Virus record (IMG/VR): IMGVR_UViG_3300049437_000032
Location: 1-42,090 of that record
Reading direction: 5' to 3' (one strand)
Length of the DNA: 42,090 nt
Source of the DNA: a virus
Taxonomy: Duplodnaviria; Caudoviricetes
Made by a program: the position numbers and the translations under genes. Below the pieces are notes generated by a model that saw nothing but the letters and a program-made list of their open reading frames with translations, did not search any database and was not told where the DNA came from. This document shows, piece by piece, positions 1-42,090 of the stretch (the first letter of the stretch is position 1; each line of letters begins with the position of its first letter).

Positions 1-9
1 GTCCCGGGC

Positions 10-38
10 TTGACTCCCCGGCGGGCCGTCCGGAGAAT
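10..38 (+). promoter_or_regulatory. sigma70-like promoter of host tRNA gene
   Basis: TTGACT (10-15), 17-bp spacer, GAGAAT (33-38), just upstream of the tRNA. Confidence 0.65.
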
Positions 39-50
39 CCGCGGTCCGCT

Positions 51-127
51 GGAAAGGTAGCTCAGCTGGTTAGAGCACGGCACTCATAATGCCGGGGTCG
101 AGGGTTCGAGTCCCTCCCTTTCCACCA
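51..127 (+). tRNA. tRNA-Met (CAT), elongator type; prophage integration target
   Basis: 77-nt cloverleaf: acceptor GGAAAGG/CCTTTCC, D-arm GCTC/GAGC, anticodon stem CGGCA/TGCCG with loop CTCATAA, T-arm GAGGG-TTCGAGT-CCCTC, encoded CCA. The G1-C72 pair argues against initiator; Ile2 is not fully excluded. Confidence 0.95.
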
Positions 128-1203
128 GAATCAACCACTTGCGAGGCCTGATTTTCAGCCTCTTCCGACTGTGCCACTTTCTGTGCGCGCAGGCTGCGGT
201 CCGCATACTGCGCCAGGTGCCCGGGCGCCAGGTGCCCGTAGCGCAGCACCATCTCGAACGACTTCCAGCCGCCCAGCTCCTTCAGCACCTGTAGCGGCGT
301 CTCGTCCTGCGCGTGCCAGCTCGCCCAGGTGTGGCGCAGCTTGTGGAACGAGAAGCCCGCCGGCAGGCCGGCGCGCCTGCACGCGGCGCGGAACGCGCGC
401 GTCGACACCTTCTGGATCGGCGCGATCTGCCGGAAGTAGAAGACGTAGGGCGTATCACAGGTGCGCTCGCGCTGGATCCACTTCGCGAGCACCGCCACCG
501 CGTCGTCATTCAGCGGCACGACGCGCGCCTCGCCGTTCTTCGCAACGGCCGCGGGGACGAAGGCTGTCCTGCGCGCGAGGTCGACGTAGGCTATCTGAAG
601 TCTCGTGACCTCGCTCTTTCGCATGCCGGTCGCGCACGCGAGGATCGCCATGTCGGCGGCGTGCTCGTGCAGTTCGGCCAGCAGTGCCGCTACCTGCTCG
701 CGCGTCGCCCAGATGGGCTCGACCTTCGGGAGCTTGAACAGTGGCACCTTCGGCGCGGCGTCCAACATCTTCCAGGGCGAGACGCACCGGCGCAGGATCT
801 TGCTGAGCTCGGCCAGCACCCGGTTGACGGTCGAGCGCGCCACCGGCCGGCCCTGGTGCTGCTGAGCGGCCAGGATGGTGCGGACGCGCAGCAGGTTCTC
901 GTGCTCCGCGACCTCAGTGAGCTGCGCGCCGGCGAGCAGCGGGGCGAGCTTCTCGATCGCCCGCTCGGTGCGCTCCCATCCGCGCTTGTCGGCGTCCTCC
1001 TGGCGCAGCTGTGCGATCGCGTCATCCCAGGTGAAGCGCTTCTCGCCTAGCTGGATCTGCCGCCAGAGATCAGCGCGAAGTTTCTGCTCGAGGGCTTCGG
1101 CCTCTCGTCGGTTGGTGGTGGCAGTAGTGCGTCTAGTCTCGATGCCAGCGAGCTTGAAGCGGATCTGGAGATACGGGGAGCCTTTGCGACGGCTGACGGG
1201 CAT
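70..1203 (-). CDS. int: tyrosine recombinase (phage integrase); ORF runs through the att core
   Basis: Catalytic motifs TGMRKSE (R), K, HKLRHT (HxxR), LGGW and RYGH (Y); ATG at 1203 (MPVSRRKGSPY). Confidence 0.95.
   Translation of the reverse strand: MPVSRRKGSPYLQIRFKLAGIETRRTTATTNRREAEALEQKLRADLWRQIQLGEKRFTWDDAIAQLRQEDADKRGWERTERAIEKLAPLLAGAQLTEVAEHENLLRVRTILAAQQHQGRPVARSTVNRVLAELSKILRRCVSPWKMLDAAPKVPLFKLPKVEPIWATREQVAALLAELHEHAADMAILACATGMRKSEVTRLQIAYVDLARRTAFVPAAVAKNGEARVVPLNDDAVAVLAKWIQRERTCDTPYVFYFRQIAPIQKVSTRAFRAACRRAGLPAGFSFHKLRHTWASWHAQDETPLQVLKELGGWKSFEMVLRYGHLAPGHLAQYADRSLRAQKVAQSEEAENQASQVVDSGGKGGTRTLDPGIMSAVL
82..127 (+). repeat. attL core (3' part of tRNA-Met)
   Basis: ACTCATAATGCCGGGGTCGAGGGTTCGAGTCCCTCCCTTTCCACCA, identical to 41964-42009. 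Confidence 0.97.
129..141 (+). promoter_or_regulatory. IHF binding site next to attL
   Basis: AATCAACCACTTG fully matches WATCAANNNNTTR; near-consensus copy on the minus strand at 41924-41936. Confidence 0.6.
170..188 (+). repeat. putative integrase arm-type site (left arm)
   Basis: TGTGCCACTTTCTGTGCGC, 18/19 identical to 41840-41858 near attR. Confidence 0.65.
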
Positions 1204-1376
1204 GGTTTCACGTTCTCCAGGCAGCGCGCGCGCAGCCACTCATCGAGCAGAGTCTCGTCGAAGACCCACAGCCTGCCAAGCTTCGTCGCCGGCACGAGGC
1301 CGGCCGCGGCCAGACCCCGGAGCATCTTCGGCTTCAGGTTCAGGCGCTTGGCGGCGGGTTCGAGGCGCAGGCTCAC
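1047..1376 (-). CDS. xis: excisionase-like helix-turn-helix protein
   Basis: AAKRLNL...LAAAGLVPATKLGRLWVF is typical of Xis/HTH_17; lies directly upstream of int and overlaps it. Confidence 0.75.
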   Translation of the reverse strand: MSLRLEPAAKRLNLKPKMLRGLAAAGLVPATKLGRLWVFDETLLDEWLRARCLENVKPCPSAVAKAPRISRSASSSLASRLDALLPPPTDERPKPSSRNFALISGGRSS

Positions 1377-1678
1377 GGCGTCTTCACAGCCCGGACGACC
1401 TCGCCGAGCATGAGCTGGAGCGCGGCTTCTGCCGCCGGGCCGCTGAAGTGAACTACAACCGAGGCGCCGCGGACCGTCCGCCGGACGCTGGCGACCCTGC
1501 CCTCGGTCCCGTGATCGATGTGATAGGCGCTCCGGTGCGCGGCCGAGCAGAAGACCTGTGAGGGCCGCGCAGGGGTGAAGAGCCCATGGCAGTAGGCGCA
1601 GGGGCGAGCTTCGATCTGGACGCCTTCAGAACGCGTTTTATCGGCACTGAGGGTGTGCTTCGGCGATGCCTCACTCAC
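1373..1678 (-). CDS. hypothetical protein with CxxC...CSxxH zinc-binding motif
   Basis: GTGA overlap with the upstream stop; CAYCHGLFTPARPSQVFCSAAHR. Confidence 0.65.
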   Translation of the reverse strand: MSEASPKHTLSADKTRSEGVQIEARPCAYCHGLFTPARPSQVFCSAAHRSAYHIDHGTEGRVASVRRTVRGASVVVHFSGPAAEAALQLMLGEVVRAVKTP

Positions 1679-2055
1679 CTCAGCAGCTCCCGTATATCCC
1701 GGCAGTCCGCGCAATCCTCCTGGCAGACGGTTCCCGCGCTCAGGACGCCCGTACCGTCACAGGCTGCGCATTCGCTGACCCACTCGCGCACGGCCTTCTC
1801 CAGCGCCTCGACGCGGGCGAGGAGGGCGGCTCGCTCTGTCAGCAGCGCGCACATTTCAGACGACCGGACGTGGATGTAAGGGCGCTGATCCGACGCATTC
1901 GTGCGCGGCGCGTCGAGCCGTCCGCGGAGGCTATCGAGCAGGGCCAGAGTTACAGATTGCCAGCCGCGCTGCGCACAAGCACAGGTTGTGCCGGTTAGCG
2001 GGTCCGAGCGAATCGGCTCGACGCACGCTCCGCATTTGACATGCTCTGCGCTCAT
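1675..2055 (-). CDS. hypothetical Cys-rich phage protein
   Basis: ATGA-coupled start at 2055 (MSAEHVKCGAC); CAACDGTG and CADC motifs. Confidence 0.6.
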   Translation of the reverse strand: MSAEHVKCGACVEPIRSDPLTGTTCACAQRGWQSVTLALLDSLRGRLDAPRTNASDQRPYIHVRSSEMCALLTERAALLARVEALEKAVREWVSECAACDGTGVLSAGTVCQEDCADCRDIRELLR

Positions 2056-2168
2056 CGGAGCCAATCCTCCCCGCATTTCGTGCACGTCAACTCTCTTTCC
2101 CATAGGTGGAATCCGAGCAGGCAGAGCAGCGAGCGTCGATACCACTTAACCTTTCGCACGTCGCTCAC
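2052..2168 (-). CDS. 38-aa zinc-ribbon microprotein (DUF1660-like), absent from ORF track
   Basis: MSDVRKVKWYRRSLLCLLGFHLWERELTCTKCGEDWLR; start and stop both overlap the neighbours (GTGA/ATGA). Confidence 0.6.
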   Translation of the reverse strand: MSDVRKVKWYRRSLLCLLGFHLWERELTCTKCGEDWLR

Positions 2169-2395
2169 TTCGCATCTCCCAGCAGGATCGCGTAGCTGAT
2201 GCCCGATGCCTTGCGGATGGCAGCCAGTGTCGAGAGGTCGCAGCCCTTATCGGCCTCTATACGGCAGAGCGTCGCCGACGACAGCCCGAGCTTTCGAGCG
2301 TAGGCCCGCATGCTCAGTCCGGTCAGGGCGCGGGCTGTGCGCATCGTGTTCCCGAGCGCGCTGTTAACAGATGGTGCGCTGTTAGGCGAAGTCAT
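2165..2395 (-). CDS. XRE/HTH_3 family DNA-binding protein
   Basis: RTARALTGLSMRAYARKLGLSSATLCRIEA helix-turn-helix. Confidence 0.8.
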   Translation of the reverse strand: MTSPNSAPSVNSALGNTMRTARALTGLSMRAYARKLGLSSATLCRIEADKGCDLSTLAAIRKASGISYAILLGDAK

Positions 2396-2691
2396 CGCAG
2401 TGCCCTCCCATCAGCAAGGCCGCGTGCGTAGCCGGCTTCCTCCGCTTCGCGCAATTTCGTGGCGTGGTCGGCGCGCTCGCGCTCGATCAGGCGATGCAAT
2501 TCCGTGTCCTCAATCGAATGTTCGATGTCGCGCTTTTCCATGCGGCGAAACTCGGCCCGATCAATCCGGCAGATCGGATCGCAGCTACGCAAGTAACCGA
2601 AATGCTCCCGCGCGGATGCCTCGTCGGTACATACCTCGTCGCAGTGAAAGCACCGCCACGACTTATTCTCACTATTCGACGAAGCGGTCAT
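2392..2691 (-). CDS. hypothetical protein with CFHC...H zinc finger and coiled coil
   Basis: ATGA-coupled start at 2691; WRCFHCDEVCTDEASAREHFG. Confidence 0.7.
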   Translation of the reverse strand: MTASSNSENKSWRCFHCDEVCTDEASAREHFGYLRSCDPICRIDRAEFRRMEKRDIEHSIEDTELHRLIERERADHATKLREAEEAGYARGLADGRALR

Positions 2692-2867
2692 TGATCCTCC
2701 CACCCGTGTTTGATGCCAGCGCAGAACGCGTCCCACAGTTGATCTACTGCCTTGTCGCGATAGCAGATTCCGTCGAACTTGCGGCTCGCTTCCGGTTGGC
2801 TGCTCTCCATCCAATCTTCGAATGCACGACGACCGCGTGACATAGCCCGAACGTTCGGCGAAGTCAT
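2688..2867 (-). CDS. 59-aa hypothetical protein, absent from ORF track
   Basis: MTSPNVRAMSRGRRAFEDWMESSQPEASRKFDGICYRDKAVDQLWDAFCAGIKHGWEDQ; ATGA overlaps at both ends. Confidence 0.65.
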   Translation of the reverse strand: MTSPNVRAMSRGRRAFEDWMESSQPEASRKFDGICYRDKAVDQLWDAFCAGIKHGWEDQ

Positions 2868-3778
2868 GCCGCCCTCCGGATCTCATCGAGCACGCGCGAC
2901 GCCATCAGTGGCGGGATCGCGTTGCCCAGAAGGTGCTTTGCCAACTGCACCTGTGGCGGCAAGAGGTACGTGTCCGGGAAGCTCATCGCTCGGCGGCTTT
3001 CCGCCACGCTGAGGAAGCGCGCGCGGTTCCCCTTCACGATGAGCCAACGGTCCTTGGTTGTGAGCGTACCGATGGGCCGGTCAACGCTGCGGCCTGTCAT
3101 CCCGGAGCCGCGGCTGTAGTAGGGCGCCACGAACCGCTCGCCGTGTTCCCGTCGGCCCGCCTGAATCCGAGCGAACGATCGCGGCCTGAAGCGGCGGCGG
3201 CTGATGACGGGCCAGTCGCCCCTATCCCAGTCGATGATGGCCGCGACCGGCTGATGCGCGGCGCGGCGCGGCTTCAGGATCAGCGGCGCCTTGGAGCGTG
3301 AAGCGACGAGGATCAGCCGCACCCGCTCCTGCGGGACGCCGAAGTCAGCGGCGTTCAGGATGTGGGGCGAGAGCGTGTAGCCGAGCGCGCGCATCGCCTC
3401 GCACCAGGCGGGCCATAGCACCCACTTCGTCCATGCCGGAACGTTCTCGCAGACGATGATGGCCGGGCGCTTCGCCTCGGCGCAGTCGACGACGGCCCAG
3501 GCCGTCGAACGAGAGGCATCGTGGCGCGGCTGATCCTTGCCGCGGGCTGGTGAATGCCCCTGGCACGATGGGGAGGCCAGTAGGATGTCGAAGTCTGGCA
3601 GATCGTGAAAGTCCGCCTGCCGCAAGTCCTGGCAGGAGTGCAGGACCCGCGGATGGTTGCGACGGTGCCAGTCGACCGCGACCGGCCAATGGTTCGCCGC
3701 GTACACGACGCGGATACCGGCCGACTCGGCCCCTTCTGTGAAGCCGCCGAGGCCCGCGAAGAGATCGGCGGCGTTCAT
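2864..3778 (-). CDS. DNA (cytosine-5) methyltransferase, orphan
   Basis: Motif I DLFAGLGG, IV SPSCQ, VI ENV, VIII PQERVR, X LLGNAI; ATG at 3778 overlaps the RT stop. Confidence 0.93.
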   Translation of the reverse strand: MNAADLFAGLGGFTEGAESAGIRVVYAANHWPVAVDWHRRNHPRVLHSCQDLRQADFHDLPDFDILLASPSCQGHSPARGKDQPRHDASRSTAWAVVDCAEAKRPAIIVCENVPAWTKWVLWPAWCEAMRALGYTLSPHILNAADFGVPQERVRLILVASRSKAPLILKPRRAAHQPVAAIIDWDRGDWPVISRRRFRPRSFARIQAGRREHGERFVAPYYSRGSGMTGRSVDRPIGTLTTKDRWLIVKGNRARFLSVAESRRAMSFPDTYLLPPQVQLAKHLLGNAIPPLMASRVLDEIRRAA

Positions 3779-5052
3779 GCGTTCCCTCGCGGCAGCCATG
3801 GGAATCGCTTCCGCAGCCTCGCCAGCAATCGGTGATGCCGCGCGTGGCGGAAATGCCCGAGGTAGCTCGCCCACAGGCTCTGCCGCCGATCGAGCGCCTC
3901 GACCGGGATCACCGCGCCCGTGCAGTACTGCCGTTCCCAGGCGGCGAGCTTCTCGCGAGCGTGGCCGATGACACGCTCGCGCACGACCGTGTGATACGGG
4001 TAGATCACGTACCCTAGGAAATCGATGCCGGCGCCGAGCCTTCGGAGGCGCTGATCGGCCTTGAGTTCGAGCCGGAGTTCCGCCTTCAGGAACGCGGCGA
4101 TCGCGACACGCCAGCGTTCGAGCTGCTCGGCGTCCCGGTGCACGAGCACGAAGTCGTCGACGTAGCGAACATAGCGCGGCACCTTCAGCGAGTGCTTGAC
4201 GAACTGGTCGAGCCGATCGAGGTAGACGTTCGCAAAGAACTGCGAGGACAGATTGCCGATGGCAATGCCACAGCCCGGCCCCGCGTTCTCCAGGCGCTTG
4301 TGCGGCGGCACCGCTGCACGCTCGGCATCGGTGCAGGCCCACCGAACACCGGTCCGCGAGAGCGGGTAGTTGAGCAGCGCGTGCACGGCCTTGCGCGCCT
4401 CGATCGAGAGGCCCGCGCGCTCCATCCGGATCTTCAGCAGCTCGTAGAGCGTCGGCCGGTGGATGGAGTTGAAGAAGTTCCTGATGTCGAGCTGTAGATA
4501 GGACCCGCCGCCCTGGCCTGACTCCACCTGGCGCACCATGCCGCGGAGCCGCTCGACGGCCATGTGTGTGCCCTTGCCGGCACGATTCGAGAAGCTGTCG
4601 TGGATGAACGTCGGCTCGTAGATTCGCTCCAACTGCGGGACGAGCCAGTGGTGCACGACGCGATCGGCGAACGCCGGGGCGTGAATCTCCCGCGCCTTCG
4701 GGGCGATCGCGATAAAGCACGTGGGCGGCGATGGGTGCCAGGTCTGCGCCCGCAGCCGTGCCTCCAGCTCGAGCAGCCTGTCGATGTAGTGGGCATGGAA
4801 GTCGGCTTGCCCCGCGCTGGGCTTCTTCCCGCGGCGGGCTTCCCGGTAGGCAGCATGGAGAGCGCGGAAGGTGGGTGAACCCTGACACTCACCGGCGAGA
4901 ACCGCGCGAACGCGCCCCTGATTGCTCTGGTGGCTGCGGTTGGAATTGCCGTTGTTGAGGTTGACGTTCCACGCGTAGCCCGAGGGGGCAGCAGCTATCC
5001 CGAGCGCTTGGAACTCCGGCGGGCATCCTTGTGGGTAGCACGTCGTCGTCAT
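3775..5052 (-). CDS. DGR reverse transcriptase (TR lies in-frame in its 5' end)
   Basis: PKAREI, FADRVVHH, DSFSNRAGKGTH, LDIRNFFNSI, GIAIGNLSSQFFAN (DGR-type SQ motif), RYVDD, GIDFLGY; ATG at 5052 overlaps the avd stop. Confidence 0.95.
   Translation of the reverse strand: MTTTCYPQGCPPEFQALGIAAAPSGYAWNVNLNNGNSNRSHQSNQGRVRAVLAGECQGSPTFRALHAAYREARRGKKPSAGQADFHAHYIDRLLELEARLRAQTWHPSPPTCFIAIAPKAREIHAPAFADRVVHHWLVPQLERIYEPTFIHDSFSNRAGKGTHMAVERLRGMVRQVESGQGGGSYLQLDIRNFFNSIHRPTLYELLKIRMERAGLSIEARKAVHALLNYPLSRTGVRWACTDAERAAVPPHKRLENAGPGCGIAIGNLSSQFFANVYLDRLDQFVKHSLKVPRYVRYVDDFVLVHRDAEQLERWRVAIAAFLKAELRLELKADQRLRRLGAGIDFLGYVIYPYHTVVRERVIGHAREKLAAWERQYCTGAVIPVEALDRRQSLWASYLGHFRHARHHRLLARLRKRFPWLPRGNA
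4891..4995 (-). repeat. DGR template repeat (TR), 105 bp
   Basis: AAC/AAT-rich, with 20 adenines in 13 codons (reads AAAPSGYAWNVNLNNGNSNRSHQSNQGRVRAVLAG); three copies elsewhere differ almost only at its adenines. Confidence 0.97.
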
Positions 5053-5486
5053 GGTGCTGCCTCTTGCGAGGCGGCCCGGGAACTCAGTGTCCGAGCGCGC
5101 TGGGCAGGACTTGCGGCCTGCCCATTCTGGCTCTGCGAATACAACTCCTTCAGCCACCCTCCACACTGCCGACCGAGATTGGTGACGAGCCGCGCCAGGG
5201 CGTCGAACTCGCCAAAACTGCGAAATGCGCTCACGTCCTTGGCGAGCTGCATGGAATCCTTCAGATCATCAATCGCCTCGGAAAGATCCTGCGCGAGCTT
5301 CCGCCGGCGATGCATCGCCTTGGACAGCCACGCCTGACGCACGAGCCGGACCACGGCCCGCGCGTCCCGACGCAGATCCCCGCCGCTGTCATAGCGATCG
5401 GTGCGCTTGAAACGCGTCACCGCCTGTTCTATGGCAGCCCGGACGCGCTGCGCATCGAGCCAGATTTGAGGCAAGTTCCTACGCAT
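5049..5486 (-). CDS. avd: DGR accessory variability determinant (Avd, four-helix bundle)
   Basis: 145-aa basic helical protein between VR1 and TR/RT; FKRTDRYDSGGDLR and LGRQCGGWLK resemble Avd/23S-IVP bundle motifs. Confidence 0.88.
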   Translation of the reverse strand: MRRNLPQIWLDAQRVRAAIEQAVTRFKRTDRYDSGGDLRRDARAVVRLVRQAWLSKAMHRRRKLAQDLSEAIDDLKDSMQLAKDVSAFRSFGEFDALARLVTNLGRQCGGWLKELYSQSQNGQAASPAQRARTLSSRAASQEAAP

Positions 5487-5495
5487 CAGCCCGTC

Positions 5496-6068
5496 TCAGA
5501 TCCCAAGTCCAAGCTGCTGACCGGCGAGAACCGCGCGAACGCGCCCCTGAGCGCTCTGGTGGCTGCGGTCGGAACCGCCGCCGTCGAGGTCGACGAGCCA
5601 CGCGAAGCCCGAGGGGGCAGCAGCGACGGTGCGCGTCCAGAGCCAGTCATACGGGCCCCGGAAATAGGCGGGATCGACGGCCGGGTCGCAGCGTTCGTAG
5701 TCGATGATCGTGAGCGTCTGGCGAATCTCGGAGGCGAGCCAGGCGGAGCTGCCGAACAGGCGGACGGCCGCCGCGGCTTCGAGCGCCTTCGCGTGCTCGA
5801 CCTGGCCGCACGCCAGCGCATGCGTCCAGACGAGATCGGTCTCGCGATCCCAGGTGACGAGCCAGCGGTCGATGGCAGCGTCGTGGACTTCCTCGCGGTC
5901 GGCATCCAGCCGCAGGAAGCGGCCCTTCGCGATCGGGAGGCGCTTCGGCGTTGCCGGCCGCGGCTGCTCGTCCAGGAGCCGCTCCGCGATGCGCAGCAGT
6001 TCGATGGGCGTGGCGCCCTGAATGTGGCGGGCGAAGACGCCGCGCAGGTCGGTGGCGAGTGTGCTCAT
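5496..6068 (-). CDS. DGR target protein 1, DUF1566/Lcl-C (C-type lectin-like) domain
   Basis: DRETDLVW...W....IRQTLTIIDY...PAVDPAYF....WLWT..AW.V...G....RVRAV pattern; carries VR1 at its 3' end. Confidence 0.9.
   Translation of the reverse strand: MSTLATDLRGVFARHIQGATPIELLRIAERLLDEQPRPATPKRLPIAKGRFLRLDADREEVHDAAIDRWLVTWDRETDLVWTHALACGQVEHAKALEAAAAVRLFGSSAWLASEIRQTLTIIDYERCDPAVDPAYFRGPYDWLWTRTVAAAPSGFAWLVDLDGGGSDRSHQSAQGRVRAVLAGQQLGLGI
5520..5624 (-). repeat. DGR variable repeat VR1
   Basis: 12 mismatches to TR over 105 bp, all at TR adenines, no indels. Confidence 0.97.
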
Positions 6069-6100
6069 GGCAATCCTTGGGTGATGCACCGAGTTCCGAA

Positions 6101-6541
6101 TTACTGACCGGCGAGAACCGCGCGAACGCGCCCCTGAGCGCTCTGGTGGCTGCGGTTGGAAAGGCCGAAGTCGAGGTCGACGAGCCACGCGGAGCCCGAG
6201 GGGGCAGCAGCGCGGGTCCGCGTCCAGGTCCAGTCGCAGCCGGGCTCCTCGGCGTCGGGGAAGAACTTCACCGGCAACACCTGGCGCTGTAAGCGATCGC
6301 ACCAGAGGAAGGCCTCTTCGACTTCGGGCGCGCGCACGGCGCGGCCGGCGATGGTCGCGGCATCGGCCGCGGCGATCGCCGCCTCGTGCGGCAGTTCCTG
6401 CTCGCTCATCAGGGCGGCCACGATCTGCGAGATCGCGACGCCGCAGATCGTGCGGCTGACGCGTACGAACGGGTGCGGCTGCGGGTGATCTTCCGGCAGT
6501 TCGTTCAGGTCGGCATCGAGCTTGGTGTAGGTGACGGTCAT
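6101..6541 (-). CDS. DGR target protein 2, DUF1566-like
   Basis: 146 aa, AGGA RBS; RAPEVEE, WTWTRT..AW.V motifs; carries VR2. Confidence 0.9.
   Translation of the reverse strand: MTVTYTKLDADLNELPEDHPQPHPFVRVSRTICGVAISQIVAALMSEQELPHEAAIAAADAATIAGRAVRAPEVEEAFLWCDRLQRQVLPVKFFPDAEEPGCDWTWTRTRAAAPSGSAWLVDLDFGLSNRSHQSAQGRVRAVLAGQ
6107..6211 (-). repeat. DGR variable repeat VR2
   Basis: 11 mismatches to TR, all at TR adenines. Confidence 0.97.
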
Positions 6542-6571
6542 GGGAGATTCCTTCTGTGATGTGGAGAACGT

Positions 6572-6938
6572 CTAGAGCAAGGTCACTTGTTCAGGCACGA
6601 CGATGAGTTCGAGCGCGGCCTGGTCGGGCCGCCAGTCGTTGCTCTTCGCCTGGTTGCAGCTCTCCGGCACCACCCGCAGATTCCACGGCACGGTAAGCCC
6701 GCAGACGTAGGGGTGCTGAACGGGAATGATGTGGTCGACCACGTGCCTGCGCCCGGTGCGCAGCGTGAGTTCCTTCGCGCGCAGGCGAAGCGCGTCGAGC
6801 GCCTTGCGATCGACCCAGGGCGGCGTCGCGAGCGCGACGGCAATGAGCCGCTTTCGCCGGCTGTGACGCTCGAGCCAGGGCGGGTGATCGCCGGCAACGA
6901 TCCGCGCGCCAGGCGGGCGACCATCGTTGCGAGCTCAT
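6572..6938 (-). pseudogene. HNH endonuclease lacking an in-frame start (frameshifted or readthrough)
   Basis: Frame 6934-6572 encodes ATPPWVD...HVVDHIIPVQHPYVCGLTVPWNLRVVPESCNQAKSN; the coupled ATG at 6938 is in a different frame. Confidence 0.7.
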
Positions 6939-7255
6939 GCTTGCAGCTCCGCGCGAAGGCGCTGGCGCTTGAGGCACCAGCCGCGGCGATGCGGGTAGTG
7001 CGCCTCCAGGCAGTGGCATAGCACCTTGCGATGCTCGCGGCGCAGCGTGCGGTTGTAGTCGACGCGAAGCGGACCACGGCACACACGGCAGCGTTTCCCG
7101 CGCTGATAGGTGGCCGGATGCTTGGCGAGCGTGACCCGGGTCCGGCAGCCGTAGTTGCCGCAGACGCATTTCCAGCGGCGCTTCGTCGTGCAGGACGCGC
7201 GGCGATACTCCGGCTTGCGGTGCTGGCCGGCATCACAGCGCAGACGCCGGCGCAC
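6935..7255 (-). CDS. Cys/His-rich putative zinc-binding protein
   Basis: CVCGNYGC, CRVC and CHC...HYPHRRGWC motifs; start uncertain. Confidence 0.65.
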   Translation of the reverse strand: MRRRLRCDAGQHRKPEYRRASCTTKRRWKCVCGNYGCRTRVTLAKHPATYQRGKRCRVCRGPLRVDYNRTLRREHRKVLCHCLEAHYPHRRGWCLKRQRLRAELQA

Positions 7256-7592
7256 CGGTTCCCTCGACGAGGCTCTTCCACACGGTCACGGGCTGGGTGT
7301 GCGTCGTGGCATCGCCGTAGTTCGTGAAGCCATCGCGCTTGATCCAGCCGCGGCGCGCTGCCGCCCGCATCACCGCGCCCCATGCGTAGGGGCTTGGCGG
7401 GAGGTCGAGGCCCTGCGCATGCACGAGCGTGCGCACCTCGGCGGCAATCACGGGCTTGCCCGGGTGCTCGCGCAGGTAGCGATGCACGTAGTCGAGTGCG
7501 CGATCGCTCCAGCCCGGCGCCTCGGCCTCGGCATGATCGGCCGCGCGATGCATGCCGAGCTCGGCGCCCACGACGCCGGCGGCCGAGCTCAT
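7233..7592 (-). CDS. hypothetical phage protein (possible winged helix)
   Basis: ATGA-coupled; PPSPYAWGAVMRAAARRGWI motif. Confidence 0.75.
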   Translation of the reverse strand: MSSAAGVVGAELGMHRAADHAEAEAPGWSDRALDYVHRYLREHPGKPVIAAEVRTLVHAQGLDLPPSPYAWGAVMRAAARRGWIKRDGFTNYGDATTHTQPVTVWKSLVEGTGAPASAL

Positions 7593-7846
7593 GACTTCAC
7601 CGCGAGGCCGTGGGCCTCGAAGTACCGCAGCGCGAGGTTCGGCACGTGTCGCCGCTGAAACGAGCCTGTCGGCGTGCGGACCATGAGCAGCACGTCGTCG
7701 CCGGATGCGGCAATCGGCCGTAGCGCGGTTTCGGCCTCGGTGATGCGCGCGGCGAGCGCAATGTTCTGCTCGCGGAGCTCAGCAACCGACGGGTATTCCG
7801 CGGCCAGGAGGTCGAGCGCCGCGAGCTTCTGCCTGTCGAGCCTCAC
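7589..7846 (-). CDS. hypothetical protein
   Basis: GTGA-coupled start at 7846; fills the operon gap exactly. Confidence 0.65.
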   Translation of the reverse strand: MRLDRQKLAALDLLAAEYPSVAELREQNIALAARITEAETALRPIAASGDDVLLMVRTPTGSFQRRHVPNLALRYFEAHGLAVKS

Positions 7847-8529
7847 GCCGCACCGCTGGCGAGCTGCTTCTCGCACCACACGCGCACGCCCGGGCCAATG
7901 ATCGCCGCGGCGTCGCCTTTCAGCGCGCGCACCTGGGCGCCGATCTTCTTCTCGTCGGGGATCGTGAATGCGCCGTTGATCTTCGACGGATCGGTGATCT
8001 CGAATTTCCAGACCTCGCGCGTCGACAGGCCCATGACCTTCGGCGGCTCGCGCTGGATCACCGGCACCACGACGGTCGCCGCGCGCTGCGCGAGCTCGTC
8101 GGCGCGCTCGACGCGGCCGGATTCCTGCGCCTTGGCGGACTGCCGCTCGAGGCGCTCGCGCTCCTTGCGCGCGCGTTCTTCGGCCTCGGCCTGCTCACGC
8201 CGGCGGATGCGGTCCTGCTCGTCCTGGTAGGCGATCAGGCTGCGCTTAGTCACGCTCTCGGCCTGGGCGATGCGCTCGAGGCGCGGCTTGAACAGCGCAC
8301 GCACCGCGTTGAGGGTGGTCATCAGCGGCCGCGTGATGCTGTCCTGGAGCGCCTCAACGCGTTTCTGCTCGGCCTTCACTTCCTTGAGGAACTGGCCGGC
8401 GCTCTCGTACTCGGCGGGCGTGGCGATCACGAGCGCTGCGGCACGCCCGGCGATGCGCTCGGCGATCTGGCCGGCTTCGGCCACCTCCGGCGCGTTGGTG
8501 AAATCAGGCTGCGCAGATGTTGCGGCCAT
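7843..8529 (-). CDS. coiled-coil protein of the recombination module
   Basis: Long heptad-rich region followed by a small beta domain (WKFEITDPSKI..PDEKKI); adjacent to exonuclease and Bet. Confidence 0.8.
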   Translation of the reverse strand: MAATSAQPDFTNAPEVAEAGQIAERIAGRAAALVIATPAEYESAGQFLKEVKAEQKRVEALQDSITRPLMTTLNAVRALFKPRLERIAQAESVTKRSLIAYQDEQDRIRRREQAEAEERARKERERLERQSAKAQESGRVERADELAQRAATVVVPVIQREPPKVMGLSTREVWKFEITDPSKINGAFTIPDEKKIGAQVRALKGDAAAIIGPGVRVWCEKQLASGAA

Positions 8530-9100
8530 GCTTGCTTCTCCAGTTGTGGACGTTCAGGACGGATAGAAAGTTGTGCCAGTCGGTTGACTCGGTGAGGCGT
8601 TCGCTGCGGTAAGTGCCATCGCCGCGCAGTTGCACGACGCGCCGGCGGATCCGCGGTTCGTCGATCGCTTGGGCATAAGCGATGGTTTGCGGACCGACCG
8701 TGAAAGGGATGGCCGCGGTGCTCTTGATGTCGGTGAGCTCGCGCACGCCGGCGATGCGCGTGAGCGTGTCGAGCGTGCCGCAGTAGCGGTGCTTCTGATT
8801 CGCCACGCGAATTTCGCTCGCGACGATCACCGCGCGCGTGTCGGCCTGGAACTTGCGCCAGGCCTCGACGTAGGGCACGAGCGCGACGTCGAGCGTGTGC
8901 CAGTCGAGCACGCCGAGATTGTCCAGGTGGCAAGCCTGGTGGACGTGCGTACCGAACTTCGCCGCGGCCTCGAGGATGTGCGGCGGGATCCCGTCGAGCA
9001 GCTGCAACGGCTCGAGGATCTGCGTCACGCTCGGCCACACCTGACCACCGACGCGGTAGGTGTGGCTCTCGGCGTCGAATTGAAGATCAGCCGCCTGCAA
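8504..9100 (-). CDS. PD-(D/E)XK exonuclease of phage recombination module
   Basis: FDAESHTY, PSVTQIL, GTHVH, E...YCGTLD...DIKS, Q..AY motifs. Confidence 0.85.
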   Translation of the reverse strand: MQAADLQFDAESHTYRVGGQVWPSVTQILEPLQLLDGIPPHILEAAAKFGTHVHQACHLDNLGVLDWHTLDVALVPYVEAWRKFQADTRAVIVASEIRVANQKHRYCGTLDTLTRIAGVRELTDIKSTAAIPFTVGPQTIAYAQAIDEPRIRRRVVQLRGDGTYRSERLTESTDWHNFLSVLNVHNWRSKHGRNICAA

Positions 9101-10022
9101 GGCTGCGCTCTATGCCGGCGAGGTACTCGCGCGCGTTGGCCACTTGGTTCAGCGGCAGCTCATCGACGGCACCAATCTCGAAGTGTGCGCAGAACTCGCT
9201 CTCGGGAATGCCCAGGCGGTCAATGGTTCCGCGCAGCTCTTCGACCGGGACGTGAGTGACCTCGGTCTGCGTCTCGGCGCGCGCCTGCGGCGCGGTCGTG
9301 GTCGGCTTGCCCTGGGGCGCCGGCGCCAGTTCGACATCGAACGTGCGGCCTTCCATTTCCTCGGCCGCGTGCTGGCCGCCTATCTCGTCGGGAAACGCTT
9401 CGCGCAGGCCGGCGCCCTCACAGCACTTCGTCATCATCTGGACCGGCGAGCGTGTCCAGCGCGCATTTGCGACCGGTTTGCCGCTCTGCTTGTCGCGCTT
9501 CGTCGCACAGACCTCGGCGAACAGCACGCGCACCGGAAACTCAATCCGCTGCTCGGACAATTCGTGCCAGCGATACATCGTCATCGAGCACCAGGCCGGC
9601 GCCTCGATTCCGAAGATCTCGATGACCGGGCCATAAGTCGGCTCGGAGTGACCGAGATAGAGCTCGGTGCGCGTGGCGGTGGTGCGCAGCTCGTAGATCC
9701 CGGGCATTACGACGTCTCGCCACACGTAGGTGCCGGTCTTGGAATCTTTGACCTCAATCGGAACGATGTGGCACGGCTTCTTGAGCGGATCGAGCTTCCG
9801 CGCCATGCAGTAGTCCCAGACCATGAGCACCGAATTGACGTCGGCGCCGGGGTAAAGGCTGTTGACCATCGTGCGCCACTGCGCTTCGTTGATCCCGCGA
9901 CGAGCGACTGGCTCCGGCAGCGCGGGCTCGCGCGGCGCGACCGGCTGCGAAGCAGCGGGCGGCGGCGTGGTCGGTTGTGCCTGCGCCGGCGGTGCCTGGC
10001 GTGTCTGTGTGCGTGCGTGCAT
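9087..10022 (-). CDS. bet: single-strand annealing recombinase (Bet/RecT family)
   Basis: YCMARKLDPLKKPCHIVP, W...PVQMMTKCCEGAGLREAFPD....AEEM motifs. Confidence 0.9.
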   Translation of the reverse strand: MHARTQTRQAPPAQAQPTTPPPAASQPVAPREPALPEPVARRGINEAQWRTMVNSLYPGADVNSVLMVWDYCMARKLDPLKKPCHIVPIEVKDSKTGTYVWRDVVMPGIYELRTTATRTELYLGHSEPTYGPVIEIFGIEAPAWCSMTMYRWHELSEQRIEFPVRVLFAEVCATKRDKQSGKPVANARWTRSPVQMMTKCCEGAGLREAFPDEIGGQHAAEEMEGRTFDVELAPAPQGKPTTTAPQARAETQTEVTHVPVEELRGTIDRLGIPESEFCAHFEIGAVDELPLNQVANAREYLAGIERSLAGG

Positions 10023-10041
10023 GCGTGTTCTCTGTGGTGAA

Positions 10042-10236
10042 TCAGTGCCAGCGGTAGCGGCGCCAGCCGAGCCGGCGGCGCTCGCGGTTCAGCGCCATCT
10101 GCCGGACATGCGCGCGCCAGCGGCGGCGGATGAGGTAGGCGGTGATTCGCAGCTCGCGCGAGTACGCGATGCCGAGCCAGATCGCGAGCGCGAGGGCAAG
10201 ACCGACGAGCTCGGCGGGCGTGAGTGCGGCGCTCAT
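10042..10236 (-). CDS. small membrane protein with Arg-rich tail
   Basis: ATGA-coupled; hydrophobic segment LVGLALALAIWLGIAY. Confidence 0.6.
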   Translation of the reverse strand: MSAALTPAELVGLALALAIWLGIAYSRELRITAYLIRRRWRAHVRQMALNRERRRLGWRRYRWH

Positions 10237-10472
10237 GACTGGTGCCAGTGCAGCCACGCTGCGGTGGACCCTGCCGCGACGATCGTGAGGATGATCCAGG
10301 GCAGCCAGTCGTCGAGGCGGTCCCACAACGACACGCGGGTCGCCTTGGGAAACATCAAGGCGACTCGCGCGTCATCCTCTTCGCGCGTCTCCGGTGGCGC
10401 TTCGGCGCCCACGTCCTCGCCGATCCAGCGCCAGAAGGCATCAGCGACGCGGCTGCGCGACCTCTTCTTCAC
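10233..10472 (-). CDS. small protein with C-terminal transmembrane segment
   Basis: GTGA-coupled; WLPWIILTIVAAGSTAAWL. Confidence 0.6.
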   Translation of the reverse strand: MKKRSRSRVADAFWRWIGEDVGAEAPPETREEDDARVALMFPKATRVSLWDRLDDWLPWIILTIVAAGSTAAWLHWHQS

Positions 10473-10894
10473 GCTGCCGCCTTCGCGCGCTGCGCGCTGA
10501 GCATCTTCAGCTGAAGGTGGAGCGACCGCAGTTCGTCGATCTGTGGCTGTACGCCCATCGCGAGTCGGCCGGCCTTCTGCTCGATGTCGAGAACGCCCAA
10601 GGCGAGCTCCAGCGCGCCGACGAGGCCCGCGGTTGCGACGACCAGCGTTGCCAGGGGGATCTCGGCCTGCGGCGCTGGCATCACGATGCGGCGCGCCGGC
10701 CGGCGGCACCGCGGACACACTGCGGCGTAACGCCGTCCCGGCATCGGGCGGCCGTCATTGGCCTCATCGCCAAGCGACGCGCCCATGTCGGTCATATCGG
10801 GCCGCGTGCCGATCCAGTCGCAGTGTTCGCCGCTGCACGCGTAGGTCATTTCGCGTCGCAGGGGCGTGGTCACGAGATCCGCGGCAACGCTCAT
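10469..10894 (-). CDS. hypothetical zinc-ribbon protein
   Basis: ATGA-coupled to target 3; CSGEHCDWIG...CPRC. Confidence 0.7.
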   Translation of the reverse strand: MSVAADLVTTPLRREMTYACSGEHCDWIGTRPDMTDMGASLGDEANDGRPMPGRRYAAVCPRCRRPARRIVMPAPQAEIPLATLVVATAGLVGALELALGVLDIEQKAGRLAMGVQPQIDELRSLHLQLKMLSAQRAKAAA

Positions 10895-11397
10895 GCCGCG
10901 GCCTTCATGCGACGCGGAGCGCGCTTCGCACCGGTCCCAGTCCCAAGCGGCTGACCGGCGAGAACCGCGCGAACGCGCCCCCGACCGCCCTGGTGGCTGC
11001 GGTAGGAATCGCCGCCGTTGAGGAAGACGCCCCACGCGCCGCCCGAGGGGGCAGCAGCGGTGCCGGTCCATTCCCACTGATAGCGGTCCTGGACGGTGAA
11101 GTAGTTCGTGTCGATCGCGGGCCCGTAGAGCTCGTCCTCGATCAGGTGCGCGACGTACTCGAGGTGGGAGAGCGCGCGCCAGTCCGGGCGGCCGAAGAGC
11201 GTGACGGCGGCGGCCTCAGCGTTCGCGCGCTTCCAGTCGACGGCGCCGCAGGGCAGGGTGTCGCGCGTGACGGTGAAGTCGGCAGCGGGGATGTAGACCG
11301 CCGTCCAGTCCTTCGCGGACTTCGGCAGCAGCAGGCCCTTCGCGGAGACCTTGACCAGGCGCTCGGGGGAGGGCTTGGGGGCGCGGGCGGGGCTCAT
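10891..11397 (-). CDS. DGR target protein 3 (remote), DUF1566-like
   Basis: LFGRPDWRALSHLE, PAIDTNYF, WEWTGT..AWGV; paralogue of target 1; carries VR3. Confidence 0.9.
   Translation of the reverse strand: MSPARAPKPSPERLVKVSAKGLLLPKSAKDWTAVYIPAADFTVTRDTLPCGAVDWKRANAEAAAVTLFGRPDWRALSHLEYVAHLIEDELYGPAIDTNYFTVQDRYQWEWTGTAAAPSGGAWGVFLNGGDSYRSHQGGRGRVRAVLAGQPLGTGTGAKRAPRRMKAAA
10954..11058 (-). repeat. DGR variable repeat VR3 (about 6 kb from TR)
   Basis: 14 mismatches to TR, 13 at adenines and one T>G. Confidence 0.95.
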
Positions 11398-11750
11398 CGC
11401 GTCACCCGCGCGGTGAAGCGCGGAACGAAGCACCGCGTGAGGCGACCCGTCTCACGGTCCATGTGCCGATTGATCCCGCCGACGTCGTGCAGGAGGTTCG
11501 TGTCGTCAGCGGCGGCGAGAAGCTCCAAGTCGAGCGGGCAGCCGTTGGCGTGGCACGCGGTGAGATCCATCACCGTTTCGAGGATGTCGACCTTGCGGTC
11601 GGTCAGCAGGCGCACGACCGCGGCGTAGCGCACGGCGATGGCGCGGATCTGCCCCGCCTCGAAGCGGGTGACGTTGAAGCTGACCGGGCGGCTGACGCGC
11701 GGCCGGCGGCTGGAGAGAGGCGCCGCCTGAGCGGCCGAGGTGTGTTTCAT
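11394..11750 (-). CDS. DUF6874-like phage protein, first gene of the leftward early operon
   Basis: MDLTACHANGCPLDL..L..ADD.NL.HDVGGI.RH.DR.TG.L..CF.PRF; GGAG RBS. Confidence 0.8.
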   Translation of the reverse strand: MKHTSAAQAAPLSSRRPRVSRPVSFNVTRFEAGQIRAIAVRYAAVVRLLTDRKVDILETVMDLTACHANGCPLDLELLAAADDTNLLHDVGGINRHMDRETGRLTRCFVPRFTARVTR

Positions 11751-11778
11751 GTTCGCTCCATGGTCACTCACGGAGCGA

Positions 11779-11818
11779 ACAGTATACGATAGGAAACCCT
11801 AAGTCAACCGATGGAAAC
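11779..11818 (-). promoter_or_regulatory. PL-like promoter with two repressor operators
   Basis: Minus strand TTGACT (11807-11802), 17 bp, TACTGT (11784-11779); operators GTATAC-GATA-GGAAAC (11782-11797) and GTCAAC-CGAT-GGAAAC (11803-11818). Confidence 0.7.
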
Positions 11819-11825
11819 CGCAGTA

Positions 11826-12407
11826 TTACAGCCCACTGGGACTTCCCCTCGTGCGCGCTCGATCCTGCTCGGCGGTGTGCGCCTTCGACCAATAGAGAAC
11901 TTGATGCATGGCAAAATTATTGTCGCCCTTAAGGCTGTGAATCACGATCGTCTTGGGCGTGTCCCACTGCTCGTACCACGTAGCACGGCCTGCACCAATT
12001 TCACTCGCAATAGCTTTCAGCGAATCCGAACCATCTCGAATGAGCGACGGGTCAACATGGGCGGCTTCCTTTGTAGGCTTGCCGTAACGTTTCACCAGCC
12101 CGTCACTGATGCGGAAGAAGTCGAGGAATTGGTCTTGGTTCGACATACTCTCAGCGAAGAACACGTAGAAAGCATTCGTCAACTTCCCCTCTAAGAACCT
12201 GAAGATGACGCTTCCCTGGACGTCTCCAATGCGTACGTCGTAACGCCAAGTTTCGCCGTCGCGTTTGATTGGTTCACCCTCAGCGAGTAGCACCTGCTCG
12301 CGAGTATCCCCCCAGTTGTTCTGGCGAAAGTCAGGTTCGGCCGCGTCAGCGTTCAAATGGAACAGCATGAATAGCGCGGCGGATGCCCACACGAATCTTG
12401 CTTTCAC
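11826..12407 (-). CDS. exported protein with signal peptide downstream of cI (lysogenic-conversion or exclusion candidate)
   Basis: MKARFVWASAALFMLFHLNADA signal peptide; DFRQNNWGDTREQV; visibly lower GC. Confidence 0.8.
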   Translation of the reverse strand: MKARFVWASAALFMLFHLNADAAEPDFRQNNWGDTREQVLLAEGEPIKRDGETWRYDVRIGDVQGSVIFRFLEGKLTNAFYVFFAESMSNQDQFLDFFRISDGLVKRYGKPTKEAAHVDPSLIRDGSDSLKAIASEIGAGRATWYEQWDTPKTIVIHSLKGDNNFAMHQVLYWSKAHTAEQDRARTRGSPSGL

Positions 12408-12411
12408 TTCG

Positions 12412-12834
12412 CTAGGCCTCGTCTTTTGATTTTACCTTCGGTGCGTCGCGCTTCGCTGCCCGCTCACCTTCGGCACGGCTCCACGTCGCATATCTTTCGC
12501 TGTGCGCGGCTGACAGTGTAGTCACTAGGGATCGTATGTCCGCGCGGATCTCCGGTGGCAGTCGGCCATACATCTGCATGAGTTCCAACCTGTGACGAGG
12601 CAGCGCCTCTTGGCGCATGCTCGCGATGCCGGTAGCCAGCTCTCGCGGATCAATTCCAAATTCATCCGCGAGTTTAAAGAACACATCAAGGTCGATGTTC
12701 GGGCTCGCAGCAGCCTCCCATTTCGAGACCGCGGCCTTGGTCACGCCGAGCTTCTTCCCGAGTTCCGGCTGCGTCAGTTTCTTTGCTTCACGCAAGCGCT
12801 TGATACGCTGGCCGCGGGTTTCTCTAGTTTCCAT
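12412..12834 (-). CDS. cI: CI-like repressor (XRE HTH, no S24 peptidase domain)
   Basis: GQRIKRLREAKKLTQPELGKKLGVTKAAVSKWE; 140 aa; divergent from cro. Confidence 0.88.
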   Translation of the reverse strand: METRETRGQRIKRLREAKKLTQPELGKKLGVTKAAVSKWEAAASPNIDLDVFFKLADEFGIDPRELATGIASMRQEALPRHRLELMQMYGRLPPEIRADIRSLVTTLSAAHSERYATWSRAEGERAAKRDAPKVKSKDEA

Positions 12835-12900
12835 TGGGAAACAGTTTCCACCGCGAGAGGTTTCCAGTGGTTGACCATTAGGTATCGCGTGAGATACCGT
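12827..12900. promoter_or_regulatory. OR operators and PR-like promoter
   Basis: 16-bp sites GTTTCC-ATTG-GGAAAC (12827-42), GTTTCC-AGTG-GTTGAC (12860-75), GTATCG-CGTG-AGATAC (12882-97); TTGACC (12871-76), 18 bp, TACCGT (12895-900). Confidence 0.7.
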
Positions 12901-12907
12901 GCCGGGC

Positions 12908-13153
12908 ATGCGCAAGTCAGAAGCCATCGAGTACTTCGGGTCGGCGACAGCCGTTGCGCGGGCTCTTGGCATCGGAAAAGCCTTCGTCAGCAAATGGGGC
13001 GTTGAGGTTCCGCCGCGATACCAGTACGAACTGGAGCGATTGACGAAGGGAGACCCGAAAGGGGGGCTGAAGGCCGATTGGCCGCCGCGCGATAGACCAA
13101 ACATGCCGCGGGCTCGAGGCGTTCAGCGCGCTCCCAAGCTTGAGGCTGTGTAG
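12908..13153 (+). CDS. cro: Cro-like repressor (P22/N15 Cro type)
   Basis: MRKSEAIEYFGSATAVARALGIGKAFVSKWG.EVPP.YQYELERLT.G.LKAD. Confidence 0.88.
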   Translation: MRKSEAIEYFGSATAVARALGIGKAFVSKWGVEVPPRYQYELERLTKGDPKGGLKADWPPRDRPNMPRARGVQRAPKLEAV

Positions 13154-13157
13154 GTCC

Positions 13158-13376
13158 ATGCAGCGCAGCATCGCCGATCCCGACACCAACCTCGGCAGCA
13201 TTGAACAGAACGCGCAGCCTCGGCGCCGTCTTCTGTCACCTGCCCAGCTCGACGCCGCGCGCGTGATGAACACCGCGCCGGGGAGGGCGCGGTACCTCGC
13301 CGGCTTCGGCGACGCCGCGCCGCCGGACCGTCGGCCGCGTGCAGCAGTGGTTCGCATTGGTCAGCGTCGACCGTGA
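13158..13376 (+). CDS. hypothetical protein
   Basis: ATG just after the cro stop; no recognised motif. Confidence 0.35.
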   Translation: MQRSIADPDTNLGSIEQNAQPRRRLLSPAQLDAARVMNTAPGRARYLAGFGDAAPPDRRPRAAVVRIGQRRP

Positions 13377-13574
13377 ACGCCGCAACGATTTCCCCGCCCG
13401 TCCAAGCCCCGGCGCTCAGCGCAAGCGAGTCGGGAGCGCTGCCGCGACACACGTCGGCAGCCGGGCACCTTGCCGAGCTGACAGGCACCTGGGGCGCGCC
13501 TGCGGCGCCCGTTCTGTCGGCTGAAGGAGGGCGTGCGAACGCCCTACAATGCGGCTCCCTGACGGAGGTGCGTG

Positions 13575-13757
13575 ATGAAGATGCTCGCCATGCCAGCGAC
13601 CGAAGTCTTGCTGAACAGCGAAGGCTACATCGAGATCGTACAGAAGGATTCGATGGGCGAGGACGACACTGTCGTCTACTTCCCGGCGGAGCTCGGGCAC
13701 AAGATCGCGCGCGCCATCGAAGCGTTGGCGCTGGAGCACGCCGACCTGAAGCGCTGA
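13575..13757 (+). CDS. hypothetical protein
   Basis: GGAGG RBS; protein-like composition. Confidence 0.7.
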   Translation: MKMLAMPATEVLLNSEGYIEIVQKDSMGEDDTVVYFPAELGHKIARAIEALALEHADLKR

Positions 13758-13791
13758 CCGATCGGGCCGCCTCCGTCTGGAGGGCGGCCTG

Positions 13792-14880
13792 ATGCGCGAC
13801 TACGCGAAGGTCTCTCCGAAGTTCTGGATCGGCGCCACGGGCAAGCGCATCCGTACGGCAGGGCTCGAGGCGCGCGTCGTCGCGACCTACCTGCTGACGT
13901 GCCCGAGCGCGAACATGCTCGGGCTGTACTACCTACCGCTCGTCACGATCGCCCACGAAACAGGTATCCCCATCGAAGGGGCATCGAAGGCCCTTGCAAG
14001 CCTCTCCGAAGCCCAATTCTGTGCCTATGACGAGGCCTCCGAGGTCATCTGGGTGTACGAGATGGCGGCGTACCAGATCGGTGAGCAGCTCGCAGCGGGT
14101 GACAAGCAGTGCAAGGGCATCCAGAACGCCTACGACGCGCTGCCTGAAAGTCCTTTCCTGCCAGCGTTTTACGAGAAGTACGAGCACGCGTTCCATCTCA
14201 AGAAAGCTCGCGGAAATGGTGCTGAAAAGCCAAGCCCCACCGAAGCCCCTTCCAAGCCCCTCCGAAGCCAGGAACAGGAGCAGGAGATTGAACAGGAACA
14301 GGAACAGGATTCCGGACGCGCGCGCGAGCCGCGTCGGGAAGGGAAGGGAAAGCCGCTCGCTGCTCCACGTGGAACCGACCGACCCGATCCCCACGACCAA
14401 GCCCGGCGCGAACTGGTGGCGAAGTGCCAAGCGGTCTACCCCCGCGGGACGTACAGCGCCGTCGACTGGATCACGTTCGAGCGGGAAGTGGCGAAGCTGC
14501 TCGACGAGGACGAGGCAAACGGCGCCCGTATCCTCGCGTCGTGTGAGGCCTTCCGCGCGCAGTGCCAGGCCACGGGCAAGATCGGCACGCAGTACGTTCG
14601 GTCACCGGCGAAGCATCTCGTCGAGGGTCACTGGCGCCACGAACTGAAATTGCCCGTCGATCCGAAGGCGGAAGCGCTGGCAGCGTGGACAGAACGCGTT
14701 CTCCCGTTCGTACGGCGGGGAATGACCGGTCCGACACCCGGCGGCAAGGTCGATGAGGTCGTCCGCCAGGTGGGCGGCTACGTCGCGATAGGCGCGACCG
14801 ACAATTCCAAGAACCCGGCCTATCGCAATCGCTTCGTCCAGCTGTGGCCCACGGTCCAGGTCGCCGAGGTCGCAGCATGA
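13792..14880 (+). CDS. phage replication initiator protein
   Basis: MRDYAKVSPKFW...YLLTCP..NMLGLYYLP winged-helix N-terminus, QEQEQE linker, internal iterons. Confidence 0.85.
   Translation: MRDYAKVSPKFWIGATGKRIRTAGLEARVVATYLLTCPSANMLGLYYLPLVTIAHETGIPIEGASKALASLSEAQFCAYDEASEVIWVYEMAAYQIGEQLAAGDKQCKGIQNAYDALPESPFLPAFYEKYEHAFHLKKARGNGAEKPSPTEAPSKPLRSQEQEQEIEQEQEQDSGRAREPRREGKGKPLAAPRGTDRPDPHDQARRELVAKCQAVYPRGTYSAVDWITFEREVAKLLDEDEANGARILASCEAFRAQCQATGKIGTQYVRSPAKHLVEGHWRHELKLPVDPKAEALAAWTERVLPFVRRGMTGPTPGGKVDEVVRQVGGYVAIGATDNSKNPAYRNRFVQLWPTVQVAEVAA
13971..14271 (+). repeat. two clusters of four 11-bp iterons (putative phage origin)
   Basis: 13971-14014 CATCGAAGGGG/CATCGAAGGCC/CTTGCAAGCCT/CTCCGAAGCCC; 14228-14271 AGCCAAGCCCC/ACCGAAGCCCC/TTCCAAGCCCC/TCCGAAGCCAG. 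Confidence 0.65.
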
Positions 14881-15164
14881 CGCGCCAGCGCTCCCGAATT
14901 TCCGGCGGTCCCGTGCTGCTCGACTGGCGCCCCTCGGGCTCGCACTCGTTCGAGACCGCGGATGGCCGCTACTCGGTGACCATCTTCGAGCCGGTGTCGA
15001 TCAGGCCGGGCCTGTGGCGCAGTTCCGCGCACCTGCGGCCTGAGCCGGGACATCGACTCGCGATCTGCCTCGGCGACTTCAAGGGTGCGGATCGCACGGA
15101 GGCCGAGGTCAGGGCGATCGACTGCTGCCGGGCGCATGCGATCAGCGTGAGGGTGGCGGCTTGA
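14877..15164 (+). CDS. hypothetical protein
   Basis: ATGA overlap with the replication gene stop. Confidence 0.65.
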   Translation: MTRQRSRISGGPVLLDWRPSGSHSFETADGRYSVTIFEPVSIRPGLWRSSAHLRPEPGHRLAICLGDFKGADRTEAEVRAIDCCRAHAISVRVAA

Positions 15165-15406
15165 GGACGTGTTCGTACACGCGAGCGCAGATCGCTGAGG
15201 CCGTGGCACTCGTGCAGGAACGTCGCAGGGTGCGCAAGGAGATTCAGGCGGCGAGGGCGACTCTGGCTGCGCTGCGGCGCGAACTCGATGCACTGCCGGA
15301 GATCAATGCAATGGCCGCGCGATACGGCTGCACGGCGCAGCGACTGCATCAATACGCGAGTGGACGATTCATGCCGGCGCGGACGATCGAAGAGCGGGCG
15401 GGCTGA
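15161..15406 (+). CDS. hypothetical protein, possible C-terminal HTH
   Basis: TTGA overlap; INAMAARYGCTAQRLHQYASG. Confidence 0.6.
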   Translation: MRTCSYTRAQIAEAVALVQERRRVRKEIQAARATLAALRRELDALPEINAMAARYGCTAQRLHQYASGRFMPARTIEERAG

Positions 15407-15455
15407 CCGTGGCCGGCCCCCAGCGCTACAACCGGAACATGCGGGAGCTCCTGGG

Positions 15456-16046
15456 ATGGTGATGCCTGCGCTTGCCGAAGTGCCATGCCCAGGATGTGGC
15501 AAGCTGTTCAAGCCGCGGATGGGAGGTTACAGCTGCGGCAATCCGAAGCGGCAGCTCATGTGCTCGCAAGCGTGCTGGCTGACTCACCGCTATCGCCTTG
15601 GGTTCGCGCCGCATCCGAGCGTCAAGCTGCGAAAGCGACAGGTATGCACGCGATGCGGCGCGACGTTCGAGGCGCATAGAACTCGCAAATACTGTTCGCC
15701 GTCCTGTTGGCACGAGCAGCACGGCGTCGAGCTCTCGAGGCGGCTCGGCTCGATGGGTGCCGGAAGGCGGTGGAATCACCGAGACGGCAACGAAGCAGCG
15801 CTTATCACGACGGCCGAGCAGTTGGGCGCCCTGTGGTTCGAGGGGCCACCGCTCGACGGATGGGTCTATATCCCACAGTTCGGTCGCTGGATACCGGTTG
15901 AGATCAAGCAGCCGAGCAGGGAAGGGCACGCGCGGGAGTTCACCAAGCTACAGCATCGTTGTTTCGGGTGGTGCGAGCAGTACGGAGCGCCGTGGTGGGT
16001 CTGGCGCACGACCGACGACGTGCTGCGCGACCTCGGGGCCCGCTGA
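15456..16046 (+). CDS. zinc-finger plus VRR-NUC-like PD-(D/E)XK nuclease (resolvase candidate)
   Basis: CPGCGK...CSQAC and CTRCG...YCSPSC fingers, then RDGNE...PLD...VEIK...T.LQ; start uncertain. Confidence 0.7.
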   Translation: MVMPALAEVPCPGCGKLFKPRMGGYSCGNPKRQLMCSQACWLTHRYRLGFAPHPSVKLRKRQVCTRCGATFEAHRTRKYCSPSCWHEQHGVELSRRLGSMGAGRRWNHRDGNEAALITTAEQLGALWFEGPPLDGWVYIPQFGRWIPVEIKQPSREGHAREFTKLQHRCFGWCEQYGAPWWVWRTTDDVLRDLGAR

Positions 16047-16258
16047 TGGGCGGGACTATGAGCCCGTACGAGGCGGCCATGTGCGCCGGCAAGCAGCGGT
16101 TCGATCACCGCGACGTCGCCTGCAAGGTGGCACGGCGCATGTCGCGCAACCGCCATCGGAAATCGCAGGTCTACACCTGCGAGTACTGCCGCAAGTTCCA
16201 TGTGGGCGTGTTGGATTTCAACCGGTCGCAGCGTCGGCCGAAGGTGAGGGGCACTTGA
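16046..16258 (+). CDS. small zinc-binding phage protein
   Basis: CAGKQRF...YTCEYCRKFHVG. Confidence 0.7.
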   Translation: MGGTMSPYEAAMCAGKQRFDHRDVACKVARRMSRNRHRKSQVYTCEYCRKFHVGVLDFNRSQRRPKVRGT

Positions 16259-16536
16259 GCACGAAAGCAGACTTGGCGTTGGGCGCCGCTGATCGCATCC
16301 GGGAAGCCATCAACGCCGAGGTGGCGAAGCTCGGGATGCGGCAGCAGCCGTTCTCGGTCTGGAATGGCAGCGGCGGCACGAAGCTCACGACTTCGCACCG
16401 CCTGCTCGTCGATCTGGCGCTGAATCCCGCGTTGCTGCCGACGGTGATCCAGCACGTCCCGGACAGCGCGGAGTCGATCAAGAAGCCGTATCGCAAGCCG
16501 GCCAAGAGCGCGAAGGCTTCCACCGGCGCGGCGTGA
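16255..16536 (+). CDS. hypothetical protein
   Basis: TTGA/GTGA overlaps at both ends. Confidence 0.6.
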   Translation: MSTKADLALGAADRIREAINAEVAKLGMRQQPFSVWNGSGGTKLTTSHRLLVDLALNPALLPTVIQHVPDSAESIKKPYRKPAKSAKASTGAA

Positions 16537-17147
16537 CCAAGGCGCTCGCGAAGCCGGCCGATGAGTTGCGGGAGGTACTCAAGGGACTCACGGCGCGTCA
16601 GCGTGAGGTAATCGAGCAGCTCCCTCTGTTCCGGGGCCAGCTCTACACCTGCGCCGAGGCGCTCGGCATCTCCAGTCGCACGGTGTGGCGATGGACGCGC
16701 GAGCCGCGATTTCGTGCGGCGCGTGCGCTGCTCGATGAGATCGCCTTGGATGCCATTGGCGTCAACACCGCGCAGGTACTCGGCGAGGTCGCGCGCATCG
16801 CCCTGGCCGACGTGCGCAAGTTGTTCAGGGCTGACGGCTCGCTTCTCCCGCCGACTGAATGGGACGACGCGAACGCAGCGGCCATTGCGGGATTCGACGT
16901 CGAGGATATCTACGAGGGTTCCGGCAAGGACCGCACATACGTCGGCACGATGCGCAAGGTGAAGCGTACCGACCGACTGAAGGCGCTCGAACTGCTCGGC
17001 AGGCACAAGCGCCTGTGGGGCGAAGACAAGCCGTTGCCGGCGGCGCCGGAAGGTCCGGGGCTCACGGTCATCGTGGAGCAGCGCGTCGTCGGCGCGGGTG
17101 GCGTGGTCGCGCAGCAAGTGGTCGTCAATCTTCAGCCGCCGGAGTAG
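16533..17147 (+). CDS. terS: terminase small subunit
   Basis: N-terminal HTH; VLGEVARIALADVRKLF..DGSL.P..EW; DRLKALELLGRH. Confidence 0.85.
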   Translation: MTKALAKPADELREVLKGLTARQREVIEQLPLFRGQLYTCAEALGISSRTVWRWTREPRFRAARALLDEIALDAIGVNTAQVLGEVARIALADVRKLFRADGSLLPPTEWDDANAAAIAGFDVEDIYEGSGKDRTYVGTMRKVKRTDRLKALELLGRHKRLWGEDKPLPAAPEGPGLTVIVEQRVVGAGGVVAQQVVVNLQPPE

Positions 17148-17183
17148 CGAGGTGCCCATGGCTCAACACTAGGAGATTCTCTG

Positions 17184-17546
17184 ATGTCGACCGATACCGA
17201 AATCGAAAAGACCATCGAAGAGCGCGGGCTCACGGCTCCGCGCGTCTCGCCCGCCGACGTTCAGGCGGCGATCGCCAACGAGTACTTCTTCACGGCAGCG
17301 GACGGATTCCGCGCTTGCGAGGCACACCGCGGCGTGTTCGAGCCGCCGTCGATCCCGCAGTCCATGTCGTTGCTCACCATCTGCGTGCTGGTGCTGCGCA
17401 ACGGCTTCACGGTCGTTGGCACGTCGGCGTGCGCGAGCCCGGAGAACTTCGACGCCGAGATCGGCTGCAAGGTTGCCCGGACCAAAGCCGTCGAGCAGAT
17501 CTGGCCGCTGCTCGGATACAGCCTGCGCGACAGGCTGAACGGCTAG
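17184..17546 (+). CDS. Gp49/Gp66-like phage protein
   Basis: TAPRVSP...LTICVLVLRNGFTVVGTSACASPENFDAEIG...IWPLLGY.L. Confidence 0.88.
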   Translation: MSTDTEIEKTIEERGLTAPRVSPADVQAAIANEYFFTAADGFRACEAHRGVFEPPSIPQSMSLLTICVLVLRNGFTVVGTSACASPENFDAEIGCKVARTKAVEQIWPLLGYSLRDRLNG

Positions 17547-17557
17547 GCTGCGAGCAG

Positions 17558-19003
17558 TTGGACGTCGCGCCCCTCGGTCCCGTCGCTGGGGCCTACTACC
17601 TCGATAACAGCCGCATCGCGGTGATCGAGGGGCCCGTCGGCTCAGGAAAGTCGACGGCGAGCTGCCTGCGCCTCCAGCGTCACGCGTACCAGCAGATGCC
17701 GGGCAGCGACGGCATCGGCCGCACGCGTTGGGCCATCGTACGCAACACCAAGCCGCAGCTGAAAGACACGACGATCGAGACGTGGCTCCAGGTGTTCCCG
17801 GAGGCGAAGTACGGCCGCTTTTTCCACGGTGACGATCTGCACCAGGTGTGGAAGTTCCGGCCCAAGGGCCACGCCTGGCCGATCGAGGCCGAGTTCCTGT
17901 TCCGTGCGCTTGACGACGAGCAGGACGTCGCGAACCTGCTCTCGCTCGAGGTGACGGGATTCTGGTTCAACGAGGTGCGCGAGATCGTGCACGAGATCCT
18001 GGCGCACGCCGGCCGCCGGCTGCGCTACCTGAATGGAGATCGTCCGAGCACTTGGTCGGGCTGGATCGGCGACACGAACCCGTGGGACACGGAGCACCAC
18101 CTGGAAACGATGCTGGCAGAGCCGCTGAAGCCGGGCTATGCGCACTTCCGGCAGCCGGGCGGCATGGACGCCGAGGCGGAGAACCTCGACAACCTCGACC
18201 AGACGCCCGAAACGATCGCGCTGCCCCGCGGCGATCCGCGCCGCCGTGCGCAGGGGCGTACGTACTACGTCAAGGCGCTGGAAGACTACAAGCCGGAGGA
18301 TGCCCGCGTGTACGTGCACGCGCAGCGCGGTCTGACTCGCAGCGGCAAGCCGATCTACAGTGAGTACAACGACCTCGTGCACTGCCGCCGGTTTGAGCTG
18401 GATCGGCGGCTATCGATCGACCTCGGATTCGATTTCGGGCGGACGCCTGCCTGCACCATTGGGCAGAAGGATGCGCGAGGCCGCACACGCATTCGCTACG
18501 AGCTGTGGGCCGACAACATGGGCATCAAGCCGTTCGGCGAGCTCGTGCTGAAGTTCCTGAACGAGAAGCTGCCGGGCTTCGAGATCGGCACGGTGACCGG
18601 AGATCCGGCGGGCGAGGCGACCGACCACAGCGACAACACGGCGTTCAAGCTGCTAGCCGCTGCCGGTATCCATGCGCGGCCCGCGAAGACCAACGAGCTG
18701 TCTGTGCGCATCGAGGCCGTGCAGGACGGGCTCCGGCGCCTGATCGACGGCGAGCCCGCATTGCAGATCCATCCCGATTGCGTGCGCCTGCGCCGCGCGT
18801 GCCTGGACGGCTACCACTATCGCAAGCTCCAGGTGGCGGGCAATCGCTACGACGATCGGCCGAACAAGAACGAGTTCAGCCACATCGCCGAGGCGCTGCA
18901 ATACGAGCTGCTCGGCACCGGTGAAGGTCGGCGCGTCGTGCGCTCGAAGGGCGCACGCACGGGCCCTCTCCAGGTGATTGGCGAGGATTCGGTCCTGGGC
19001 TGA
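17558..19003 (+). CDS. terL: terminase large subunit
   Basis: Walker A GPVGSGKS, VRNT..QLKDTT, Walker B FWFNEVRE, DTNP, nuclease GFDFGRTP and SHIAEALQY; TTG start inferred. Confidence 0.92.
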   Translation: MDVAPLGPVAGAYYLDNSRIAVIEGPVGSGKSTASCLRLQRHAYQQMPGSDGIGRTRWAIVRNTKPQLKDTTIETWLQVFPEAKYGRFFHGDDLHQVWKFRPKGHAWPIEAEFLFRALDDEQDVANLLSLEVTGFWFNEVREIVHEILAHAGRRLRYLNGDRPSTWSGWIGDTNPWDTEHHLETMLAEPLKPGYAHFRQPGGMDAEAENLDNLDQTPETIALPRGDPRRRAQGRTYYVKALEDYKPEDARVYVHAQRGLTRSGKPIYSEYNDLVHCRRFELDRRLSIDLGFDFGRTPACTIGQKDARGRTRIRYELWADNMGIKPFGELVLKFLNEKLPGFEIGTVTGDPAGEATDHSDNTAFKLLAAAGIHARPAKTNELSVRIEAVQDGLRRLIDGEPALQIHPDCVRLRRACLDGYHYRKLQVAGNRYDDRPNKNEFSHIAEALQYELLGTGEGRRVVRSKGARTGPLQVIGEDSVLG

Positions 19004-19032
19004 CTTGCTTGAAGTTCGCGGCGATCCATCCT
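19004..19032 (+). promoter_or_regulatory. late-promoter-like motif, copy 1
   Basis: CTTGCTTGAAGTTCGC...CATCCT; related copies at 22394 and 37899. Confidence 0.65.
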
Positions 19033-19039
19033 GTTCGCC

Positions 19040-19249
19040 ATGACTGCCCTTTTCAAAACGCCGAAAGCGCCCAAGCAAGTCATCGAGCAGACACCAGCGA
19101 CGCCAACCATCGACGACGCGCAGCGCGCGAAGAACGAGACAGAGCGCCTGCGCCGCCGCCGCGGTACGGCCGGCAACATCTTTGCCGGCGGCCTGGGCCT
19201 CACGACCGGCGCAGGCTCCGCTCCGGGCAAGACGCTCACCGGGCAATGA
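19040..19249 (+). CDS. small virion-assembly protein preceding portal
   Basis: MTALFKTPKAP...RRRRG...GKTLTGQ pattern and position typical of BPP-1-like podophages. Confidence 0.75.
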   Translation: MTALFKTPKAPKQVIEQTPATPTIDDAQRAKNETERLRRRRGTAGNIFAGGLGLTTGAGSAPGKTLTGQ

Positions 19250-20910
19250 CCGACCAGCGCGCGCGACCAGACCTCGACCTGTTCAGTTCGCTGCGCGCAG
19301 AGCGCGCGACGCTGACGGGCCACTATCAGGAGCTTGCGCGCTTCATCTGGCCCGACCATGCCGTGTTCAATCGGCCCGTCGGCGCGCAGCAGGAAGGCGA
19401 GAAGCGGGCGCAGGAGGTCGTAGACCCCACGGCGCCGATTGCCGCGGACCGCTGTGCCTCGGCGCTCATGTCGATGACCGCGCCGACGCACAAGCAGTAC
19501 CAGAAGCTCGACATCGACGATGAGGAACTGCGCGAGCTCCCCGAGGTCAAGGCGTGGCTCGAATTCGCCACCGACACGCTGTTCCGCCATCGCTATGCGC
19601 CGCTGTCTGGCTTCGCCGCGCAGTACCACGAGGGCTGCAAGAGCGCCGTGGTGTTCGGGCCCATGGTCACGTTCGTCGAGGACGGGCTGCACGAGGGGCC
19701 GCGCTACGTCGGTCTCTCGCTCTCGAACACGTATTTCACGTCCGACGCCCAGGGCCGCGTGAATGGCCTGGTGCGCGAGGAATCCTTCAACGCCTCGCAG
19801 CTCGCCGACAAGTTCGGCGTCGACGCGCTCCCGCAGAAGGTCCGAGCCGCGCTGAGCTCGCCGAGCCAGGGCGTGCGGCTTCAGCCGTGGACGGTCGTGC
19901 ACGTCGTGCAGTCGCAGGAGAAGCAGGCCGCCACGGGCTTCACGTACGTCAGCCGCTACAGCATGGCCGAGGGATATACCGTACTCGAGGAGCGCGGCTA
20001 TCGCGTGAAGCCGTTCGCGGTCGCGCGCTACTCGACCATGCCGAGCGAGAAGTACGGCCGCTCGATCGCCATGCTGCTGCTCCCGGCGATCAAGGGCCTG
20101 AACCGTGCGGTCGCCGACTACATCAGCGGCGTGCACCGCCAGGTGGATCCGCCGTTGCTCGCATTCGACGACGACGGCGCGATGACTGCTGTCGTCAATC
20201 GTCCTGGCCGCGTGACCTCCGGCGGTCTGGACAGTGAGGGCCGGCACTTGGTCGCGCCGCTTTCGCAGCCCGGAAACCTCGGATGGGCGGATTCGCACAT
20301 CGAGCGCCAGGAGCGCCAGATCAACGACGGGTTCATGACGACCCTGTTCCAGATCCTGACCTCCGAGCCGAGCTCGCGCCAGCAGACGGCCTACGAGGTG
20401 AGTGTCCGCGAGGTCGAGAAGGCCGCGCTGCTCTCGCCGGCGACGGACAAGATCAACGACGAGTATTTCGGCGCGCTCGTGCCGCGCGAGCTCGACATCC
20501 TCACGGCCATGGGGCGCATCCCGCCGATGCCCGAGGTGCTGCGAGGCCGTGAGCACGAGATCAAGGTCACGCACACGGGCGAGTTGTCGCTCGCGCAGCA
20601 GGCCGACGAGCTGCTCGGCATCCAGCGCACGCTCGAAGTCGCGCCGCTGTTCCAGGCACAGGACCAGACAGCGACGCGCCGGATCAAGTGGGACGCAGCG
20701 CTCAAGCGGTTCGCCGAGGGCAGCGGCATGGCTGCGAACCTGCTGCGCACCGACGAGGAGTTTCAGGAGCTCGCACAGGCCGATGAGCAGGCGCAGGCCG
20801 CCGCGCAGGCCGCCGAACTCGCGCCTGGCGCGGGCACCGCTGCCAAGAGTTTCGCCGAGGCCGAGCAGATCCGCCAAGGCCAGGCTGCCGCCCTGGGCGG
20901 CTTAGTGTGA
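19246..20910 (+). CDS. portal (head-to-tail connector) protein, podovirus type
   Basis: ATGA-coupled; EKYGRSIAM..LP.IK.LN, VDPPL, TAYEV..R..EK...LSP. Confidence 0.92.
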   Translation: MTDQRARPDLDLFSSLRAERATLTGHYQELARFIWPDHAVFNRPVGAQQEGEKRAQEVVDPTAPIAADRCASALMSMTAPTHKQYQKLDIDDEELRELPEVKAWLEFATDTLFRHRYAPLSGFAAQYHEGCKSAVVFGPMVTFVEDGLHEGPRYVGLSLSNTYFTSDAQGRVNGLVREESFNASQLADKFGVDALPQKVRAALSSPSQGVRLQPWTVVHVVQSQEKQAATGFTYVSRYSMAEGYTVLEERGYRVKPFAVARYSTMPSEKYGRSIAMLLLPAIKGLNRAVADYISGVHRQVDPPLLAFDDDGAMTAVVNRPGRVTSGGLDSEGRHLVAPLSQPGNLGWADSHIERQERQINDGFMTTLFQILTSEPSSRQQTAYEVSVREVEKAALLSPATDKINDEYFGALVPRELDILTAMGRIPPMPEVLRGREHEIKVTHTGELSLAQQADELLGIQRTLEVAPLFQAQDQTATRRIKWDAALKRFAEGSGMAANLLRTDEEFQELAQADEQAQAAAQAAELAPGAGTAAKSFAEAEQIRQGQAAALGGLV

Positions 20911-20920
20911 GGACGACGCC

Positions 20921-21211
20921 ATGGGCATGATGACTCTCCCCCGCGCGCTGACCGACATCATGGCGGCGCCTTTTGGTTGCGGCCAAGCGAGCGTGTCGCC
21001 TGGCGCGAACGGAAACGCAGTGATTCCGCACCTTCTCGGCCGCATCCCCTCGTGGGCTGACGCGAAGATCCTGGGTGATATGGGCGGCGTCGACCTCCAT
21101 GTCGAGATCCAGGGGCTCGACGCCACGAACATCACGCTGCGCTTCAGCAACGCGGCGGGCACCGATGTCACGACCGGCGGCCCGTACACGGTGATGTGGC
21201 TGGCGAAGTGA
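20921..21211 (+). CDS. hypothetical beta-rich structural protein
   Basis: GAGG RBS; located in the head operon. Confidence 0.7.
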   Translation: MGMMTLPRALTDIMAAPFGCGQASVSPGANGNAVIPHLLGRIPSWADAKILGDMGGVDLHVEIQGLDATNITLRFSNAAGTDVTTGGPYTVMWLAK

Positions 21212-21525
21212 GCGCGGACGATCGCAACGCCGAACTCGAGCGCCTCGCCGCCGAGCGCCGCGAACTCATCGCGGTTGCCTTCCGCCGCGTGTTCGGCACC
21301 GAGGGCCGCAGGTCCACCGAGCAGGAGGTCGTGATGACTTGGCTTGCCGGCTTCTGCCGCAAGCGGGAAACCACATGGGTGCGTGCGCGCCCCGACGCGT
21401 CGGCCCATCTGGAAGGCCGGCGCGAAGTGCTCATAGAGATCGAGCGGCGCATCAGCCCCACGCCGCGGACGATGAACGACGTACTGGGGCTCACCAAGAC
21501 TGAGGACAACCATGGACCCGAATAA
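21208..21525 (+). CDS. Bbp19-like head-module protein
   Basis: FRRVFGT.....V...LA.FC......AHLEGRREV...I. Confidence 0.75.
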   Translation: MSADDRNAELERLAAERRELIAVAFRRVFGTEGRRSTEQEVVMTWLAGFCRKRETTWVRARPDASAHLEGRREVLIEIERRISPTPRTMNDVLGLTKTEDNHGPE

Positions 21526-22390
21526 CGGACAAGGCGGCAACCCCGCCCCCGGCGCTGGCGGTGCGAACCTGACGCCCTGGCACGGAAACGACTTCGCTCA
21601 GCTCGTGACGGCGAAGGGCTGGAAGGGCCCCGACGATGCGCTCAAGAGCTACAGCGAGCTGGAGACGTTCGTCGGAGCGCCGGCGGATCGCGTTCTGAAG
21701 CTCCCCGAGGCGAACAAGATCGACGACGCGTTCCGGCAGGACGTGTTCAAGCGCATCGGCTACACGCCTCCTACGATCCCCGGTGCGCCGGAGAAGGCTG
21801 AGGACTACGGCCTCCAGGTACGCGCCGGTGTGCCGCCGGAGTACGGCTCGGCGATCACGCAGGCGGCGCACAAGCTCGGCATCACGAAGGAGCAGCTCGC
21901 CGGCCTGGTGCAGGCGAACGATGCCTTCATCGACCAGCACAGCAAGGCGGCGAAGGATGCCGAAGACAAGCTGGTGGGTGATCGCATCACCGCGGCCGAC
22001 TCAGGCCTGAAGCCTGAAGAGCGCGAGCTGCTCACGCGCGCGGCGGCCGATGCGGGCTATGACGCCGACAGTCTGAAAGTCACTGAGGAGCAGCTCGCGC
22101 TCGTCGACGACAAGGCGCTCGGCCTCTTCCGCAAGACGCTGCTCGACAATGCACGGCTTCGCATCGAGGCGCCGCTGCACCGCGGATCGACGGAGCGCAT
22201 GGGCATCCTCACGCCCGAGCAGGCGAAGGGGAAGCTCGCCGAGCTCAGCAAGAATCCCGACTGGGCTGCGAAGGCGCTTCAGCGCGGAACGGCCGAGGCG
22301 GAGGAGAACCTGCGTCTCAATCGCATGATCGCCGGCTCGAAGGTCGACGAGAACGAGATTCAGCGCGAAGCCAAGGGCAATCGCGGCTGA
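21512..22390 (+). CDS. capsid scaffolding protein (putative)
   Basis: KGWK....LKSYSELE, PEKAEDY; helical; precedes the capsid gene. Confidence 0.75.
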   Translation: MDPNNGQGGNPAPGAGGANLTPWHGNDFAQLVTAKGWKGPDDALKSYSELETFVGAPADRVLKLPEANKIDDAFRQDVFKRIGYTPPTIPGAPEKAEDYGLQVRAGVPPEYGSAITQAAHKLGITKEQLAGLVQANDAFIDQHSKAAKDAEDKLVGDRITAADSGLKPEERELLTRAAADAGYDADSLKVTEEQLALVDDKALGLFRKTLLDNARLRIEAPLHRGSTERMGILTPEQAKGKLAELSKNPDWAAKALQRGTAEAEENLRLNRMIAGSKVDENEIQREAKGNRG

Positions 22391-22393
22391 GTG

Positions 22394-22422
22394 CTTGCTT
22401 GAAGTTCGCCGCCTGATATTCC
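22394..22422 (+). promoter_or_regulatory. late-promoter-like motif, copy 2
   Basis: CTTGCTTGAAGTTCGC...TATTCC upstream of the capsid leader. Confidence 0.65.
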
Positions 22423-22429
22423 TATCAGC

Positions 22430-22575
22430 GAGCGATTCGAGACCCCCTGAAATTTCCCCGCCGGCAACGGCGGGGTTCTTCGGGGACCGGGAAACCGAAA
22501 GGCCCGGTGAGTTCGATGAGCGACCAGGCCCCGCCTACCGCGGACAAGCCATGCAGATCCGAAGCATGTCTTTAA
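22430..22575 (+). ncRNA. structured 5' leader of the major capsid gene (candidate cis-regulatory RNA)
   Basis: CCCCGCCG-GCAA-CGGCGGGG, ACCGGG..CC-GAAA-GG-CCCGGT and further stems. Confidence 0.4.
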
Positions 22576-22590
22576 CCCCGGAGCGGAGCC

Positions 22591-23487
22591 ATGTCGAACG
22601 TCATCGAAACCCACCACATCGTCACCTTCAACAACAACGTCCAGTTGCTCTCGCAGCAGCGCAAGAGCCGCCTGGAACCGTTCGTCACCGTCCAGCCGTG
22701 CGTCGGCGTGGGCGCCGCGATTGCCGACCAGTACGGCAGCGTGAAGGCGAAGGAGAAGACCGAGCGCCACGAGGATACGAAGTACAGCGACACTCCGCGG
22801 ACCCGCCGCTGGTTGCTGCCCCGCGAGTTCTACACCGCGGAGCTTTACGACAAGAGCGACCTCGTGCGCATGCTCACCGATCCGCAGAGCCCGCTCGTGC
22901 AGGTGCACGTCGCAGCCATGGAGCGTGCGAAGGACTCCGTGATCCTGGGCGCGTTCTTCGCCGCAGCGGCCACGGGCGAGAAGGTCGACAGCGGCACGAC
23001 CGCGTACGACACCGGCAACGACATCGCCGCGGACATCGATCTCTCCGGCACGCCTTCTGGCCTCACGCCCTTCAAGCTCGTGAAGTCGAAGGGTCGGCTC
23101 ATGCGCAACAAAGTCGACGTCGACGCCGAGGCGCCGACGATGGCGATCAACACGAAGGCGTGGGAAGACATGTTCGGCAACGCGGTCTTCACCTCGGGTG
23201 ACTACAACCCGAACAAGCCGATGGCCGCCGCGCCGACGGCGCTGAACTACGGCGGCACGAACCTCGTGCAGATCGAGCACGACGACTTCCCCGTCAATGC
23301 CACGACCGAGTGGTACCTGCCCGCGTGGGTGAAGAGCGGCATGGTGCTCGGTGTGTGGAGCGAGCGCGAGGTCTCCGTCGAGAAGGTGCAGGGCAAGATC
23401 TCCTCGTGGGAGGTCAAGATCATCGAGCGCTTCGCCGCCACGCGCGTCGAGGAAGCGAAGGTCGTGCGCCAGAAGATCAAGTACTGA
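22591..23487 (+). CDS. major capsid protein
   Basis: F..NVQLLSQQRKSRL, TPRTRRW, AMERAKD.VI, ATRVEEAKVV; GGAG RBS. Confidence 0.9.
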   Translation: MSNVIETHHIVTFNNNVQLLSQQRKSRLEPFVTVQPCVGVGAAIADQYGSVKAKEKTERHEDTKYSDTPRTRRWLLPREFYTAELYDKSDLVRMLTDPQSPLVQVHVAAMERAKDSVILGAFFAAAATGEKVDSGTTAYDTGNDIAADIDLSGTPSGLTPFKLVKSKGRLMRNKVDVDAEAPTMAINTKAWEDMFGNAVFTSGDYNPNKPMAAAPTALNYGGTNLVQIEHDDFPVNATTEWYLPAWVKSGMVLGVWSEREVSVEKVQGKISSWEVKIIERFAATRVEEAKVVRQKIKY

Positions 23488-23559
23488 GCAGGCTAGCCCG
23501 GGCAGCGATGCCCGGGCGCCTCCCAGCATCACAAGCATTCGTTCAGGAGATTCGCAGAA

Positions 23560-23964
23560 ATGGCAGTTACTTACCCCAACGAGCAGGGCGGCCTCGCCAC
23601 CCCGCTCCGTCTGATCGACCAGGGCGCGAAGCAGGAAATTATCGTCGTTCGGCGCACGTTCAACCTGACGGCGCAGACGACGAGCGACACGCTGGCGATG
23701 CGTCTGCCCGCCGGCCTGCGACCGATCGCGCTGCGCCTGGATCCGTCCGTCACCCTGGGTTCCAGCACGCTCTCCTTCGGCCCCTCCGGCACGCTGGCGA
23801 AGTACCGCGCCGCGGCGACGCTGACGGCGCCCTCGCTGTCCGCGCTTCCGCTCGCTGCGTCGGCGAAGCTCGCAACGCCCGAGGACATCATCGGCACGAT
23901 CGCGGCGGCCACGTTGCCGGGCTCCGGCACGCTCGTCGTCGAGTTCTGGTGCACGAAGGACTGA
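23560..23964 (+). CDS. capsid cement/decoration protein (putative)
   Basis: 134-aa beta-rich protein directly after the capsid gene; AGGAG RBS. Confidence 0.7.
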   Translation: MAVTYPNEQGGLATPLRLIDQGAKQEIIVVRRTFNLTAQTTSDTLAMRLPAGLRPIALRLDPSVTLGSSTLSFGPSGTLAKYRAAATLTAPSLSALPLAASAKLATPEDIIGTIAAATLPGSGTLVVEFWCTKD

Positions 23965-23973
23965 AGTCCATCC

Positions 23974-23998
23974 GGCGGCTCCTTCGGGAGCCGCCTTT
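23974..23998 (+). terminator. intrinsic terminator (short U tract)
   Basis: GGCGGCTCC-TTCG-GGAGCCGCC followed by TTT. Confidence 0.75.
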
Positions 23999-24015
23999 CG
24001 CGCGCGAGGTCGCAT

Positions 24016-26451
24016 GTGGCTGACGAAATCACCGAACAGCGCGAGGCAGAGGTCATCGCGGGCCTCGAGCGAATCCTCACCGCGTCGCGCTCGGTCGATG
24101 CACGTGCCTTCGCGCCAAAGCCTCTCTCGACCGTCCTTGTCGCCGATCGCGACGGTATCCACCGCGGACTCGCGGATCTCGGAGATTTCGACGTGAAGCG
24201 ACTCAAGGGCGTGCTCAAGCCGCGCGCAGCGCCGGTGACGGACGTCACCGCGCCTGGCGTGATCTCGGATCTACACATCAGCCTGAACGGCCAGGTGGCG
24301 GTGCTGGACAGCTCGCCGGCACCCGACAACGTGGCCGTGCTCGGTTACGTCGACGAGCGCCAGGTCGACAGCGGATCGTGGACCGCGCTCGACCCGATCC
24401 CGGGCACGCGCCGCGAGGACTCCGCGACGACAGGCTTCGCGGGCTCGACCGTCACGTATCGCCGCCGGGCGCTCGACCACGCTGGCAACTACTCCGCGAA
24501 CTATTCGAACGTCGTGAGCGCGATCATCCCCGTGCTTGCGCCTGCTGACACCGCACCGCCTAGCCGGCCCATGTCCGTGACGGTCACGCCTGGCGCGGGC
24601 AAGGTCACGGTGTCGCATCAGGCCTCGACCGATCCCTACGTCGCGGCGGCGGGCGAAATGGCCGAGTACCGCTACTTCCGCGACGGCGTGCTGGTCGCCA
24701 CGCTGGCGACCGCGGCGGGCTCTTCGCCGCAGTTCTTGCTCCAGAACATCGGCGGTGCGTCGCCGGCCCCAACTGCCGTGCAGGCCAATGACGGCAGTTG
24801 GGCGCTCACCTCGACCGGCAAGTTCGATGCGCTGGCCGCAGACCTGGGCGGGTTCCTGGCGACGCAGCGCACGGGCGACTTTCGCCTCACGGTTCAGGTC
24901 GACGCGGTGGCGAACGTCTCCGGCTCGTCGGTTCCGAGCTTGCTGGTTCAGGCGCGCGAGTCGCTGGCGCCTGGCTCGAAGCACATCTCGATCTTCCTGC
25001 TCGGCAGCTACGCGGCGGGGGGCGTCGGAATGCGCAGCCGCAGCGCCACGGATGCTGTGGCGGTCAACGGCACCATCATCGCCGGCGTGTTCGCGCCAGC
25101 CCTGCTCGACATCCAGCGCGTCGGCGACGTCTTCACGCTCTCGTATGGTCAGAACCTCAACGCGCTCACGACGCTGTGGAGCGGCAGCTATTCTTTGGCC
25201 TCAACGCTGTACTGGGGAATCCCGCTCGGGGAGTACTTCGGCTCCGCAGCGACGGCCTCGATCAGCAACGTCAACGCCACGAGCGAGAGCGCCGTGTCGC
25301 AGGACATTCCCGCGACTCTCTCTGGCAGCTATCAGGTCTCAGCTCTGGATTCCACTGGCAACGAGAGCGTGCGCTCCGTCGCTGTCGTCGGCTCGCCGAT
25401 CACGAACGCGATCAAGTGGCATCCTGGGCACTACATGGCGCTCGACAAGCACCGCTTCAGTCCGGCGCAGCAGGCGGCGGACTTCGCGGAGATCGACGCC
25501 TACGCGACCAACCCGAGCATCAAGGGCGTCTACATCTGGCGCTACTGGGACGAGCTGGAGGGCGACACCGCGGGCGACTATTCGAGCGGGTTCGCCAACG
25601 TCGACGCGTACGTTGCGAAGTGCGCTTCGAAGGGCCTGAGATTCATGCTCGTCCTGAACGAGCGGCAGTTTGCCGCTCCCTGGCCGGCCGGGCATCCGGT
25701 GTCGTCGGATATGCAGGGCTTCGCCCCGGCGTATCTGTTGAGTTCGTCGTTCGGCGCGGTGAACGCCGGCACCGCGGAATTCGGCGGTGTCGTCGCGTCG
25801 CCGTCCGGTGTGGTATGGGCCGGAAGCCTCAGGGCCATTGCCCGTAGTTGGACGGCGACCATCGCCGATCGTCTGATCGCGCTCTCCGCAGCGTACGCGA
25901 ACCGATACGACGCCAACCCGCACTTCGAGATGTTCGCCATCGACGCCGAGACGTCCGTTGGCGGCCCCCCGCCGAGCTTCTCGTACGCCGCCTACATCGC
26001 GCAACTCAAGCGCATTTACGGCGCGGCCCGCGCGCAGTGGCTGAAGACGCAGGTGCGCGCCTATCCGAACTATCTCGATACCGACGCTCGCATGCAGGAC
26101 TTCATGGACTGGTGCGCAGCGAACGGCGTGACGATGGGTGGCCCGGACACCGCGGACGCGCGCAACGTCCAGTCCGATCGGATGTGGGTCGGGGAAGTCG
26201 GCAGCACCGACTATCGCGGGCTGGTCCCGTGGGTGGCCGAGTACCAGAACCCGGTGGCGAGCTACTACGGCACGCCGACGGCGGAGTACACCTTCGCGAA
26301 GACTGTGCTGCGCATGGCCTACATGCTGTGGAACGTGCACAACGGCTCGACGTCGCCGAAGGGCCCCTCCGACATCATGGCGTGCATCAGCGCCAACCCC
26401 ACCATGGGCCAGCCCACGGCGCCGGCCGGGTGGGTCGTGGATACGGGCTGA
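24016..26451 (+). CDS. multidomain protein: FN3-like repeats, lectin-like beta-sandwich, glycoside-hydrolase-like barrel
   Basis: DVTAP/DTAPPS...YRRRALDHAGNYS and YQVSALDSTGNES FN3 signatures; C-terminal IKWHPGHYM...W.ELEG...GDY...RYD.NP.FE...ETS. Confidence 0.75.
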   Translation: MADEITEQREAEVIAGLERILTASRSVDARAFAPKPLSTVLVADRDGIHRGLADLGDFDVKRLKGVLKPRAAPVTDVTAPGVISDLHISLNGQVAVLDSSPAPDNVAVLGYVDERQVDSGSWTALDPIPGTRREDSATTGFAGSTVTYRRRALDHAGNYSANYSNVVSAIIPVLAPADTAPPSRPMSVTVTPGAGKVTVSHQASTDPYVAAAGEMAEYRYFRDGVLVATLATAAGSSPQFLLQNIGGASPAPTAVQANDGSWALTSTGKFDALAADLGGFLATQRTGDFRLTVQVDAVANVSGSSVPSLLVQARESLAPGSKHISIFLLGSYAAGGVGMRSRSATDAVAVNGTIIAGVFAPALLDIQRVGDVFTLSYGQNLNALTTLWSGSYSLASTLYWGIPLGEYFGSAATASISNVNATSESAVSQDIPATLSGSYQVSALDSTGNESVRSVAVVGSPITNAIKWHPGHYMALDKHRFSPAQQAADFAEIDAYATNPSIKGVYIWRYWDELEGDTAGDYSSGFANVDAYVAKCASKGLRFMLVLNERQFAAPWPAGHPVSSDMQGFAPAYLLSSSFGAVNAGTAEFGGVVASPSGVVWAGSLRAIARSWTATIADRLIALSAAYANRYDANPHFEMFAIDAETSVGGPPPSFSYAAYIAQLKRIYGAARAQWLKTQVRAYPNYLDTDARMQDFMDWCAANGVTMGGPDTADARNVQSDRMWVGEVGSTDYRGLVPWVAEYQNPVASYYGTPTAEYTFAKTVLRMAYMLWNVHNGSTSPKGPSDIMACISANPTMGQPTAPAGWVVDTG

Positions 26452-26452
26452 C

Positions 26453-27205
26453 ATGGCGATCAGTTACTTCGATCGCGCCTCGAACGTCGCGGACGGCGGT
26501 TCGCAGACGAACGCCGCTGCGCGATCAGTCACTCCGCCGGCCTCGATGCAAGCCGGCGATCTGGTCTTCGTCTACTGCGTGGACGGGTCGGGCGTCGGCA
26601 CGCTGTCGGTGTCCAACAGCGGCGGGCAGACGTGGACGAGCGAGACGCAGAACGGCACGGTCATCGTGCGCCGCATCTTCTGGTGCGTGTTCAACGGCAC
26701 CTGGTCGTCCGATCCCGCATTCGTCAATAGCACGCTCGGCACCGCATCGTTGACGTGCGATATGGCGGTGTTCCGTCCGACGAACGCGAGTGCATCCTGG
26801 TCGGTCGATCAGGCGAATTCTTCGGTCAACCAGGGCACGCCGAGCGGCCCGCCGTACGATGTGACGGTCGCGGGCCAGACGCCGACGACGGGGGCCAGCG
26901 TCGTCACGATCGCCGCGGTGGCCTGTGGGGACGACAACACCTGGGCGCTTCAGACCGGTGGCTGGAGCAACCCCGGCGGTAACACGCAGATCCGCAACAG
27001 CACGGGCATGTCGTCGTCGCTCGCGTATCTGATCCAGGCGAGCGCCGCCGCGACGGGCAGCGTCGTGAACCGCCAGACGGCCAATGGGCCGGATGCGACC
27101 GCTTCCAACATCATGACGTTCAAGGAAACGCTGGCTTCCAATTCCGTGGCCCTTGAACGCGGGAGACGCGGGACCAATCGCGGCATCAACACAGGACTCG
27201 CATAA
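26453..27205 (+). CDS. Ser/Thr/Gly-rich beta protein, probable virion appendage
   Basis: ATG at 26453; PASMQAGDLVFVY. Confidence 0.75.
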   Translation: MAISYFDRASNVADGGSQTNAAARSVTPPASMQAGDLVFVYCVDGSGVGTLSVSNSGGQTWTSETQNGTVIVRRIFWCVFNGTWSSDPAFVNSTLGTASLTCDMAVFRPTNASASWSVDQANSSVNQGTPSGPPYDVTVAGQTPTTGASVVTIAAVACGDDNTWALQTGGWSNPGGNTQIRNSTGMSSSLAYLIQASAAATGSVVNRQTANGPDATASNIMTFKETLASNSVALERGRRGTNRGINTGLA

Positions 27206-28369
27206 ATGGCCGACCTCTACAAGTACGGCGTGGCCGTGCACATCTACAAGCCGATCATCAAGCGCGGCGTCGTCGATTTTGCCGTCGGCGCCGATTGGAC
27301 GCCCGCGGCCGGCGACGTGAAGATCAGCAAGGACGGCGCCGCCGCGGCGAACGTGACTAACCTGCCCACGGCGATCGTCATGGGCAACACCGCGATGTGG
27401 GACTACTCCCTCACCGCGACCGAAATGCAGGCGGCAAAGATCCGCATCACGGTTGCCGATGCCTCGACCAAGGCGGTCGAGGATGTGATGTACGAAATCG
27501 ACACCTACGGGCACGCGAGCGCGCAGCACGCGGTCGATCTGAGCGACACGGTGCGCGCAGGCCTCACGGCGCTGCCGAACGTTGCCTCTGGCAGCGCCGG
27601 CGCGATCCCGACCACGGGCACCGGGGCGAACCAGATCAGCGTCGCGAGCGGCCTCGTGCAGGCGGACGTGGCGAAGATCCTCGGGGCCGTGCCGCCGCCG
27701 CGCTACACCGGCACGGCTCAGGCGGGCGCGGCGAGTTCGATCACGCTGCAATCCGGCACCACGGCGCTCCAGGTCTGCCCGGGCGACGTCATCCTCATCA
27801 CCGGCGGCACGGGCGTCGGCCAGTCAGGCATCGTCGAAAGCCTCTCCGGTGCCGGCGGCTCGACGCCGGTGGCGGTGATGTCGGACCCCTGGCCGAGCGC
27901 GAACCCGGCGAACGGCTCGACCTACGAGGTGCTCAAGATCGGCGGCGGCGTGCCGGCGGGCATCGACGATGTGTGGGCCGCATCGGTTCGTACGCTCACG
28001 GCGCCGACCAACATCGCGCCGGGCATCGCCGATGCAGTATGGGACGAGCTGCGCGCGGATCATGCGACGGTCGACACGTTCGGCGCTGGCGTGGTGGCCG
28101 CCGTGGTGAACGACAAGACTGGCTTCTCGCTCTCGCCGGCGGGCATCGACGCGATCCTCGACCGTCCGATCAGCGAACCCACCGGGCCGTTTGCCTGGAA
28201 CGCGGCGAGCTTGCGCGCGATCGTCGCCTTCCAGGGCGTGCTCTCGCGCAATAAGACCATCACGAGCGAGAACGGCGTGACGGTGCGCAACAGCGCCGAC
28301 ACCATCACCATCGCGCAGGCGAGCGCCACCATCGTGAACGGCGTCCTGACCCGCGGCGCGTACGCCTGA
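27206..28369 (+). CDS. putative structural protein
   Basis: GDVKISKDG, GTAQAGAASSITL and IADAVWDE motifs common in virion proteins. Confidence 0.75.
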   Translation: MADLYKYGVAVHIYKPIIKRGVVDFAVGADWTPAAGDVKISKDGAAAANVTNLPTAIVMGNTAMWDYSLTATEMQAAKIRITVADASTKAVEDVMYEIDTYGHASAQHAVDLSDTVRAGLTALPNVASGSAGAIPTTGTGANQISVASGLVQADVAKILGAVPPPRYTGTAQAGAASSITLQSGTTALQVCPGDVILITGGTGVGQSGIVESLSGAGGSTPVAVMSDPWPSANPANGSTYEVLKIGGGVPAGIDDVWAASVRTLTAPTNIAPGIADAVWDELRADHATVDTFGAGVVAAVVNDKTGFSLSPAGIDAILDRPISEPTGPFAWNAASLRAIVAFQGVLSRNKTITSENGVTVRNSADTITIAQASATIVNGVLTRGAYA

Positions 28370-28372
28370 GCC

Positions 28373-29161
28373 GTGGCGCTTTCGACGCAACAGCTCGGTG
28401 CGCTCGTAGGCCTGGGTCTGCCGTGGGCGCAGATGAACCTGCCGCCGACCGTCACGAACCAGCCCAACACGCCCGGGCTGTACATCGCTGCCGGAATGTT
28501 CCCGGTGATCGTGCTCATCGACGTCCCGCCGGCGCTGCCGATCCCGCCGGTTTCGATTCCGTTCACGCTGCAAAGCCGCGTGGGCGTCGTGAACCTGGCG
28601 CTGACCGGCAAGCTCGGCCAGGAGCGTATCGAGTCGTTCGACGACGACTCGAAGGCCGCAACGCTCGCGAAGAGCAACTTCGATCGCATCCTCGACCAGG
28701 AGCTCGCCCGGTATCGCTGGTACTTCGCCATCGAGCGCCGCGCGATCGCCGCCTCGAGCGACGTGCCCTGGGGCCCGTGGAAGTACAGCTACAGCCTTCC
28801 CGCGGACTGCCTCACGCTCCTGTGGGTCGGGCCCTACGAGCCGGCCGACGTCGGTGATCTGGATCCGGACGGGGAGTGGAGCGTCGAGGGCCCGTACATC
28901 CGCACGAACTTCGGTGCGCCGCTGCCGGTGACCTACATCAAGCGCGTGCTGGAGCCGGGCCTCTGGCATTCGCTGTTCCTCGAGGTGCTCGCCTGCCGGC
29001 TCGGCATGGAGTTCTCCATTCCGCTGTGCAGCTCGCTGAAGCTGTGGGAGAAGTGCCAGGCCGAATACAAGGACGCGATCCGTGAAGCACGGCGCGTGAG
29101 CGCGATCCAGAACCCGCCGCGCGTGAAGCCCGAGGATCCCTGGATCACGGCGAGGCACTGA
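28373..29161 (+). CDS. tail adaptor (tail tubular protein A-like)
   Basis: VVNLAL..LGQ.RIESFDD...A......L....W.FA; Y.LPADCL; LACRL. Confidence 0.8.
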   Translation: MALSTQQLGALVGLGLPWAQMNLPPTVTNQPNTPGLYIAAGMFPVIVLIDVPPALPIPPVSIPFTLQSRVGVVNLALTGKLGQERIESFDDDSKAATLAKSNFDRILDQELARYRWYFAIERRAIAASSDVPWGPWKYSYSLPADCLTLLWVGPYEPADVGDLDPDGEWSVEGPYIRTNFGAPLPVTYIKRVLEPGLWHSLFLEVLACRLGMEFSIPLCSSLKLWEKCQAEYKDAIREARRVSAIQNPPRVKPEDPWITARH

Positions 29162-29164
29162 CCA

Positions 29165-31390
29165 GTGGCCCGTTCGAACCCGGTCATCACGTCGTTCAAC
29201 GCGGGCGAGTGGTCGCCGCGCATGTACGGCCGCGCGGATCTGGCCAAGTACGGCAATTCGTGCCGCCGCATGGAGAACATGACGGCCACCGTGCAGGGTC
29301 CGGCCACGAGGCGCGGTGGAACGCGTTTTGCGGCCTACCAGGGAACGAACGAGGCGCGGGCGTGGCTGGCCTCCTTCCGCTTCTCGGCCGCCCAGGCGTA
29401 CCTCCTGGAGTTCGGGCCGGGCTACATCCGCTTCTACATCAACCGGGCCCAGCTCCTGCTGGGCGGGCAGGCCTATGAGGTGGCCACGCCCTACACCGCC
29501 GGCGACCTGACGACCGTGGACGGCACGTTCGGCCTGAACCTAGAGCAGGTTGGGGACGTCATCTATATCGCCGGCGGGTCGCGCTGGCCGCGCAAGCTCA
29601 CGCGGCTGGAGCCGACGCTGTGGGAACTGACCGAGCACCGGCCGCGTTCGGGCCCCCTGGGCGATGTGAACAGCAACAAGGCTGCCCGGCTCTCTGTCGG
29701 CAGCCGCACGGGCACGAGCGTGCCGGTGACGGCCACCGCCGCGGTGTTCAAGCCGCAGCACGTCGGGATGCTGCTGCGCATTGACCTCGAGGACATCACC
29801 ATACCCCCGTGGGAGCCGGGCAAGGCGCCGGCCGCGGGCGCGCTGCGGCGCTCCGACGGCAAGACCTACCTCGCCAAGAACGCCAACAGCGTGATCGTCA
29901 CGGGCAGCAAGCTGCCGGTGCACGAGGAGGGCGTCGTTGTCGACGGCAGCGGCATGACCGTCGAGGACACGCCGAAGCCCATCGGCATCCTGTGGGAGTT
30001 CCAGGATGCGGGCTACGGCATCGGGCGGATCGTCAGCTACGGCAGTCCGACCCAGGTGACGATAGACGTGCAGACTGACGCGCCGTTCCCGACGGACCTC
30101 ATCACCGCGGCGTCCAACGTCTGGCGGTTCGGGGCCTGGGGCGATGCCGGTGAGTATCCGCAGCACGTCTCGCGGTTCAAGAATCGCCTCGTGTACGCGA
30201 GCACGCGGCGCCTGTGGCTCTCCGTGCCCGGCGATTTCGAGGACTTCACCCGGGACATCATGGGCGAAGTGCGCGACGACGCGGGGATCACGCGCGAGAT
30301 CGACGGCACCGATGCGCTGGCGTGGATGCAGGCCGCGGAGGTGCTGGTGCTGGGCACCGAGTCGACCGAGCTCGTCGCGCAGAAGCAGACGGCCGCGGAT
30401 CCCCTGGCGCCGTCCAACTTCGACGCGGATACGAAGAGCGGCTTCGGTTCACGCTTCCTGCGCCCCGAGCGCGTGGGCCTCGGGCTCGTCCAGATCGACA
30501 AGTCCGGCCGGCGGATCCGCGAATTGCGCTACAGCGCGGAGACCACGCAGTACGACGCCGAGGATCTGACCGTCGAGCGCGAGCACATCACACGCGGCAC
30601 CGTGATCGACTGGGCATTCCAGAAGCAGCCGGAGCGCGTGCTGTGGGTCGTGCTGGCCTCTGGCCTGCTCATCGGCCTGACGCTCGAGCGCGGCCAGGAA
30701 GTCATCGCCGCGCACCGGCATCCGACGGACGGCAAGGTGCTGGCCGTCGAAGTGCTGCCTTCGCCGGACGGGACGCGGGATGACGTCTGGCTCATCGTCG
30801 AGCGGCAGCTCGACGGCCAGGCGCGCCGGTGCGTCGAGCTCATGGACAAGGGCCGTGAGGACGGCGATCCGCTCGCCGAGTCGTTCTATGTCGACTGCGG
30901 GCTGACCTATCGCGGCGCGCCGGCGACCGTAATAAGCGGCCTGGACCATCTGATCGGCCGCGAGGTCTCGATCCTGGCTGACGGCGCGGCGACCCCGAGA
31001 CAGGTGGTGGCCGCGAACGGCACTGTGACGTTGCGAGCGGCGTCCAGCATCGTGCACGTGGGCCTGCCCATGCGGGCGTTGCTCGAGCCGATGACGCTGA
31101 CGCCAGGCAGTGTGCCCGGCAAGACCGAGCGCGCACCGCTCTCGCAGATGCTCCTGCACGAGACCGTCGGCGGGAAGATGGGCCCCGACGAGAATCATCT
31201 GCGGCCTATCGCCGGCCGCTCGCCGTTCACGCCTGACGGCTCGGCATCACCGCTGTACTCCGGGTGGGTCGAGCTTGCGATCGACGGCAGCTCGGGGCGC
31301 CGCGCCTCGTTGGTCGTCGTCCAGGACGAGCCGCTCCCGCTGACCGTTCTGTGCCTGACGCCGGAAGTGGACAAAGATGCGCGTCCTTAG
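29165..31390 (+). CDS. tail nozzle (tail tubular protein B-like)
   Basis: SFNAGEWSP...R.D..KY...N....QGPATRRGGT; GLDHLIGREV.ILADG; QDEPLPLTVL. Confidence 0.88.
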   Translation: MARSNPVITSFNAGEWSPRMYGRADLAKYGNSCRRMENMTATVQGPATRRGGTRFAAYQGTNEARAWLASFRFSAAQAYLLEFGPGYIRFYINRAQLLLGGQAYEVATPYTAGDLTTVDGTFGLNLEQVGDVIYIAGGSRWPRKLTRLEPTLWELTEHRPRSGPLGDVNSNKAARLSVGSRTGTSVPVTATAAVFKPQHVGMLLRIDLEDITIPPWEPGKAPAAGALRRSDGKTYLAKNANSVIVTGSKLPVHEEGVVVDGSGMTVEDTPKPIGILWEFQDAGYGIGRIVSYGSPTQVTIDVQTDAPFPTDLITAASNVWRFGAWGDAGEYPQHVSRFKNRLVYASTRRLWLSVPGDFEDFTRDIMGEVRDDAGITREIDGTDALAWMQAAEVLVLGTESTELVAQKQTAADPLAPSNFDADTKSGFGSRFLRPERVGLGLVQIDKSGRRIRELRYSAETTQYDAEDLTVEREHITRGTVIDWAFQKQPERVLWVVLASGLLIGLTLERGQEVIAAHRHPTDGKVLAVEVLPSPDGTRDDVWLIVERQLDGQARRCVELMDKGREDGDPLAESFYVDCGLTYRGAPATVISGLDHLIGREVSILADGAATPRQVVAANGTVTLRAASSIVHVGLPMRALLEPMTLTPGSVPGKTERAPLSQMLLHETVGGKMGPDENHLRPIAGRSPFTPDGSASPLYSGWVELAIDGSSGRRASLVVVQDEPLPLTVLCLTPEVDKDARP

Positions 31391-31811
31391 CTTCGAGCCA
31401 GGCCACCTCGGCGCCATCATCGCGCAGGGTGGCGAGGCGTTCGCAGGCGCCCGCGGGCTCATGCAGCAGCCCGGCTACGGCCAGCTCCTGAAGGACGCGG
31501 GGGACGCCTGGACGCTCGCCGATGGCGACGTGCTGCTCGGCTGCGGCGGCATCGCGCACGAGCATGCGGAGCTCGGCACGGCCTGGACGTTGCTCAACCC
31601 GATTGCTTCAAGCCGGCACATGGTCATCATCGATCGCGTGGCGCGCCGAATGCTGCGCAACTGCCCGCGGCGGCGGATCCAGGCGACGACGGACCCGGAA
31701 TTCGGTCCCGGGCAACGCTGGCTATTGATGCTGGGATTCGTGCAGGAAGGGCGCTTGCGCGCGTACACCCCGGACGGCCGTGATCAGCTCATGTACGCGA
31801 GGATTCGATAA
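31377..31811 (+). CDS. GNAT-fold protein (T7 gp13-like position)
   Basis: RWLLMLGFVQEGRLRAYTPDGRD. Confidence 0.75.
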   Translation: MRVLSFEPGHLGAIIAQGGEAFAGARGLMQQPGYGQLLKDAGDAWTLADGDVLLGCGGIAHEHAELGTAWTLLNPIASSRHMVIIDRVARRMLRNCPRRRIQATTDPEFGPGQRWLLMLGFVQEGRLRAYTPDGRDQLMYARIR

Positions 31812-32365
31812 TGGCGATGTACGCAATGGCTGCCGGCGTCGCGCTGCAAGTGCTCGGGACTATCTCGGATGCCAATTCCCAGGCGGGACAGTTCAAAGCC
31901 GAGGCCGCCGCGGAGCGCCGCAACGCCAGCATCCTCGACTCGAAGGCGCTTCAGGTCGGCGCGGAGGGAGCGCGCAACGAGGAGCAGATCCGCCGCGAGT
32001 TCCGCCAGGTCATCGGGCGCCAGCTGGCTGGAGCGGGTGAGGGTGGCTTCAGCGCCGCAGGCTCGTCGCTCGACATCATTCAGCAGTCCGAGGCGCGCGG
32101 CGCTCTCGATGCGGCGAACGTGCAGTATCAGGCGCAGAGCGAAGCGCGAGGCTACCGCACGGAGGCCTCCAACGCGCGGGCGCGCAGCGTGATCTCCGCT
32201 CAGTTGGCCAAGCGCGCGAAGCTTGCCGGATATCTCAAGGGCGCTGGCCAGGTCGCGGCCGGCGCCAGCATGATGGGCGGCGGCGGATCCGCGCTCGGCG
32301 CGGGCAGCGGTAAGGGCCTGTATTCAGTGAACTATACCGGCGGCGTGTCCCGCGGGATGGCGTAG
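31811..32365 (+). CDS. internal virion (ejection) protein, gp14-like
   Basis: Hydrophobic Ala/Gly ends, helical core, GSSLDI motif. Confidence 0.75.
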   Translation: MAMYAMAAGVALQVLGTISDANSQAGQFKAEAAAERRNASILDSKALQVGAEGARNEEQIRREFRQVIGRQLAGAGEGGFSAAGSSLDIIQQSEARGALDAANVQYQAQSEARGYRTEASNARARSVISAQLAKRAKLAGYLKGAGQVAAGASMMGGGGSALGAGSGKGLYSVNYTGGVSRGMA

Positions 32366-34863
32366 TGGCTCAGCCGCCAGAGTATCGGCAGCGCACCAGC
32401 GCCCAGGGCGGCGGCCCGCTCGGCCTCGCGAACGCGCCGAACATGCAGTTGCCAGGGGGCAGCGGGCTGTCAGAGCTGGGCGCCGGCATCGAGCGCGGCG
32501 CGCAGGCCGTGCGCAAGGCGCAGATCGACGAGTCGATCATGGCCGCGAACGCGACGGCCTCGCAGGCGCGACTCGACCTCAACCGCGATCTCGATGCGCT
32601 CTCGACCGTGCCGGCGACCGAGTTCGAGGACCAGGCGAAGAAGCTCAATAGCCGCTGGGCGCAGCGACGATTCGACGATCGCAAGTCCGCGGGCTCCCAG
32701 GAGGCCCGTAACTTCCTCGAGCTGGAGCATGACCGGTTGCAGCTCGCCGCCGAGAACCAGATCGCAGGCCAGCGCGACGGCGCGCGACAGGCTCGCGTCG
32801 TGCAGTCGCTCGAATCGAGCTTGGCCGCGGACAGCGCAACGATTGAGGCGAACCCCGACGAGGCCCCGGAGATCCTCGCGCGCAACCAGCGCGTCATCGA
32901 GCAGTCCGGTGTCGACCAGCGGGCCCAGGCGCAGCTCTACTCAAATACGGTCGGCACACTCGCGCGCGCCGCGGTGCGCGGCTACCGCAAGCGCAATCCG
33001 TCCGCGCTCATCACCGAGCTGGAGAAGCCCGAGCCCAGCATCGAAGCCCTGCGCCTGCTCTCCCCACAGGAGCGCCAGGTGGAGCTCCAGGCCGCGCGCA
33101 CCGAGCTGCGCGAGCAGATGGTCGGCGGCCTCGTCGACGGCGTGTCGGACGCTTACGCCCGCGGCATCACGCAGGGTGACCGCGCGCTCGAGCATCTTCC
33201 CGCGGAACTCTCCGACGCGGATCGCTTCGAGGTGCGCCGCCTCACTCGGGCGCGGCTGTCCATCCTCCAGGACGAGCGCAGCCGCAAGTACGGGCCGGAG
33301 GTCACCGACATCGCGCTGCGTATCAAGGCTGGCGCCGGCACCGCGCGCGACGTGCGCCGCCTGGGAGAGTTGCGCGAGCTGGGCGCCGTGACCGACGGCC
33401 AGCGCGAGAGCTACCTCGCCCAGCAGCAGGACGCCGTGCGGCGCGCCAGCGAGCGGGATGCGGGCGCCCGCGAAGTCGCGGCGCTGCTGACCTCTGGCTT
33501 GCCACTGGATCCGACGAGCAGCGAACACCGCAAGGCGCTGGCCGGGGCGTTCGAGCAGGCGATCGGCGCGATGCCGGTGACCGACGATCGCTCGCTCGCC
33601 ACCGCTCTCGGGTTTGCCAAGCAGACGCGGATGCTGCCCCAACAGGCAGCGAGCTGGCTGAACAGCTCTGCGCGTTCGCCCGACATGACCGTCGCCACGC
33701 GGGCCGCGGAATTCGCGACGGTCCTGCGCCGCACCGCACCGGAGGCGTTCGGCGAACTGGCGCCGGACACGCGTACCTTCCTCGCCACCGTCGGCGACAT
33801 GATGGGTGCCGGCGCATCCCGCGAGAGTGCATTCCAGGCCGCGCGCGCCACGATCTACGACGCGCCGCCCGCCGTGCTGGAGCTGCGCACGAAGCAGCTC
33901 CCGGCGGTCGAGAAGGTGCTGCCCGGCGTGCTGAGCAACCTCATCGACCGAGACTTTGACCCGGGCCTGTTCAGCGCGCAGCCCGCCGCCACGCAGCGCC
34001 TGCAAGCCGATTTCGCGCGCCAGACCCGCCAGTACTACCTGAAGACCGGAAACGCGCAAGTCGCACAGGACCTCGCGTGGTCGGATATCCGGCGCGTGTA
34101 CGGGCGGACGGAGGTCAATGGATCGCCGGAGCTCCAGATCCTTCCGCCGGAATCGTTCGGCGTGAAGCCGGCTCAGGTGCGTGCTGACATCTCGCATTTC
34201 CTCGAATCTGGCGGCCGGCGGCCCGTTGAGCCGCCCGCGCCGCAAGGCCTACGCACTGCCGGCAACATCGACCTGCATTCGCGCCCCCGCGCGAAGCTCG
34301 CAGACGGCAGCATCGCGACGGTGCGCTCGATCAGCATCGGGACCGACCAGGGCGAGGTGCTGATTCCGACGATCGGTGACGGCGGCCAGGAACTCACGAA
34401 CGATCAGGCGATCGCGCAATTCCGGCAGACCGGCAAGCACCTGGGCGTGTTCGACAGCCCCGAAGCTGCGACGGCCTACGCCAAGACGCTGCACACCGCA
34501 CAGGAGCGGGAGTACGTCGGTGAGTCGCTGCTGCCCGAAGGGCTGACCGCGGACCGCGTGCGCGTCGTCGCTGACGATGTGACGCTATCGCTCGTGAACG
34601 ATGCCCTCACGGGCCAGGCAGTGCGGCCGAGCTATGCGCTGATGACCGACCAGGGCGACGTGCTGCTGAATGCCGACGGCACCCGGGCGCGCTGGACGCT
34701 GCCGACGGCCGAGGATGTGCGTGTGCAGCTCGAGGCCGAGCGCGCCGCAGCGAATGCCGGCGAACTCGGCAAGGCCAAGCGCGATCGCTCGGTGCGCCAG
34801 GAGATCCAGCGCCAACGCGCCTCCGACCTGCTCGACGCGCCGATGATGCCGGGAATCCCCTGA
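32365..34863 (+). CDS. internal virion (ejection) protein, gp15-like
   Basis: 832-aa helical protein in the ejectosome position. Confidence 0.7.
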   Translation: MAQPPEYRQRTSAQGGGPLGLANAPNMQLPGGSGLSELGAGIERGAQAVRKAQIDESIMAANATASQARLDLNRDLDALSTVPATEFEDQAKKLNSRWAQRRFDDRKSAGSQEARNFLELEHDRLQLAAENQIAGQRDGARQARVVQSLESSLAADSATIEANPDEAPEILARNQRVIEQSGVDQRAQAQLYSNTVGTLARAAVRGYRKRNPSALITELEKPEPSIEALRLLSPQERQVELQAARTELREQMVGGLVDGVSDAYARGITQGDRALEHLPAELSDADRFEVRRLTRARLSILQDERSRKYGPEVTDIALRIKAGAGTARDVRRLGELRELGAVTDGQRESYLAQQQDAVRRASERDAGAREVAALLTSGLPLDPTSSEHRKALAGAFEQAIGAMPVTDDRSLATALGFAKQTRMLPQQAASWLNSSARSPDMTVATRAAEFATVLRRTAPEAFGELAPDTRTFLATVGDMMGAGASRESAFQAARATIYDAPPAVLELRTKQLPAVEKVLPGVLSNLIDRDFDPGLFSAQPAATQRLQADFARQTRQYYLKTGNAQVAQDLAWSDIRRVYGRTEVNGSPELQILPPESFGVKPAQVRADISHFLESGGRRPVEPPAPQGLRTAGNIDLHSRPRAKLADGSIATVRSISIGTDQGEVLIPTIGDGGQELTNDQAIAQFRQTGKHLGVFDSPEAATAYAKTLHTAQEREYVGESLLPEGLTADRVRVVADDVTLSLVNDALTGQAVRPSYALMTDQGDVLLNADGTRARWTLPTAEDVRVQLEAERAAANAGELGKAKRDRSVRQEIQRQRASDLLDAPMMPGIP

Positions 34864-34864
34864 C

Positions 34865-37800
34865 ATGCCGATCATTTCCGACCCGCGCGACGTCGCGGAG
34901 CAGTTCATCACCGGTATGCGCGCACCGGGCCCGGCTGAAACTCCTGGCGCTGGCGAGACTCCGGGAGCGCTCGACACGCTGGCGGCGGCGGCCCGGAGTG
35001 CAACGTTCGCGGGCTCGCTCTACGAGCGCTTCGCCGGCAGCCCTGATCCCGCCGAGCGTGGACCGGTGCCGGCGAACTTCGATCCCTTCGAGGACCTCAC
35101 GGGTTTCGAGGAGCACGCACGGCTGTTTGCCTCTGCGGATTCCCCCGCCGAGGTGGAGGGCGTCAAACAGCGGATCCGCGTGCAGGAGCGTGACCGTGAG
35201 ACGCTCGCGCGAGCGGGACTTGGCGGGCCTGCTGCAACTATCCTCATGTCGGCGCTGGATCCCTCCTTCCTCGTCGCCATTGCCGTGCCGGAGCTCGCGA
35301 TCGCCAAGGCCGGCCGCACCGGCCGCGCGGTGCAGCTCGCGCTCGAGGGCGCCGTCGGCGCCACCGGATACGAGGCTGCGCTCCAGAGCCTTCAGGAGAC
35401 CCGAACCGCCGAGGAGTCGGCGCTCAACATCGGAGCCGGTGCCGTGCTGTCGGGCGTGATCGGCGCGATCATCCGGCGCGCGCCGCCGGCGGAGCGCAAG
35501 GCCGTAATAGACCAGGTACGCCAGGAGTTCCCGGTGAACCCGACCGAGGGCCAGTCCTTCGGCGCTGCCGGGGCGCGCGCTGCAACCACGATCGAGCAGG
35601 AGACGCTTGCCCGCGGGGCGGGTGTGATCGCGAAGGCGCAGAAGATCGTTCCGCTCATCGAGACGGACCTCACGCGCGTGATGGGTTCGCAGAGCGTGGA
35701 GGCGCGCCGGATCGTCCAGGAACTCAGCGACATCACCCCGATGCTCGCCAAGAACTTCGAGGGCATCGCGACCTCGCCCTCGGTGGAATCCCGCATCCTG
35801 CGCCACGAGGGCCGCGTCGCGGATCTCTCGGCAGAGCTGGACAGCCTCTATGCCCAGCACCGCACGAACCCGCAGCGCAGTCCCGTCGTCGGCGAGGCAC
35901 CGGTCAGTCGCAAGGAGTTCCTGGAGGCCGTGACGGTCGCCGCGCGCCACGGGGATACCTCGCCCTATCCTGAGGTGCGATCGGGCGCCCAGTACCTGCG
36001 AGAACGCGTTTTTGACCCGCTCAAGCAGGAGGCGCAGCGCTTGGGACTGCTGCCCAAGGATGTGAGCGTGGTCGGCGCTCAGTCCTACGTCACGCGGCTG
36101 TACGACAAGGCCGCGATCCGGGCGGGCCGCTCGGACTGGGACCGGATCCTCACCGACTACTTCGAGCACCAGGGCACGACGCGGGTCGAGGCACGCGCCA
36201 TTGCCGAGGACGTGACGCGTTCGATCCTGCGCACGGACGCGGGGCTTGCCAACTTCAACGCCGCGTTTCGCGTGCCGAACGCCGGCCCGCTCGAGGCGCG
36301 TACGCTCGCGATCGACGACGACCTGATCGCCCGCTTCCTGAAGAACGATCCGGTCGAAGTGGCAAAGCGCTACGTCGCAGAACTGGCGCCACAGATTGAA
36401 GTGACTCGCGTGTTCGGCGACAGGGACATGGCCGAGCCCCTCCAGCGCGTGCGCGACGAGTTCAGCGTGTTGCGCGAGCGTGCTCGGGCTGCCGGCGACG
36501 ACGGCCTCAACGCTCGCCTGGAGAAGATCACGCAGGACGAGCAGCGCACGATGGAGGCGCTCGTGCGTGTCCGGGACCGCATCTACGGCCGCGCCGGGCG
36601 GCTATCGCCCGAGGCCGGCCAGGGTGAGCGCGCGGCTGCGAATCTCGCCCGCGGTTGGCGGAACCTCGTTGCGTCGGCGCGTCTGGGCGGTACGGCTATG
36701 ACCGGCGGCGTGCAGGATCTCTCGCGCGTCGCCGCGCAGTACGGCTTCGCCCCGACCTTCAAGCGCCTGGCGCAGCTCACCGCGCGACCCGCGTTCCGAG
36801 AAATCTCACGCGCGAACGCGCGTCGCATGGGCAACGCCGTCGAGGTCGCGATGTCGCGCCGCCTGGCCGTGGCCAGTGACGGCGCGGTTACCGACGGCTG
36901 GACGCAGAAGCTTGCCGAGGGCGTCTACAAGTACAGCGGCCTAAACCACGTCACCGATATGTGGCGCACGCTGGCCGGGACGCTCATCGAAGACAAGATC
37001 CTGGGGACGGCTGCGGATGTCGCGGCCGGCCGCGAGGTGGACAAGCTCACCCGCGCGCGCCTCGCGCGCATCGGCCTAGACGAGGAGGCGCTGCGCGGCA
37101 TTGCCGAACAGGCGGCGCAGCACGCCGAGGATGTCGACGGGATCCGCGTCAGCAACTCGCTTGCCTGGACCGATGGGGCCCTTGCCGAGCGATACGAGAC
37201 CGCGATCGTGCGCGAGTCCCGCATTGTGGTGAACCAGCCCGGCGCCGCGGACCGCGTGTGGTGGGCAGACGGCGAACTCGGCAAGACGCTTGGCCAGATC
37301 AAGAGCTTCAGTATTGGAGCCCCGATGCGCCTGGCCGCGGAACCTGCGCAGCTCGCGGGCTCCGGCAACTACCTCCAGGCCGCGAGACTCACCGGGTTTC
37401 TCATGGTCGGCGGCGCGCTGTCGTACCAGTTCCGCATGTTGGCCGCGGGAAAGCTGCCAACGACGGACCCGAAGCAGCTCGCTGCCGAGGCGTTCAGCGA
37501 GTCGGGTGTCGCTGGCGTGCTGCCGGATCTGCTCAGCCCGTTCGCGCGCCGGTTCGGCATCTTGGGCGAGTCGGCCAAGTTCAGCGATCGCAATGTCCTG
37601 GCGACGTTCGGCGGCCCTGCGCTCGGCACGCTGGGCGATGCCTATGACGTCGGAATGAATCGCACTGCGAACGGCCTCTCGGCGCGCGACCTTCAAGCGA
37701 TCCGCCGCCTGCTGCCGTTCCAGAATCTGTGGTATCTCCGGCGCGCCATCAATGCGCTCGAAGGCGAGACGGCGGAGGCGCTGAACCTGCCCGGCGCGGA

Positions 37801-37894
37801 CCAAGCCACATTCATCGAGCGGATGAAGCGAACGGATGCGCTGCTGCCGAGCGGACAGCGTGGCGGAACGGGCACGGGCTTGCCGCCGAACTAG
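34865..37894 (+). CDS. large internal virion (ejection) protein, gp16-like
   Basis: 1009 aa; YVTRLYD, GQIKSF, RRLLPFQNLWY. Confidence 0.75.
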   Translation: MPIISDPRDVAEQFITGMRAPGPAETPGAGETPGALDTLAAAARSATFAGSLYERFAGSPDPAERGPVPANFDPFEDLTGFEEHARLFASADSPAEVEGVKQRIRVQERDRETLARAGLGGPAATILMSALDPSFLVAIAVPELAIAKAGRTGRAVQLALEGAVGATGYEAALQSLQETRTAEESALNIGAGAVLSGVIGAIIRRAPPAERKAVIDQVRQEFPVNPTEGQSFGAAGARAATTIEQETLARGAGVIAKAQKIVPLIETDLTRVMGSQSVEARRIVQELSDITPMLAKNFEGIATSPSVESRILRHEGRVADLSAELDSLYAQHRTNPQRSPVVGEAPVSRKEFLEAVTVAARHGDTSPYPEVRSGAQYLRERVFDPLKQEAQRLGLLPKDVSVVGAQSYVTRLYDKAAIRAGRSDWDRILTDYFEHQGTTRVEARAIAEDVTRSILRTDAGLANFNAAFRVPNAGPLEARTLAIDDDLIARFLKNDPVEVAKRYVAELAPQIEVTRVFGDRDMAEPLQRVRDEFSVLRERARAAGDDGLNARLEKITQDEQRTMEALVRVRDRIYGRAGRLSPEAGQGERAAANLARGWRNLVASARLGGTAMTGGVQDLSRVAAQYGFAPTFKRLAQLTARPAFREISRANARRMGNAVEVAMSRRLAVASDGAVTDGWTQKLAEGVYKYSGLNHVTDMWRTLAGTLIEDKILGTAADVAAGREVDKLTRARLARIGLDEEALRGIAEQAAQHAEDVDGIRVSNSLAWTDGALAERYETAIVRESRIVVNQPGAADRVWWADGELGKTLGQIKSFSIGAPMRLAAEPAQLAGSGNYLQAARLTGFLMVGGALSYQFRMLAAGKLPTTDPKQLAAEAFSESGVAGVLPDLLSPFARRFGILGESAKFSDRNVLATFGGPALGTLGDAYDVGMNRTANGLSARDLQAIRRLLPFQNLWYLRRAINALEGETAEALNLPGADQATFIERMKRTDALLPSGQRGGTGTGLPPN

Positions 37895-37898
37895 CCGC

Positions 37899-37927
37899 CT
37901 TGCTTCAAGTTCCCCTCACCCTATCCT
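37899..37927 (+). promoter_or_regulatory. late-promoter-like motif, copy 3
   Basis: CTTGCTTCAAGTTCCC...TATCCT, 6 nt before the tail fibre ATG. Confidence 0.65.
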
Positions 37928-37933
37928 CGCTCC

Positions 37934-39829
37934 ATGACCGTTGAAACCCTCGCGTCGCGGCAGCGGTATCTCGGCGACGGCGCATCGTCGCAGTTCGATT
38001 TCACCTTCCCGTACGCGGACAATGCCGACATTCGGCTCATCCAGAAGGTCGGCGGCGTCGAGACCGCGCTCATCGAGGGCGCGCAGTATTCGCTGACGCG
38101 AGTTGGCGCCGGCGGACGCATCAACCTGGGCGGGGCGCTGGTCAATAACGGCGTACTTGCGGTGCTTCGGGATCCGGCACCGATCCAGGGCGTCGACCTC
38201 ACCAGCAACGATCGCTATTTCCTCGAGACCATCGAGGCGCAGTTCGACCGGCAGGCCATGGTGCTCCAGCGGCATCGGGATCTGCTCACGCGCTCGATCG
38301 TGCTCGCCGAAACCGACGTTGACGGCTCGGGCGCCTACCAGGCGCGCGGCAACCGCATCGGCGGGCTGGCGGCCGGCGTCAACGCATCGGACGCCGTGAC
38401 CGTGGCGCAGCTCGCCGCGGTGGCGGGTGGAGATCTGCTGGTCACGCCTGGCACGATCGCGGCCGTGACCGCGCTGGTGATCACCGATCCTTCCCTGCTC
38501 GCCCTGTTCGGGCCGATCAACTCGCAGATCGGCAGCCTCGTCGACGACATCGCGGATCTCGATGCGGCGCTCGCGGCGCTGTCGCAGATCGCCGGCGACC
38601 CGAACAACATCATCACGCTGATCACCACCGAGACCACGAACCGGATCGCGGGCGATACAGCTCTCGCGCAGACGGTCGCGAAGCTCGGCGCGCTCTCGGG
38701 CGATTCCCTCGCGTTCATCCTGAACCTGAACACCGCCAAGGTGTCGAGCACGGAGTCGCTCGCGCAGCGGCTCGACGGCATCGCCTCGCGCTTCAACTCA
38801 AACGAGGCGGCGATCCTCTCCGAGCAGACGGCGCGCGCGAATGGCGATGGTGCGCTCGCGGCGTCCATCTCCACCGTGCAATCGACGCTCGGAGCGAACA
38901 CCGCCACGGTGCAGACGCTCCAGAGCTCGGTCAACGGCGTACTCGCGAAATACGCCGTCAAGATCGACAACAACGGCTATATCACGGGCTTCGGCTTGTT
39001 GTCAGGGCCGAACAACGGTTCGATTGTCTCGGCCTTCGTGGTGCTCGCCGATCAGTTCCGCGTCGTGACGCCTGGCGCCACCCCGCAGTCTCCCTTTGAG
39101 ATCATCGGCGGCATCGTGTACGCGAAGAATCTCGTCGTGCGCAACGCGCAGATCGAGAACCTCACCATCACGAAGCTGACGGGCGGAACGCTCAACGGCG
39201 ACATGGCGATGGGTACGGGCCGAATCATCTGGAACACGGGCGCGGTGATGAAGGTTTCGGGGTTGGGCTTCGGCAGCGCCAACCAGTTCATCGAGTGGGT
39301 GGGGCCTGCCGTGGGAAGCCTCTCGCTGTGCACCGAGGCAAACGCCACGAGTTACCTGAAGGTCGACGGCAGCGCCTATTTTGGCGGCACGCTGTCGGCG
39401 GGCGTGCTCAAGAGTTCCGCCACCACGTCGAGCACGAGCGTGGCGGCCGAGATCATCAATGGTCCGTACGGCAGCAACGGCGGAACGATCCAGGTCATCC
39501 TGTCGTACATCTTCACGGGCACGCGCTCGTTCGCGGAGGCCGGCTTCAACAGCGGTAGCGGTCCGATCAGCGCCACCGTGCAGCTCTACCGCAAGATCGG
39601 CGCCGGCTCCGAGACGCTCGTGGCTACGCTGAACGTCGCGGGCCTGTGGACCTGGGAGAAGGAAGAGGGCACGCGCTACGAGACCGAGCAGATGGGCGGC
39701 TCGCTCACCTACACGGATACCGCTGCCACCGCCCAGGATCGGACCTATCGGGCCGTCATCACCGCGCGCTCGGTGGTGTTCACCTCCGGCACCATCAGCC
39801 AGCGCGTCACCATTCAGTCAACCGAGTGA
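37934..39829 (+). CDS. tail fibre: podovirus-type N-terminal anchor, coiled coil, lambda-J/DUF1983-like segment
   Basis: YLGDGASSQFDFTFPY...IEAQFDRQAM..Q; YAVKIDNNGYITGFGL...SAFVVLADQFRV. Confidence 0.82.
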   Translation: MTVETLASRQRYLGDGASSQFDFTFPYADNADIRLIQKVGGVETALIEGAQYSLTRVGAGGRINLGGALVNNGVLAVLRDPAPIQGVDLTSNDRYFLETIEAQFDRQAMVLQRHRDLLTRSIVLAETDVDGSGAYQARGNRIGGLAAGVNASDAVTVAQLAAVAGGDLLVTPGTIAAVTALVITDPSLLALFGPINSQIGSLVDDIADLDAALAALSQIAGDPNNIITLITTETTNRIAGDTALAQTVAKLGALSGDSLAFILNLNTAKVSSTESLAQRLDGIASRFNSNEAAILSEQTARANGDGALAASISTVQSTLGANTATVQTLQSSVNGVLAKYAVKIDNNGYITGFGLLSGPNNGSIVSAFVVLADQFRVVTPGATPQSPFEIIGGIVYAKNLVVRNAQIENLTITKLTGGTLNGDMAMGTGRIIWNTGAVMKVSGLGFGSANQFIEWVGPAVGSLSLCTEANATSYLKVDGSAYFGGTLSAGVLKSSATTSSTSVAAEIINGPYGSNGGTIQVILSYIFTGTRSFAEAGFNSGSGPISATVQLYRKIGAGSETLVATLNVAGLWTWEKEEGTRYETEQMGGSLTYTDTAATAQDRTYRAVITARSVVFTSGTISQRVTIQSTE

Positions 39830-39832
39830 TCT

Positions 39833-40075
39833 ATGGCCGCTAAAGAGCAGTTGGAAGCATTGCAGGTGCGACTCTCCGATGCCTTGCTCCGCAAGGAACA
39901 GGTTACGGGCGAGCTCGAAACCTTGAACACGCAGATTCGCGCGATCCGCAATGTGCTCGAGGGCGTGCAGCTCGGTAACGAGGTGCTCCGCGAGGAGGTC
40001 GCGGCCAGGGCGAAGGCGGCGGCCGAGAGCGCGGCCAGTGCGGCGCCGCCGGCGGAAGCCGCGGCGCAGACGTGA
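39833..40075 (+). CDS. small coiled-coil protein (fibre chaperone candidate)
   Basis: Heptad pattern; follows the fibre gene. Confidence 0.7.
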   Translation: MAAKEQLEALQVRLSDALLRKEQVTGELETLNTQIRAIRNVLEGVQLGNEVLREEVAARAKAAAESAASAAPPAEAAAQT

Positions 40076-40076
40076 C

Positions 40077-40364
40077 GTGGACTTTCAGCCCGAAGAGCCG
40101 CGCACCTGGCTGGTCAGCGCACTGGCGCTCCTGCTGTCGCTCGTCACGTGGGGCACGAGGCGTCAGGTGAAACAGTGGGACGACAGCCAGGCCGCGCAGG
40201 ATCGCAGGCACGAGGCGCTCGACACGCGACTGCGATCGCTGGAAAACCAAGTCGCCACCAAGGGCGACATCACCGCGCTCTATGAGCGCGTGAACTCGAT
40301 CGGCGAGGAGAGCGCCGCCCGCCATGCCGAGATTCTCAGATTACTGATTCGCGATCCTCGCTGA
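40077..40364 (+). CDS. single-TM coiled-coil protein of the lysis region
   Basis: GTG at 40077; WLVSALALLLSLVTW followed by coiled coil. Confidence 0.7.
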   Translation: MDFQPEEPRTWLVSALALLLSLVTWGTRRQVKQWDDSQAAQDRRHEALDTRLRSLENQVATKGDITALYERVNSIGEESAARHAEILRLLIRDPR

Positions 40365-40374
40365 AGGAGGCCCG

Positions 40375-40842
40375 ATGTTCTCCGCACTATTCTCGTTCCT
40401 GGGTGGCTCCGCGTTCCGCATGCTGTGGGGCGAAGTGTCGTCCTGGCTGACGAAGCGCCAGGATCACAAGTTCGAGGTCGAGCGGCTGAGGCTCCAGGGC
40501 GACCTCGAGGCCGCGCAGCATGCACGCAACCTCGAAGCGATCCGCGTGCAGGCGCAACTCGGCGTCAAGACGATCGAGGTGCAATCGCAGGCGGATCTCT
40601 CGAAGCTCGACGTATCCGCCTGGACGCAGGCCGTGGCCGATGTCGGCAAACAGACCGGCATCAAGTTCCTGGACATCTGGAACGGCTCGATTCGGCCGTG
40701 GCTCGCGACAATGGCCAGCGCCGCGGTGCTCTTCGAGATCGCGCGCAACGGCTTCGTGCTGAGTGAGTGGGATCGTGAGCTCGTGGGCGCGATCCTCGGC
40801 ATCTACGTTGCCGACAGGCAGCTCTCGAAGCGCGGAAAGTGA
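40375..40842 (+). CDS. putative holin
   Basis: AGGAGG RBS; amphipathic N-terminus, IRP motif and two hydrophobic segments; coupled to the endolysin. Confidence 0.6.
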   Translation: MFSALFSFLGGSAFRMLWGEVSSWLTKRQDHKFEVERLRLQGDLEAAQHARNLEAIRVQAQLGVKTIEVQSQADLSKLDVSAWTQAVADVGKQTGIKFLDIWNGSIRPWLATMASAAVLFEIARNGFVLSEWDRELVGAILGIYVADRQLSKRGK

Positions 40843-41300
40843 TCGACCTGGCCGTCGAGGTGGCTGCGGCGCTGGCGCGGCGCTTCGAGGGCCTGCGACT
40901 GCGGCCCTACCTGTGCCCGGCCGGCGTGCCCACCATCGGCTACGGGGCAACGCGCTACGAGGACGGCAGCGCGGTCACGCTCCTGGATTCGCCCATCACG
41001 GCCGAGCGCGCTGAGGCGCTGCTACTGCACCAGGTGCGACGGACGTTCCTGCCGGCTGTCATCGTGCTGTGCCCCGGCATCGACTCCGCCGAACGTCTGG
41101 CGGCCATCATCGACTTTGCCTTCAACCTAGGCGCCGGCCGGCTGTGTGCCTCGACGTTGCGTCGGCGGATCAATGAGGGGCGCTGGCCCGATGTTCCGAT
41201 CGAGCTGCTGAAGTGGGTGCATGGCGGCGGTCGACGGTTGTCGGGTCTCGTCCTGCGCCGTGAAGCAGAAGCCGCGCTCACCTGGACTAGCAGCTACTAA
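40839..41300 (+). CDS. endolysin, GH24 lysozyme
   Basis: FEGLRLRPYLCPAGVPTIGYG (E-x8-C-x5-T triad), FAFNLG, STL, GLVLRREAE. Confidence 0.93.
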   Translation: MIDLAVEVAAALARRFEGLRLRPYLCPAGVPTIGYGATRYEDGSAVTLLDSPITAERAEALLLHQVRRTFLPAVIVLCPGIDSAERLAAIIDFAFNLGAGRLCASTLRRRINEGRWPDVPIELLKWVHGGGRRLSGLVLRREAEAALTWTSSY

Positions 41301-41349
41301 CTAATTCTGTCCGACACCTGATCCCTAAACCAACCAGGAGATTGCAACC

Positions 41350-41550
41350 GTGCACGACCGCAACAACACGCCGCTCAAGAAGGGCGACAAGGTACTCATC
41401 GAGGCGACCATCACCGAGCTGCAAGCCGGCGAGGACTACTGCAACGTCTCGCTGCGCACGACCGCCGGCCGACGCCCGGATGGCCAGACCGAGTACATCG
41501 GTGCCATCAACACGGGCGTGCTCACGCTGCTCGAGCGAGCGCCGGAATAG
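41350..41550 (+). CDS. small beta-barrel hypothetical protein
   Basis: AGGAG RBS; HDRNNTPLKKGDKV. Confidence 0.75.
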   Translation: MHDRNNTPLKKGDKVLIEATITELQAGEDYCNVSLRTTAGRRPDGQTEYIGAINTGVLTLLERAPE

Positions 41551-41556
41551 GCCCCT

Positions 41557-41583
41557 GAGTTACGGCCGTCGTGGCCGTAACTC
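41557..41583. terminator. hairpin between convergent genes
   Basis: GAGTTACGGCC-GTCGT-GGCCGTAACTC, perfect 11-bp stem; no clear U tract. Confidence 0.45.
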
Positions 41584-41769
41584 GACCACCTCGCCCGGCG
41601 ACGTCTCGGGCGTCGTCCATCCACGGCGCACTTCTACCACCCGGCCGCCGCAGACCCGGCATCTGAGCCGCCGGCGTAGCTCATTGGCAGGCATGGACTC
41701 CATCGGCCGCGGGCGGGGGATCGTAGCGAACCGTCCGCAAGCGCACCACACGTGTAAGACGGACGGCAT
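41560..41769 (-). CDS. small zinc-ribbon protein near attR
   Basis: VWCACGR...LRRRLRCRVCGGR; start uncertain. Confidence 0.6.
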   Translation of the reverse strand: MPSVLHVWCACGRFATIPRPRPMESMPANELRRRLRCRVCGGRVVEVRRGWTTPETSPGEVVELRPRRP

Positions 41770-41839
41770 GACGCCATATTCGTTGCAGGAAGGCCTGCAC
41801 CAGCAAGCCAGACCTGCCGCTACTGTATGGCCAAGGGTG

Positions 41840-41858
41840 TGTGTCACTTTCTGTGCGC
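41840..41858 (+). repeat. putative integrase arm-type site (right arm)
   Basis: TGTGTCACTTTCTGTGCGC, 18/19 identical to 170-188. Confidence 0.65.
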
Positions 41859-41963
41859 ACACCCCCACCATCGGACGCGACATTCAAGGACATAGGCGGC
41901 GCGAGGCGCACGTCGCGCGCCCGCAAGCTGTTGATCCGCTTACGCTCTTCGCTTGGCCTTGGA

Positions 41964-42009
41964 ACTCATAATGCCGGGGTCGAGGGTTCGAGTCCCTCCC
42001 TTTCCACCA
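41964..42009 (+). repeat. attR core
   Basis: 46-bp exact duplicate of 82-127. Confidence 0.97.
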
Positions 42010-42020
42010 CCATTCGGCCG

Positions 42021-42090
42021 CTACGCGGTGGGTATCGTTCCGCCATCGATGACGTACTCCGCGCCGGTGATCGAAGCGGCCCGCGGCGAC
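42021..42090 (-). CDS. 3' end of host SDR-family oxidoreductase (partial)
   Basis: SPRAASITGAEYVIDGGTIPTA-stop, a typical SDR C-terminal ITG...IDGG motif. Confidence 0.75.
   Translation of the reverse strand, partial: SPRAASITGAEYVIDGGTIPTA

What the first reader, a model, noticed from the sequence alone, without database searches (positions are those of the whole stretch)
3775..11397. Three-target DGR that diversifies early, non-virion lectin-fold proteins instead of the tail fibre
Seen: RT (SQ and YVDD motifs), avd, one 105-bp TR and three VRs with 12/12, 11/11 and 13/14 mismatches at TR adenines. The 20 TR adenines give a theoretical 4^20 (about 1e12) DNA variants per target. The targets are 190, 146 and 168 aa with no signal peptide, TM segment or fibre anchor. 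All lie in the repressor-controlled leftward operon, far from the virion genes, and I found no TR-like sequence in the tail fibre or other structural genes. Established: the archetypal phage DGR (BPP-1) mutates the receptor-binding protein Mtd, and this phage has a BPP-1-like virion module. Inference: hypermutation is aimed at a family of intracellular binders made on induction, for example evolvable anti-defence or host-takeover adaptors. This is the best candidate for an undescribed system here. DUF1566 DGR targets are known, but I do not know of an established function for them in an early phage operon.
Basis: partly seen in the sequence, partly recalled or inferred. Interest (0 to 1): 0.92.

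Follow-up and report, generated by a model that had tools for sequence, protein, structure and literature searches.

The report
Early-gene phage mutator of paired lectins
A dormant bacterial virus carries an intact targeted-mutation system (a DGR) of an already catalogued kind that has rewritten the tips of three small lectin-fold proteins encoded among its early genes; these are predicted to pair up and likely bind proteins inside the infected cell, possibly host defences, but no ligand is known.

Summary
It is not a one-off: 71 of 74 related viral loci show early-arm marker genes and 61 of 66 have two or more small targets. The lineage is catalogued (Wu 2018 CLec2/d1, same RT clade; Roux 2021 'non-structural/unknown'; phage Magia), and this scan has reported the layout at least eight times on other DNA. 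I found no paper on its early-operon position or function. Added here: an operator-like 17-mer shared by the leftward and cro promoters; a predicted target homodimer (0.54 against 0.02) that joins two variable strands; cellular Lcl_C domains mostly come in tandem pairs; one relative's VR-bearing target is fused to an Acb4-family anti-CBASS sponge domain. Against: such fusions are rare, every solved structural relative of known role is a surface binder, and VR alleles were invariant in bioreactor contigs. Best reading: early, paired, cytoplasmic binders, most likely counter-defence; untested.

The parts
3775..5052 (-). DGR reverse transcriptase, 425 aa from the ATG overlapping the avd stop; the TR lies in its 5' part, true start not shown
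   Evidence: PHROG 1423 E 2e-94, RVT_1; frame; RT frame open through the TR in 75 of 75 loci
4891..4995 (-). template repeat (TR), 20 adenines in 13 codons
5049..5486 (-). avd accessory gene, 145 aa
   Evidence: PHROG 3206 E 9e-12; NF033474 E 1e-4, below its cut-off
5496..6068 (-). target 1 (190 aa): N-terminal helical hairpin plus Lcl_C CLec domain; predicted homodimer
5520..5624 (-). VR1, 12 of 12 mismatches at TR adenines
6101..6541 (-). target 2 (146 aa), stand-alone Lcl_C domain of a distinct positional subfamily
6107..6211 (-). VR2, 11 of 11 mismatches at TR adenines
10891..11397 (-). target 3 (168 aa), non-adjacent, second gene of the leftward operon
10954..11058 (-). VR3, 13 of 14 mismatches at TR adenines
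8504..10022 (-). RecT-like annealing protein and exonuclease, same operon (context)
11803..11819 (-). operator-like 17-mer over a TTGAC hexamer at the head of the leftward operon (inferred OL/pL)
   Evidence: 15 of 17 identical to 12859-12875
12859..12875 (+). matching 17-mer upstream of cro (inferred OR/pR)
12412..12849 (-). CI-like repressor (context); cro at 12899-13153 on +
51..127 (+). tRNA-Met at the left prophage end; 49-nt repeat at 41961-42009; integrase 70-1239
37934..39829 (+). tail fibre, not a DGR target (context)
   Evidence: PF03906 and PF09327 hits; no TR match

Best explanation
This is an intact phage DGR that has rewritten three small lectin-fold genes in the prophage's early leftward operon; the proteins are likely made only after induction or infection, are predicted to work as pairs, and likely bind and block host proteins in the cytoplasm, most probably anti-phage defence components. 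Shown: TR, VRs, avd, RT, fold, gene position, A-specific differences between close relatives. Inferred: CI represses the operon in the lysogen, so mutagenesis and target expression are confined to lytic growth, next to RecT/exonuclease and phage replication. Predicted: two subunits pair their variable strands into one composite surface, and different targets could combine like two antibody chains (heterodimers untested). Inferred and weakest: the ligand is a fast-changing defence protein.
For: All genes from 11750 to 2688 are co-oriented with gaps of -26 to +69 nt, downstream of a 17-mer that matches the cro-promoter 17-mer at 15 of 17. Of 74 viral relatives with a VR, 56 have cI/cro/cII/replication markers upstream, 57 integrase or excisionase downstream, 71 at least one early-arm marker (not dereplicated). 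144 target ORFs have median 146 aa (105-259), 0 lipoboxes, 1 TM-like stretch. The same small targets occur with a podovirus module (window), a predicted myophage (Magia) and phages with J-like tail proteins, which argues against a virion anchor. Target-1 homodimer score 0.54, best of 3 controls 0.02; the mark was reached by 20 of 30 solved homodimers and 1 of 23 monomers; runs agree in at least 47% of contacts, pLDDT at least 82; interface includes residues 163-168 of the VR. In 271 longer Lcl_C proteins 916 of 1024 domains sit in close tandem pairs. 61 of 66 loci with 6 kb or more upstream have two or more targets, and targets 1 and 2 match their positional counterparts best (8 of 8 and 7 of 8) with no similarity to each other outside the VR. 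L038's VR-bearing target is PF13876 + Lcl_C, P0002 likewise; PF13876 is the Acb4 sponge family (10.1101/2024.12.30.630793) and fusion to it was used to find new anti-defence proteins (PMC12265669).
Against: No ligand, localisation or expression data. Acb4 fusions are rare: 2 of the best 120 hits, 0 of 80 further loci, and early-arm domains fuse promiscuously (PF04447 in P0236, unassigned modules in P0224). The top structural matches are surface adhesins and receptors (Lcl Z 11.8, Bd2740 10.2, intimin 9.8), and longer relatives carry Ig-like and adhesin domains. [quoted passage not shown] VR alleles were identical in contigs of the bioreactor runs. The operator test is modest: 21 of up to 400 random windows reached a looser threshold, and the promoter scan listed neither site.
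Confidence: 0.4

Rival explanations
1. Cytoplasmic binders for other conflicts: host takeover, or blocking co-infecting phages, satellites or receptor-assembly proteins during lytic growth.
For: Same positional evidence as the best reading; lambdoid leftward arms carry takeover and exclusion functions (established knowledge, recalled).
Against: Conserved host machines give little reason for 1e11-fold diversity (inference); a repressed operon cannot protect the lysogen; the only recognised defence-related fusion partner is Acb4.
Confidence: 0.25
2. Surface binders after all: made early but loaded non-covalently on the virion or released at lysis, binding glycans or receptors as their structural relatives do.
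For: Lcl, intimin, invasin, Mtd are the structural matches; neighbouring RT lineages (RT 35-50% identical) often have long 500-1350 aa targets; Roux 2021 left open that PC_00009 holds unrecognised structural proteins.
Against: No anchor, signal or lipobox; early-arm position in 71 of 74 loci; shared across virion types; the phage has its own tail fibre.
Confidence: 0.2
3. A passenger cassette: the DGR lodges in the accessory-tolerant early arm, profits from phage recombination genes, and its targets give little benefit.
For: Target number and position vary; some VRs are frameshifted; no standing variation seen here.
Against: Positional subfamilies persist at 33-47% identity; the variable codon after the conserved Trp showed Asn in under 1% and Tyr in 2% of 72 VRs, against 6-16% and 15-28% at other variable codons, which suggests selection for a folded protein; remote targets keep the VR-flanking motif.
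Confidence: 0.1

Closest known systems
CLec2/DUF1566 DGRs, architecture B1, target code d1, of Wu et al. 2018 (PMC5758913 Table S1): Rhodanobacter thiooxydans LCS2, Ralstonia solanacearum CMR15, Stenotrophomonas sp. SKA14
   Same: TG-avd-TR-RT order, short DUF1566-only targets, non-adjacent extra targets (three in CMR15), no or weak stem-loop; LCS2 is my locus L084, RT 60% identical and in the same 29-row clade.
   Different: The three rows seen leave the phage column empty and the passages read give no function or early-operon position.
DGR of Burkholderia phage Magia (PMC7883833), and Pseudomonas phages Haboob and Cruim01
   Same: Two or three small Lcl_C targets with A-specific VRs, avd and RT downstream of the repressor among recombination genes.
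   Different: RT only 37% identical and on a separate long branch; the Magia paper suggests adaptation or host range and does not discuss early expression.
Roux et al. 2021 clade 3 / target cluster PC_00009 (PMC8144416)
   Same: Mixed phage and cellular DGRs of Proteobacteria with targets classed non-structural/unknown.
   Different: Membership of this RT in clade 3 is inferred from target type, not tested; no mechanism proposed there.
Bordetella phage BPP-1 DGR (mtd-avd-TR-brt)
   Same: Core parts, adenine-specific mutagenesis, C-terminal VR on a CLec fold (Mtd Z 8.0).
   Different: Three small early genes instead of one tail adhesin; no GC-rich hairpin after the VRs; TR inside the RT frame.
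Legionella Lcl C-terminal domain (PDB 8Q4E)
   Same: Closest solved fold: Z 11.8, rmsd 3.0 A over 113 residues; profile E 6e-5.
   Different: Lcl is a bacterial surface protein (recalled); the targets are stand-alone and hypervariable.

Membership tests
Diversity-generating retroelement | TR-VR pairs differing at TR adenines | tested here: met
   36 of 37 mismatches
Diversity-generating retroelement | DGR-type RT with intact motifs next to the TR | tested here: met
   PHROG 1423 E 2e-94; YVDD; open frame
Diversity-generating retroelement | avd accessory gene | tested here: met
   PHROG 3206 E 9e-12; NCBIfam hit below cut-off
Diversity-generating retroelement | VR at the C-terminus of a CLec-fold protein | tested here: met
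   model pLDDT 91, Lcl/TvpA/Mtd matches
Diversity-generating retroelement | IMH-like GC-rich 3' end that differs from the TR downstream | tested here: met
   VRs continue CAG in 99% of 138 unique ends, TRs GAG in all 61
Diversity-generating retroelement | ongoing mutagenesis in this phage | tested here: inconclusive
   no variant alleles in contigs; no raw reads; relatives differ at 12-19 of 23-27 adenine sites
Wu 2018 CLec2 / d1 / B1 type | short DUF1566-only targets in TG-avd-TR-RT order | tested here: met
Wu 2018 CLec2 / d1 / B1 type | RT groups with a catalogued member | tested here: met
   29-row clade with L084, SH-aLRT 99, quick tree without bootstrap
BPP-1-type tropism-switching DGR | target is the virion receptor-binding protein | tested here: not met
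   tail fibre has no TR match (46 of 85 at best anywhere else); virion presence of the small targets itself untested
BPP-1-type tropism-switching DGR | GC-rich hairpin after the VR | tested here: not met
   mean folding z 0.14, 5% of 138 below -2
Phage anti-defence protein | inhibits a defence system in vivo | not testable with these tools
   only guilt by position and a rare Acb4 fusion in a relative
Roux 2021 clade 3 / PC_00009 | RT placed in clade 3 and target in PC_00009 by their profiles | not tested
   their profiles were not used

The most novel reading that the evidence does not exclude
Temperate phages of Gammaproteobacteria carry an intracellular, antibody-like repertoire: two or more separately hypermutated lectin-fold chains pair into composite binding sites (about 1e11 variants per chain, multiplied in heterodimers) that are selected during lytic growth to neutralise whichever bacterial immune proteins the host carries; an adaptive counter-defence system of phages, evolved in at least two RT lineages.
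Probability: 0.2. Interest if true: 0.92.

Novelty: new member of a known kind. Interest (0 to 1): 0.52.

Why it matters
Phage DGRs are taught as host-range switches. A lineage of hundreds of prophage DGRs aims instead at small early proteins whose job is unknown; Roux 2021 left this class unexplained. Cultured phages with the same layout (Magia, Haboob, Cruim01) make the question testable now. If the targets are paired cytoplasmic binders of defence proteins, this would be an evolvable counter-immune system and a natural scaffold of about 140 residues for intracellular binders. This particular locus is one more example rather than the first.

Tried and rejected
Reads: 14 runs hold the stretch, all DNA contigs of 2025 bioreactor metagenomes, no RNA holder listed; 7 of 14 were laid. 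The eight differences listed on VR1 in X2 and X5 are the VR3 contig laid on VR1, not variants. One 283-nt contig at depth 2.7 with 10 differences from the TR is unresolved. Amino-acid bias: Tyr/Gly/Ser enrichment and Cys/Ile/Arg depletion at AAY codons looked like paratope selection but PMC12875486 reports such a bias as intrinsic to the RT, so it is not used. I first recalled PF13876 as Tad1; the papers and PDB 9E4W show it is Acb4. The profile search for more Acb4 fusions was swamped by multi-domain cellular proteins and the contig scan gave none in 80. The first 'longer' search started at 407 aa and missed mid-size fusions. The N-terminal hairpin of target 1 gave no usable Atlas hit. Target 1 had no hit among cultured phages, though more distant cultured examples exist. 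Foldseek gave no PDB match at E 0.001 or better. NCBIfam gave nothing for the targets; PADLOC was not scanned. The host could not be assigned from the record; Gammaproteobacteria is inferred from RT relatives. The full ML tree did not finish; the quick tree is used. A second fold (pLDDT 93) added nothing.
Full report
Observation. The window is one whole prophage: a tRNA-Met at 51-127, a 49-nt repeat of its 3' part at 41961-42009, an integrase, a cI/cro switch and a podovirus-type virion module. The TR (4891-4995, minus strand) has 20 adenines; VR1, VR2 and VR3 differ from it at 12, 11 and 14 positions, 36 of 37 opposite adenines. The 13 variable codons allow 7.0e11 protein variants and no stop. 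RT and Avd hit PHROG 1423 and 3206; the three targets hit Lcl_C/PF07603. Nothing else in the window resembles the TR (46 of 85 at best), including the tail fibre at 37934-39829. The capsid protein hit no Bordetella phage among 49 records, so 'BPP-1-like' is loose.

Position. Genes from 11750 to 2688 run in one direction with gaps of -26 to +69 nt and include RecT, an exonuclease and a methylase. At the head lies GGTTTCCATCGGTTGAC (11803-11819, minus), 15 of 17 identical to a site upstream of cro (12859-12875), both ending in a TTGAC hexamer. This fits paired CI operators, but the statistics are modest (4 of 100 shuffles gave as many motif matches; 21 of up to 400 random windows reached a looser threshold) and the promoter scan listed neither. 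Repressor control is therefore inferred.

Relatives. The RT found 592 related viral stretches, of which the best 80 were fetched. 74 of the 80 had a detectable VR; the rest were cut short or gave none. Using family labels from one PHROG-scanned representative each (81 of 110 families scanned), 56 of 74 have cI, cro, cII or replication genes upstream, 57 integrase or excisionase downstream, 44 both, 71 at least one early-arm marker (duplicates not removed). Among 66 loci with at least 6 kb upstream, 5 have one target, 49 two, 11 three, 1 four. The 144 target ORFs have median length 146 aa, no lipobox and one marginal TM-like stretch (crude tests). Across 142 unique VRs 2018 of 3398 adenine sites differ against 26 of 11596 others (the search favoured this pattern by design). 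Named hosts with RT identity above 55% are mainly Xanthomonadales-type genera plus Marinobacter and a Burkholderiales bin. A quick tree of 57 chosen RTs puts the window in a 29-row clade (SH-aLRT 99) with Rhodanobacter thiooxydans LCS2; Magia, Haboob and Cruim01 form a separate long branch yet have the same layout. More distant RTs often have long targets.

Activity. Distinct close relatives whose targets are 94-98% identical outside the VR differ at 12-19 of 23-27 adenine sites, while identical copies differ at none: the lineage is active over time. For this phage, contigs of 7 of 14 holding runs showed the window's alleles wherever they covered a VR; X1 and X2 may be the source, the others cover single VRs at depth 2-7. 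Contigs drop rare variants and a repressed operon would be silent in a lysogen, so this neither shows nor excludes present activity.

Cis signals. After the VR, 99% of 138 unique ends continue CAG followed by a TYGG...TTTGG-like direct repeat (runs of 5 or more in 37% against 8% of shuffles), with no hairpin; TRs continue GAGTGTC. The RT frame is open through the whole TR in 75 of 75 loci, 74 with an upstream ATG.

Structure. Target 1 folds confidently (pLDDT 91): a helical hairpin at 2-33 and a CLec domain, closest to Legionella Lcl CTD (Z 11.8, rmsd 3.0, 113 residues), then Bd2740, intimin, TvpA and Mtd. Two copies gave a predicted dimer: 0.54, best control 0.02; 20 of 30 solved homodimers and 1 of 23 monomers reach the mark; runs share at least 47% of contacts, pLDDT at least 82. 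The interface pairs residues 163-168, three of them variable (163, 165, 167), so the two variable faces would adjoin. Independent support: in 271 longer Lcl_C proteins, 916 of 1024 domains lie in close tandem pairs, and even counts dominate (94 with two, 21 with three, 85 with four) (these searches favour multi-domain hits). Targets 1 and 2 belong to old positional subfamilies. Against: the interface is not more conserved than the rest, and heterodimers were not modelled.

Function. One relative (L038) has a VR-bearing target fused to PF13876, and P0002 is a second such fusion at 45% identity without known context. PF13876 is the Acb4 anti-CBASS sponge family (10.1101/2024.12.30.630793, passages); fusion to it led to a new anti-defence family (PMC12265669, passages; DUF1566 does not occur in its main text, and I did not see its supplements). 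The clue is thin: no further fusion in 80 loci, and other early-arm domains fuse too. I therefore give counter-defence 0.4, other cytoplasmic conflict 0.25, surface binding 0.2, passenger 0.1.

What is known. Wu 2018 (PMC5758913; passages, section 13, three supplement rows) lists this type, including LCS2 and a three-target Ralstonia case, with the phage column empty in those rows. Roux 2021 (PMC8144416; sections 8-9, passages, supplement passages with files 9 and 12 unsearched) calls PC_00009 non-structural/unknown and partly prophage-borne. The Magia announcement (PMC7883833, main text) notes short targets and suggests host range. PMC10053308 (passages) speculates on cytosolic VR proteins for bacterial immunity; PMC11661182 (one passage) only lists the domain; PMC12875486 (passages) covers RT bias. 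Searches showed no paper, by listing, on early-operon position or function; the library lacks most subscription journals. This scan has noted the layout on at least eight other windows.

Verdict. A real, intact DGR; a new member of a catalogued but unexplained phage lineage. The open question it poses is good and testable, and the pairing model and Acb4 fusion sharpen it, but function remains inferred. Interest 0.52.

Noticed in passing
window 17184-17546 (+): Stand-alone PF13876 gene (E 3e-30; E 1.5e-5 to Acb4, PDB 9E4W) between the terminase subunits: a likely anti-CBASS sponge of this phage.
   Followed up: partly
L038 1159-1896 (+); protein P0002: Acb4-family domain fused to a VR-bearing Lcl_C domain.
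   Followed up: yes
protein P0236: dATP/dGTP pyrophosphohydrolase (PF04447) fused to an Lcl_C domain of this type; no context.
   Followed up: partly
window 4891-5052 and relatives L001-L080: TR lies in frame inside the RT ORF in 75 of 75 loci; RT may carry an Asn-rich N-terminal extension or be translationally coupled to avd through the TR.
   Followed up: partly
window 11826-12407 (-): 193-aa gene right behind cI with a signal-peptide-like N-terminus and no family hit; candidate lysogen-expressed envelope protein.
   Followed up: no
window 6572-6938 (-): Frame with an HNH-like motif (recognised by eye, no NCBIfam hit) that lacks an in-frame start; possibly frameshifted.
   Followed up: partly
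window 24016-28369 (+): Three large genes (811, 250, 387 aa) between capsid and tail-tube genes without Pfam hits, one weakly Hoc-like: possible decoration or adhesion proteins.
   Followed up: no
L098, L105, L107, L114, L141, L145, L226: More distant DGRs pair one long target (750-1270 aa) upstream with a second, mostly 170-200 aa, target downstream of the RT.
   Followed up: no
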